A stretch of 63,750 nt of DNA, filler included, from Craspedostauros australis (taxonomy: Eukaryota), in NCBI GenBank assembly GCA_030167865.1. It is 8 parts of 8 records of this genome, joined end to end, with 100 filler letters (N's around TTAATTAATTAA, not from the genome) between each part and the next. Parts side by side here need not be neighbours in the genome. Positions count along the whole stretch, not along the records: positions 1 to 25,844 come from JALAGF010004377.1; 7 more parts are not named here. One strand, written 5' to 3'. Position numbers and translations under genes: made by a program. Position 1 is the stretch's first letter; each line of letters opens with the position of its first letter. The notes under the pieces were generated by a model. The model had not been told where the DNA came from. It worked only from the letters and a program-made list of their open reading frames with translations, and ran no database searches. Positions 1 to 63,750 of the stretch are shown one piece after another.

Positions 1-1541
1 ACAATGGCTATCTATTCATGGAAGACGCGACGTTCCACGGCTCATTCTCATCAACGCGCTGACGGGTGTGAATGAGACATGATGGGAATCCACTGATCCG
101 AGTGCCTCCTTCCGTCCCTCCATTCCGTTGTTGCTGCTGCAAATAGTGTTGCGGTTTTGGTTGTTGGACATCGCTATCAAGGAGAACTGCACCCGTTGTA
201 TCGTCTATCGTCGATCATCTATTGCTCATCATCGATCATGATCAATCTCGCTGCGCAGTCTACTGGAGATTCTGCAGTCACTGTTCATCCCTGTGAGTGA
301 GCATGTGGTCGTGCTCATACTCATGCTCGTCCTCGTTGGCACGATGACTATCCATTCCAAGGACTTCCCGTTGCATCATGGTGAAGATCCGTTGGGTGTT
401 CGAGTGTCTGTTTTGGCCTTTCCCAGATTAGTCAGGCGGTCGATGATCGCAGCTCGCTTGGCGTAACGTCCCATGCGAGTATTTGTTGACCGATAGTAAT
501 CGAGAGTGACAGCTCGAAGGACGGGCATCACCTCGGGCCGTGCTTGTGCTTGCGGGGGTAGGCTGCGAAGGGCAACCGTGAAGAATAGTGGTATGTTCGC
601 CGCGTGTTTGCCTAGCATGTTTACTCTGTACATACGAGCGTGGACGTTGGTATTGGTCTTTGCGTTGGTCTTTACTCTGTTGCAAATTGCGACAGAGTCC
701 ATGATGCGGTCTTGTGTGCAGTCTGCAGCGTTGTCAACATTACCAAAGCTCAGCGCTCGTCAGATGGTGCGGTGGACTGGTGGGCAGTGTCTTGGAGATG
801 ATTGATTGCTGGTGACAGCAGCACTCTGCCCGTGACGTCGCCTCTCCAACAACTCTCGCAATTGCGTGTACGGACACGGAGCTCCAACCAGGGTACGCAA
901 CAACGGGCCAACACGCCTACCAGAGTTACCTGTGCACTTTGCCGATGGCTACACGTACCATGATGACTACCATGATGACGATGATGCTATCGATATCTAT
1001 TCCATCTGTTCGTACGAGTACGACTGGAGTGCCTCGCTTCCACAATTTCAGAATGCTCGTGCTTATCAGAGCAGCGACGTGGAGAACTAATGCACAACAT
1101 GTCGATCGGAGCATCGGGAGAGCAGCATCCACTCTCACAACCAGAATCATCAGGTGTCAAGACGGTCGTAGCATTCGCGACCGCACTTGTACTCGTCGTG
1201 ACGCATGTATTCGTGTATTTGGTACTAGTGATTTTCTTTACGTGTACTATTGGTAAGACTGCGACGCAGACTTTCTTTCCGAAGGGCCATGCATTGGTAC
1301 CGACATGAGTGTCGTTGCGGAATTCGTCAGAACCACCAGATGTTCTGAAGGATGCGTGCATGGATGCATGGACGGATGTGTGCATAGATTGGAAACACCG
1401 AACCCCTTTTCGGTGTGCTCCTTTGGTTGGCGTCGGCAATGGGCGACGCCTTCATGAGACATGCAGAGTTTGGCATCTTGGTCAGGCTGCCTGGTTGTTG
1501 CTTCACGGCACAATGCCCGCAGTTCCCTCATCACTGCAACG

Positions 1542-4500
1542 TCACATGGCGTTTTCGTCTGGCAAATACACTGATGCATGTTGGGCATGCTTTGCGGTTT
1601 GACTGCGACGAAGATCCATTGCTTCCATCCGATTCTTCAGTATGACGGACTTGGTCACTGCGAAAGGAATATATTGATACTCCCCATCGTAGCCCCAAGC
1701 AACTTTTCTGTGTGCACCTGCAATGCAGTATACACGCTTTTTGCTGAAGAGCTTGTCGAGCATGTTGTTCCGCACTGCCTTGGCGTTTTTCATGTATGTT
1801 GCCATGTTTGGACTTGTATCCTTGGCATAATCTTTGGCTTGGATGCAGATCGATCGCAAGCCGCATGTCTTCTTACTTGGTTCGCCGACCTGCCACTCTG
1901 CAAGGAAGGTGACGTAAGCATCTGCGAGCTCGCTGCTTCCGTCTCCAACACCGATGAGCGGCATGTTGAAGATCTTTTTGGCGCGGTCATCGGTGTGCGT
2001 GTCGGTAGATGTTTTGGCTCTGCGCTTTTTCTGCGTTGGTGCATGGGAGTGGTCGATCGCTCTGCGCTTTTTCCGCGTTGGTTCACGGGAGCGGCCGGTC
2101 GCTTTGCGCTTTTTCTGCGTTGGTTCATGGGAGTGGTTGATGGTTTGGTTCGTCACGATATTGCGGAGCTTTGCGAGGCTGAGGAGAAGATCTGTATCGA
2201 TCAGCATTGCACGTTTGGCCTTCAGGTGGCGACTGAGCTTGTTTAGGTTTTTGGTGATTGGAACGTATTGCAGATGTCCCTTGTCATCGATATAAGCTAC
2301 TTCTACTTTGTGGAATGCAGCTCCGGAAGTTCCCTTAGCAGCATCCCTGATGCGCTTTCTGTCAATTTTCGTCATCGCGCAAGTCATCATGGACTTGTGG
2401 AAGTACACCCCAGAAGTCCCCAGATGTTCTTCAAGATTCGCCAGGTGCGCATCCTTGAGAGCCCAAAATGTCTTGCCCACGTGTTTGTTCACCTTCCCAC
2501 GACCTATTTCCACCTCACCTGTGGCTGTTGTACCTATAATCGTTTCGCATTTGTAGGAAGCTTCTGCACCAGCCGTAGTCTTGGCGACGGTCATTCCAAC
2601 CTTGCCCAGAGCAGCAAAGATGTCTGCTTCCTGCTGCCCAACCGTGTTTGGATTGGGACCATTGGCGGGAGCAGCAACGACGCGCCCGTGCTTATCCTTC
2701 TTCACGACGGAGGACGCAGCGATGGCGGCCCCGGCCAGCAACGCAGTGAGAGTCTCAAAGCTGGCTGAGGTTGTTCCGAGAAACGATTTCTCAGCCGCAA
2801 TTGCTTCACCACCTTGGATGAGCCAAAGGCAAAGGAGCTGCATGGCGTCGCTGAGCGCGAACGGCCTTGCCTGCGGAGTGCTGTTCTCTTCACCTCTGAG
2901 TGGCCTTGCGGTGACTAAGCCATACTTGACGACCAACCGACGCATGATGGAACCGCCCAGGTCGCCCTTGAAGCGTTGGAAGGTGAGCCCGTAGTCCATG
3001 TTGTTCAGTTGATCATTGGTGAGCGATTTGCTGAAATCTTCATTCTGTTGGAAGAGAAGAACTGCCAAAGCCTGGGATGCTGTGAGCCGCGCAAGGTACG
3101 GATTGCCCAATAGAGGCTTCATGCCATTGCTGTTCATGAAGACGGTGAAGGTCCGGGAAAGGATGAAATTCTGCTCGTATGCATCCTCATTTGATTTCTT
3201 TCGCTTGTCTTGGTTGTAGGTTTGCAGAGTTTTTGACACTGCCATGTAGATTGAGATCATCCGCGCGTTGGAATCCACGATGGCCTTGAGAAGAGGGAAC
3301 TGCTCAAGCTCTGTGTACTCTGGTATGATGCTACCCTTGCTGTCTTTCGCGTATTCGCGGCGAAGAATGTCGTAGACGTCTGCGGGGTTGGATCTTGCAG
3401 AAATTTCGAAGTGCTCGAAGTTGTTGGAGTCTGATCCGGCCGGTCCTTGGGAGGCACCGGTGCCTGCTACAGAGAATAGGACTTTGATGCCAATGTGCTT
3501 GAGAAAACCGGGGCGTCGGAGTTGTCGCAGGTTTTCCAGCTTCCTGTTGGACTGCCGAAACGACAGGTACCCAATACCCGTATCCCGAGAGCCTTGTGAT
3601 GCTCCTGGTGAAGGGCCCTGGGCTTGCTTTGTGACCTCCTCAGTGCATTTATACTGGATGAACTGCCCCAGCACCCATCCGAAGCTATTGTGGTTCTCGA
3701 TGATGGCCCGGACGAAGTTGGTGGACTTGCTTGCTTCGTCAATCCCAACGACGATGAACAGTGTGGTCTTCTCTTGCATCTTACCATCCAACACTTTCAG
3801 GAAGTTGACAAGCCTGTCGAGACTTGTTTCGTCTTGCGTGAGGACCGAGTTTACTTCATATGCCAGTTTCGCCCAAGATTTGTTCTTTCGCTCTGCCTTG
3901 AAGTCGGGACTACTCGATGGAGCCAAAAGTTCCACATCGTCAGTGTTGAGCATGATAGTGAACAGAGCTTTTCTGGTGTATGCGCTCGCCGCGAGCTCCA
4001 CGGTCTTGCCGCTACCACTCTCCTGGTAGTACACATGAACGTTATTGTCCTTGTGGGTGCCTGTTGGTGTGGTTGGCGCCCTGATGAAGACTCGTTCCGG
4101 GAGCATGTCGCGATCTCCTCCATGTCGAAAGTTGGGGCTGCCGATGTAGTGTGCGTGGCCAGTAGCTTCTTCGTTGTCGCTTTTCGAGGTGTAGTTCAGG
4201 CCACGAAAGCCCTTGGGGTCTTCACCCCGGATCTTCGCCAACAGGTTGAGAACTGATTGGCGTGCGTTATCGGGAACGATATGTTTGCTATCGTCGTTGG
4301 GTTCCTGGATAGCGTCGAGGATGCGCTGGGGGATTTTTCGATAGAAACGAAGGAAGGCCACGAGCCAGGTCGCCAACGTCATGTCCTCTAAGGCCTCATG
4401 CTTGAGCCCGCGAAGAAAGTTGAACAGTTGCAGAGGGTCGCGGCTATTGCGTACTTGCGCCAAAATGGATTGGCGAAAGGCGGTTCCTGGTATTTGTCGC

Positions 4501-4643
4501 GCATCTTTCCAGAACCCATCCCCCTGATCGACCCACTTTCCATAGAAAGTCACTGCTTCTTCATCGCCAGGTTCCGGAGTCGGAATTTCATCCAAAGCCA
4601 CTGTCTCTTCATCGCCAAGTTCTGAAGGTGGAGTGCCGCTCAT
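1542..4643 (-). CDS. Crinkler/RHS-like P-loop NTPase with C-terminal PD-(D/E)xK-type nuclease domain (1033 aa)
   Basis: Long intronless ORF. Walker A-like YYQESGSGKT, Walker B IVVGIDE, downstream SVAGTG; C-terminal ADAYVTF...ICIQAKDY fits a restriction-endonuclease-fold D...QxK motif. Confidence 0.6.
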   Translation of the reverse strand: MSGTPPSELGDEETVALDEIPTPEPGDEEAVTFYGKWVDQGDGFWKDARQIPGTAFRQSILAQVRNSRDPLQLFNFLRGLKHEALEDMTLATWLVAFLRFYRKIPQRILDAIQEPNDDSKHIVPDNARQSVLNLLAKIRGEDPKGFRGLNYTSKSDNEEATGHAHYIGSPNFRHGGDRDMLPERVFIRAPTTPTGTHKDNNVHVYYQESGSGKTVELAASAYTRKALFTIMLNTDDVELLAPSSSPDFKAERKNKSWAKLAYEVNSVLTQDETSLDRLVNFLKVLDGKMQEKTTLFIVVGIDEASKSTNFVRAIIENHNSFGWVLGQFIQYKCTEEVTKQAQGPSPGASQGSRDTGIGYLSFRQSNRKLENLRQLRRPGFLKHIGIKVLFSVAGTGASQGPAGSDSNNFEHFEISARSNPADVYDILRREYAKDSKGSIIPEYTELEQFPLLKAIVDSNARMISIYMAVSKTLQTYNQDKRKKSNEDAYEQNFILSRTFTVFMNSNGMKPLLGNPYLARLTASQALAVLLFQQNEDFSKSLTNDQLNNMDYGLTFQRFKGDLGGSIMRRLVVKYGLVTARPLRGEENSTPQARPFALSDAMQLLCLWLIQGGEAIAAEKSFLGTTSASFETLTALLAGAAIAASSVVKKDKHGRVVAAPANGPNPNTVGQQEADIFAALGKVGMTVAKTTAGAEASYKCETIIGTTATGEVEIGRGKVNKHVGKTFWALKDAHLANLEEHLGTSGVYFHKSMMTCAMTKIDRKRIRDAAKGTSGAAFHKVEVAYIDDKGHLQYVPITKNLNKLSRHLKAKRAMLIDTDLLLSLAKLRNIVTNQTINHSHEPTQKKRKATGRSREPTRKKRRAIDHSHAPTQKKRRAKTSTDTHTDDRAKKIFNMPLIGVGDGSSELADAYVTFLAEWQVGEPSKKTCGLRSICIQAKDYAKDTSPNMATYMKNAKAVRNNMLDKLFSKKRVYCIAGAHRKVAWGYDGEYQYIPFAVTKSVILKNRMEAMDLRRSQTAKHAQHASVYLPDENAM
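2017..2142 (-). repeat. 3 x 42-bp in-frame tandem repeat encoding basic NLS-like units (PTQKKRKA / PTRKKRRA / PTQKKRRA)
   Basis: Units start at 2017, 2059 and 2101 with few substitutions. Confidence 0.9.
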
Positions 4644-5828
4644 CTTGCTGTTGACAGCCGTTCGGCAGAAGTGATTGGGGGCGAAAGTGCGACAGCAACA
4701 AGAACCCGTGGAGTCCTGGTGTTGGTGAGAGTGTTGTTGTGAGTGTTGTTATGAGTGTTGATGCTATCAACAGCGACGACAATGTTTGATTCTGCTCACC
4801 TTGTCTTGTGTTGTCTTGTTCTGCCTTCGCGAGGACCCCAGTCAGGCTCCGTTCAGCGTTGATTCCTTCGGTTGCCTTCGGATCGTGTGCTGTCGAGTCG
4901 TGCAGTGGCAGCGGCAGCGGTGCTTTTCGTTACCTGCGATGAATCCGTCTCTGTATGAGTCTGTGTATGTGTTGTCTCCACTGCTCCGGTAGTACTCCTC
5001 GACCAACCAACACCACGACGAGGACTGTGTGGTCTGGAGAAGGCGTGGGTGGTTCTGGAGGTTGAGTGCTGTGGGTACGTCGATGACGATGACGATGACG
5101 ATGTCGGTGTGGATGATAGTGATGATGATGATGACGATGGTTGTGCTCTCTTGGATGAGTCTGCAAGTGCGGAGCGAGGAAAGTCTCGAGAGAATGATCG
5201 GCAGGCACGTTCACAACAGCGGCTTGTTGTTCTTGGTCTCCTCGACTTCGTGTCTGTTTGAATCCGTTTGTGCGTCTTTGTGCTGTGCCAACCACACGGA
5301 TCAGATTCGCGGAAAACTCGGGTTTTGCTGTGCTATCTTTTTTCAGTGGTGTCTTCCCCCTTGTTGTTGTGGTGGTGGCAAGTCTTGCCCATTTTCGACA
5401 GCGCGAGTTTCGGGCATCAATCGTTTATGACTCGAAGTAGTCAATCATCGGAGATTGCGGTCGCAGTACAGACACCTCTCCCAAGAAACAACAAACAAGA
5501 TGGTCGCCAAAACGCGGCAACAACAACCAACACATCAACTCCTCTCTGTCATCACGGCATCAGCGCTGCGGATGTCGATGCGTGTGCGTGCCGACGATGG
5601 TATCTGCATTGCAGGTCGCAACCAACTTTTGTAACGGTGGTTGATTGATCACATCGTCGCAAGGAGAGATCATTTCAAGACATAGCCGCGAATTGATTGT
5701 TGGAGCTATCCATTCCAACGCGAAGAAGGAACTTACGACCTCCGCAAAGCGTCGCGAACTCACGCTGAGCCAACGCACCTTCAAGCGCGCAACTGCAAGC
5801 CATCATCGATCGAGTGCCCCATCGCAGC

Positions 5829-6449
5829 ATGAACGCCACACGACAATTCTCGACACAACTGATGCGCTGGTGCAATGCCAGCAGCAGCATGCACGCATTA
5901 ATGCAACCAGCGCATGTCAGCATGACGCAACAACGCTTCATGTCGAAGTACATGTCGAAGTCCGCCACCAAGCGCATGCCGCTCAACACGAAGCGCGCAG
6001 GCAAGGGCTACTACAAGGGCAAGGGCGGCACGAAGGAGGGAAGGATAACCTCCAAGGGCAAGTTCGTGGTGGATCCATTGAAGCGATTGGAGCTGGTCGT
6101 TCCCGATTTGACCGGATTCAAGGTACGGGCGTGCGTTTGTGCGGAGATAGAAGGTTGATGATGGGATTCGGCCGAGGATGCTTTGCTTTCGTATGGATCT
6201 CTGCGGGCTGCTATTTCATGCGACGCACCTTCTGACCTGCTTTCGATTCTCGCAACATCATTGCTCTATTTCATTTGCAAATCGCATGAACATCAAACCA
6301 ATATCAAATCAATTCGCCCGACCGCAATTATCATCGCAAATTTGCGGTGTCCATCATATCCCTCCACAAACTCGCAGCTCAAACCGTACATCGCATCTAC
6401 GGTCTCCAAATTCCCTCCAGAATCCAGACGAACTCCAGGTCAGGCGTAG
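5829..6449 (+). CDS. MRPL41: Mitochondrial ribosomal protein mL41 (MRP-L27 family); exons 5829-6122 and 6378-6449
   Basis: KRAGKGYYKGKG...VVPDLTGFK spliced to LKPYIA over a GT(6123)..AG(6377) intron; N-terminal presequence-like region. Confidence 0.9.
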
Positions 6450-6946
6450 GACGTACACCATGTGATGCGATGCAAGACAATAGAAACACAATAATCAGTG
6501 TAGTGCGTGCACATTTCAGACTGTTGCAACCAAATCATCCACATCCCCAAAGTGATGTTGTTCGAGGTCAAGTCGCAATCGCAGCTGCCGTTGTTGTTGG
6601 AGCTGTATAGTATGGTGGCATGCCATCTTGCAACTGTTGCTCCTCGCTACACTCAGCTGGGAAGAGTCTACAGTGATGAATTAGCGCCAAATCCAAAAGA
6701 TGAACAAACAGGAAGATACGAATGACCACAACCAAGACCAACCTCGTTTTCTCTTCTGTTGCTGGGCGACGCAACACAACCCATCACAAACGCACTTGCA
6801 TCACCCATCAAACAGATACGCACAACTCAACACACTCCCATCCATGCATCCACACATCCACACATCTACATCTCTCATATAATATTATAGAATATTATAC
6901 ATAGAATATCAACGAGAGTAATTGCAACAGGAGGAATACCAACACC

Positions 6947-8107
6947 ATGGACCAATCGGACGACCCGTACAAGATCCTTGGCGTCGCCACGGATGCCACA
7001 GCAACGGACATCAAGAAAGCCTTCCGCAAGCTGGCTTTGAAGCACCATCCCGACAAGCAGGGCCCCGATGCCGACAAGGAACAGGCCAACGCCATGTTCG
7101 CCAAGATCAGCAACGCCTACGAGATCCTCAGCGACGAAGACCAGCGCAAGCAGTACGATTGGCAGGCGGGGCGGTCGCCAAGTGGAAAGACGCCCAAGGG
7201 CAAGTCGAAGGGCACTGGCAATAGCAAATCAAAGCCCAGCACTGGGACGTCCAAGTACTACAGCAACGACGGCGACTTCACGCGCACCAGCTTCCGCGAT
7301 CCGTTCTCCGTCTTTGCAGAAGTCTTTGACGAGGAATTTGGGGATGCGTCGCCAGCTGACAACAAAAAGAAGAAGAGCACGACCAATGACGAGGCACCGC
7401 TGCCACCCGGCGCCGTCGAGATCTCCATGCAGATGGCGTCCAAGATGATCGGTGGCAAGAGCGTCACCGTCACAGAACGCACGTACCAATTGCCCGACGG
7501 CACCACGACGACGCGCGTCGACAAGGAAGTGAAGGGCAAGACCAAAACGAAGTCGGCCGCACCCAAATCGCCGCGCAAGACGCAGACCTTCTCGCAGAAT
7601 GTGGCGTCGCCGCAACGCAAGCCAAAGCCGCCCAAACCTGTGCGTTCGCCGACGCGCAAGAAGACGACGCCCGCATTCCAGCCAGGCGTCACGGTGGAGA
7701 TTATTGACGGCATGAAGCACACGACGACGACCAATTCGGATGGCAGCAGTTCCACGACGATCGAGCCCGCGAAGAAGAAGAAGACGTCGTCATCTCCGAT
7801 GCGACAGCAACCCACAACGCCGACGCGGATACGCAAGCCATCTGCCAATAACAGAAGCAACAACAGCAACAGCAATGACGTTTCCTTCACGAGCCCTACA
7901 ACGCGCAAGACGAAGAAGAAGGATCGGCCGCTGACGAACGGCATGTCAACGCCATTCTCGTCGCCCGTCGGCGGCGTCGGCAAACAGTCCATGTCCAGTT
8001 CCACCAAGATCGTCAACGGAAAGAAGCACACCACCATCACGACGACGACCCAGAAAGCGGATGGCAGTATGGAGACGCGGACGGAGACGAAGATCGAATC
8101 GATGTGA
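6947..8107 (+). CDS. DnaJ/Hsp40 J-domain protein with low-complexity K/S/T-rich C-terminus
   Basis: DPYKILGV...[15 protein letters not shown]...AYEILSD (HPD motif), followed by FRDPFSVF. Confidence 0.92.
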
Positions 8108-8372
8108 GAGTTAGGAATTGTTGTGTGTGCAACGTTGTGGCAGACCATTTGTAGCCAATATCAGATGAACGTACATGTAGAGAGAAGAGTTATGGATGCT
8201 ATTGGCATGTTGATCTACTCTATTCTGCTCTACCCTATTCCATGGTGGTACACGTGGTCTCAATACGAGGCCGCGATTCTATGAAGTGCGGACTGCCTCG
8301 TTATGCTACACTCTCTTCCAAAATTGATTGAGCAATGAGTGCGTTCACGCTTCCACATGCATGCGCCACAAA

Positions 8373-9005
8373 TCACAAAGACTTGTGATGATACTTGGCA
8401 GCATTCAGATCCTTCAGCGATCCGATGGTGGTCCTTGCATCCCACTGCAGCATGCGCCCGGCCAACACCGTGACGCCGTTCCCGATCGTCAGACCGATGT
8501 GGAAGTGATCCTTGTCCGAACCAAAGTACCCGGCGTACCAAACCAACAGCAGCAACGCTGTGGCAACGGTGGCTATCGTCGGCACATACAGCCACGATGT
8601 GCTGGTCTTGTTCATCTGCTGCGATGCGTCTGACACGCAGCACAGCATGATATCTTCGTGCTTCGTGATGCCCACCATCGTCACGATGTGCAGCACGGCC
8701 GATACCGTCGCGTGCAGCCAGCAGCTGACCCATGCAGCGGAGCATTCGTCGGCGCACAGCAACGGATACGACAGCGACACCAGCACGGCGAACGCGCTGA
8801 TGTACCGGTAGGCCGATTGAAACAGCTTCGTTTGCTGCAACGCTTCGGCTTCCAGCGATCGCACGAGCTCGTCTTGCTCGGTTTCGTCCAGGAAGTCCGC
8901 GTGCGCATCATCGTTGGTGCCGTTGTCAGTGCTGTTGTCAGGGTTATTCAACGTGACGTCCACTGGCTGCGGGTGCTTGGAACGTTGTCGCACGTTGGAC
9001 ATCAT
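8373..9005 (-). CDS. Multi-pass membrane protein of unknown function (about 210 aa)
   Basis: ATG-started ORF with coding-like codon use, about four hydrophobic segments, acidic LDETEQDELV N-terminus and basic KYHHKSL end. Confidence 0.7.
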   Translation of the reverse strand: MMSNVRQRSKHPQPVDVTLNNPDNSTDNGTNDDAHADFLDETEQDELVRSLEAEALQQTKLFQSAYRYISAFAVLVSLSYPLLCADECSAAWVSCWLHATVSAVLHIVTMVGITKHEDIMLCCVSDASQQMNKTSTSWLYVPTIATVATALLLLVWYAGYFGSDKDHFHIGLTIGNGVTVLAGRMLQWDARTTIGSLKDLNAAKYHHKSL

Positions 9006-11860
9006 CTATCTTGTATCGTATTATATTCTATTATAGAATACTTTATTTCGGTGCGTGAAAGCGTGGGAGCCAGCGGTGCAATGTGCTGCGACGCGAAAGG
9101 CCGAACGCTGTGGTCCTTGCCCTCGTTTGCGTACTTGTTGTCGTGATTGATGAGGATCTCGGATGCAGTCGTGGAGTCGGTCTTGCCATCAGATTCGCTA
9201 AAACTGGCGCGAATTCTGTGCATAGCAATAACGGTCTGCAACGGTTGTTCCCGCCACAAACAACGCAAAGCTCCAGCACGTGAACGGAACGTGAGGAGAG
9301 GAGCAAGATGGTGCTGGCCATTGCGACGATGGCAAGAATCACGCTCTCTCTTACCATACCATCATGATAGTAGAATACACAACATGATGGATAATCCAAG
9401 GCCAACGCTGGGTGCCTCCCATCGCCATCGCAGTCCATGCTCTTGCGCAAACAGTAGACAGCAGTAAGCGAAGAGCACCAAGGATGAGTGAGGCGGCGAT
9501 CGCGTGTTCCAGCAGCTGGAGAGCAGCAAGCGCCAGTTGGCAGCCTCCAATCAAGCGTGATGGTTACGTCGTGGTCCTTTCAGCTGGAAGTGTGGTGGTT
9601 CAGCCTCCATCAAGGAACGCGAGCTCTCCTTTCTCTCAATGTGCCATCGCCTTCCTCATTGCAGATGCTCATCGATGGCTCTCTCGATTCGCGATTTGAC
9701 TTGGACCAGCGGCGAACCGTCCATCCATACTGCCATCGCTGCCTGGCGTATGGTACTATACATGCAAGACCGCACGTGCAGCTACAACGATGGTCATGCA
9801 ATCCAGCACACAAGGCTGAGCATTCAGACAAGATCTACGTACAGCTGCGCCAGGTATGTTACGTGGAGGCATTCACAAGCAGCAGCGATCAAGGAGACGC
9901 CAAGGCTGAAGGAAGGCACATGATCGAATTCTCACAATGGTGCAAAACAAATGAGGACCAAATCAATCACCTTCCACATGGTATGGGTACCCATTGAACA
10001 CATGCAAGGAAGGAACATGTCATGAATGAATTGGTGTTGTGGGAATGACTGCAGAGCACACAAGGTACCTACTTCCAGTGAAGCATGACACGATGCAGAC
10101 GCTGCTTCCGAGTATTGCGCCCTGGGTATTGGTACGGTACGATGGTATTGCCCAACAGAGCTCGACCTCTCAACGAGCGGAATGGGAGTCGCATGCAATC
10201 GTATGAATTGGCCCAGGATGCAGACCGCTTCATCCGCATCACGCTGGCGACTCCCATGCGGAGTGAGACGACGGCCCTCTGAAGACATCAACACATTCAT
10301 GCTCTGCCGTGCATGGTGCTCACACGTGTTGCACACATCGTGATGCTCGACAAGGCGTCATCTTCAACCGATCAACAAACGATGCTCATCCCCGACGCTG
10401 CTGAGACGGCCACGCGATCGAGAAGCGATGTGATGGCATGCAGGGTTCATTGGCGGAAGTTCTGGTGCGCACGCAAAGAAGGAGTGAAGAATGGCGGAGT
10501 GGGCACCGTTGTGAGTCGCAAATCAATCATTTTGGTATCTGTGCCAGTGCGATAGAGGCGCACCGGGCTGGATCGCAAAACAAGAATGAAAGATCCATGC
10601 ACCACGACTGACTCGCACATGGTGGTTTGAGAAGGGGGTGGCAGGTTCCGCGAAGCTGGTGGCGTTGGTTGAGATGACAACATCACCAAAAACAACGATG
10701 GCGGCCAACGATGCCGCGAAGGAGCATGATTGGAGTACCAAACACAACATTTGCGTTGATAGGTACTCCATCATGGCCACGGATGTGCGAACAACGACGA
10801 GAAGCCAGCCCCACTCCCATCCCGTTCTCAATTCTGCCAGGACCGGCAACGTGCGAACTCGCAGTCACCATGTTCTAGCCAGTTTTGAACCGAACAACAC
10901 ACATGGAGCCAAGCAGTTTCATTTGTCTCTCCCGACCATGTGTTGGAGTAACGCAGTTACGTACGCGCAAGTACGTGATGTGGTGATGTGATGTGTTCTC
11001 GCAGTCATGGTCGTGATCTTGGGTTCCTCAGCCGCCTTTGTTGTTGTTGTTGCTCTTGGTCTTGGTGTTGCTGTTGTTCTTGGTGTTGTTGTTGTTGCTC
11101 TCTGCCGCTTTCTGGGAATGATGCCGATGTTGGTTGTGCCACTCCACGGTTTTTGCACAAATACCGTTACGGTTCTCAAACCAACGAGATTGTTGTCGTT
11201 TGGCTTTGCGCAGCGTGATCTTGACGTGGGTTGCGTGAACAAGAAACGAGAAAAACAGGGGGCCAACTGTCTGGCACATGGGGAATGGGTGAGCCGGACG
11301 ACATCCACGACACAGTTTCTTGAATGTGTCAGTTACGTTGTCACAATCATTTAAGGCGCAACGGTTAGAATTAAACGGTTTCAATGCCTCTGGGCACTCG
11401 CAGCCGTCACGCCAACCGACTCCAACTTCACCCCCAACGTTTCATGGCTATGCTCTTCGCCAGATTTTGTTCCGTTGTTGATACCAGTCGCCCACAACAT
11501 CACTATCAGCAACACTCATCATCCGGTCATAATCTTCAGCAACGACAACCCAGACCACCACCGAGATCTCACAAAGTCAACGATAAACGAACGAAACATC
11601 ACACAGCCGCTTCCAACGAACCATACGAACTGCAAACGCGAGGCTCCAGGTCGCACGCAAATAACCAAACAAACAAACACGCAACGCAGCTCAGCCCACC
11701 ACCAATTTGAGAACGCAGCATCAGCAGAGCGTCAGTACACGGTTACTCTGAGTGCCATCACGGACATCTGAATACACGCCAAGCGCAAGGCGAAAGCACC
11801 CGCATCTATCTATCCATCCATCCATCCATCCATCCATCCATCGAAGGAACGGTCGCAAAC

Positions 11861-14444
11861 ATGGCGTTTAAGCAACTGAGACCCATCCTGCTTCTCCTGT
11901 TGGGGATCTTCTGCGATGTTTCCGTAACAGCAGGCAATGTCCGCACGGCAGCTTCGCGCAATCAAGCAAGGAGAGCGATGGAGACGACAGGCACCGTCCA
12001 CCATGATAGCATTCGCAGCACAAGACTGATGAACGGTGACTCATCCTCAATCTACGACCTTCCCACTCTGGATGTGTCGGAATTCGACGATCTTCGCGTC
12101 CGGTTCAGTTTCAGAACGAGCGAGATGCAAGCAGGCAACAGCTTCAAGTTGCAGTACTCCTCCAATAATGGTGGCGAGTGGACGAACGTTGCAACCTACG
12201 TTCGTGGAAGCAACGACATCGCCAACCAAAGCTTCGTCAATGACAGGGAGTACATGATCGATCTGATTCTTGGAACAACAAGCGAGACGTTCACATTCGA
12301 ACACCAAAGCAGGTTCCGTTTCGTCTGCGAGAACTGCGGCGGCGGCTCCTCCACGTACGTCGACATCGCCAACTTTGCACTGCAAGGACTGGTGGACTTG
12401 GAAATCTCTACCAAACGTGACGAAATCAGCACGTCCAATCCAACATCGGCACCGACGAATGCGCCGACGTCCAATCCGACATCAACGCCAACGGATGCGC
12501 CGACGTCCAATCCAACATCAACGCCAACGGACGCGCCGACCCCCACGACGTGGGACAGCGTCTGCCCCATCCGCCGGCAGAACCCGCCCACGAAGTACGA
12601 GATCCAGATCTTCTCGGACTCCATCCCACACCCAACCGACGAGGTGGAGGATGATCTGTCCGAGATGAGCTACATCGCCTTCAGCGAACAACGTGACGCA
12701 AATGGCAAACGATACGCCTACACCGCATCGGACAAGGAGCAGTTCAGCCTCAAGGTCCTCCAGTTCAATGACTACGCTGGCGAAGACCATTTCGCCGGAG
12801 AGGGTGTGGTCGTGGCAGTATACACGCTTGATCTCCCACCACCGTTGAATGACGATTGGGAGGACATATCCCTCGGGCCGTGCACAGACACGGACGAAGG
12901 CTCCATGTACAGCACCGACCAGACCTGCATCTACATTGCGAACACCGGCAACAACAAGCGACCAAACAAGCCGCAACGCGAGGTCCTCTCCGTCTACAAG
13001 TTCGTCGAACCGGTCATCTCATCGCAGGGACCGGTTGATCAGCTCGTCCCGGTTGCCACAATCAAGTTCATCTACGCTTCCGGCTTCGCGCCAAAGATCT
13101 ACGACAGTAAGTGGCGGTTGAGTGTGTATGTGTGTATGCATGTATATGCTTGTGTGCATTGGATTGTGTGGGATTGATTGTCAACATGTGTGTGTGTGTC
13201 TCATTCATGTGCATGGGAATAACCATGTGGGTGGGTGTGTTCTGTGCTGCTGGGGTTCATGACTCACTTTGTGTCTACCCTTCCTCCTTCACTTGCTCTC
13301 AATTGAACACACCAACACACCAACACACCAACACACCAACACACACCAACTGATAACTGTGCTCGCAGGCGAAGCAATGTTCGTGGATTGGACAGGTGAT
13401 GAAGGTGTAATCGGCGACAACGCCGGCGATGTGTACGTCGTGACCAAGGGCGGATGTAGCGCCGGCGTTGGCAAGATCCCAGTATCCGTCCACAAGAACC
13501 TGGCAGCCGGCACAACGTCCACCAACTTCGAGATGGCAAGCGTTGTGGACGAACCACCCCAGCAGCTATCCATCACATGCCACGACGGGCCGTTCCGTGT
13601 GTGGACGGGCGCCGACATGCGCCGCGACGGCCGCCTCATCTCCTTGGTGCGCACAGGCGCCCCGGCCGCCGTGTACTTCTTCCCCAGGTTGGCCGGCGAG
13701 AGCATCGCCGAAGCCTTGAGCCGCCGCAGCTGCGACTACGTGTCGTCGACGTCGCGCGGACTGCCGAACGAGAACAAGCACGAGGCCGTGGCCTTCGTGG
13801 GACACGATCGCTTCATCGATCTGAGCGAGTGCGATGGCGGAAGGGATTGTTTGGCACCCATCTACTTTCACAACCTCGTGTTTCCGGGCACGGCCAATGT
13901 GGCTACCGTGGTGGAACCGGTGATAGGATGGCAGACCATCACGCACGATGTGTTCGGTGCCGACGATTGGGGTTCCTTCGAGTCCGGCGGCAAGTTCAGC
14001 AAGCTGTCGAACGCGTCGGACACTTCCGGCGGCGACACGTGCAACGGATCCTGCGCATGCGGCGGGCCATGGGCCGTGGAACTGGCCGTGGATCAAGGCC
14101 CCAAGTCATCCTTCCTGCATTCGGCCAACAAGGATCTGCGCGTGTACGACGCGGTGCGCGTGACGTTCCAGTACAAGTCACGATCGTACGATCATTTGGA
14201 TTCCCTGTACCTGGAACTGTCGTTAGACGGTGGCTTGAGCTACCACATCCTGGAGACGTGGGCGCATGAGGTGGACGGGTTCGTGAATGGAGTATGTTAC
14301 ACGGGCAAGGTGGTGATGACGCGGGAGCAGCTGCGCGTGTCGTCGTTCGGAACCCAGGTGCGGTTGCGGTTCCGCAATGGCGGCAACGCAGGCAACGATC
14401 GCATCTACGTGAACGACGTGAAATTTGAAGGTCACGTCGCGTGA
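11861..14444 (+). CDS. Secreted protein: signal peptide, jelly-roll-like domain, PT-repeat linker, DWED-type beta-propeller, second jelly-roll-like domain; exons 11861-13106 and 13369-14444
   Basis: Hydrophobic N-terminus. GTAAGT donor at 13107 and CAG acceptor ending 13368 give in-frame YDSEAMFVD. Motifs NDDWEDISLGPC, IYIANTGNN, TGADM. LQYSSNNGGEW and LELSLDGGLSY are related. Confidence 0.75.
12431..12538 (+). repeat. 3 x 36-bp tandem repeat encoding TSNPTS(A/T)PT(N/D)AP linker
   Basis: Direct repeats visible in DNA and protein. Confidence 0.9.
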
Positions 14445-14652
14445 GAATACATTATTACGTGATGATGCGCACTCTACAAGAAGATAGAAGAGTTCTGTAA
14501 ACAATTAGATTCATAGCATGCATGGGTTAAGTCGAGTTGCGAGTTGTTTGCATGATTTGCGCTTGCGTGCTAATGTATGGTATGTGCATTTGTGGTGGAG
14601 TACTGAACTTGAAGTTGAATGGTGGATTATAGAATATGATTTAAGGTTGATG

Positions 14653-15702
14653 CTATTGTAGTTCATCTACGAGGACATGACGAGGCGATCTGCCTGTGTA
14701 CAGATGCTTGGCGTTGGGAGTTTGGATGCTGTCATTGGCGTTGCTCTTGATGTTGTCGTTGTCACTGTCGTTGTTGCCACTGTTGCCTGCGTTGACCGTG
14801 TCTCCAACTTGCGCAGCAGTCTCCAAGGCATGCTGGTATTGACTGCATCTGACGGTATCCTGGTGCAGCGCCTGTCGTAATCTTTGCAGCAAGGCAGTGA
14901 TACGAGTGGACGAGATGGAGACGCCACATGCGCGCATCTGCAAGATCCAGGCCTGCTGATGATGCGGTGATATGATGGAGTCGTGCTCAAAGACGAACAG
15001 GATACACGCGATGGCCCATTCCTCGCTTGTGGCGTCAGCGCGTGGCTGCTGCAACGACGTGGCGATCTGCAGGACGGTCTTGAGAAGACTGCGAAAGGGG
15101 TCCTCGTCACAAGCATGGTGCCTCGTGAAGCTGGCGTACTGCGCGACGTAGTCCGTGATGGTGGGCACCGTGATGCACCACTGCATGTGCCGCAGCAGGA
15201 TGATCTCCATGGAGATGAGATCCTGGTGCGTGAAGGCGCCGCGACCCAGGTGCACGAGCTTGGGCAGCTCCAGCACGGTCGTCTGCTGGACCTTGAGGGC
15301 GAGCTGAAGGCACGTGGCTGCCAGCAGCTGCGGGTACATGCAGATGGAATCGGAAGTGAGCATGCCCACGTCCCACAGCTGGATGGCGAGCGTGGCTGCC
15401 ACATCGTCCAGCTGGCAGTGCTCCACGATCTTGTACATCCATTCGAGCAGCAGGGTGCGGCTGTGGGTGTGCTGTTGCATGCGCTGCTGCATGAACTGGA
15501 TTTGATCGTGGTTCTGCGATGCAATGCTCACGCTGTTCGGTGATGCTGATCGTGGTCGTCTTGTCTTTTCTGCGTTCACGCCATCGCTGCTGCTGCTCTC
15601 ATTGAGCTGGCTGAAGTGCTTGCGTCTGTGGGATGCCTCTTGCCGTCTCATGACGTCGAGCACGTCCCTGACTGCCTCCAATCGATCAACTTCGTCCATC
15701 AT
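14653..15702 (-). CDS. Cyclin (N-terminal cyclin box), resembling diatom-specific cyclins
   Basis: RTLLLEWMYKIVEHCQL, QLLAATCLQLALK, MEIILLRHMQW cyclin-box helices. Confidence 0.88.
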   Translation of the reverse strand: MMDEVDRLEAVRDVLDVMRRQEASHRRKHFSQLNESSSSDGVNAEKTRRPRSASPNSVSIASQNHDQIQFMQQRMQQHTHSRTLLLEWMYKIVEHCQLDDVAATLAIQLWDVGMLTSDSICMYPQLLAATCLQLALKVQQTTVLELPKLVHLGRGAFTHQDLISMEIILLRHMQWCITVPTITDYVAQYASFTRHHACDEDPFRSLLKTVLQIATSLQQPRADATSEEWAIACILFVFEHDSIISPHHQQAWILQMRACGVSISSTRITALLQRLRQALHQDTVRCSQYQHALETAAQVGDTVNAGNSGNNDSDNDNIKSNANDSIQTPNAKHLYTGRSPRHVLVDELQ

Positions 15703-17061
15703 GGCGATCTTGGAATACTTGCTTGGATTGTTGCTGTACTTGTGAGTATTGTGAGTACTGTGAGTACTGTCTGGTATGGTAGAATATTATACTGTCTAGA
15801 CTAGAGTATGAACGATGATGTTTCACGTCTGATATGAGTATAACTGCTGTAGTCGAACGAGTAACAGCGGAGGTCATATATGAGTACGCGTAGCCGTCCT
15901 CGTCTTGGTTGGATTGAATACTTGGGTGGGTATCTGTGTTGATTCGTTGTGCTTGATCAATTCTCTCATGGATGCTGCTGTTGGTGTTGCTTTCACTCTC
16001 ATCTGCTCTTTGCTTTGTGTTGCTTTGCTTTGTGTTGCTTCCCTCTTCCGACAATCGAAAGGATAGTATTGTAGAATAGACTATGTTTGTGATTTCGTTT
16101 CTCCTTCTGCTCTTCGTCTGTTGTCTTTGTGCGAAACAGATTTTATTGTGATGATCATCGGCATCATCCTCCTCCTCCGCTTCCTTCTCTTCATCTTCTT
16201 GCCTCACGGTTCGCAACATCACTGGTACTATCACCCCTCCCACTGGCGCTCGCTGTGCACGAACGAAACCTCCCTCTCGCCCAACAGAGATTCTGCTCGC
16301 CACTCAACCAACACGCGCTCAAACTCTGTTCTGTTTGGGTTTGTCTTGTTTGCAAAAACGGACCACCACACTCGCTCCCTCCCTCGCACAACTCTCACGT
16401 ACATTTCCTACTGCCACTTTCATGTGCCTGTGACACTCACAACGAGCTGAACCAGTTGCGAGGTCGTAATCAACTTCGCCTCGCCATGACTCATTGGACG
16501 TTACGACCGTTACGTCATCCAACCAATCCAACTTCCAAAAATCCGGCAGAACAATCAATCGAACCAGTCGAGAGTTCTGAATCTCAGTTCGAAAAAAGTT
16601 GGTTCGGCAAAAACGCGACAGGAATCGCCAGCGAATCTTGTGGAGGATCTTCGTTTCTGTTCCGTTCTGTGATGTCGTGTTGTTGCCGATCGTGTCTTCA
16701 TTCGGTGGGTCGACCATGGGTTGTTTTCAATCGTGGTCATTGTTACGAATTCACGATTTGGCACCTGTGCTGATTTGTGTTTGTACAATACTAAGTCTGG
16801 ACACCGTCGGCAACATCAACAGTGGCACGTCACAAAGTGTCACGCACATCACGCCATCGCGTGGCGCCAATTGTTCTTCGCCATCCAATGATGATCGGAT
16901 GATGATCGACGGTGCCACGACGATGGATGCAGGCAATGAGATGATGGCCATCGTCGGGATCATGCACCGAGCGAACGAACCGAACAAGGTGCTACGACTA
17001 TCTTTGGAGAAGAGCGGCAACGCAAGCGGCAACGGCACCAACTGCAATACCGATTTTGACG

Positions 17062-18138
17062 ATGACAACAGGCACATCACGCAAGCGTCGAAGAGCGAGG
17101 TCGCAGCTCGTTGCCGTCTGCTTCCTCTCCATCCAATCTCCAAGCAACGTCGATGCGTTCATCTCGCGGCAGGCGTTGCGAGATGGTGTTGCACGGTGGC
17201 ATCCGCATGAATGGCATGCATTGCAGTATCCTGCAGACATGAGACGTGCATGCAGACTACCAGCTGCTGCATCCGCATCATCATCCATGTTACCCCCACC
17301 ATCACCACTAACAGCAGCAGCATCTTCAAGATTGCTGCTGTCGCCTCAGCAGCTGGGGAGCTTCGAGCCGTTGCAGCTGGATGCTCCAACCACCTCCCGC
17401 CTCGTCAGCTTGCAAGACTTCAGCGCAGCGGATCCGATACAATTCGAAGTCGGATGGGAGATGCAGAAGGACATACATCAGGATCAGATGGACAGGCTGC
17501 GGTCTTCCGCGGCGCTAGCTGAGGTTGCCTCATCTCAATTTGTACCGTCCGAAAATACACGCAAGGAGGACAGTGCAGCATCGACGATCGGCTGTGACAC
17601 GGTCGTCATGCTGCAGCATGAACCAGTGTACACCTTGGGGACGGGCTCCGATGCACAGTTCGTCAAGTCTGCGAACGGCAAAGTCCCGACCGTACGCATG
17701 GATCGTGGCGGCGAGGTCACCTACCACGGACCTGGGCAGCTAACCGTGTATCCCATCCTGGATCTCAGAATGTACCGGCAGGACATCCACTGGTACATGC
17801 GAGCGTTGGAGGAGGCCGTCCTGCTTGCGTTGCAAATGAGCGGCGTCACGGGCGCAGAACGGCAAGACGACACCACGGGCATCTGGGTCGACAATCACAA
17901 GGTCGCGGCCGTCGGGATCAAGTGCCGTCGATGGGTGACCATGCACGGCGTCGCCATCAACGTGGAGCATAAGTGCCTGGATGATTTTGCTGGCATCGTT
18001 CCGTGCGGGCTGGAAGGTCGCAGGGTCGGTTGCGTCAATCAGTTCTGCGACGAGCCGATCACGGTGCGGGACTTTGCCGTTCACATGAAGGCGGCTTTGG
18101 AGCACGTGTTCCGAATAAAGCTTGTGGAACGTGCCTAG
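17062..18138 (+). CDS. lipB: Octanoyltransferase (lipoate-protein ligase B), probably plastid-targeted
   Basis: QHEPVYTLG, RGGEVTYHGPGQL, KVAAVG, HGVAIN, IVPCGL; N-terminal extension with VDA-F resembling a bipartite plastid presequence. Confidence 0.93.
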   Translation: MTTGTSRKRRRARSQLVAVCFLSIQSPSNVDAFISRQALRDGVARWHPHEWHALQYPADMRRACRLPAAASASSSMLPPPSPLTAAASSRLLLSPQQLGSFEPLQLDAPTTSRLVSLQDFSAADPIQFEVGWEMQKDIHQDQMDRLRSSAALAEVASSQFVPSENTRKEDSAASTIGCDTVVMLQHEPVYTLGTGSDAQFVKSANGKVPTVRMDRGGEVTYHGPGQLTVYPILDLRMYRQDIHWYMRALEEAVLLALQMSGVTGAERQDDTTGIWVDNHKVAAVGIKCRRWVTMHGVAINVEHKCLDDFAGIVPCGLEGRRVGCVNQFCDEPITVRDFAVHMKAALEHVFRIKLVERA

Positions 18139-18567
18139 CTGAACAGCATGTGAGGGCTACGCACAAGGCAGACAGAGCCCGGCAGCGTCCAAAAGGATGA
18201 GGTACGAGTACAGCTGCAGAGCGACACTAGTGCGATTGTAGAGTGCGTTAGAGTGGTCTCATTACCAAACACGAACGCAGTTGCTCTGCCAAACACTCTG
18301 GCCTCTTGCACAAGCTATTCGCATCTGTGCCATGCATGCGCCATACACGTACGAGCTACCATACGTGCGTAGGAGTGCCGTTCCCTACCAACTGCTGGGG
18401 AGGCGAAGAGACAGAAAAGTTCGCACGAACGATGGCTGCCCACATCATGAAACAGATCGTCAATAATTGCAGTGCGAGTATCAATCAACTTGCCGATCTT
18501 CCGCAGCACACGAGCTTTGGTCCGCAACAGATCTACATTGGGAGTTGGATGTTCTGCGCTGTTCCTG

Positions 18568-18573
<6 letters not shown>

Positions 18574-18608
<35 letters not shown>
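18574..18608 (+). repeat. (GCT)n microsatellite, preceded by GTT and followed by CT repeats
   Basis: Direct reading of the sequence. Confidence 0.9.
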
Positions 18609-18610
<2 letters not shown>

Positions 18611-20647
18611 CTCTCTCCTGGCCTATCATACGAGCCAGCACCATGCACGCACCATACATACCTTCCCCTTGTGCGGTACCTCATGGATCCGAGGTGAGAA
18701 TGGAGAGCGCTCTACTGATAAACTCCAACCTCTGAGTAAAGAGCCCAGAGACATCCAACAGTGCCTGTTGGATACCGTCGAGACGAGGCTCGCTCGAGAG
18801 GGAATTGGAGGTCCCGCAGCCCCTTGCCAGACAAGCGCCTTCCGCCATTCCCTCTGGAGAGTGTCTCTGGGCACTATCCTCCTCTGTTCTATTGAGGTGC
18901 TGCGACGCGATGCGGCTTGAAGTCTCTTGTGGGGGCGCTGAGCTGTTATTCCTTGCTCCTGCCCTTGCTGCTTGGGATTGATGCTTTGCCGTCCCTTGCG
19001 CTTCTGCACTCGCTGGCAGACAATGGACGACATGGGCACGAAGAGCGCCGTGGCGGAACTGTGAAGCGCGCGTACTGGTTCGAGCTGCACATTCTGCACC
19101 TGAGAGCACCTTGTCTCGTTGGCGTTCACAAAGAAATAGGTGTTCCGCTCCAATTGCCCTGAGTCTGCAGGCACCGTAGCGGGAACAGGAACAGAAGTTC
19201 GCAAATAAGGGCTACTTGTTGCCACAAGGGGTCATCACAGTCACGAATCAACCGCCAACGGTCATTCTACCAATCCTGTTTGATATTTCGTGGAACGACG
19301 TGCTGCGCTCTGGAGTACCTACGAGTAAAGTGCCTGCGCCAGATCTCGCCCCGTACCACCTCCCAGCTCTCTTCTCTCGTCATCGGAGCGTTGTGTCCAA
19401 ATCATCCAAGACGGACATGGCGAACGGCCGAAAACTGGTGATTGCCTTGCTCTTTTGCATTACGAGTTACTGGAACGCCACCGCTCGGACACAACACAAC
19501 CACAAATCTGGGCATCGGAGTATCCTTGTTGCAGGCTCTTCTCTATCGCGGGAATCTTAGCAGCGGGTGTTGCGAAATTGCGAACGACTGTTCACGCGTT
19601 CGCTTGCTCGACATGTTTACTCTTGCTGATTTCGCTCGGAAGCTCACTGGCGATCGCTGAGCATCGGCATCAACGATTGCTGCCCAAGCATCATACGTAG
19701 ATACACACTGATACGACTATTTGGACGCATAGCACCCTGGCACGCCCTGCAAATTCACACGAGCTGTTGGTGTGTACGCCATGGAGTGTGATACTTCGCG
19801 GGCGATAGAGAGCACCAGCAGGACAGGAAACCAAACAGCAACGAAAGGCAGCATCAACCGCCAACAACCAGCAAAGGCATCACGGGAGAGAAATAAATGT
19901 CCAGAAGGGAGCCATCGCCTCACCCCTTCCCGAGGCGAACCTCTATCTGGGGCACGCTCCTCATGTACTGGTAGCTCCTGCATACCAACAGGGAGCAGCA
20001 GGAACAGTACAGCGTACCCTAAATACGGACGAAGGATCACGCAGATCCGCCACCTTTGTCCAGTTTAGATCCTTCACTTGTTCGTTCGTTGAGGCGCAGA
20101 CGGAACCTCGTGAATTAGAGAGAATAGGAAACCGAAGCGCGCCGTTACCATTCGTGGATGGAAAGATATTTTGGGGTTCGAAAGACAGCACAAAGATGGC
20201 GCTGTGAGTGCCAATTCACGCCGACTCACGATGGTTCTCCGCTGTCTGTAAACAATCAGGAGGACTATACTGCGCGTACGTGTGGCGCGCATGAGGAGAG
20301 CACGATCTGCTCTGTTGGTATGTCGAACTGAACCCAAGCATCCAGCGCCATGCCACCCCTCTTCCTGTGTCATTCAGTTCGGCATCAAAGGCATCCTTGT
20401 CGATGTTGGACCATCTCCTGGTGTTGCCGAAAACAACGAAGGACCCAACCACAAGCGGAATGCCTGCAGAGCAGCGTAGCTCTTGAGTAACTCGTTGTTA
20501 CGAGTACACATTGCCATGTATGCACCAGCAGATGACTCTTCGTATCACGTGTACTCGTATTAGTACACATAGGTAGGTCGTGCTGTGGTTCGTGTGATAC
20601 GTACGAGCAGAGCAACCGCATCGCAATTGCCCAAGTTACTGTGCTGC

Positions 20648-20902
20648 TGTTGGTGCACTGGCCAATCGTCAGCATCCGTCCGTCGCACGTAATGACCCAA
20701 AGGCGCAAAACGACGCAGAGCCAGAGAAAAACACAACGAACGCAGAAAACAGCCAAACCAAAACCAACACAGACCACTCATAAAATCAAACAAACAGTAT
20801 CCGATCGAATTACACAGCATTGACATCACACAGCATCAGCTCTGGTTCCACCCTTCAGCTTATAGCTGGGTAGGGGACCGACACTGAACTGTTGTATCAA
20901 CA
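20648..20902 (+). repeat. 5' LTR, 255 bp
   Basis: Ends defined by the TSD-flanked copy at 35257-35511; terminal inverted TGTTG/CAACA. Confidence 0.97.
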
Positions 20903-20918
20903 TACTGTTTGTTTGATT
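20903..20918 (+). promoter_or_regulatory. Non-tRNA primer-binding site complementary to LTR positions 20784-20799 (putative self-priming site)
   Basis: TACTGTTTGTTTGATT directly after the LTR is the exact reverse complement of AATCAAACAAACAGTA; no TGG start as required for a tRNA 3' CCA. Confidence 0.8.
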
Positions 20919-20934
20919 CAGCTCTATCACAACG

Positions 20935-23900
20935 ATGAGCACCGACAAGAAGCCGGCAGCGCCAACGAAGCCGAAGGCAGAAGGCGTCGCCAACAACAAC
21001 AACAACAAACCCAACCGTGGACATCGCAACCATCCGTTCGTCAAGCCAGCCAAGTTCGAAGGGGTGTGCCCCGAGCTCAAGGGCTATGTCTTTGACTGTG
21101 CTGCCGTACGTGCCAAGCAGGTGGACGAATTCACAAAGACCATCGAAGCCATCACCAACTATGCTGGAACACAGTACGGACCGGTTGTGAGCATGGCAGT
21201 GGAGAACATGGAAGCACCCTCCATCACAGAGCCTGAGGACTATGCAGAAGGAGCATCTGAGATCGAGAAGGACAAGTGGAAGAGACGCTATGCACTCTAT
21301 ACCACGCGCCTCACCAACGCCGAGACCGACTATCAGAAGATGTACGCGGTCATCTGGGGACAGTGTTCCGACATCATGCGGACACGTATCCAGGAATCCG
21401 ACAACTACACCACAACATCCACCACACGAGACACCGCCGCACTCATCAAGATCATCAAAGGCGTCGTCTTCAACTACCAGACACACGAACAAGGAACAGT
21501 GGCCGCATGCATGATCATGCAGGAGCTTATGGGACTTCGTCAGAAGCACCGACAGACCGTCCAAGACTACTACGAATCGTTTGTCAACCTCGCCGATGTG
21601 AACGACACGGTCGAAACCTCCATCACACACGTGGAATGCATCATTAATGCCATCGCCAAGGAGCGTGGCATCGACAACCCAAACACAGCGCAAAAGAAGG
21701 TGCTCAAGGCCGACGGCAGACAGCGATTCCTTTCTGTACTCTTCATCCTGGGCTCCGACCGCCGCAGGTTTGGTTCCCTCATCGAGGACCTCCACAATGA
21801 ACAGGTCAAAGGCAATGACCAGTATCCCAAGACACTTGTGGCAGCACTCACCATGCTCAGCCACTGGTCGAAGGACCCAAGGAATGTACCGGGCATCAGC
21901 ACACCAAAAGACACAGGCATGGCGTTTGTGAACGCGAACAACCCAGGTGGAAAAGAGGCATGCACTCGATGTGGCCGCACCAACCACACACTGGATCAAT
22001 GTCATGCGAAGTATCACAGTGACGGCACTGTCCTTGTGCACGCTGATGATGGATACAACGATGACGACTTCGTGTTCCTACATGCGCACCTGGATGAACA
22101 CACAAGCCACACACTCAACCAGGCAACCAACATCATCCCAAGGAACTGGATCCTCCTCGACAACCAGTCGACAGTTGATGTCTTCAGCAACGGACGTCTC
22201 CTCAAGGACATCCACACCCTTGAGAACAGTCTCACCATCCACTGCAATGCAGGGACTGCCACCACCAATCAACGCGGCACTCTTCCAGGATACGGGGATG
22301 TCTGGTATCACCCAGACGGGGTCGCCAACATCCTCTCCCTCAGCAAGGTGAAGGGTCGATTCCGTGTCACCTACGACAGCACTGGAACCAACCGCTTCAC
22401 AGTGCACAAACAAGATGGGTCCATGCAATCCTTCCAGGAATCCCCAGGTGGTCTTTTCTACCTTGATACCAGCAGCACCAACAACCTCCACGAAACAACC
22501 ATGGTCAACACAGTAGCTGATAACCGCAATAGCTTCTCGTCTTTTGACTATTCGCAGGCCAAACTGGCCAGGTCCCTACAACAGCGTATTGGTCGCCCCA
22601 CGTCGCGTACTTTCATCAGATATGTTCGCAACGGCATGATCCCTGACTGTCCTATCACCGCCAAGGACATTCGAACTGCTGACCTCATTTTTGGTCCAGA
22701 CGTGGCTTCCATGAAAGGGAAAACAGTGAGACACGTGTCTCCAGCCGTACGAGCGGAGATCGCACAGATTCCTGCGAACATCATGCAGCAATATCGCAAC
22801 GTACAATTGTCAGTCGACATCATGGTTGTCAATGGCATCAAGTTCCTGGTCTCCATCGCCAAGCACATCAAGTTCGGCACAGTCGCAAAACTCGATTCTG
22901 CATCAAACACAGTCCTCACCAAACAATTCCACAACATCATCCAACTCTACAAGCAGCGAGGGTTCCGTGTCACAATCATCATGGCAGACAACCAATTCGA
23001 ATCCCTACGTGGCGAACTGGCCGAGCGAGGTGTTGGAGTGAATGTGACATCGCGGGACGAACACGTACCAGAAGTGGAACGGTACATCCGAACCATCAAG
23101 GAACGCGTGCGATCTACGTATCACGCACTTCCATTCAAACACTACCCGCCCATCCTCATCATCGAGATGGTACATCATGCTGTGTATTGGCTCAACATGT
23201 TCCCTCATCAGAACGGGGTCAGCAAGCGAATGAGCCCATCGGAAATAGTCGTGGGCCGCAAGCTGAATTACAATGCACACTGTCGTCTTGAATTCGGCAG
23301 CTATGTGCAAACGCACGAGCAGCATGACAACACAATGCAGCCACGAACCGTCGGTGCTATCGCAGTCAGGCCGTCAGGAAACGACCAAGGTGGTTATCTC
23401 TTCATCAGTCTGGAGACTGGCATGCGACTACACCGCAGATCGTGGACGGAAGTACCCATGCCCCAATCCGTCATCGACCATGTCCATGGCATGGCGAAAC
23501 GTGCAAAAACGAATCAAACCCTGAAGTTCTCCTATCAGCGCGGTGTGGAGCTGTACCCTGTCCATGATGAAGATGATGATGATGACGACAGTGACAGTGA
23601 CAGCGATAGTGACAGTGAATCCGACAGCGAATCAGAATCAAGCGAGGACACGGACGAAGACAGCCTCGACGACGAGGACGGCGATGATGGGAGCAGCGAC
23701 AGCGAATCGGAGGCATCCAACGGAACCGAATCGGATGGCAGCTCAGATGACAGCGACGGCAATGATGATGATGATGGCGACAGCAATAATGGTGTTGAGG
23801 ATGCAAATGTCCTGCCACCGATCATTGCGGACCTGCCACTAATCATTGATGATGCACCACAACTGGCAGACGAGGAGAATATCGAGGCTGGAAATGGACA

Positions 23901-25844
23901 ACCCGATGCGCATCAGCCGCCAGAACAGACATCAACACACCCCATGACCACGAGACGGGGACCACGCATTGACTACAGCGAACTGCATCACACCGGTCGT
24001 GGAGACACACATGCTACCATCACAATCCTATCCGAAGATGCAAACAATGAAACACACAACCACATTGAAGCATGCACGTTCGTCACTGAACAGATGAACT
24101 GGAAGCAAGGGCTCCGACAATTTCATGAACGCGGCGAAGACGCCATCAGCAAGGAATTGCAGCAGGTCCACGAAATGGAAGGGTTCGAACCCAAACACTG
24201 GCACGAGCTCTCTCATGATGAACGTTGCAAGGCTCTGCGCTACCTGATGTACCTGAAAGAGAAACGCAACGGCGTCATCAAGGGTCGTGGTTGCGCTGAT
24301 GGCAGGAAACAACGACTATACATGACCAAGGAAGAGACCAGCTCTCCCACTGTGTCTCTCCTTGGGCTCATGCTCACTTGCGTCACCGATGCCCATGAGA
24401 ACCGTGACGTTGCAACAGTGGATGTGCCAGGCGCATTTCTGCAAACCAAGTTCGACGACGGAGACATCGTGCACGTGCTGATTGAAGGAAGGATGGCTGA
24501 GCTGCTCGCCAAGGTGGCACCCGAAGTGTACGAAGAATATGTGCACAAGAAGAGGGGACAATCGGCAATATACGTGAAACTCACGCGCGCGCTGTATGGA
24601 ACGTTGAAGGCGGCACTACAGTGGTGGAAGGATCTCACCGCCACCCTTGTTGCTGACGGCTTCACCATCAATCCGTATGACTGGTGTGTGGCCAACAAGT
24701 CAGTGAAAGGGAAACAATGCACCATCGTATGGCATGTTGACGATTTGAAAATCTCACATGTGGACCCATCGGTGGTTGACGATGTAATCAAGATGCTGAA
24801 TGTGGCGTACGGAAAACGAACTCCGCTCACCGTCAAGTGCGGCAAGCAGCATGACTACCTTGGCATGTTGCTTGACTACACACAACCAGGACATGTGAGA
24901 ATCGACATGTCAGAATACATCAGTGGTATTCTTGCAGGAGTGCCAGCAAACATGGGAGGACATGCAGTCACGCCTGCAGCCAACCATCTCTTCGACATCA
25001 ACCACGAAAACCCAAAGGCACTCGACGAAGACACCAAGGACCTCTTCCACCACATCGTTGCCAAACTCCTCTTCCTGAGCAAGCGCGCAAGACCAGATAT
25101 CCAAACTGCTGTGTCCTTCCTCTGTACCAGGGTCAAAAGCCCAGATGAAGACGACTACAAGAAGCTTGCTCGCACGATCAAATACCTACGAGCGACGCAA
25201 GACATGACACTCACCCTTGGTGGATCCAGCCTGGAGGACACACAGTGGTGGGTAGACGGTGCGTTCGGCGTCCACAACGACATGCGGAGCCACACGGGGG
25301 CGCACATGTCCACCGGAGCAGGCGCCATCTACTCCACATCATCCAAGCAAAAGCTCAACACCAAAAGTTCGACAGAAGCGGAGCTTGTCGCTGTCGATGA
25401 TGTGATGCCACAGGTGCTGTGGACAAGGTATTTCCTACAGGAACAGGGGATCAAGACCGAGCCATCCACCCTTCACCAAGACAACCAGAGCGCAATGCTG
25501 CTGGAAAACAACGGGCGCAAGTCAAGCGGAAAAAGGACCAGACACATCAGCATGCGATACTTCTTCGTTCACGACCGCATCAGCAGAAATGAGATCAGAG
25601 TCAAATACTGCCCTACCGATGATATGATCGGCGACTTCTTCACGAAGCCGCTCCAGGGATCCAAATTCAGGGCATTCAGGGACGCCATCCTAAATCGAAA
25701 CGCATATGATGCCAACAGGCCAAAGACATACAAGGAAGCTCTATTGGCATCACAGGAGTGTGTTGGTGCACTGGCCAATCGTCAGCATCCGTCCGTCGCA
25801 CGTAATGACCCAAAGGCGCAAAACGACGCAGAGCCAGAGAAAAA
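20935..25844 (+). CDS. Copia gag-pol polyprotein; runs into the 3' LTR, true stop lost in the gap
   Basis: Zn knuckle CTRCGRTNHTLDQC, protease LLDNQST, integrase D..D..E (VDIM / ADNQF / PEVER), RT WHVDD, RNase H VDGAF / TEAEL / QDNQSA / DFFTKP; no stops. Confidence 0.96.
25761..25844 (+). repeat. 3' LTR (first 84 bp, then gap)
   Basis: Matches 20648-20731; preceded by CACAGGAGTG in the PPT position. Confidence 0.95.
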
Positions 25845-25944
25845 NNNNNNNNNNNNNNNNNNNNNNNNNNNNNNNNNNNNNNNNNNNNTTAATTAATTAA
25901 NNNNNNNNNNNNNNNNNNNNNNNNNNNNNNNNNNNNNNNNNNNN
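25845..25944. other. Assembly gap with six-frame stop linker; others at 29633, 31888, 34632, 36644, 38396 and 62550, plus a plain N run at 62834
   Basis: Each is 100 bp of N with a central TTAATTAATTAA. Confidence 0.98.
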
Positions 25945-26104
25945 ACCGATCAATTACATCAAGTTACGTACCACTCACTATACATACCTACGTTCCAATA
26001 CTCCTCCTCCTGCCCTTCCTCTTCCTCTTGTTCCCACACACACTTCCATACTCACATTCGCCGACTCGGCTCCATACAGAGATCCTGCTGGTTTGCGACA
26101 TGGC

Positions 26105-27391
26105 ATGATGGGTGAACCAAACCCAACAGACGCGGATGAAGGAAGGACACGGCGAGCGTCTCGAAAGACGAAGAGCAACTCATGGTTGCAGCCATCATCC
26201 TTTGCCGTGCTCATCGTTATCGTCATCATCAACTTGGTGCTTGGGAACACGCGCACCGGGATGATCTTCTCCACCACGACCATGCAGGAGTACGTTGGTC
26301 CAGAGTGCGCCATGAACTCGACGGCCGATCATGCAGAAGGTACCGCGAGGCACCAAGCCGAAGTGGTCGAATCATCCGAGCACACATCCAGGATGCTGAT
26401 GGAACCGGGTCGGGTCTACGTGACCGGGAGGGAAAGCAACAGCTCGGTCATCACGAAGTGCCTGTTCCCCGACTTTAATTTCAGCGGCTATTGGAAGGAG
26501 GAGACGCCGCTGACTCCCAACGACATTGTGGTGTTCGGTATGCACGCCGCACTACCTGGAAGAGGCAAAATGCTGTGGGGCGAGAAAGCCAAGCAGAAGC
26601 CTGACAGCCAGCGTCCCGGCAAGATCCTGTTCTACAACGCCGAGTCGTACGGCGATATTTGGGAAAAGTTCTCGCCGCAGGACATCGGCGACCGCTTCTA
26701 TCAAATCGGTCCCGTCTCGCATCTGCAGCGAGACAACTCGTACCAGATGTATCTCATGACGAGAGTGGCGCAGGCCAAACCCTCGCCCGACGTGGATCCG
26801 ATCTTGCACCCGGAGATTGGCGTGCGCCGAAACTCCACGCGTAAAATCAATGGCGTGCTGTACAAGAACAGCCACTGCGTCGCCTTTCGCGACGAGGCCG
26901 CACGACGGTTGTCGGAATTCCTCGATGTCTATCACGGCAAGTGCAAGCCCAGCGTGCCGATGCGCAACAACAGCCTATTTCCCGACACCGTGCTGGGAGA
27001 CAGGCAGAGCTTCAACATCAACTTCCAGACGATGGGCCAATACAAATACTGCTTGGTCATGGAGAATGTGGTTGGCCAGGCGGGATACATCACCGAGAAG
27101 TTGATGAACGGCTTCCTCGGCGGATGCCTGCCGATCTACACAGGTTCCCGCATCATTCACGACATCTTCAATCCAAAGTCGTTCGTCTACTACGACGTCA
27201 CCAGACCAGACGAAGCGCTCGATCTGATCCGGCGTATGGAGGCCAACGAGTCGCTGTACAATGAGTACAACAACGCCCCGCTCTTCCTTAACCCCGAACG
27301 CATCGTGAACCAATACTTCTCCGCTTGCGACGGCGTGGGAGATGGATCTATGAAGCGCAAGATCCGTCAAATGATGAAGATCGAAGAGTAG
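26105..27391 (+). CDS. GT10 alpha-1,3/4-fucosyltransferase-like type II membrane protein
   Basis: N-terminal TM segment; signature YKYCLVMEN...GYITEKL...GCLPIYTG. Confidence 0.9.
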   Translation: MMGEPNPTDADEGRTRRASRKTKSNSWLQPSSFAVLIVIVIINLVLGNTRTGMIFSTTTMQEYVGPECAMNSTADHAEGTARHQAEVVESSEHTSRMLMEPGRVYVTGRESNSSVITKCLFPDFNFSGYWKEETPLTPNDIVVFGMHAALPGRGKMLWGEKAKQKPDSQRPGKILFYNAESYGDIWEKFSPQDIGDRFYQIGPVSHLQRDNSYQMYLMTRVAQAKPSPDVDPILHPEIGVRRNSTRKINGVLYKNSHCVAFRDEAARRLSEFLDVYHGKCKPSVPMRNNSLFPDTVLGDRQSFNINFQTMGQYKYCLVMENVVGQAGYITEKLMNGFLGGCLPIYTGSRIIHDIFNPKSFVYYDVTRPDEALDLIRRMEANESLYNEYNNAPLFLNPERIVNQYFSACDGVGDGSMKRKIRQMMKIEE

Positions 27392-28390
27392 GCAGTGCGA
27401 GCGACGAGTAAAGTTCGATTGGGGTAGGTCCGTGCTCTAGTGTGGCATACACGTCCCAGTGCGAGAGTTTAGTATCGTCCATGTTACAGTGCCTCCATAG
27501 ATCGTGCACTTTGAGACAGTTATTGTGTGGCAGACATTAAGGTGTTTCGAATGACGCATTGTGTCAAACTCTACTTGCGAGGAAAGGCATTGAATCGAAG
27601 GGAAACTGATTGATTATGAGCCCCTCGAGCGAGTCGACCGGCACTTTGACGTGGACATTCTAACTTTTCATCTGCGATATCCAAACCAAGCACGTATCCG
27701 TAATACCTATAATCTAATTATAAATAATTAACCATTACATTTTTTGTTAGATCCTTATTTTAAGTTTTATGGAGTGATCTACTATTCATTCTAGTCGCGT
27801 GGATCCAACAGCACAAAATCGTATGCTTGTTACAGAAGGTTCGATTGTGTTCTCCCGTATTTATCGTCAGGTGATCAGTCACGGACTTCCTTCCGAAGGT
27901 GTCTTCCGTTTGGTACGCGTTAATTACACGTTAGCAGGCGGCACCTGATTCCACATTCTGCTCGTGACAAAACACATGACGCAAAACACATCACACAAAA
28001 CACATCATCGCCATCATTTCAAGTTATTACACACGTGAAACCTAATTAAGATGCAAGAGGGGTAAAGATGCAGATTATGAGTCTTATCGATGTCGTTTGA
28101 ATCTGTGCAACTGCTTCACTGTTGTATCGTCCATGACTGGTGCGCGTGTCTACAGCGTAACGCCAGTTCAACGGTTTCACACACATTCCGGTTTGGTCCC
28201 CTCGATTCGCGGTGGCTCTGCTGGCCGTCGTATCGTCACAATTTGATTGCATTCGGGATGTACCTGCTGCATGCCCCATGTGTGGACACTGCAGGGCGCT
28301 CATCCCATCAACCATAAGCAGAGCCCATGGCTGACCACCCTTGGGTACTATTGCGCAGTGCCGAGGTCAAAAGAGGACCCTTTGTGCTTG

Positions 28391-28990
28391 TTATTTTCGT
28401 CTCGGTCCTTGTTGTTGCTTTGTGAGCATGTCGGATAGGTTGGTCTCTGATGGTTCATATTGGACTACCAGGATGCCCGCGGCAATGCTTTCTCTGATGA
28501 AGTGATATGCAATGGCATTGGCTTTCTTCCGCAATTGTGATTCTGGTAGTGATGCGTTGTACACCACACTCTGATTATCGGCACGTATGTCCACTGGTCC
28601 ATCCAGTGGGATGCCCATCATGTGAAGCTTGTATCTCATGTGATGATGATCTCTGTTGCTACCTTGAGCGCTGTGAATTCGCTGCCGAATGTGGACATCT
28701 CGATGCTGTTCTGTTTTTTGCTGTACCACAGTATCGGTGATGTGTTCAAAAACAAAAGCACACCAGTGCGTGAACGTCGCGTGACGCGGTCACCTGCATG
28801 ATCAGCATAAACAAAGCACGTCATTTGGACTTCCTTTCCGCGTGGCGGTGGCATGTCAGCAGGTAGTTGTTCATGAACGTCAGGGTAGAAATTGTTCCAG
28901 TTGGGATGCATCACAGGCGGTTTGTCAATGTATGCGTCATCAAAAACAAGGCGAGAACGATCGTGAGATTTGAAGTATGCGAATATGTGA
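28391..28990 (-). pseudogene. Degenerate Copia RT-end/RNase H fragment from a different family
   Basis: ADHAGDRVTRRSRTG, SKKQNSIEMSTFGSEF, DNQSVV, NLSDMLTK split by a frameshift near 28640. Confidence 0.9.
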
Positions 28991-29732
28991 AAGAGAGTGT
29001 TGGCAAGTTCCGCTCACGGTAACCTACGATCGTGGAAGATGGTGTTGGTTGATAGTCGTCTGTTTGCTATTTCACTACTTGGCTACTCCAATCCTCTTGG
29101 TGCACACCTGTTCTCTTGCCCGATGCTCTTGGTGGTTCAATCTGTTTCGTAGATTCAGTCTCCGACTATGAGTCGGTACGCGAGATCCTCTCTCGCTCCT
29201 CTCTGTATTCTCTCTCTCTCTCTCTCTCTCAGTATCGTGTACTTGCGCTACACGATACTCCGTGTTCGATGCATGCTCCGCATTCGACACTCCGTTCATT
29301 CAGTACTGGTTCCTACTCCATGAGTACTCACCATTTGAAGTTCACCTTCTGTATCCATGATCTTCATGGGTCATCGCATCTTCGCCTCCTGCTCTGACTT
29401 GGAGACAGATGTCGACGTGGTGACATGTTGACATCCTGTCGATGTCAGTAGGCGTCCTTCTGCTCTCCAGATGTCACGTTCCATTGGTGATGTTACAGTC
29501 TGTCAGATGATATCATCATCTGAGGTTTAGTTGGGAAGTACCTCGAGCTTCTCTTGGTACCATTGATGGATGGACAGACGATCTTCCAATTCTCTCAGAA
29601 ATCGTTATTTGCAAATTTCCTCCAGAAATCTTNNNNNNNNNNNNNNNNNNNNNNNNNNNNNNNNNNNNNNNNNNNNTTAATTAATTAANNNNNNNNNNNN
29701 NNNNNNNNNNNNNNNNNNNNNNNNNNNNNNNN

Positions 29733-30200
29733 GCTGCGCTTGGCAGCTTCATGCATACAATCAACATCAACACAGTCATTGGTTTCAAGATCATTGGACC
29801 AGCAGCATGCACCAACGCCAGAAGCTGCCAAAACCTTGGAATCAACATCTACGGAATCATCTGCATTGAGCGTGCTGTATGCAACGGTGCCAACATCTGC
29901 GCCAATATGCACTTTCGCACGGAACAGCCATCAAGTGTTGTCGCACCGACTCTTGCCAACATCAATGTCCAGGAGGAGGGATACCAGGGAGAGCGCTTGT
30001 GCCAGAACGCCCATCGTGAAACAGGAAAGGCCACTAGAAGCCTCAATCTTGGCAACAACTCCTGAATGCCTGCTGGCAGTTGAAACGGCACAGCAAGCAC
30101 CGATGCTGCAATAGATGACCTCATTATCGAAGATGGCATCTGCATGACCAACAACAGCTGGTAGACCTGTGTCGCTGTTGTCATGTGCATCGGAACCGCT
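29733..30200 (+). pseudogene. Disrupted Cys-repeat (ACxGxxxC) protein gene, paralog of 38496-39098
   Basis: GFKIIGPAACTNARSCQNLGINIYG aligns with GFRLIEPGACNGDNSCENLGRNVNG; in-frame TGA at 30063. Confidence 0.65.
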
Positions 30201-31599
30201 GGTCAGGCGTACGTCATTGCCAATGTCATCACCAATTGCACTGTCTCCATCCCAGATGTACGCTCTTCGAAAACACAAAGCATGTGCTGCGCATGCTGTA
30301 TTTTGCGCATATCAATATCCACTTTGTCAGCGCCAGCGTATGACCTCAGGTCGTACACGTAGCTGCAATTTCGATTATCAGTTGTTGAGAGGACGGTGAG
30401 GCGCCTGAATCAAGCAACCAACGAGTTGAGTCATCCGACGCATAAAGACTGCGTCACACTCACACCCGTATCCATACCCACGCACATCAACACACCCAAT
30501 CAATTGAAACAGCACACCCTGTGAACAAGAACGAACGGCATTCCATCTTGTAGACTGCTCTCGCTTCATCCTTGTTTGTATCTACGAGCGACTCTCTTCC
30601 TGACTTGGATGGAGGCGATGCGTCTTCTGCACGGAGACGACCAACAACGAAGTGTCTGCTGATCAGTATCAGCTGCATGGAATTCCAAGAGGAAAAAGGA
30701 CCAACGTCGTCCACACACGACGATTTGTTGCATGGGCCTTGCCATGGAACAATGTGAATAGCATCCACTCTAACATACAATAAACTAGGGAATAGAGCAG
30801 CACATGTAAATCAACAACAGTATTATCTTGTATGTGCAAGGCATCGCTCAAGGTCAAGAGCAAGAGGAACATGTGCTGTAGCATGCTTTCTCAATGGACG
30901 TTGGAAAGAGCGGTGGAATACACTCCAGTTTCATGGCGCCACTCATGCACGCGTCTACCAAGGGCAACGCAGACAATGATCTCCTCTTTTTCATTGGCTG
31001 ACACTCTCTACTGGCTTGGCAGGAATGGCCAGATGCTATGCTTTCTTCTGGGCACTCTGCCCTCTTCTGGGTCCTCTGGTGATTTGTTAAGTGTCTCCAG
31101 ATGCCCTGCAGCTTCAATAGTTGTGGTAGGCTGCTCTTCTGGATACTTCCAGCTGTGTCATTGCCTGATCATCTCTGCCACAAGTCTGTTGTGCTGACAC
31201 TCTATCCATTCTGTTAGTTTGTTGAGTGTTGATCATAGCCGGGTACTCTGCTGATTCGTTGGTTTTGGCCAACCACACTCAGTTGGATGTTGTCTGGAGA
31301 GTACCCCACAGACTCTGCAACTGTGACCAGGGACTCTGATCTTTGTGGAATGGTGTAGATTGATCTGTTGACTGTTTTGCGATCGTCTGCCACATGTACT
31401 CTGTTCTCTGTTGGGTACTCTGTTGATGGGGATTTGCAGTTCGTGGGTTGTTGCCAATTGCTTTGCAGCAAGTTTCCTGCTCGACTCTTTGCGTGTTGCT
31501 AGTTGCTTCCTGTTAGACCTTTTCTGTGGATTTGTAGGTTGCAGCTGGATGCTTTTCTCTCCTCTGGATCTGCTCTGCTTGATGCTGTTGGTTGGGCAG
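29733..31599. repeat. Copy 1 of a ~1.85 kb duplicated segment (probable haplotig)
   Basis: Near-identical to 31988-33839; both start at the same base after a gap and diverge after GTTGGGCAG. Confidence 0.92.
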
Positions 31600-31987
31600 A
31601 GTTGGGACAGACTAGCTCCGGGACTGACTCGGGACCTGACTGTCCATTCCGCGTACACAGTATTTGGTACCCAAGACCGATACTGTGATGAAAGGCTACC
31701 ACACACACGATGTGTAGTTGAACTGCAATCCATGCGTTGCTCGCCCTCCAGCTCATGCACCCCTGCCATCTGTCCATCTCGTCATTCTGTTGAACATGCA
31801 TCTATCTTGAAGCATATCCATGTGAATGGATCAGCTGCTGCTCTATGGGTGACGATACTGGAAGACTGTATGTGTGCAGGATCACCANNNNNNNNNNNNN
31901 NNNNNNNNNNNNNNNNNNNNNNNNNNNNNNNTTAATTAATTAANNNNNNNNNNNNNNNNNNNNNNNNNNNNNNNNNNNNNNNNNNNN

Positions 31988-33839
31988 GCTGCGCTTGGCA
32001 GCTTCATGCATACAATCAACATCAACACAGTCATTGGTTTCAAGATCATTGGACCAGCAGCATGCACCAACGCCAGAAGCTGCCAAAACCTTGGAATCAA
32101 CATCTACGGAATCATCTGCATTGAGCGTGCTGTATGCAACGGTGCCAACATCTGCGCCAATATGCACTTTCGCACGGAACAGCCATCAAGTGTTGTCGCA
32201 CCGACTCTTGCCAACATCAATGTCCAGGAGGAGGGATACCAGGGAGAGCGCTTGTGCCAGAACGCCCATCGTGAAACAGGAAAGGCCACTAGAAGCCTCA
32301 ATCTTGGCAACAACTCCTGAATGCCTGCTGGCAGTTGAAACGGCACAGCAAGCACCGATGCTGCAATAGATGACCTCATTATCGAAGATGGCATCTGCAT
32401 GACCAACAACAGCTGGTAGACCTGTGTCGCTGTTGTCATGTGCATCGGAACCGCTGGTCAGGCGTACGTCATTGCCAATGTCATCACCAATTGCACTGTC
32501 TCCATCCCAGATGTACGCTCTTCAAAAACGCAAAGCATGTGCTGCGCACATCAATATCCACTTTGTCAGCGCCAGCGTATGACCTCAGGTCGTACATGTA
32601 GCTGCAATTGTCGATTATCAGTTGTTGAGAGGACAGTGAGGCGCCCGAATCAAGCAACCAACGAGTTGAGTCATCCGACGCATAAAGACTGCATCACATT
32701 CACACCCGTATCCATACCCACGCACATCAACACACCCAATCAATTGAAACGGCACACCCTGTGAACAAGAACGAACGGCATTCCATCTTGTAGACTGCTC
32801 TCGCTTCGTCCTTGTTTGTATCTACAAGCGAATCTATTCCTGACTTGGATGGAGGCGATGCGTCTTCTGCACGGAGACGACCAACAACGAAGTGTCTGCA
32901 GATCAGTATCAGCTGCATGGAATTCCAAGAGGAAAAAGGACCAACGTCGTCCACACATGAGGATTTGTTGCATGGGCCTTGCCATGGAACAATGTGAATA
33001 GCATCCACTCTAACATACAATAAACTAGGGAATAGAGCAGCACATGTAAATCAACAACAGTATTATCTTGTATGTGCAAGGCATCGCTCAAGGTCAAGAG
33101 CAAGAGGAACATGTGCTGTAGCATGCTTTCTCAATGGACGTTGGAAAGAGCGGTGGAATACACTCCAGTTTCATGGCGCCACTCATGCACACATCTACCA
33201 AGGGCAACGCAGACAATGATCTCCTCTTTTTCATTGGCTGATACTCTCTACTGGCTTGGCAGGAATGGCCAGATGCTATGCTTTCTGCTGGTCACTCTGC
33301 CCTCTTTTGGGTACTCTATTGATTTGTTAAGTGTTTCCCGATGCCCTGCAGCTTCAATAGTTGTGGTAGGCTGCTCTTCTGGATACTCCCAGCTGTGTCA
33401 TTGCCTGATCATCTCTGCCACAAGTCTGCTGTGCTGACACTCTATCCATTCTGTTAGTTTGTTGAGTGTTGATCGTCGCCGGGTACTCTGCTGATTTGTT
33501 GGTTATGGCCAACCACACTCAGTTGGATGTTGTCTGGAGAGTACCCCACAGACTCTGCAACTGTGACCAGGGACTCTGCTCTTTGTGGAATGGTGTAGAT
33601 TGATCTGTTGACTGTTTTGCGATCGTCTGCCACATGTGCTCTGTTCTCTGTTGGGTACTCTGTTGATGGGGATTTGCAGTTCGTGGGTTGTTGCCAATTG
33701 CTTTGCAGCAAGTTTCCTGCTCGACTCTTTGCGTGTTGCTAGTTGCTTCCTGTTAGACCTTTTCTGTTGATTTGTAGGTTGCAGCTGGATGCTTTTCTCT
33801 CCTCTGGATCTGCTCTGCTTGATGCTGTTGGTTGGGCAG
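31988..33839. repeat. Copy 2 of the duplicated segment, including the same Cys-repeat pseudogene (31988 to about 32455)
   Basis: Alignment by eye to 29733-31599; one 15-bp indel and scattered transitions. Confidence 0.92.
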
Positions 33840-34731
33840 TCTACACATGCTTCCTATTGATTCGTCAATGCATGCTGAATGTTTTCTTTGGATTGGTTGA
33901 TTGTCTCTGGACGCAGTCTGTAGTCTGTGTGATGCTCATGATTGATATTGTATTGGTGTTGGGTGCATGCTTTGCTGGATACCCTCAGTTGGATGCAGTA
34001 TTATCTGCTCTCTGCTGCTTACGACATGTGCTGCAGACTTCTGTGTTGTGTGCCATGCTTTCTGCTCATTGATTGCCTCCTGCCAGATGCTGTGCTATTG
34101 GCCATCAGCCAAATTTATGACTCTCAAAGAGTATTGAGATATTCATTCCACTGCCTCAATGCTCAGCCATCTGTAAGGTTCCAAATGCACGAATTCGCTG
34201 GTCATCGTCATTGTCATTGTGCTGTCAATGTTGTTGAGGATTTTGTTGTCCTGATGCATGGCGTTCGCAGCTCGTTGTGCGTCGCTGACTGCTCCTCTTT
34301 GCCTGTGCTTGGTGCTGTCATGTGGGATGCAAACTTGGCCCATGGTGGGAGTGCAATGAGATGCAGCTCTAGATGCGTTATTTCCCTTCAACCATACTCG
34401 TATTCCTCATGCGTTGGCATAGATTGTTGACAATGGTTGCTGCGCCTGCTGATGAGTCTGTGGAAGGCATTAGCGGAGTACCTTGGTGGATGTCTCCGCT
34501 GGTGTATTCATGTGATGGTGGAGTCCCATGGTCATCGACAATGCTGTTGATACCAAACTACGCAGTGTCCTTCTACTCAGCGCGCATTGAGCTTTTCGTC
34601 GATGGGCACATTGGCGTCGTTGGTGGTGATANNNNNNNNNNNNNNNNNNNNNNNNNNNNNNNNNNNNNNNNNNNNTTAATTAATTAANNNNNNNNNNNNN
34701 NNNNNNNNNNNNNNNNNNNNNNNNNNNNNNN

Positions 34732-36643
34732 ATGATATCGACAACGTTGCGCGCTAAATCGATCTCATCAGCTACAAGCTGCTCGTCCCACTCCCAATTC
34801 AGACCGTGGAGATTCAGTGTAAGGAGCTTGCGACGGTGCAGCCCTTCAAGCGCTTGCTTTGTGTAGAAGACGTTTCCTTTTGTTTTGTCGTAAAGTATCC
34901 TCGCCAGTGGGGATGCTGTGAACGTGTCCAGGTCAAGCGAAGCTGTCAGGAGCTCAATGGTCTGCGCAAGGGTAAGATCATCCAGAGGAATGTCATGGAT
35001 GATCTTTCCGGATTCATTCCACTGAGAGATGGCGTTTGTGAGACGGTGGTGTGGGTCACTGTGGACTTCGTTGGAGCGATACGATCCGATGATGAGAAAG
35101 TTACGGATGGATCGATCGAGGAGGATCTCGGTGATGAGCGTGAGAGATCGGTCGTCGATCCACTGGAGATCTACGCATATGCATGTACATGTGCACACGC
35201 AGTGATTAAGGTCATTGTTGAAAAGAGCGAAACAATAAAGATGCGAGAGATTCATGTGTTGATACAACAGTTCAGTGTCGGTCCCCTACCCAGCTATAAG
35301 CTGAAGGGTGGAACCAGAGCTGATGCTGTGTGATGTCAATGCTGTGTAATTCGATCGGATACTGTTTGTTTGATTTTATGAGTGGTCTGTGTTGGTTTTG
35401 GTTTGGCTGTTTTCTGCGTTCGTTGTGTTTTTCTCTGGCTCTGCGTCGTTTTGCGCCTTTGGGTCATTACGTGCGACGGACGGATGCTGACGATTGGCCA
35501 GTGCACCAACATCATGAGCGACAGGGGAGCAGTGAAAGTTGAAGCACGGTGAGTTCCGCCAATCTTCGATGGAATCGCAATCTCAGTTATGACTAACGCG
35601 TGATCCCAAACAAATATGGCAGCGCTTACCATCAAGGTATATCACGAGCGGACGACTGACGGAGCAGATTGCGTGAAGGATTTTCTTGATTGCGTAGACG
35701 AGTTGAGCCCATTCTCTATCTCGCGGGCCTGTACTTGCAGCCAGTACGTCGTCAAAGGTGCTGGCTGACCTCATGGACATATCAGCAAATGAACCTTTCC
35801 TCGCAATTGATCTCGCGTCTGCACCATTCTCCATCATACCATCCATGCTTTGGTTTTGTAGCCAGCGTTCAGTCGCATCCATGCTGCCTTCGTTGTCCTG
35901 CACGAATAGCGAAGATAGCTCAGGAATTGCCTTGCACAAGAGTTCCAAGCGCTTTGAATCCACTCTGCGACGGATCATCGTCATGACGCGCTGATATTCC
36001 CCGACGTCCTCGGACGCAGAGATCCGACCAAAGAAGTTCGAGAGTGCATCGGCAATTCCTGAAAGATTGCCGCCTGCGTTGTACTGATCATATTTCCCCT
36101 TTCCGAAGTGGCATGGAGGAGCCTGTCGTCTTCGCTTCTTCGTTGCCGTGGCACCCCCCTGTTGACCGCAGCATGAATCGGTTGCGGTTCCCTTCATGTG
36201 CGCCGATCCGTCTTTCCGTGATGCAGCATGCTCGTCCTCGTCCTCGTTGAGACCGTCCAAGAAGCGGTCCACCAACGCCGATTTGCCCGTGCCAGAGTAG
36301 CCGTGAATGAGAACAACCTGAGCTACCCGATTGCTGGCGCCATCCTGCTCTGAGGCTTTCGATGGCTTGCGGCACATTCGCTCGTAGATGGAGTTCAACC
36401 GTTCCAACTCATCTTCGCGTCCAATGAAGGCATCGAAACGGAATTTCTTCTCATCAGTCAAGTGGTTGTCATCAGCCCTTCGGTGGCCACCATCACTGCC
36501 GTCGTCGTCAACAGACCCATCGTCCCCATCGTTCTTGTGAAACTGGCTTCCATGCGCGATCTTATCCGTCGTCGCACTATCAGATTCCTTGGTGACGCGT
36601 GGTTCCACGTCTTCGCCCTCGTCCTCCTGCTTGCGTGGATAGA
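34732..36643 (-). CDS. Partial COG3899-like AAA/STAND ATPase gene, allele A (LTR in intron); exons 36643-35630 and 35170-34732, both ends in gaps
   Basis: FIGREDELERL, Walker A HGYSGTGKS, GKYDQ; spliced PLVIYLD-DLQWID (Walker B) over GT(35629)..AG(35171); GSYRSNEV, KTKGNVFY. Confidence 0.88.
35257..35511 (-). mobile_element. Solo (or assembly-collapsed) LTR of the Copia at 20648, with 5-bp TSD TCATG
   Basis: Reverse complement of 20648-20902; TCATG at 35252-35256 and 35512-35516; single TCATG at 37264-37268 in the empty allele. Confidence 0.96.
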
Positions 36644-36743
36644 NNNNNNNNNNNNNNNNNNNNNNNNNNNNNNNNNNNNNNNNNNNNTTAATTAATTAAN
36701 NNNNNNNNNNNNNNNNNNNNNNNNNNNNNNNNNNNNNNNNNNN

Positions 36744-38395
36744 ATGATATCGACAACGTTGCGCGCTAAATCGATCTCATCAGCTACAAGCTGCTCGTCC
36801 CACTCCCAATTCAGACCGTGGAGATTCAGTGTAAGGAGCTTGCGACGGTGCAGCCCTTCAAGCGCTTGCTTTGTGTAGAAGACGTTTCCTTTTGTTTTGT
36901 CGTAAAGTATCCTCGCCAGTGGGGATGCTGTGAACGTGTCCAGGTCAAGCGAAGCTGTCAGGAGCTCAATGGTCTGCGCAAGGGTAAGATCATCCAGAGG
37001 AATGTCATGGATGATCTTTCCGGATTCATTCCACTGAGAGATGGCGTTTGTGAGACGGTGGTGTGGGTCACTGTGGACTTCGTTGGAGCGATACGATCCG
37101 ATGATGAGAAAGTTACGGATGGATCGATCGAGGAGGATCTCGGTGATGAGCGTGAGAGATCGGTCGTCGATCCACTGGAGATCTACGCATATACATGTCC
37201 ATGTGCACACGCAGTGATTAAGGTCATTGTTGAAAAGAGCGAAACAATAAAGATGCGAGAGATTCATGAGCGACAGGGGAGCAGTGAAAGTTGAAGCACG
37301 GTGAGTTCCGCCAATCTTCGATAGAATCGCAATCTCAGTTATGACTAACACGCGATCCCAAACAAATATGGCAGCGCTTACCATCGAGGTATATCACGAG
37401 CGGACGACTGACGGAGCAGATTGCGTGAAGAATTTTCTTGATTGCGTAGACGAGTTGAGCCCATTCTCTATCTCGCGGGCCTGTACTTGTAGCCAGTACG
37501 TCGTCAAAGGTGCTGGCTGACCTCATGGACATATCAGCAAATGAACCTTTCCTCGCAATTGATCTCGCGTCTGCACCATTCTCCATCATACCATCCATGC
37601 TTTGGTTTTGTAGCCAGCGTTCAGTCGCATCCATGCTGCCTTCGTTGTCCTGCACGAATAGCGAAGATAGCTCAGGAATTGCCTTGCACAAGAGTTCCAA
37701 GCGCTTTGAATCCACTCTGCGACGGATCATCGTCATGACGCGCTGATATTCCCCGACGTCCTCGGACGCAGAGATCCGACCAAAGAAGTTCGAGAGTGCA
37801 TCGGCAATTCCTGAAAGATTGCCGCCTGCGTTGTACTGATCATATTTCCCCTTTCCGAAGTGGCATGGAGGAGCCTGTCGTCTTCGCTTCTTCGTTGCCG
37901 TGGCACCCCCCTGTTGACCGCAGCATGAATCGGTTGCGGTTCCCTTCATGTGCGCCGATCCGTCTTTCCGTGATGCAGCATGCTCGTCCTCGTCCTCGTT
38001 GAGACCGTCCAAGAAGCGGTCCACCAACGCCGATTTGCCCGTGCCAGAGTAGCCGTGAATGAGAACAACCTGAGCTACCCGATTGCTGGCGCCATCCTGC
38101 TCTGAGGCTTTCGATGGCTTGCGGCACATTCGCTCGTAGATGGAGTTCAACCGTTCCAACTCATCTTCGCGTCCAATGAAGGCATCGAAACGGAATTTCT
38201 TCTCATCAGTCAAGTGGTTGTCATCAGCCCTTCGGTGGCCACCATCACTGCCGTCGTCGTCAACAGACCCATCGTCCCCATCGTTCTTGTGAAACTGGCT
38301 TCCATGCGCGATCTTATCCGTCGTCGCACTATCAGATTCCTTGGTGACGCGTGGTTCCACGTCTTCGCCCTCGTCCTCCTGCTTGCGTGGATAGA
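36744..38395 (-). CDS. Partial COG3899-like ATPase gene, allele B (empty site); exons 38395-37382 and 37182-36744
   Basis: Same ends and sequence as allele A apart from a few SNPs; intron 199 bp versus 459 bp. Confidence 0.88.
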
Positions 38396-38495
38396 NNNNN
38401 NNNNNNNNNNNNNNNNNNNNNNNNNNNNNNNNNNNNNNNTTAATTAATTAANNNNNNNNNNNNNNNNNNNNNNNNNNNNNNNNNNNNNNNNNNNN

Positions 38496-39098
38496 GGTGA
38501 CGCGGCCTGCGCTGGTTTCAGCGTGTTTGGCATCGCCCTTGAGAGTTGCAACGGCGCCAGAGCCTGCCTCAACTTGGGCAAGTACTCTTTTCGTACCAGT
38601 CCTGAGAACAGTGGCTTCAGGCTGATCGAACCAGGTGCGTGTAATGGTGACAACAGTTGCGAAAATCTTGGCCGCAACGTGAACGGCAACATAAGAATTG
38701 AGAAAGGGGCTTGCGATGGAACCAACGCATGCCTAAATCTTTCGAACCGTCCTGGTCAAAACAGATCACCCGTGGTGAAGAACGATGTAATGCTTGGACC
38801 GAGCGCATGCGATGGAGAGTCCGCTTGCGAAGACATCCACGCAGGCAATAACAAATTCCCTGGAGGCGTCGCCATCAACAAGAATGGCTGCAAAGGAGAC
38901 AACGTGTGCAAGGGTATTGCCAATGACAATCTATCGATCAGCGACATCGTCATCGAGGAGGGTGTCTGCAATGCGGATAATGGCGAGAGCTGTGAGGACT
39001 GCGTGATTGCACAACCGTGTACTCCTGCTTCGCTGACATACACCATCGACGACGCGAGCGAGGACTGCCCCACCGCCAGCGCAGGTGGCTGCAGCTAA
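38496..39098 (+). CDS. Cys-rich repeat protein (ACxGxxAC units), 5' end in gap; probably extracellular
   Basis: Repeats SCNGARAC, ACNGDNSC, ACDGTNAC, ACDGESAC, GCKGDNVC; open frame to TAA, then AT-rich 3' flank. Confidence 0.75.
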   Translation, partial: GDAACAGFSVFGIALESCNGARACLNLGKYSFRTSPENSGFRLIEPGACNGDNSCENLGRNVNGNIRIEKGACDGTNACLNLSNRPGQNRSPVVKNDVMLGPSACDGESACEDIHAGNNKFPGGVAINKNGCKGDNVCKGIANDNLSISDIVIEEGVCNADNGESCEDCVIAQPCTPASLTYTIDDASEDCPTASAGGCS

Positions 39099-39993
39099 AC
39101 ATCTCAAATGCATTGTAACGTGTAATATATAATAATACAAAAAATTCAGAATTGCTCGGTTCCGGGAGAGGTGTGCGTGTGGTGCAGGAATGCGGAATAG
39201 AGTGGAGTGGAGCGGAGTGCTCTGTCTCGCTCTCTTTCTCCCTCCATAGAGAGAGAGAGAAAGAGAGAGACGGTGCTGTGCGAGTAGAGTATGAGATTCA
39301 CGGGCGCAGTGCATACGCGTGCCTGCGACTACGATCGCATGAACGGGGTGGCGTCGAACCGCAACGAGAAGTGTTGCGGCCTGGCTACTGGATGGGCATC
39401 GATCGTATTATCCGAGAGAGGACCCCGACACAGTCATTTTGTCTTGTTGTATCCACGACTGAATGGATATGGCGTTCGGATCAGTCGATAAGCACGCTCT
39501 GCCTGTGTGTCCACCCGTTTGTGCGACACGAAGAGAAAATGAAAACAAATGACGAATCTCCTGTCATCTCGTTCACGCAGACGCGTTGTCAACCACATCG
39601 TCATTTTCACCCATCATCATCAGGAACCACCCACGCACTTTCGGAAGAAACAAACGAGCTGGATAATAGAATACTGGGACGCATCGTTCTGCTCTTGCGT
39701 ATAGTACTCTCACTTGCCATACGTACATGCACAGAGCGAAGAGTGTGCTGGTGATTGTATCGCAACACGCCGTCGGACAACAGCATTCAAGGCCTCATCT
39801 CCCATAACCCATCAACGGAACACTTTCAGAAGACAATCCATCCATCCATCCATCCATCCCGACGTTCCATTCCACCAACACCCTCCACTCGAATCTCCAT
39901 CTTTTCTGCTGTGGCAAGTGCAAAGAATCAGGGTTGTGAGAAGGACACCAACCAATCAACCAGGCGGAAAGAAGAAAAGCAGAATATTGCAAC

Positions 39994-41670
39994 ATGACGA
40001 GCATCTCCGCATCCACGAAGCACAGGATCGGCAAGAAGCCCGCGAAGGTGGGCATCGGCAAATCCGGCAGCAAGGCGGGAGCCAAGTCCAAGGCCTCCGG
40101 CGGAAAGCGCGGTGAGAGCGCCGCGTTGAAGCCATCGGCGCTGGCGACTGCCAAGGCCGTGGCGGACCTCAAGGCTTTGGACAATGCCGCGCGTCGCAAC
40201 AAGATCAAGGATCTGTTCTGCGCCGCGATTGGAGAGGAGGTCGTTGTCGACAAGAGCAAGCCTCGCACGGCCAGCACGACGCGAAGCCGCGGTATGGCCG
40301 CTGCCGATGTCGCCGTGGCTTGCAAGGAGCTGGGCATTTCGTTCGTGCTGCGGGAGTGCGGTCTGCTCGATGAGATGCAGCGCACGCTGTTTCCGGAAGG
40401 CATCGAGGCGATGTTCGCGCGCACCAGCATTTCCGGCGGATTGAAGCCCAGCACATCGGCCGTGAGTCTCACCAGCCTCGACGAGACCACGATCACCAGC
40501 GCCGGATCGATGGGCACGGACAGCAAGCGCGGCAAGGCAACGCCTGCCAATGCCAGAGAAGGTGCCTTGCTCATCATCCGGGCGCTGTGCGAGAGGCTCG
40601 GCCAGAAGGTCGAACCGTTCGTTGTGGGCGCCTTCCTCGCGGCATCTCTGGACGAGTGTGGCAGCAACTCCAGCAGCGTGCGTGATGCGGCGGAGGACAC
40701 ATCGCGAACGCTCATCAAAACGGCGAGCCCGTGGGCCTTTGCCTGCCTCATCGCCCCGCTCATCATGCAGTCGTTGAAATCCAACGAATGGCGCGTCAAG
40801 TTCAATGCCCTCGATCGGTTGGCCCAGTGCGCGGAGACCGCCCCCGCGCAGGTCTGCAAAATGCTCCCCACGTTGATCCCCGCCGTGACGGATCAGGTTT
40901 GGGATACGAAGCAGCAGGTCACCAAGTCGGCCACGTCCGCTCTGCTCAAGATTTGCAAGACCAACACCAACCCGGACGTCGCGCCTGCCGTCCCGGCAGT
41001 CGTCAAGGCCATCTCGAAGCCGTCGGATACCGTCAAGGCCCTCGACGAGCTCATGGGAACGACCTTCGTCGTCAGCGTCGACGCCGCCACGCTGTCCATC
41101 CTGTGCCCCGTCCTCTCGCGCGCGCTCAAGGAAAAGCTGGCCATCCACAAGCGCGCCGCCTGCATCGTCATTTCCAATATGAGCCGTCTCGTCAGCGCGC
41201 CCGAAGATGTCGCACCGTTCGGTCCCCTGCTCGTGCCGGAATTGAAGAAGGTCGCCACGAACGTCCAGTTCGAGGAGATCCGTGACGAGGCCCTCAAGGC
41301 GCTCAAGAACCTCACGAAGGCTCTGGGTGACGCCTTCGAGGAGTCGCAGGAAGATAAGGCGCACGAGGCGGAGCAGGAACGCCTGCGCGTGGAAGACGAG
41401 CAGAAGAGGATACAGGACGAACGCGACGCGCAGGCCAAGCGCGATGCCGAACAGCAGAAGAAGGAAGATGAGGAGCGCAAACGTTTCAAGGAGGCCATGG
41501 ATGCGCAGCGCGAATTGGATCGCATCGAAGCCGACAAGATCAAGAAGGCCAAGGAAGAGGAGGAAAAAAAGAAGGAAGCCGCCAAGCGCAGCACGAAGGG
41601 TGGAACTGGCAAGTGTCAAGGTTGCGGGCTCAAAAAGTGCAAGAAGACCTGCTTATTTTTTAAGGGATGA
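39994..41670 (+). CDS. eEF3/New1/GCN1-like HEAT-repeat protein lacking ABC domains; coiled coil and C-terminal Cys4 motif
   Basis: WRVKFNAL, WDTKQQV, TTFVVSVDAATLSILCPVLSRAL, IVISNMSRLV match the eEF3 HEAT domain; tail CQGCGLKKCKKTC. Confidence 0.8.
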   Translation: MTSISASTKHRIGKKPAKVGIGKSGSKAGAKSKASGGKRGESAALKPSALATAKAVADLKALDNAARRNKIKDLFCAAIGEEVVVDKSKPRTASTTRSRGMAAADVAVACKELGISFVLRECGLLDEMQRTLFPEGIEAMFARTSISGGLKPSTSAVSLTSLDETTITSAGSMGTDSKRGKATPANAREGALLIIRALCERLGQKVEPFVVGAFLAASLDECGSNSSSVRDAAEDTSRTLIKTASPWAFACLIAPLIMQSLKSNEWRVKFNALDRLAQCAETAPAQVCKMLPTLIPAVTDQVWDTKQQVTKSATSALLKICKTNTNPDVAPAVPAVVKAISKPSDTVKALDELMGTTFVVSVDAATLSILCPVLSRALKEKLAIHKRAACIVISNMSRLVSAPEDVAPFGPLLVPELKKVATNVQFEEIRDEALKALKNLTKALGDAFEESQEDKAHEAEQERLRVEDEQKRIQDERDAQAKRDAEQQKKEDEERKRFKEAMDAQRELDRIEADKIKKAKEEEEKKKEAAKRSTKGGTGKCQGCGLKKCKKTCLFFKG

Positions 41671-41962
41671 TCATGATGCTCTGGAGTACTCGGGCTAACG
41701 AATAAGAATGAAGCCAATCAAGCAATCGATCAATGAACCAAGCAAGCAAGTAACGTCTGTGTGGTCATATTCTTTGTCTGTGTTTGTTTACTTCTTCTGT
41801 TCGACTCGAGGACACGGCAGTGTGATTTAATGCTGGCACTCTAGGAGGAAATGTCTATTGTTGACGTGCGTGTCCGAGTACGTTAAGAAATGCACTGCAA
41901 CTGTGTTGTCATTAAAATGTGCAATTATTCCTCTATTCCATCCCATTCCATCGCACGCCCCC

Positions 41963-43549
41963 TCATTTCGCCTTGCGCTCCCGCCTTTTTTGAATGGAGA
42001 ATTTGGACCGGAAGGAGTATCCCACCTTATCGGTCGCGATGTCGTCCAGCACCTCCTCCCAATCGCCCTTGGCATCGCGCTTCAGAAATCGTGCATTGTG
42101 CTTGTTTTTGAGCGACGTGACGATGGATTGGCAGAAGGTGCGCTTGTCGCCGTGGGCACACGATCGATACGCGTCGGCGTTGGTATCGATGACCTGCAGC
42201 AGCTTCTGGTTGCCGCTGAAGGTTTGGTAGGGGCGTCCGCGGCCCAGGAGGATGTCGTTGTATTTGGGGAAGGGGATTGCGGCAGTCTGCTTTTGTTGGT
42301 CGCAAGCACCTGCGCATTGCTCGCGTTCATCTTGTTCGGTCTGTGCCAAGTACTTGAGGAGCAGCCGGTTGTCCGGATTGCCGTCGTCCTGGATTGGCAG
42401 CACGTCGGACGGGATGCCGTAGCCTTGCAGGGTGTAGAGGCTTTCGACCTGCGAACCTAGATGGACGCGATGTCGCAATCTGGCCTCCTTGGGCAGCTTC
42501 ATCATGAGCAAATTGATGAAAGGTTTGGCCTGTGGCAGGTTGTAGCAGATGTGGACGGCGGGAAGTCGAATCGGCAGGGATTGACCCAAGAGGGAGCACT
42601 TGGTGTAAAAGAGCTCCTGCAACGTGATGGTGATGGACGTGACGCCGGTGAGGTAGAGGATCATGACCATGCCCTTGCGCTGCGCTTCGGCGTTGTTGCG
42701 GAATGCCGATTCCATGATGAACCAGGAACCCCGCATGGAGCTGCGCAGGCTGTTCTGCCGGTGGTACTGCCCGTACGAAAAGAAGATGATGCGTCCCGCC
42801 CTGTCGGTCACGGATGGCAGGCACTGCAGGGAACCACCGTGGATGTGGTGCCGATCGGAGTCGGTGAGATCCTGCACCCCGATGTGCTTCACGAGCCGGT
42901 CCTGTCCGAAGAGATCGAGCTTGGTCGAATAGTACATGACCATGCGCCGAGCTGCGTAGACGGGATCGTAATTCTCCGCGCGCAGGAAGGACATGCGGAA
43001 TGCCTGGTCGTTGACGTACTTGGGCGACATGAAGAGCGCCCTTTCGTAGGCCGGTTTGGACTTGATCGCAGACACGTGCTCGTCCATCTGGTGCAGCAGG
43101 CGGCGGTTGTGTTCCTCCGTTTCGTCGATGAGGTGGGGCATGCCGTGGATCTCGTCGTTGCCGATGTTGCGCTCTTCGACCGTGAGATCGTTGAGCTCCT
43201 TCGCGAGCACGCGGTCCGTCTCCGTGATCGTGGCTTTGTGCCTGCGAGGATTGTCGTCCGCCTCGGTCCAGCACGAGCCGTGCTTCATGCCCTGCGACGG
43301 AATCTTCGATGCTGCTGCTGCATCTTTCAATGTGACGGATTTGGGCAGGCACGAGGCGCTGGCCGCAGACGAAGGCACGGGTAAACAGCCGGCGCTGCAG
43401 CAAGCGGGAGATGACGAGGGCAGCAATGGCAGCACTTCGCCATGTTGGTGCGGATCGCGGCCGCGGGATTCCGCCGTGCGAAGTTCGTTGTCACCAGGGT
43501 CTTCCAAGGCTTGGCTTGCATCCAACGAAAGCAGATTGTGGCGATTCAT
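41963..43549 (-). CDS. Diatom-type DUF6824 domain protein with CRAL-TRIO-like region
   Basis: LAKELNDLTVEER, FRMSFLRAENYDP, DRAGR, C-terminal DILLGRG...GN...RFLK...KVGYSFR; start taken at MNRHN. Confidence 0.8.
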   Translation of the reverse strand: MNRHNLLSLDASQALEDPGDNELRTAESRGRDPHQHGEVLPLLPSSSPACCSAGCLPVPSSAASASCLPKSVTLKDAAAASKIPSQGMKHGSCWTEADDNPRRHKATITETDRVLAKELNDLTVEERNIGNDEIHGMPHLIDETEEHNRRLLHQMDEHVSAIKSKPAYERALFMSPKYVNDQAFRMSFLRAENYDPVYAARRMVMYYSTKLDLFGQDRLVKHIGVQDLTDSDRHHIHGGSLQCLPSVTDRAGRIIFFSYGQYHRQNSLRSSMRGSWFIMESAFRNNAEAQRKGMVMILYLTGVTSITITLQELFYTKCSLLGQSLPIRLPAVHICYNLPQAKPFINLLMMKLPKEARLRHRVHLGSQVESLYTLQGYGIPSDVLPIQDDGNPDNRLLLKYLAQTEQDEREQCAGACDQQKQTAAIPFPKYNDILLGRGRPYQTFSGNQKLLQVIDTNADAYRSCAHGDKRTFCQSIVTSLKNKHNARFLKRDAKGDWEEVLDDIATDKVGYSFRSKFSIQKRRERKAK

Positions 43550-43837
43550 GGATGTGTATGGGTTGGTGTGGGATGAGTAGTCATATGTGTGTTTGTTAGA
43601 AGTGTTATGATGAACTGCAATTGGTTTTATGAAGTGTGGAATTGCCTCTTTGTGTGCCAGCTGACCGCAAGGGAAGCCGGTGGTGACCAAACGGAACTCC
43701 AAAGAAGCCGCGTTGTCGTTGTTGGTTGTGGAGAAACGCTTCAGTTCGCGATTCAATTCAATCACGAATCCGATCCACTTCTGGTCGCACCGTATCAACA
43801 GTTTCACGATTCTTGGCGCCCACTATTGTTCTCCACC

Positions 43838-46800
43838 TCAGATGCCGCCATCGTCATCATCCCCATCATCACCACCGCCATTCCTCTTGGGCTGCTGCTG
43901 TCCCACGACGGAATCCTGCTGGTAGTACATTTCCAGCACCTGATCGCTGCTTGTGGCCTGTTCCGGATCCTTGTCGTCGCGCACGCGTTCGAACCTTGGG
44001 AATCGCAGGCCGATGCCGCGTCCTGGATCCGTCTTGCCCACTGCGCCCTTGTGCAATGATGATTTGGACAGGTCGGCGGCCTTGATCTCCCACACTTGGC
44101 ACGCGTCGAACCAGACATCGCACGCCAAACCGTCAGCGACGTTGTACTGCGACGACTTTGTGTCAATCTTGCGCTGACTCAAGGCTTCCGACAGCGTCTT
44201 CAGATCTTCATCGGAGAATCCGGTTCCGATCTTGCAAACGGACTGGAATTCCTCGGACTCGACGTCGTAGCAGGCGAGGAGGTAGGCGCCGTAAACGCCC
44301 GTGCGCTTGCCTCGTCCGAAGTACGCTCCCAATGGCACAAGATCGAACGAATCGCCCAATCCGTCCAGATAGTCCTTCTTCAGCTTCAGCCAATTCAGCG
44401 ATCGCCGAGATGGTTCGTAGACGTCGTCCAACGTCTTCACCATCAGACCTTCGCACTGTCCCTTCACTGCCTGGTCCAAAAAGTCTTGCAGTTGCGTCGT
44501 ATCCAGCGCATCGTCGGCCTCTACTGTTGATGCTGCTGGTGTTGGTGTTGTGCCATCCGTGGTGGCGTCGTCATCGACATCGTCGTCTGCATTCTCCACC
44601 TTCGGTTCATCCTGCTTCGAGCCAAAGTCCATGCTCGTCGCGAATTGGAATTTGTGCATCACGGGGGCGAAATGCAGCTGCATCAAACGACGGCGTTCGT
44701 GCAGCGGGTGGCCGAGCAACGATTCGCCATTGAGGAACATCAGATCGAACGCCTGCACGATGATCTTCACCTTGGCCGTTGTCGCGGATTCCTCGGAGCG
44801 CTTGCGCGTCGAAAGGACCTGGAATGGCACCAGCTGCTGCGTTTCGGCATTGTACGCCACCACTTCGGCATCCAGCACGAATGAAGTTGTTGTAACAGAT
44901 TCAGCCCCCACGTCGCTCTTGACTTCCTGCCTCTGCTTCTGTGCTGCATCCGCTGCCTCTTGCACCAGCAGCGGCACTTCTGGGTACTTGCCAGTCGTTT
45001 CCAGCAGGTTGCGCGAGAACACCTTGGTCTTGCCATCCAGCAGATGGATCTGCGCTCGTTCGCCGTCGTACTTGTACTCGCACGTGAATGGGCACCCCTC
45101 CAGGCGTTTCAGCACCTCCTGGATGGACCTGGTGGGCTTGGCAAGCATGGGCACGACTGGGATGCCTGGCTGGAAGGAGCAGGCCTGCGGCAAGTACCGC
45201 AATGGCGTGCTCAAGGCAGCATCCAGCAGAGCATCGTAGCTGGGAACCTGGCTGTACACCTGCTTAACGATAGCAACAGCCGCCTCCAACCGCTTCTCGA
45301 TCGGTTGCGATACGTCATCGTACTGCTGGATGATGGCGGATGGCTTGGAAGCGGAAGACGAAGCGGAGTCTTCGCTGTTTTTATTGCTGTTGGTCTTCGT
45401 TTTCTCCTTGAATATGTCAGCCACCTTTTCGTCACCATCGTCGTCCTCTTCCATGTCACTACTGCTGTCCCCATACAGCTGCTCTGCTTTTGCGACATTC
45501 ACCGTGTTGGGAACAGTGAAGGACATGGTGTGCGCAAGCGAAATGAGCACAGTGGATGCCGCCAAACCGATTCTCAACTTTCCCTGCAATCCACGGATGA
45601 TGTACTTGGTCTCGGAACCCTTGGTGCACATGACGAGAAGCTTCTTGATGGCGTCAACCTTGAGCTTCTGGGAGGACGATCCTGTGATCTTGGCGATGGC
45701 ACGGAAGACGGAGAGGACGTGATTGCAAGTCAACGGCTTTGGTTTGAAACCGAAGGACAGGGTGGACTGCTTGGATTTGTAGCCCATGGCGACGGTTCCC
45801 AAATCTCCATCGAGCTCGTACTTTTGCTTGACCTGTGATGGTTTGCTGCCGTAGGCCTCCGCGATGGCCTTGATGAGGATGGAATCACCGATGCCCAATT
45901 CGACGCATTCGTAGGCTGGCGCCACCGTGTTGCTGGCAAGGTAGAGGATGGTGTACAGATCGTGCTTGGCCTGTTCGGCTTGCTTTTGCTTCGACATCTT
46001 CTTTTTGATGGTGCCATTTCCCTTTGCGCTTGTTGTGTCCTTGTTGCCAATGTTGTTAGACAGCACGACGCGTCTCATGAGATCCGTGAGCAGGGCCTGG
46101 ATGTCCAGCCGACCCGTGATGGCCTCGATCTTATCCAGCGTTTGCACGAGAGTGGAATAACGTAGCGGTGACGCTGTGTTGGCCTGATTCTGTTCGATAT
46201 CCTCCAGGATGGCCTTGTTGGATGGAACCTTGGCTTCTCTGGCCCACTTCCTGGCCTGCTTCAACAGGCGCTCCTGCAATTTCTCCTCCTTCGTTTTTGG
46301 CTTTGCGTTATCATCGCCCATCTTTTCGTCCTTGTCGCTATCGCTGTCATTGGTGTTGCCGTCGCGAGTAGTTCCTCCTTGTGCTTCTGCTTCTGCTTCA
46401 TCGACATCCACGTCCATGGCCTTGCCCTTGGCATCATCGTCTTCTTTTTTCACCTTGGTCTTCGCCGTTGCTTTTGCCGCTACCTTGGATTTGGTGTTGG
46501 AGTCTGCCGTTTCTTCTTTATCATCACGGTTGGCACGACGATGGCGTTTGTGAGTGTTGGTCCTTGTCTTTTTGTTTTTCGACTTGGCGATTGCATTTTC
46601 ACCATCGCTGCCATCATCGCAGTACTCGTCATCAATCTTGTCGTCATCATCGTCGTTGCTGTTGCCATCGTCCTTGTAATCAGCGTCATCATCATCATCA
46701 CCGTCGTCGTCGTTGTTGTTGTTGTTGTTGTCATCATCATCATCATCATCGTCATCCATGATGGCCAACTTACGTCTCTTGATGGCAAAGGATGTCAACT

Positions 46801-47017
46801 TGTTGTCATTGTTGTTGTTGGTTCCACCCTCGCTGTTGTTGTTGTCGCTATCCTCCAATTGCCTCTTGGCCGAGGATGCCTCATTGGTGTCCGAAGAAGT
46901 GTCTTCCTGCGTCTCCTTCGCTTTCTTGGGAGCGAACATGGACGTGATGGTCGTCTGTTTGGTCCCCTTGACCTTGAAGAACGAGTTCAACGTCGATTGC
47001 TTCGCTGTCTTGCCCAT
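43838..47017 (-). CDS. LIG1: DNA ligase I
   Basis: N-terminal PIP box QSTLNSFF, active site EYKYDGER, EGLMVK, WLKLKKDYL, LRFPRF. Confidence 0.97.
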   Translation of the reverse strand: MGKTAKQSTLNSFFKVKGTKQTTITSMFAPKKAKETQEDTSSDTNEASSAKRQLEDSDNNNSEGGTNNNNDNKLTSFAIKRRKLAIMDDDDDDDDDNNNNNNDDDGDDDDDADYKDDGNSNDDDDDKIDDEYCDDGSDGENAIAKSKNKKTRTNTHKRHRRANRDDKEETADSNTKSKVAAKATAKTKVKKEDDDAKGKAMDVDVDEAEAEAQGGTTRDGNTNDSDSDKDEKMGDDNAKPKTKEEKLQERLLKQARKWAREAKVPSNKAILEDIEQNQANTASPLRYSTLVQTLDKIEAITGRLDIQALLTDLMRRVVLSNNIGNKDTTSAKGNGTIKKKMSKQKQAEQAKHDLYTILYLASNTVAPAYECVELGIGDSILIKAIAEAYGSKPSQVKQKYELDGDLGTVAMGYKSKQSTLSFGFKPKPLTCNHVLSVFRAIAKITGSSSQKLKVDAIKKLLVMCTKGSETKYIIRGLQGKLRIGLAASTVLISLAHTMSFTVPNTVNVAKAEQLYGDSSSDMEEDDDGDEKVADIFKEKTKTNSNKNSEDSASSSASKPSAIIQQYDDVSQPIEKRLEAAVAIVKQVYSQVPSYDALLDAALSTPLRYLPQACSFQPGIPVVPMLAKPTRSIQEVLKRLEGCPFTCEYKYDGERAQIHLLDGKTKVFSRNLLETTGKYPEVPLLVQEAADAAQKQRQEVKSDVGAESVTTTSFVLDAEVVAYNAETQQLVPFQVLSTRKRSEESATTAKVKIIVQAFDLMFLNGESLLGHPLHERRRLMQLHFAPVMHKFQFATSMDFGSKQDEPKVENADDDVDDDATTDGTTPTPAASTVEADDALDTTQLQDFLDQAVKGQCEGLMVKTLDDVYEPSRRSLNWLKLKKDYLDGLGDSFDLVPLGAYFGRGKRTGVYGAYLLACYDVESEEFQSVCKIGTGFSDEDLKTLSEALSQRKIDTKSSQYNVADGLACDVWFDACQVWEIKAADLSKSSLHKGAVGKTDPGRGIGLRFPRFERVRDDKDPEQATSSDQVLEMYYQQDSVVGQQQPKRNGGGDDGDDDDGGI

Positions 47018-47732
47018 TGTGTTGAACGTTGTTGGTGTGTCTGTATTGGTATTGAGGATTGTGTACTCCGTTGTCACGATGTTGTGTGTGCGGCACAATG
47101 TAATGTGTCTGCAAGAAATGCGATATCCCCTTCAGATTGCTTAGTCGATCGTGTGAACGGATGAAGAGACCTGATTTGAAAAGGATTTGTGGAAACAAAG
47201 ATGAAGGGGAAGAGAGGGAGAGGAAGACGCAAGAGAGGAACACAACAACAAATGCTGCCCGCAACACAAATTGAACCGTTGTGGCCGCCGTTCCTCCACC
47301 GTTGTTGGCAGCAAGTTCCTTTGTTCGATTTTGTTGGCTGCAAAGTTTTCATTTTTCAAATTCATGGTAGGAAACCTACGTACACGATGTACGATTCATT
47401 CGATCAACATCACACGAAACAAGAGATACAGATTTCTGTCTGCCCGTTGCTTCACCCAACTACAACGCAAACAACACCAACCAAATCACGATTTCTCAAC
47501 AATCACCATTCTCAATGCCAATCGGTTGTTCGACCAAGTGCGGTTTGATGTGAGTTACGTGCCTTGAACGAGTGAGTATTTGCCGAGAGGCAGTTGTGAT
47601 TGAGGAGTATTCTATAATATAATATTCTACAATCTATGATACCAAAAGGTCGTACCTATCCAACTGTTTGCACCATTGCTCGTGCAGTGCCAACCAAGGA
47701 CTCTTCGAACCACTCCTAGTTAATCATCTACC

Positions 47733-50700
47733 ATGAGAAAGAACAACGGCAACGGGGCATCCCGTTCGAGGTCTGCCTCCAAGTCGCGATCTCCCTCCAG
47801 ATCTCGGTCCAGATCCCGATCCAGATCCATGTCGGTGGACGATGCTGAAATCGGCAGATCCTCGTCAGCTCCCAACAGCCCCCTACGATCTCAAAGTCCC
47901 ATGCGAGAGCGCAAGGCAAGGGAACGATCTGGATCGGATGTTGGCATGCAGGATGCCCCAGATTCGAACGGCAGCAAGGCCAACGCAACGGCCAATGTCG
48001 TCCCGACGAACAGCTCGGTGGACAAGCTCCTGCTCGGCGGTCCCATGCTGGGCCTCAAGGAGGACGTGCGCAAACACCGCGGCAGCAACCGATCGGAGCA
48101 GTACCATCCGCACCGTCTGCAGTCGCCGTTGATCACGCCCAAGATCAAGGATGAGCGGTTCATTTTGTTGCCGCAGAAGCACGTTGTGACGGTGTTGGCA
48201 TTGAAGACGGGTCAGATCGTTGCCACCTTGATTCCCAAGTACGTCAATCAGGACGACGACGACGACGACGTGCGCGAGAGTCTTGTGGAGAGCGTTTGCA
48301 TGGGGTCCTTCGCGGCGCAGTCCTTGCCTGAAAACCACGCCGAGTCGTCATGCAACGGCAACAGGGGTGGTTCCCACAAGGGATCCGGTGCGGCCACGCC
48401 AAAGTCGAGTAAGAAATCCAAGCAGCAGGGTGGCAAGGGGAAGAACAGTGCCGGGTCGGAGGACATGGTCGTGGATCATCCAGCTTCCGATGATGTGGTG
48501 GTGGATCACACCACTGGTGATATGTCCATCGCACGCACGAGCAACAGCGGCAAGCACAACAGCAGGGGCAAGAGTAGCCGCAAGTACGGACGCGGTGGTT
48601 CCGATTCTGTCATTCTGAGGGATTATGTCGTCTTCGTCGGATGTCGCGATGGGTACTTGTACGAATTCTCTCTCAATGATCTCGTCGCAAGCAGACGCAC
48701 GGGTCGATCCACCGTCGTGAACACCTCCAAACCCACGATCTCTTGCGGTCACTACCATCTCTCCACCAAGGATAACATCCTGCGCCTCATCCCCCGCCGT
48801 GTCTTCCGCATTGGCAACGACAACACGGCACCGGCATCGTTGATCCATCTGGCGTGCGCTCCTCGCATGGAGACTGCCGAGAAGCGTGGTGCTCTCGTCT
48901 ATGCGCTCACCAGAGAACGCGACGGTACCGTCAACCCAAACATCAACAATCACATGCGGGAGCAGTCGAAGCGCAACGCGAATGGCGGCAAGCACAGCAA
49001 CGGTCACGCGTTCAAAGCCAAGAGTGGCCCCACCTCCTTTCACGAAGTCCGGTTGCTGCAGATCGACATCCCGCCACCGGACCATACCAAGTCGCTCGGG
49101 TACAACACCAACCTTGCTAAACCCGAGTCCATCGATTTTGCCAACGACAAACAGATCCAGGTCTTGGACCATCTCACGTGCGAGTACGACGAATCCGAAC
49201 AGTTCGGCAGCGAGATTCCGTTCGAGCTCACTGTCATCGCAAAGGCCAAGCGCGATCAACCCCACATGCGGGGTCTCTTCGTCGTCGTCGCACAGAGCAC
49301 GCGCATTCGCATGTACTACGCCGAGCAGGACACGACGCACAGCTCCACGACCGGTGAAGGCCTCGTGGGAGTCAGCGTCCTCAAGCCCAACATATACATT
49401 CGGGCTCCCACACACCGCCCCTTCACCGCCATCACGGCCTCCGGCAACGAGCTCTCGTGCGGCTACAGCAACGGATCCATCAAGGTCTTTCACGACCTGT
49501 GGAACATGGTCGCGGCCTACTCCCTCGCGCGCAGAGCCAGGATGCGTCTCAACGCGGAAGGCCGCACCGGCAACTTCAAAATGCCCAAGCATCCCAGCTT
49601 GTCCACGACGACCCGACTGCATTGGCACGCCCACGCCGTGACGTGCATGTCCAACTTCCAGCAAGGTCAGTCGACCAGTCTGGGCAGCCAGACGAGCCAC
49701 ATCATCGACCCGCAGCTCTTTTCCGGCGGTGAAGAATCCACCATCGTCGAATGGCGCATCGGCACGGGATCCACCAAACCGGCCTCCTTCATGGCCCGCA
49801 TCGCCATGTCGCCGTTGGCCAAGTTGATCGCCATCAACGATAAGGGCGATGTTTCCGCGAGGGCCAACAGCCTGCTGGCCGTGACGCGTGACAACACCAT
49901 CCAGCTCATCACGTCGCACAACAACTCGGTGTCGTGGAAACTGCAAGGACTGTCCACCGCTCCCGAGGCACTGCCATCGTCGTCAGCCGGAGGCAAGAAG
50001 CGCTCCGCCTCCACACCGGCGGCCATCGCGCCCAAATCACTGTCACGCAAGGTCCACATCTCCATCGACCCAAGAAGCAACGCTGGTGCGAGGAAGAGGT
50101 ACCCCACCGTCCTCCTCAGCGGCCTGCATGACACTCCGGGTGTCATCCATCGGTACGATCCGCACCGGCAGGCCATCACTGCATCCGTGGAAGTCGCGCC
50201 GTACAATCGCGTCAGCCGACTGGAATCGTACCATGAAGAACTGCCGGTCTCCTCCATCGTCCATCAGGCCGCGTCCGGCACCGACGTCGTCACAGTCGAA
50301 GAATGTGCCACCGAGAACAGCTACATCGGCGCCTGCAGCAGCGGCCACAACGGTTATCCCGGCGAATCGCGCGGCTGCGGTATCGTGACCAGCATCCACT
50401 TCTGGACGTACCGCTTGCCCACACAGCGGCAGCTAGCCCACGCCCCGATCGATCGCATAGCGTTGGTGTGCGATGCCATGATGACGTTCCCGCATGGTAA
50501 GAAGAATCGAATCAACGCGCTGGCGTTGTCTCAGGATGGAACGCAGGCATGCACCGTCAGCGCCGGTGAGAGTGCATTCCGAGTGTGGTCCAAGATCGTG
50601 GCGCCGCCCGCCTCCCACAACAAGGATGGCGGTTTCGACTCGTCTGGCAACGCCGTCGGTGGTCACCAATCTCCTCCCAAATACACGTGGACTTGCCGGT

Positions 50701-51623
50701 ACCGCGTCGCGATTCCGGCTGGATTCAGCAACCACCTGACGGGCAAGGACGCCGTATCCTTCTCGTCGGACAATTCGGTGCTCGCAATCGGTTTCGGCAA
50801 CATGGTGAGCATCTGGGACAACAACGCTATGCAGCTGCTCACCACGGTCCGTCATTTGGATCATTCCCTGCGGGACGTCGCGAAGATTGATTTCATCAAC
50901 GTGGGGCTGATGAAGGATCTCATCCTCACCCAATCCACCGACGGTGTGTCGCTGCAGTCGCCTTTCATGCAGCAGCATACCTTCTCGTCGTGGAGCTACG
51001 TCGTGCGAGGCGACCAGCTGGGTTCATCCACCATCCAACCACAATCACGACCGAAAGGCAAGCAGAAGGATCTCATCATCACCGCGTCGCAATTCGTGAA
51101 CTCCCACGACGCGGTCGCAATCGCCGTGCACAATCCAGCCACCGGCGCGAGCAGCGTGCAGCTGATCAATGCCTGGACTGGCAAATGCGGCATCCGGTTG
51201 CATCGCAACAAGCAGACCACGACATCCGAAGTGTCGCTGGGCGATGCGCGCATCGAGGGCGTCGTCGCGTACGATGGATCGACGAACAGCAACGAAGCAT
51301 TGCGGGTCTACTGCCTCACGGCCGACGGCAACTTCGTGCTGATCCAGGAAAAACAGATGCAGAGCGACGCGTGGTATCCCGTGGTCGCACCTCGATCCAA
51401 GAACGGTGTCAAGCTCACTTTGCCATCGACCAACGAGAGCAAAAAGCGTCGCGCTGCAACCGATTACTTCGAGACGATCCAACCGCATCGCAAGAAAAGC
51501 ACGCTGGATGTGTTTGCTGCGGCGGAAACCGGCGGTACATCCTCGCTGCTGTCATCGACCTTGCCGACGTTGAGCGGTGCCTTCGTGCGGTCGCTTGTCA
51601 AGCAGCTATTGCCGACGCGATGA
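47733..51623 (+). CDS. WDR75: WD40 SSU-processome protein WDR75/Utp17-like with RS-rich N-terminus
   Basis: LHWHAHAV, LFSGGEESTIVEW, FSSDNSVLAI, C-terminal LPTLSGAF. Confidence 0.75.
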   Translation: MRKNNGNGASRSRSASKSRSPSRSRSRSRSRSMSVDDAEIGRSSSAPNSPLRSQSPMRERKARERSGSDVGMQDAPDSNGSKANATANVVPTNSSVDKLLLGGPMLGLKEDVRKHRGSNRSEQYHPHRLQSPLITPKIKDERFILLPQKHVVTVLALKTGQIVATLIPKYVNQDDDDDDVRESLVESVCMGSFAAQSLPENHAESSCNGNRGGSHKGSGAATPKSSKKSKQQGGKGKNSAGSEDMVVDHPASDDVVVDHTTGDMSIARTSNSGKHNSRGKSSRKYGRGGSDSVILRDYVVFVGCRDGYLYEFSLNDLVASRRTGRSTVVNTSKPTISCGHYHLSTKDNILRLIPRRVFRIGNDNTAPASLIHLACAPRMETAEKRGALVYALTRERDGTVNPNINNHMREQSKRNANGGKHSNGHAFKAKSGPTSFHEVRLLQIDIPPPDHTKSLGYNTNLAKPESIDFANDKQIQVLDHLTCEYDESEQFGSEIPFELTVIAKAKRDQPHMRGLFVVVAQSTRIRMYYAEQDTTHSSTTGEGLVGVSVLKPNIYIRAPTHRPFTAITASGNELSCGYSNGSIKVFHDLWNMVAAYSLARRARMRLNAEGRTGNFKMPKHPSLSTTTRLHWHAHAVTCMSNFQQGQSTSLGSQTSHIIDPQLFSGGEESTIVEWRIGTGSTKPASFMARIAMSPLAKLIAINDKGDVSARANSLLAVTRDNTIQLITSHNNSVSWKLQGLSTAPEALPSSSAGGKKRSASTPAAIAPKSLSRKVHISIDPRSNAGARKRYPTVLLSGLHDTPGVIHRYDPHRQAITASVEVAPYNRVSRLESYHEELPVSSIVHQAASGTDVVTVEECATENSYIGACSSGHNGYPGESRGCGIVTSIHFWTYRLPTQRQLAHAPIDRIALVCDAMMTFPHGKKNRINALALSQDGTQACTVSAGESAFRVWSKIVAPPASHNKDGGFDSSGNAVGGHQSPPKYTWTCRYRVAIPAGFSNHLTGKDAVSFSSDNSVLAIGFGNMVSIWDNNAMQLLTTVRHLDHSLRDVAKIDFINVGLMKDLILTQSTDGVSLQSPFMQQHTFSSWSYVVRGDQLGSSTIQPQSRPKGKQKDLIITASQFVNSHDAVAIAVHNPATGASSVQLINAWTGKCGIRLHRNKQTTTSEVSLGDARIEGVVAYDGSTNSNEALRVYCLTADGNFVLIQEKQMQSDAWYPVVAPRSKNGVKLTLPSTNESKKRRAATDYFETIQPHRKKSTLDVFAAAETGGTSSLLSSTLPTLSGAFVRSLVKQLLPTR

Positions 51624-51779
51624 AGATATTCGATTAGATCGAGTGGATTGCAGGTGGAATAGAGTAGTAGTGCTCGTGATATGACGAAGATACAAAGCAG
51701 AGTCGGAAAATGCACTGGAAGCGGCTGAAGTGCAGATACGATTCTATTCAACCCTATCTTCCTCGATATAGTAGGGATA

Positions 51780-52080
51780 TTCATGCTTGGGCATTGCGAA
51801 CCGCGCAAACCAAGGGTCTACAACCACAACACCAGTCGTGGCAAGAGTCTTTGTCGGAAAGAATGCGTGCAAAGGGAGTTCCGTTTGCCGAGAATTACAT
51901 GCGGGTACAACAGACAAGTTTGCAGGAAGTGTGATCATCGAAGACAGTGCCTGCTCGGCACGAACACGTGCAGTGGTCTTGGCAACAGTGACAGTTCAAC
52001 CAATGACATCATCATCAGAGAGCAGAAGTCTGCACGGCAGACACCACCTGCGAGAATTGCGCCCAAGGATCACTGTGTGA
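51780..52080 (+). pseudogene. Frameshifted fragment of the Cys-repeat family
   Basis: VGKNACKGSSVCRELHAGTTDKFAGSVII aligns with LGPSACDGESACEDIHAGNNKFPGGVAI; continues in another frame as GTNTCSGLGN...DIII. Confidence 0.65.
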
Positions 52081-52727
52081 TTTAGACACAGAAACTTTCG
52101 TAATCGACGACGCAACCGCGGATTGCCGTGGGCCATTCCAAACTGCCTGTGAAGTCGTCTAATCATCACATACACAACCACACATACTAGCATGCCTAGC
52201 TTGTACTCTGGCACCATGTTTCTATTTTGTTGTTGTCAAAGCAGAGCACTCTGTGACGATGATGCACACTCGCTTCGCTTGTGTCTTCTACACTGTCTCA
52301 GTGGCTAATCGAATCGAGGATACTGTCTTGGCGCCAAATGTCTCTTTGTTCTTGTTGTTCCTGTTGATGCTGCTGTTGCTGTCGATGTCGTTTTGTGCGG
52401 AATTGCGCACAGTGATCATCACCAATCATCACCACCACCAACACACAATCTGGAGTCAAGTTGGGAACGGTACTTGGCAAGTATGGGGACATCGATGAAG
52501 ATCACAACGACAACAATAGCGACGGCGGTCCTGGCAATGGCGATATCAATGGCATCAAACACTCTACACTCACATTACGTACAAGTACGAAGAATGTGAG
52601 AGACTGTGCTGTCCTTCATGATCCGTTCCATCGAACGACATCATCACGATGGTCACAAAAGAAGACAGGCGAGATCCATTGTCATATGTAAGGCTGCTGG
52701 CATTCATGAGAACAAGGTCATTGGGTC

Positions 52728-53069
52728 ATGCTGATGGTGATGGCGGTGATGATGATGGTGGCGCTTTGGAAAATGAATCATTCCCTGCAGTCCTCTGCGT
52801 TTCGCACCATTGATGGCCAGGCAGAGTCAATGATGGCAGATCCGTCTCATCCCAGATGATCAAATCCCAACACCCATGCACAGCCGTCGATGCACAACTT
52901 GCATCATCACTTCGCGCAGTTGCCCCAGTGGATCCAGTCGTACTCGTGATGGCATGACGAGATGCATCCCCAGTCCCCAGATGACGCCAGCAACAGCAAC
53001 CCTGGTGCACCACCCTTGCTGATTCGTCAGTTGCTGGAAGCAGTGGCCAACAACACAAGTATTATATGA
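52728..53069 (+). pseudogene. 5' remnant of a type II membrane (glycosyltransferase-like) gene
   Basis: TM-like MLMVMAVMMMVALW, then LPQWIQSYS*WHDEM...PPLLIR with in-frame TGA at 52857 and 52947. Confidence 0.4.
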
Positions 53070-53490
53070 TCTCTAGTATAATATTATGCTATTCTATATT
53101 TAATTATATTGTTACACTTGATGATGCGGCCACCCTCCTCGGCGACTCGTCATGTGTCTGTTCTCTAGAATATTCTAGTTTTGTGCAAAATTAGGGTACT
53201 TTAGTCCATCTGGTCGAAACGTTGCTCAGCGAAAGTTCGATCGCGATCCATCATGTTCGTTTTCGCGATGTCTGGGCGAACGTGTTGACACAGAGAGGTT
53301 CCGATGAGCAGCGCTGCTGCGCATTCCCACACATGCGCAACACGCTCACAACATTCACAACAGGGATTTCTGCAACAGGGACTTCCACAACAGCGAGGCT
53401 CACAAGTCAATACTCTATAATACCTCGAATAATATAATATTGTTGTTCTGGAATAGACCAGACCATTATCAAGCAGAGAGACAGAGAGAG

Positions 53491-54903
53491 ATGAGCTCCC
53501 AGATCCAGATCTCGTTGCTGGATGGACGGTCCGGCAGCTCGGACTCCATGGCTGTGTCCACGGACATGAAGGTCTTCGACCTCATCCAGCTGGCAGTTGC
53601 GCTGTTTGGTTTGGATGGCAACGGCGAGCTGCTGCTCATCAAGGATGCCAAGCCGCTCAATCCCGCTTCGACGCTGCAGCAGGCCGGGGTGGGCGACGGC
53701 GATCTGCTGGCCGTGGCGGACAGACAATCCATCAGCAACAACAACAGCAGCAACAACAACCCGGCACCAGCGCCTGCCCCAGCTGCTGCAGGCGGTGGCT
53801 TGGACTTTTCCAACCTGCTCGGGGGTTCCGGCGCACCAGCTTCTGCTGCGAGCGGCGGTCTCAACTTCTCCAGCATCCTTGGCAACGCCAGTGGCAACGC
53901 AGCCGGCGCCAAAGACGATGGCAGCGACCGCATCCCGGTGTACTACGCGGGCATGACGCTTGACGATGCCATGTCCAACAACCCGCATCCCAACCAGATC
54001 GTTCAGCTGCTCAAGGGTCCCCATCCGCACCTGTTCAAGGAGCTCAATCATCACAATCCCACCTTGGCGCAGAGAATCCAATCGGCGACCTTCGACCAGG
54101 CCGTGCAGATCTGGAGAGAGTACACTGTCAAGACCGGCATCCAGAACGCCATGCGGCAGACCAAGCTCTTCCAGACGCAGCAGAGCATGACCAAACGGCT
54201 GCAGCAGAATCCCGACGACGCAGAAGCCAAGGACTACTTCCACAAGCAAGAGAAGCAGAAGGAGATCCAGCAGCAGTACTTCCAGGCCATGCAGGAATAC
54301 CCCGAGAGCATGGGCAAGGTCCTCATGCTCTACATCGAGACGACCATCAACGGCCATTCCGTGCAGACCTTCGTGGACAGCGGCGCGCAGGTATCCGTCA
54401 TGAGCAAATCCTGCGCGCGGCGGTGCGGCTTGCTGGATCTGGTCGACACGCGCTTCGCAGGCTTCGCTCTGGGCGTCGGCAAGGGCAAGATCTTGGGACG
54501 CGTGCACATTGCGCATCTCAAGATCCACAACGTCCATTTCCCGTGCACCATCACCGTGATGGACAGCGAAGGCCTGCCCTCGGCCGGTGCGACGCAGAAG
54601 GACATGGACTTCCTGCTGGGCTTGGACATGCTGAAGCGGCATCTGTGCACCATCGATCTGGCATCGGGCGTGCTGCGATTTCCGACGCAGAACATGGAAA
54701 CGCCCTTCCTTCATGAGAAGGATCTGGATGAGAGCAAGGGCGGGACGAAGGGTTTCAACGCCGAGGAGGCCAACATGGAGCTGGAGAAGCAAATGCAGGA
54801 AGCGGAAAAGAAAGCCGCCGACGACGATGGTGATGGTGACGGCAAGCCTGACGGTGGCGACAAGAAGGGTGATGGCAGTGGCGATGACATGCAAACATCA
54901 TGA
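53491..54903 (+). CDS. DDI1: DNA damage-inducible protein 1 (UBL + helical domain + retroviral-like aspartic protease; no obvious UBA)
   Basis: PESMGKVLMLYI, FVDSGAQ, DFLLGLDMLKRH. Confidence 0.95.
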   Translation: MSSQIQISLLDGRSGSSDSMAVSTDMKVFDLIQLAVALFGLDGNGELLLIKDAKPLNPASTLQQAGVGDGDLLAVADRQSISNNNSSNNNPAPAPAPAAAGGGLDFSNLLGGSGAPASAASGGLNFSSILGNASGNAAGAKDDGSDRIPVYYAGMTLDDAMSNNPHPNQIVQLLKGPHPHLFKELNHHNPTLAQRIQSATFDQAVQIWREYTVKTGIQNAMRQTKLFQTQQSMTKRLQQNPDDAEAKDYFHKQEKQKEIQQQYFQAMQEYPESMGKVLMLYIETTINGHSVQTFVDSGAQVSVMSKSCARRCGLLDLVDTRFAGFALGVGKGKILGRVHIAHLKIHNVHFPCTITVMDSEGLPSAGATQKDMDFLLGLDMLKRHLCTIDLASGVLRFPTQNMETPFLHEKDLDESKGGTKGFNAEEANMELEKQMQEAEKKAADDDGDGDGKPDGGDKKGDGSGDDMQTS

Positions 54904-55237
54904 ATCCTCTCGTCGTAGAGCTCTGACGCTCTCTGACACGCCGGCCAGGGTTTGCGTATCTCTCCATGCTTTCCATACCATGCGGGGTGCACACATCACA
55001 AATGCGTAAACGGATACACTCTATGTACGTCCGGAAGCGTACTTGAATCGTCCTCTCCTCGTCCTCGTACTTCATGTCTACCATGGCATGGTAGATAAAC
55101 TCAAAAGCCGTCATCAGGTCTATACTCCCTCTTCTAGACTCGCGGTGTGATTGTTCATTTTGTCTTCTCCAGATTTGGCGCCAATCGTGAAACAACACAG
55201 AACCTCGTCGTTGTCGCACAAACAAAGACCATTGACC

Positions 55238-56521
55238 ATGGCGAAACACCGCCGCTGCGTGCTTGGGCTGCGAGGACGGGCTCTGATCCTGCTCTCCATC
55301 CTCTCCGCGTATCTCAGCATCCAATTCTCTGCAAAGACGGTGCCATCTCTCACTGATCCGCGAAATAGCAATGTTGCTGCTGCTGGTGAAGATGTGAGCA
55401 ATGTTGGTGGTGGAGTCTTCGAGGCGAGTGCCCGTACCACAGCTTCGCTGGTAGGAAGCGCTCAGTCATGGCAAACGCAGCAGCAGCAGCAGGATGATGT
55501 AGCGATGGAAACAACTGCCGTCAGTGACTCACAACGAGCAGCATCCGCAACTTCGAATCCAGTCGCAGTCGCCACCAACGTAGAACCTGCCGATGCCGCA
55601 TCTCTGCGAAGGAGAACCCCACGCAAGCGGCCATCAACGAGAGAGCTGCCTCGCAGCTGGCCAGAGCCGCAGGTTCTTCGCGATGTCGCCATCGATGGCA
55701 CCGTCGTCGTCTTCATCACGACGTGTCCGTACATCCACTTCCTGGAGAACGCCATCGCATCGATGCAGAACATTGGTTACACCAACTACGTCATCGTCCC
55801 TTTGGATCGGCTCACCTTGAGCCGCGTCACGCAGCTGTGGCCCAACCACGTGGTCTCCGTGCCCGACGCTGCGCACAACGACGCGCCATTCCAAAGGCCG
55901 GCGAAGTTCAACACCAAAGAATTCCGACTCATCACGTCATCGCGTGCCATCGTCCTCAAGGCGTTTCTGTCCAGCACGGCCAACCTCAACATTCTCTACT
56001 GCGATGTCGACACGTACTGGCAATCCGATCGCACCATCCCGCGCTTCCAACGCATTCAGCAGCAGCATCCTGCAAGCGAGATGATCGCCATCGTCGATGC
56101 CAAGACCGTTCGGGATGGTTTGATTTGCAGCGGAATTCTCTACCTGCCAAAATTAACAACATCCTCATCACCTCGAATCCTCGACTTCCTTTCCATCTGG
56201 GATGCCTGGATCCTGACCAATCAATTCCTCAGCGATCAAGCGGCATTGTACAAGGCGTACGCCCAGATCGTGAAGGCGCAGCAACAGGAAGGCAACAGCT
56301 CCTCGTTCATTCATGTCCTCGCCAAAAATAACCCGCACTTCCCCACTGGCAAGGTGTACTTTGAAGTCATGACGCAGGAGCAGCGCAGCGATGTGTGCAT
56401 CGTGCACAACAACTGGATCCGAGGTGCTGCCGCCAAACGCACGCGGTTCAGAGAGCATGGCATGTGGATTCTGCCGGGACGCGTGTACAAATTGCCGAAT
56501 CGGGCAGAGTGCGGGATATGA
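55238..56521 (+). CDS. Nucleotide-diphospho-sugar transferase (GT77-like), type II membrane protein
   Basis: N-terminal TM, YCDVD (DxD), CSG, SDQ, FPTG, VHNNWI...KRTRFREHGMW. Confidence 0.87.
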   Translation: MAKHRRCVLGLRGRALILLSILSAYLSIQFSAKTVPSLTDPRNSNVAAAGEDVSNVGGGVFEASARTTASLVGSAQSWQTQQQQQDDVAMETTAVSDSQRAASATSNPVAVATNVEPADAASLRRRTPRKRPSTRELPRSWPEPQVLRDVAIDGTVVVFITTCPYIHFLENAIASMQNIGYTNYVIVPLDRLTLSRVTQLWPNHVVSVPDAAHNDAPFQRPAKFNTKEFRLITSSRAIVLKAFLSSTANLNILYCDVDTYWQSDRTIPRFQRIQQQHPASEMIAIVDAKTVRDGLICSGILYLPKLTTSSSPRILDFLSIWDAWILTNQFLSDQAALYKAYAQIVKAQQQEGNSSSFIHVLAKNNPHFPTGKVYFEVMTQEQRSDVCIVHNNWIRGAAAKRTRFREHGMWILPGRVYKLPNRAECGI

Positions 56522-56840
56522 TTTGTTCAAGGTTGGGCGCGAGATATGCAGTCCGTGCTTACGGGGACTCTAGAGTAGTATGCTTGAGTAGAATAGAAAA
56601 ACCATTGGGGGCATTGGCATGCTGTCGCAAACTAACAGGATGGCACCACGGGTTGTTTTGAGGTTGGTGGCCGTCCCTCGCTGTCTGACTTTGGGGGAGA
56701 AGCGACTGCTCCACTCGAAGCTCAACGGAATAGCTCGGGACACGCTGCTCGGCAGACAGTTCGTGGTTAGCAGAACTCAAGCCGCTCAATTTCGGTCTCC
56801 GTCCCTCTCGCATATCGCTCTTGATCTGCGTGTCACGCTT

Positions 56841-59800
56841 TTACAGCTCATCGCTACCCTCAGCAGCAGGTGCATCATCAGCGTCTTCCTCATCTTCCAC
56901 ATCGTCGGCAAAGTCCGTCACGTAGTTAATGACGCGACCAACTCCGCGAGGGAAGTCGTCACGAAGCTCCTTGGCCCAACCATCCTTGAGCAATGACAGT
57001 ATCATCTCCAGTAGCTTGTCGGCAGTCGCCTTCTCCTGATCCAAGGAGAAGTTGCTCACGGTGATGTGGCTTCGTCCGTCCCACACCGCTACGATGTTGC
57101 CACCCTCGTACTCCGCGACGGCCATGGAACCGTCACCCATGAAGGTGTACCACTTCGATGAAAGGACCTCGCGATCCAGATCTTCGACGACATCTAGAAC
57201 GACATTCATCAGGTCGGGAACCCTGCCCGCCTTCTTTTCGTTGCGCCACAGCTGATACACGGTCTGGCGTCCGATCGGGATTTGCATCTGGAATTGCTCC
57301 TGGCCCGGCATACTGTCGTAGTCGGTGTCAGCGAACTCCCTCGGCTTGTACTCGTCCTTGTCCTGGTAGTAGAACGCGCCGCTGCTGACTTCCTCCATCC
57401 AAAACTCAATATCTGAGAACTTGGCGTTCAGCTCCTCGGCGGATTTGGACATCTGCGCCGGAGACGCTTCATTGTCGACGGTCAGGATGGAGAACTCGGC
57501 GGTCACGGTGTCTTCGCCCTTGGCAAGGAACTCGAAGCGGGTCAACGGATCGACCTCGATGAACCGACGGGTGCGTTCGATGGCGTTGTGACGCCACCTT
57601 GCGTTGTCACGGTTGGACAAGACGGCCATCATGAGCTTGACGGATTCCTTCTGGAAGGATGTGCGTCGGTTGGCCCAGAAACTGGCGAAGATTTGGCCCA
57701 TAACGTACGAAGCATTGTCATCGAGGATCGCTGCAGTCACAGTCAAACCGGATTCCATGAGATCTTCTCGCAGGTCATCCACAAGCTTGGTGCGGCATTC
57801 GTGTCGGTCCTTTTCATCAGCATCTTCCTCAGCAAGATCAGGACATTCGTACAGCTTCGTCACCTTCTCGAAGTGTCCGGTCTCCTCGGTCAATTTCGCC
57901 GACTTGCAGTCCTCCGATGCGAGTCCGCAGAAGATCAAGGCGACGCCACCCTTGGACAGCAGATTGCTGAAGGTGACTGCGTACAGCTCCTGCCACAGTT
58001 CGCTTGTCATGACCTCGGACAGCTTCGGCTGTACCGCGTTCTTTCCCTCGTCATTTGTGGCGTTGCAGTTGCGGCTGTGCCAGGCGAGATCAGGACCAAT
58101 CAGCATGTGATCGCGATCCCACGAGTGGCTGCCGTACATTCCAGACACGATGATGCGGTACGATGATACGGTCCCCTTCTTGATGTCGTTGCCAGCACCG
58201 AGGGCCTTGACGATGAGACTGCGCGTGGAGTCCATGAGATCGAAGCGTCCCCACAGATGGATGTCCAGAGCAACGTAGTTGGCCTCTGGCCAGCGCCTGA
58301 TGACGACGTACCCTTCGGCCAGAAGGATGATGGTCTTGGACTTTGCATCGTTGCTGCCGTGAGAGGCGTGCACACTGAAGCCTTGGTCATCCAAGACGCG
58401 CATGATCAGCGACGTGGCTTGGTCCAACGGCACAGCGACATTCTCAATGTCCACGATCATCAGCATGCCCTCGCTCTTTCCGTCGCGGATGCCTTGGGTT
58501 CTGATTTGATCTTCGATGGCGGCGTCCAGACGCGTGCACCCGCCATCCTTGACAGGGTCATTTGCCCTGAAGTCGTGCACCAGGTAGTGCGAGTTGGGGT
58601 AGTCCTTGAGGTCCGGGAGGAGGATGGTTTCCACGCCGTGATCGGTCAACGGCTGCGTGAACAAGTTGCGCTCGTTGCTACCAATGATCATGGCCTGGCC
58701 GCAGATCATGGGGCAGTCGTGGAAGTGAAACTCCATGCTGTAGTCCATGACGTTGGACATCCTGGGGAAGTAGCGTTCGTTCTTGACGAGGATGCCATCA
58801 GGTTTCACCAGCAGGGACATGGCCTCGAAGATATCGAGGTGGTCGCTGACGGTGAGGCTGGTGGCGGTCTCGGACAGGTCGATGATGACGAGGTCGAACG
58901 ACGAGGTGTACTCGCGTGGTAGGAGGAGGAGAGACTTTCTGGCGTCGCCGAACCACCATTCGACGCGGTCGTCGTCGAAGTGCGGTTGGGTGTGGAACCA
59001 CTTGAAGGAGGTTCGGACGACCTGCTGATCGAGCTCCAACCCGACCACGAGCTCGACGTCGGGATACTTCAAGACTTCGTGCAGGATCATCGAGTCCCCG
59101 CCGCCGATGAAGGCAACGCGCTTGACTTGGTCGAGGAACCGAGCCGGGTAGTGAACGCCGTACTCGTGATAGTGCGGTCTGTAGTTGTCGCAGATCTGGA
59201 CCGTGTCATCCAGATCGAGGCAGAGGCAGCCATCCGGGATGTCGCCGCGCACGCGTCTCGAGTAGTTGATTGTCTGGTATTCTGATTGGATGGATTCGAC
59301 TTCATCAAACTCCTTGAAGCCCATCATCTTGGAGATGTCGCAGGAGTTGTACCTGTAGAGGACGTCCGCGAGCTTGCCATCCAGCGACATGTACAGATCT
59401 CTGGATGTGCACTCGTCGTCCACGACGTTCGTGCAGGACAGCGGGTCGTGGTCTGGCATGGAAACCCTCGCGTTTGAGAGCGCGATGATGGCAGAGTCGA
59501 CGAACTTGCTGACGATGTCCCATTCGATTTCCGGGACGAGCTGGGCTGGTCCCTCTCGCTTTTGCCGACCGCCGGTCTTGGCGTACGTCTCGCGTCCCAA
59601 CCGAAGGAGGTTGGACCGCAAGACAGTGAGTCGTCGCAGCTGCTTCAAGATGTAGGGCTGGTTCATTTTGTCGGACTGCCAGGTGAGTTTGTACTTGAGC
59701 GCGCCACCGTTGACGTCCGTGGATTCTTGAGTCTCGTTGGCGTCCATGCCAAAGTCCTCCATCTCTTCGGGAGTCAGCGGAGGAACGACGTCGATCCGAA

Positions 59801-60968
59801 ACTTCATCTTTGGATCTGAGAAATACCAAATCTGCGGGTAATCCTCGACGAATCCGTAGTCACGCAGGATTTCTGTGCCACGCATAGCAGATGACGTGGG
59901 GCGGTGTGAACCGTGTGTTGGTGGGGAATGGGCACGCAGATGTGTGGAGAGCATATTATGTGAGCAAAAGAGCGGGGGCATGATCGAACGCACGCATTTG
60001 TGGGCATGTCTGAACTGAACGCGCATACTCGCACGCAGACAGGGTTGGTTGCAGCACGATCACAACGAAGAGTCGCAGTCGCAATCAACTTCATGTTCGT
60101 GTCCATGCTCACCTGCAACACCGTAAATGTCCTGACGTCCTCCACAAGTCTCGCACATATTGAGCGTCATGTAGAGCTGCTCGCCAGCCTTGATGTCTCG
60201 CGTTGCGTGCACGGAATAGGCCCTGCCATCCGCTGAGGTGTCGATGTTGGTGTAGTCCCCATTGCGGTGGTTGTAGATATCCGCGAAGGGCACCAGCAGG
60301 TGGTTGTCACCTCGCGACACCAGGATGGCCGCTGCCAACCGACCGATGTCCGTGTCCTCGCCCTTGCAGTCCTTAAGGTAGTCTTCGTCGATCCATTCGA
60401 TGGGCTCCATGGGTGGCAGCCCATCAAAGACGCCGGCTTCGCCGGACAGGACCTCCATGAGCAGGTCCTTGCCCTGGGGAGACCAGATGCTGGGAATCGC
60501 CAGCTCCTGCGGGCTGAATTCCTCCAGCGCCGCGAGGAAGTCGAGGTAGGGCTTGTGCGGCGAGTTGTCGGGATCCTTGAAGGCCTCCACCAGCTTCTCC
60601 ACGCTCTCGCAAGGCAGGACCGTGTCCGGCGCAGGCCCCTCGGTGGGTCCATCCAGTTCTTCGAAGTAGGCGAGGATGTTCGGCACCGGGACGCTGGCCA
60701 GCATCTCGCCCTTGGGGATGTCCTTGGTGGCGAAGACGCCCAGCTTGGACTGCTTCAGCGGCTCCTGGATGATCTGCACGTTCTGCAGCTCGATGTTGAC
60801 GAAGCCTCGCTTGGTGTTGCTGATCCAGTGGATCAGGCCGTCCACGGCGGTCATCATGGCATCCGCGGCGGCGTCGCTGGCCTGCGCCGATGCGACCGCC
60901 CCGTTGCCGGCCAGCAGGGCCTGCAGCAGCAGCAGGGACACCATTCCCATGGTCCGCAAGCCGCCCAT
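56841..60968 (-). CDS. Signal peptide + SET domain + spermidine-synthase-like aminopropyltransferase + degenerate AdoMetDC-like domains, ending SDEL; exons 60968-60113 and 59872-56841 (1295 aa)
   Basis: SET: GVFATKDIPKGE, PFADIYNH, ATRDIKAGEQL. GT(60112)..AG(59873) intron gives YGVAEILRDYGFVE. Aminopropyltransferase: FIGGGDS, LELDQ, IIDLSE. AdoMetDC-like: EGYVVIRRWPEANYVALDI. Confidence 0.9.
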
Positions 60969-62126
60969 GGTTGCTGCTGTCTTCCAGTTCCTCTGCTTGC
61001 AAGGATGCTGATCACTCGGCAGCCTCTGCGTCTTCTTCTCTCTGTCGCTCTCGATCTCTTCGTCTCTTCTTGCGATGCAATCGGGTGCGTGCAGAACAAG
61101 ATTATGGAATGCCAACAGCAGGTGTTCTGGATCGCAGCTTGTGCGAGTGTCGGATGTGAGGATTCGGTTGCTGCTGTGTTCGCGGTTGACTGCGCTGCAA
61201 CGCCTCTGTGCAGGAATGGCGGATGACTCCCTCGCACTTTGTGGAAAATGAGTTCCGGTGCGCGAAAGATCTCGTTTTCGAACCGTTGGATATGCTTTTG
61301 GGTGCAAAAAGACATACTTCATTGTCGTATGAGACCTGAAGACGGTTCACATGAAATCGTGATAGTGGCTCATGCGGAATTCGGACTCTCTTGTGTGTTG
61401 ATTTTCTCCCTATTGTTCGCTTTTGGGAGAAGCGGTTATTAACAATATGGCTCTACTTTGGTGATTCAATGTCAGGCGAAGGACGCCAGTACAATGTGGG
61501 ACATCGTCAGCATTGTTTCGTTGTGATGGAGGGGTTGTGTGGTTTGGGTACTCACAAAGTGTTCAGCAACTGGAGACATTCGGCTCTCTACTATTAGTAT
61601 AATACGATATAGAGTATTATATACTTCAAGAACTCGATAGATATGGTGTATAACTACGGAGCCAATATGATGTGCGGCTTGCAGGAATACCAGGACAGTG
61701 ATGATGATGATGATGATGGATACTGAAGGGAGGGCAGCCTGGTGCCATCCAGAATTGCATGAATCCACGTCGCGACGGATAGCAAGCCATGACAATATTG
61801 AACAGATGATGCATAATAATGGAGGTGGTTGTAAGGGTCATAATTTCATAACTGGTCAGCCTCGTTCACCCCGATTTCAAGTCACGACCAGAAGTCCCGT
61901 ATCCAAATCTGCCCCCAAGACTAAATCAGTGCCTGTCAATCCATTGATTCCTTCCATGCATCACCATTTCTCTCCACGACCATTTTCCTCGTATCACCCT
62001 GTTCAGGGTTGTCATGTCATCATTTGCGGATTGTTAAGATAAGCATTATGTACATCCTATTATATTGTGGAGAGTATAGTATACTTTTCATACCATAGGA
62101 TGAGTCACTGTGCTCTATTGTATTAT

Positions 62127-62549
62127 CCCTTAACGACCCGGGTCCAACGCGTTCATTATATCCTTTTTTTTTCGGCCCGTGTTAAATTTTGAACGAGGTT
62201 TCCCTACCAGGAGCTACGACAGAAAGCTTTCTTTTTTAATCTAGTTCGGAACCATTCTTCTTATTCACACGGTTTTACTGGTAAAAAATTTCGTCAGCCC
62301 TGATCCTGACCATGGTATGTAGCCCAGTGTTGCTTGCAGATGTAGACATCACAGATGTTGCACATCCTTCTCACTCTTTTCGGTTTCACCCCTGCCTTTC
62401 NGTCTTTCTTTGCTTTCGCCTTCAAGAACGCACAGTATGTGCAGGTCCGCTGGCACCCTTCTCTCACGATGAGCTCCTTGTGGTCGCGATACTCTCCTGT
62501 CAGTCTCTTCAAACTCAGCCTTGGTGACTTTCTGCTCATTCTCGATGCT
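62127..62549 (-). mobile_element. 3' end of a piggyBac-like DNA transposon (Cys-rich C-terminal domain and terminus)
   Basis: ORF end CTYC...CNICDVYICKQHWATYH (stop at 62294), AT-rich subterminal region, terminus TTAT|CCCTT at 62123-62131. Confidence 0.6.
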
Positions 62550-63750
62550 NNNNNNNNNNNNNNNNNNNNNNNNNNNNNNNNNNNNNNNNNNNNTTAATTA
62601 ATTAANNNNNNNNNNNNNNNNNNNNNNNNNNNNNNNNNNNNNNNNNNNNAGCATCCAAAAACCATCCAAACATCTGCTTATCATGCTATATCTCAATGAT
62701 ACAATGTTTACAATTAAATCTAATCATTTCATGCATACACCTGACTATCTTTGAATCAGAATATCGAAGTTAAATTGAAATAGAAGTTATTTTTTGTCAT
62801 GTTGGCCACCACACAGTTGTGCGGTGGAATCGANNNNNNNNNNNNNNNNNNNNNNNNNNNNNNNNNNNNNNNNNNNNNNNNNNNNNNNNNNNNNNNNNNT
62901 TCAGTAAATTGCGCACCACAATGACTTGGTATACCCCCCATCTATCCAATCCATGAAGCTTGGCCACAGATACCCACATCTAATGGGCCAAAGTGTCCAC
63001 ACACTGGAAAAGAGCGATTTCGAAAAGCCGTTTTCAATGCGGACACAGTACGGATATGGATCCATACCTCATCCATATGACCCTTTCAGCCCCTCCACAT
63101 GACCCTCGTGCATTTCCACACTCTCTGACGACATGCTGATGCATTCAGAATGGTTTGGGCGTGGATGGTACCGATGGTACACCTCCATTTGGCAATGCCA
63201 ATTGTTTTTTTGCCGCCCCACCAAGAGCAACAATTCCTTGGATAATCTTGACCGCAGCCTCTCCCAGACAATATCCACGGCGCATACTTCGTGACGAGCA
63301 TCTTGAGCCGATGTCGTACGTATTCTCAATGGGTGGTTTGGCGATTGGACGACCTGTTGATAGCGCCGATCACAGCCAAATGCACGCGATGGACGCGCCG
63401 CCACCCCCCAAAAACCTTCTGCTCTCCACCTTTTCGTCCGCGCGGACACCTTCGCGGGAGTCTCCGAGCCTCAAACTTCACGGGAACCTTGTAAATTGCC
63501 TCCTGTGTGTGTCTTGCAAATCCACAGGCGCTGGTGTGGCTTGTGTATTGCATACACAGGTCTCATCCAATGAGCCGATCTGCCACCAAAATGTGTCCTT
63601 CGTTCGAGGGGCTGCCGCCGCCCCAAATCAGCCTCTATCGCAGCCCCCTCTCGCCCACCCACCAAAGGTTGCATCGCGGTGACGGCGATGTGCGTGGATG
63701 TTGCATTGGACGGCTGGTTGGTGCGGCGCTGCGGATGCCGTTGGACGGCC

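Follow-up and report, generated by a model that had tools for sequence, protein, structure and literature searches.

A Copia-type retrotransposon of Craspedostauros australis that probably primes reverse transcription with a piece of its own RNA

The element and its surroundings

The window analysed here, a 63,750-nt stretch of Craspedostauros australis DNA, contains seven joins of the form N44-TTAATTAATTAA-N44 (25845-25944, 29633-29732, 31888-31987, 34632-34731, 36644-36743, 38396-38495, and 62550-62649), each with a six-frame stop linker at its centre. These joins reveal that the window was stitched from separate contigs, so that the flanking parts are not necessarily contiguous. The other N's are a single one at 62401 and a run of 66 at 62834-62899. 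Ordinary eukaryotic host genes, which code for a DUF6824 protein, an ATP-dependent DNA ligase, an EF3-like HEAT protein, and a spermidine-synthase/AdoMet-decarboxylase-like protein, lie at 41963-43807 (-), 43838-47098 (-), 39994-41670 (+), and 56841-60026 (-), and the surroundings of the element are gene-rich DNA.

The element itself is a full-length LTR retrotransposon that begins with a 255-bp 5′ LTR (20648-20902, plus strand; TGTTGG...ATCAACA). The same sequence recurs on the minus strand, at 100% identity over exactly 255 bp, as a solo LTR (35511..35257) flanked by CATGA duplications at 35516..35512 and 35256..35252 (whole feature 35252-35516), and the first 84 bp of it survive, also at 100% identity, as the 3′ LTR of the full copy (25761-25844, plus strand), after which one of the N44-TTAATTAATTAA-N44 joins follows. 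The target-site duplication was read at the solo LTR, the 3′ LTR of the full copy running into the assembly gap. Identity of the solo LTR over 255 bp, with CATGA on each side, fixes the LTR limits at 20648-20902 beyond the TG/CA rule, and the 255-bp length assumed in an earlier note on this DNA was thus correct. Both the TG...CA termini and the 5-bp duplication at the solo LTR are those of Ty1/copia elements. The complete identity of the three LTR copies in the window indicates very recent activity, and on these features the element is classed as a young, recently active Ty1/copia LTR retrotransposon. A candidate polypurine tract, ACAGGAGTG (25752-25760, plus strand), putative in function, abuts the 3′ LTR within the coding region, and its junction with TGTTGG was also found in L035, one of the related loci described below.

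A single gag-pol ORF (protein P0001; 20935-25844, plus strand) of 1636 or more residues enters the 3′ LTR and encodes a CCHC knuckle and a Copia-type reverse transcriptase (RT). The latter matched RVT_2 (PF07727) at residues 1095-1334 (41.8 bits, cut-off 31.6; E = 1.3e-10), again as in Ty1/copia, and the precomputed domains of the relatives were likewise PF07727, while the knuckle scored under the Pfam cut-off. Integrase, protease, and RNase H gave no Pfam match in the polyprotein even at E up to 5, and a profile search of PDB sequences with the presumed protease, integrase, and RNase H parts returned weak zinc-knuckle matches only. Between knuckle and RT, an alignment of 26 polyproteins uncovered ~700 conserved residues with invariant D628, D685, and E715; C-terminal to the RT there are only ~300 residues. 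Since the RT sits near the C-terminus, we infer the Copia gene order gag-PR-IN-RT-RH. Membership in the Tf1/sushi clade of Ty3/gypsy chromoviruses, in which a Gypsy-type RT is followed by the integrase, was ruled out by the RVT_2 assignment and this short C-terminal part; the element would resemble Tf1 in its mode of working without belonging to its clade.

Up to the 3′ LTR, the polyprotein ORF is uninterrupted by a stop. Continued on the 5′ LTR as a proxy (20648-20783), it crosses all of the putative U3 and ends, immediately ahead of the 5′ arm described in the next section, at a TAA in LTR positions 134-136 (20781-83 in the 5′ LTR). With its only stop there, U3 would be coding and almost no 3′ UTR would lie outside R.

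Complementary arms at the LTR end

At the primer-binding-site position of the window element lies ATACTGTTTGTTTGATT (20902-20918, plus strand; the 3′ arm), whose first base is the last LTR base. It is a perfect 17-nt complement of AATCAAACAAACAGTAT (20784-20800, plus strand; the 5′ arm), the proposed self-primer at the start of R, and the two are separated by a loop of 101 nt. This complementarity, from which the earlier note had started, was recovered both by direct reading and by pattern search. The duplex geometry described there also held, in that 20902 closes the LTR and the arm inside the LTR has its 3′ end (20800) directed into U5, and so did the absence of TGG from the first bases after the LTR. 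No tRNA gene was found in the window. Pairing is not extendable, the next bases being A/C on the outer side and C/C on the inner side. When up to two mismatches were allowed, the search of the window returned the two arm sites and a 5′ arm copy in the solo LTR (35359-35375, minus strand), which has no primer-binding-site partner, and nothing else; moreover, none of 100 dinucleotide shuffles of the window matched the 17-mer. The chance of such a 17-mer anywhere in the 255-nt LTR, put by the earlier note at about 1e-8 under uniform composition and higher given the A/C bias, was recomputed as 1.4e-8 and, with the A/C-rich composition of the LTR, as 1.6e-7.

Among 8000 candidates scored, the RT-RH part of the polyprotein identified 1676 relatives at E <= 1e-20, the best being 66% identical. 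One named relative is a Cyclotella cryptica gene model, and among relatives with names the nearest come from diatoms. The closest ESM-Atlas clusters are eukaryotic; Bacillariophyta is their commonest taxon, although the phylum is known for only 3-4 members per cluster. The alignment of 26 polyproteins (A1) served to fetch 77 metagenome loci with best-segment identities of 35-61% to the window protein. The clade appears to be deep and diatom-borne. Many of the loci are contigs of ~5-6 kb with both LTRs collapsed into one and are often circularly permuted, for which reason the LTR ends of many of them were deduced from a conserved CAAC(A) motif; its position at the LTR end is supported by the solo LTR of the window and by loci L008 and L035.

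All 77 loci, together with the window element (340,484 nt in total), were scanned blindly for perfect inverted complements, 12 nt or longer, whose loop measured 30-250 nt. There were 35 matches, 31 of which (in 29 loci and the window) had the 3′ arm directly after CAAC(A/T) or, in L016, after CTAACA. Four matches fell elsewhere, two of them in an AGCT-rich, palindromic low-complexity tract of L054 (2079-2379). The gag N-terminus was located by tblastn of 26 N-termini in 35 loci, 30 of which were evaluable in that they comprised the LTR-gag junction and enough upstream sequence; L028, L030, L042, L047, and L074, cut off less than ~140 nt upstream, were left out. Every evaluable locus carried a complement of 14-17 nt, perfect in 29 and with a single mismatch in one (L051, 14 nt). 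In 27 of the 30 the perfect pair lay within the contig, and in L040 and L066 the two perfectly matching arms lay at opposite contig ends, the 5′ arm being found there in the 3′ LTR. The 3′ arm of evaluable loci always started at the LTR end or 1 nt after it. L017 and L045, two loci without a gag match, have the pair as well. Related elements lacking complementarity between LTR and primer-binding site, which the earlier note had named as evidence against its proposal, were looked for among the 30 evaluable loci and none was found.

In L035, two LTR copies occur in one contig (10700-11010 and 15950-16260) and are 95% identical. The downstream copy has one arm substitution (TTCTAACTGCAATGT) and GCCA for GTCA before the arm, while the site matches the upstream copy; the change looks like decay in an old or non-cognate LTR.

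None of the 77 loci ends in poly(A) and none of the contigs starts at an arm, so that no locus is readable as a full transcript. The L028 contig starts just after the expected end of its 5′ arm; contig ends are not readable as RNA ends. Among sequencing runs, none recorded as RNA was seen to contain the element. One run of contigs (X1), a small share of which is of conjectural kind, covered pieces of the LTR at 100% identity and, less closely, internal pieces of a relative. One X1 contig starts at 20801, the base after the 5′ arm, and runs past the LTR end into unrelated sequence, by which it derives from another LTR copy. As X1 contigs cannot show a transcription start, this contig end is a coincidence to which we attach no interpretation.

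Twenty-four distinct perfect arm sequences, from 23 related lineages and the window, were available for comparison: seven of 14 nt, ten of 15 nt, five of 16 nt, and two of 17 nt. They are essentially unrelated between lineages, as exemplified by TTATTTATTGAATA (L002), TACTCTCCTTTAAA (L016), CTCTTTTTACGAAAT (L025 group), TAACACTGTTTAAAT (L054), and CAATCTTTTAATTTGT (L075). L014 and L015 differ by one compensated position, changed in each arm, and L035 and L062 by two adjacent ones in each arm; in L032 and L054, the U5 regions can be aligned but the arms are wholly different. A structure-blind MAFFT alignment (A2) of 19 of the 24 distinct R-U5-PBS regions lined up the TCA and CAACA anchors and contained only five invariant columns, namely the A of the TCA motif and the AACA of the LTR end. 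Because arm lengths differ, the arms do not fall into one register in A2, and covariation was therefore assessed with shuffles and swapped partners. In 1000 dinucleotide shuffles of 25 upstream regions, the longest complement averaged ~8 nt and reached at most 12. Coding sequence from 33 loci, cut into 241 windows of 412 nt, gave a maximum of 11 nt. Swapping partners between lineages left complements of 10 nt or less in 546 of 552 pairings, and the six exceptions were all inside the closely related trio L010/L014/L015.

These controls bear on the trivial reading of a chance match, low-complexity sequence, or an assembly artefact, which might be prompted by the A/T-richness of the arms and by the many collapsed metagenome contigs. 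Complements of at least 14 nt occurred in 0/1000 shuffles, 0/241 coding windows, and 0/546 unrelated swapped partners, and the same anatomy is present in the genomic copy of the window and in contigs from many separate records. This reading is effectively refuted by the controls and we give it practically no credence. Covariation of the two segments across related families, which the earlier note had put forward as a check, is thus borne out by 30 paired loci out of 30, 24 distinct sequences, and compensated changes; the pairing is, as judged from these comparisons, kept by compensatory change among relatives.

The arm pairs are discrete, sharply bounded blocks of Watson-Crick pairs only. The bases flanking them do not pair at the inner end in any of the 24 cases, and at the outer end in 23, the remaining one being a G-U. 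Such unpaired flanks are more in keeping with a templated primer/site pair than with a generic RNA helix. The 3′ arm is followed by C in 16 of the 24 cases, by A in seven, and by G in one, and this base (position 20919 in the window) never pairs with the one before the 5′ arm. In L008, L009, L024, L032, L035, L052, L054, L062, and L075, the sequence directly 3′ of the 5′ arm has a semi-conserved motif, YTRG(TT), frequently as CTGGTT or TTGGTT, that provides the 5′ side of a predicted small hairpin; the window element has CCGATCG instead. The motif coincides with the presumed cleavage site.

Most Copia elements use tRNA-Met or a half tRNA as primer (PMC6317226), and a host tRNA, half-tRNA, or other small RNA could likewise act here, with the LTR complement being incidental. 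We hold this to be very improbable: the site differs almost completely among the 24 arm pairs, is A/T-rich, has no TGG just after the LTR in any of the 24, and always matches its own LTR, whereas a shared host primer would conserve it. In addition, only 1-9 nt separate the 3′ arm from the gag ATG in L059, L024, and L010. A variable, A/T-rich site with no space for a second one argues against tRNA priming, and strongly suggests that the site would not be tRNA-complementary.

Predicted RNA start, fold, and route of priming

Phaeodactylum promoters have a proposed initiator-like consensus, TCAH(+1)W, with the start at the base after TCA (PMC4686930). Among the 24 distinct cases, the 5′ arm is preceded by TCA in 15 and by CCA in two, and it begins with the A of TCA in three more. 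TCA directly before the arm, in agreement with this diatom initiator, suggests that the 5′ arm probably lies at the RNA 5′ end, as in Tf1. The window is the least tidy case, since its arm does not directly follow TCA. Two TCAH(+1)W matches mark its predicted start region at the U3/R border (20778-20790, plus strand), TCATA at 20778-82 (+1 = 20781) and TCAAA at 20786-90 (+1 = 20789). Starting at 20781, three or four unpaired bases would precede the arm; a start at 20789, for which TCAAA lies inside the arm, would leave only 12 of the 17 paired bases in the 5′ end of the transcript.

Folding of 20780-20940 predicted, in both MFE and centroid structures, that the 17-bp duplex closes a structured R-U5 region with a long U5 stem-loop (20830-20895, plus strand) enclosed by the arms (z = -5.65; 0/200 shuffles as stable). 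MFE folds of all 21 sources folded kept the full arm duplex, and most of them also showed two hairpins, a small one following the 5′ arm and a long one just before CAAC(A). Given the A/T-richness of the arms, the duplexes would be only moderately stable.

From this anatomy we consider it likely that the clade initiates its minus-strand DNA from a fragment of its own RNA, in the manner of Tf1. Transcription from the initiator-like TCA in the LTR would place the first 14-17 bases (20784-20800 in the window) as the 5′ arm; the RNA would fold back over the structured R-U5, and the arm would pair with the sequence that starts from the last LTR base (20902-20918). If the analogy with Tf1 holds, the RNase H of the element would then cleave the duplex at its inner end, leaving a free 3′ OH at 20800 from which synthesis would proceed into U5. 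In reverse transcription, plus-strand strong-stop DNA copies the primer. On this textbook scheme, the primer-binding site would be rewritten from the arm in each cycle, and such re-templating would explain why the pairs are perfect yet drift freely between lineages. The core of the earlier note, namely the lack of a tRNA site together with a Tf1-type self-primer derived from the LTR, gains support from the cognate complement found at the same place in 30 of 30 loci.

The arm that primes might nonetheless come from elsewhere than the 5′ end of the same molecule. If a copy in the 3′ LTR part of the RNA, or of a co-packaged second RNA, paired with the site and were cut, self-priming would occur in trans. 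The arm, being in the LTR, would lie near both RNA ends if it is in R and at the 3′ end only if transcription starts downstream of it, and the cis and trans routes are inseparable from sequence. The TCA initiator-like motif directly before the arm in most lineages and the structured R-U5, predicted to join the arms within one molecule in all 21 folds, favour the 5′-end cis model over trans priming, which we regard as unlikely.

To a conserved RNA structure with some other role (packaging, dimerisation, control of gag translation, or 5′-end protection), with priming by something unrecognised, we assign a similarly small probability. Covariation shows that the pairing is selected and not what it is for, and the fungal Copia elements GalEa are likewise without a classical site and have a conserved hairpin of unknown role (PMC5445492). 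Against a purely structural role, the 3′ arm is always at the LTR end or 1 nt beyond, precisely where the 3′ end of a primer must sit, and no other candidate site fits, given the narrow spacing between arm and gag in some lineages. The strictly Watson-Crick arms, with mismatched neighbours and no G-U extension, would also be unusual for a helix that serves folding only and are what is expected if one arm is copied from the other.

Beyond cis self-priming as such, we tentatively envisage a broader scenario that is possible, if rather less likely than otherwise. The whole deep diatom Copia clade, with polyprotein identities to the window element down to ~35%, would prime with the capped 5′ end of its RNA, and each lineage would carry a private, drifting primer/site 'barcode'; the mechanism would have arisen independently of Tf1/sushi and of the plant TAR lineage, and the elements would no longer depend on host tRNAs or be exposed to tRNA-fragment defences that target the site. 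Re-copying of the site from the primer in every cycle would generate such a barcode and explain the Watson-Crick-only, sharp-edged, lineage-specific pairs. Reverse transcriptases may copy a C opposite the cap G at the end of a primer, and the C that follows the site in most lineages (16/24) may be such a base.

Significance and comparison with known systems

Self-priming is experimentally established for Tf1-type Gypsy elements only and predicted for one plant Copia lineage; the present clade, apparently diatom-wide, would add a second one in Copia. With 24 different primer/site pairs at one fixed position, it provides an unusually clean natural experiment, in which the repeated origin of self-priming in Copia, the rewriting of the site from the primer, and the escape from defences against the tRNA site once tRNA priming is left become testable. 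Dependence on tRNA is reported to expose elements to 3′-tRNA fragments (PMC7472051). LTR-element annotation pipelines that seek tRNA sites will mis-score these diatom elements, which are abundant and have been linked to stress responses (PMC2806351). Full-text literature searches returned no report of self-priming in diatom elements. In a term search of the founding CoDi paper (PMC2806351), tRNA, priming, PPT, and 'transcription start' had no mention and the sole 'PBS' was a wash buffer.

Among Copia elements without a classical site, fungal GalEa elements resemble the present one in that such a site is missing at the expected place. They possess a 'Conserved Hairpin Site', a local 9-bp palindromic hairpin, for which the authors found no LTR-derived complement (PMC5445492), whereas the complement to the LTR is the defining feature of our clade. 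The half-tRNA-primed lineages Osser, Bryco, and Bianca likewise belong to Copia and have no TGG site complementary to a tRNA 3′ end (PMC6317226). Their site, however, is conserved and matches internal tRNA-Met or tRNA-Ile, in contrast to the hypervariable site found here, which matches the LTR of each element.

Tf1 and Tf2 of Schizosaccharomyces pombe, of the Tf1/sushi clade, share the geometry of the present element. Tf1 has no tRNA site, and an 11-nt block at its RNA start is complementary to the site just after the 5′ LTR; U5 RNA structure brings both parts together, and RNase H makes the primer (PMC7175516). For the present element, the predictions include a U5 hairpin and, where the arm starts, an initiator-like motif. 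The two differ in that our clade has a Copia RVT_2 RT and arms of 14-17 nt, while Tf1 is a Ty3/gypsy element with an 11-nt block, and in that self-priming of Tf1 was demonstrated experimentally and is predicted here from sequence. RNase H cleavage of an RNA:RNA duplex has been shown for Tf1, a Ty3/gypsy element, a Copia enzyme not being among the cases in the portion of that source cited here (PMC7175516).

The closest parallel within Copia is found in land plants. The rice families Houba and Osr-1 have been proposed to self-prime, and the same was predicted for the whole TAR lineage of plants, to which they belong (PMC6317226), so that the statement of the earlier note that Ty1/Copia elements normally use whole or half tRNAs was incomplete. 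That work recognised a self-primer by complementarity of 10 bp or more between the 5′ LTR and a region beginning 0-5 bp after it (PMC6317226); by this measure the window element has 17 nt, 29 of the 30 evaluable relatives have 14-17 nt, and one more has such a complement with a mismatch. TAR elements are likewise Copia with a 5′ LTR region complementary to the sequence 0-5 bp after the LTR, and they differ in their hosts, land plants in one case and diatom-like organisms in the other. As self-priming had already been predicted for TAR, the elements described here would represent a new lineage, apparently clade-wide in diatom-type Copia, of a known mechanism.
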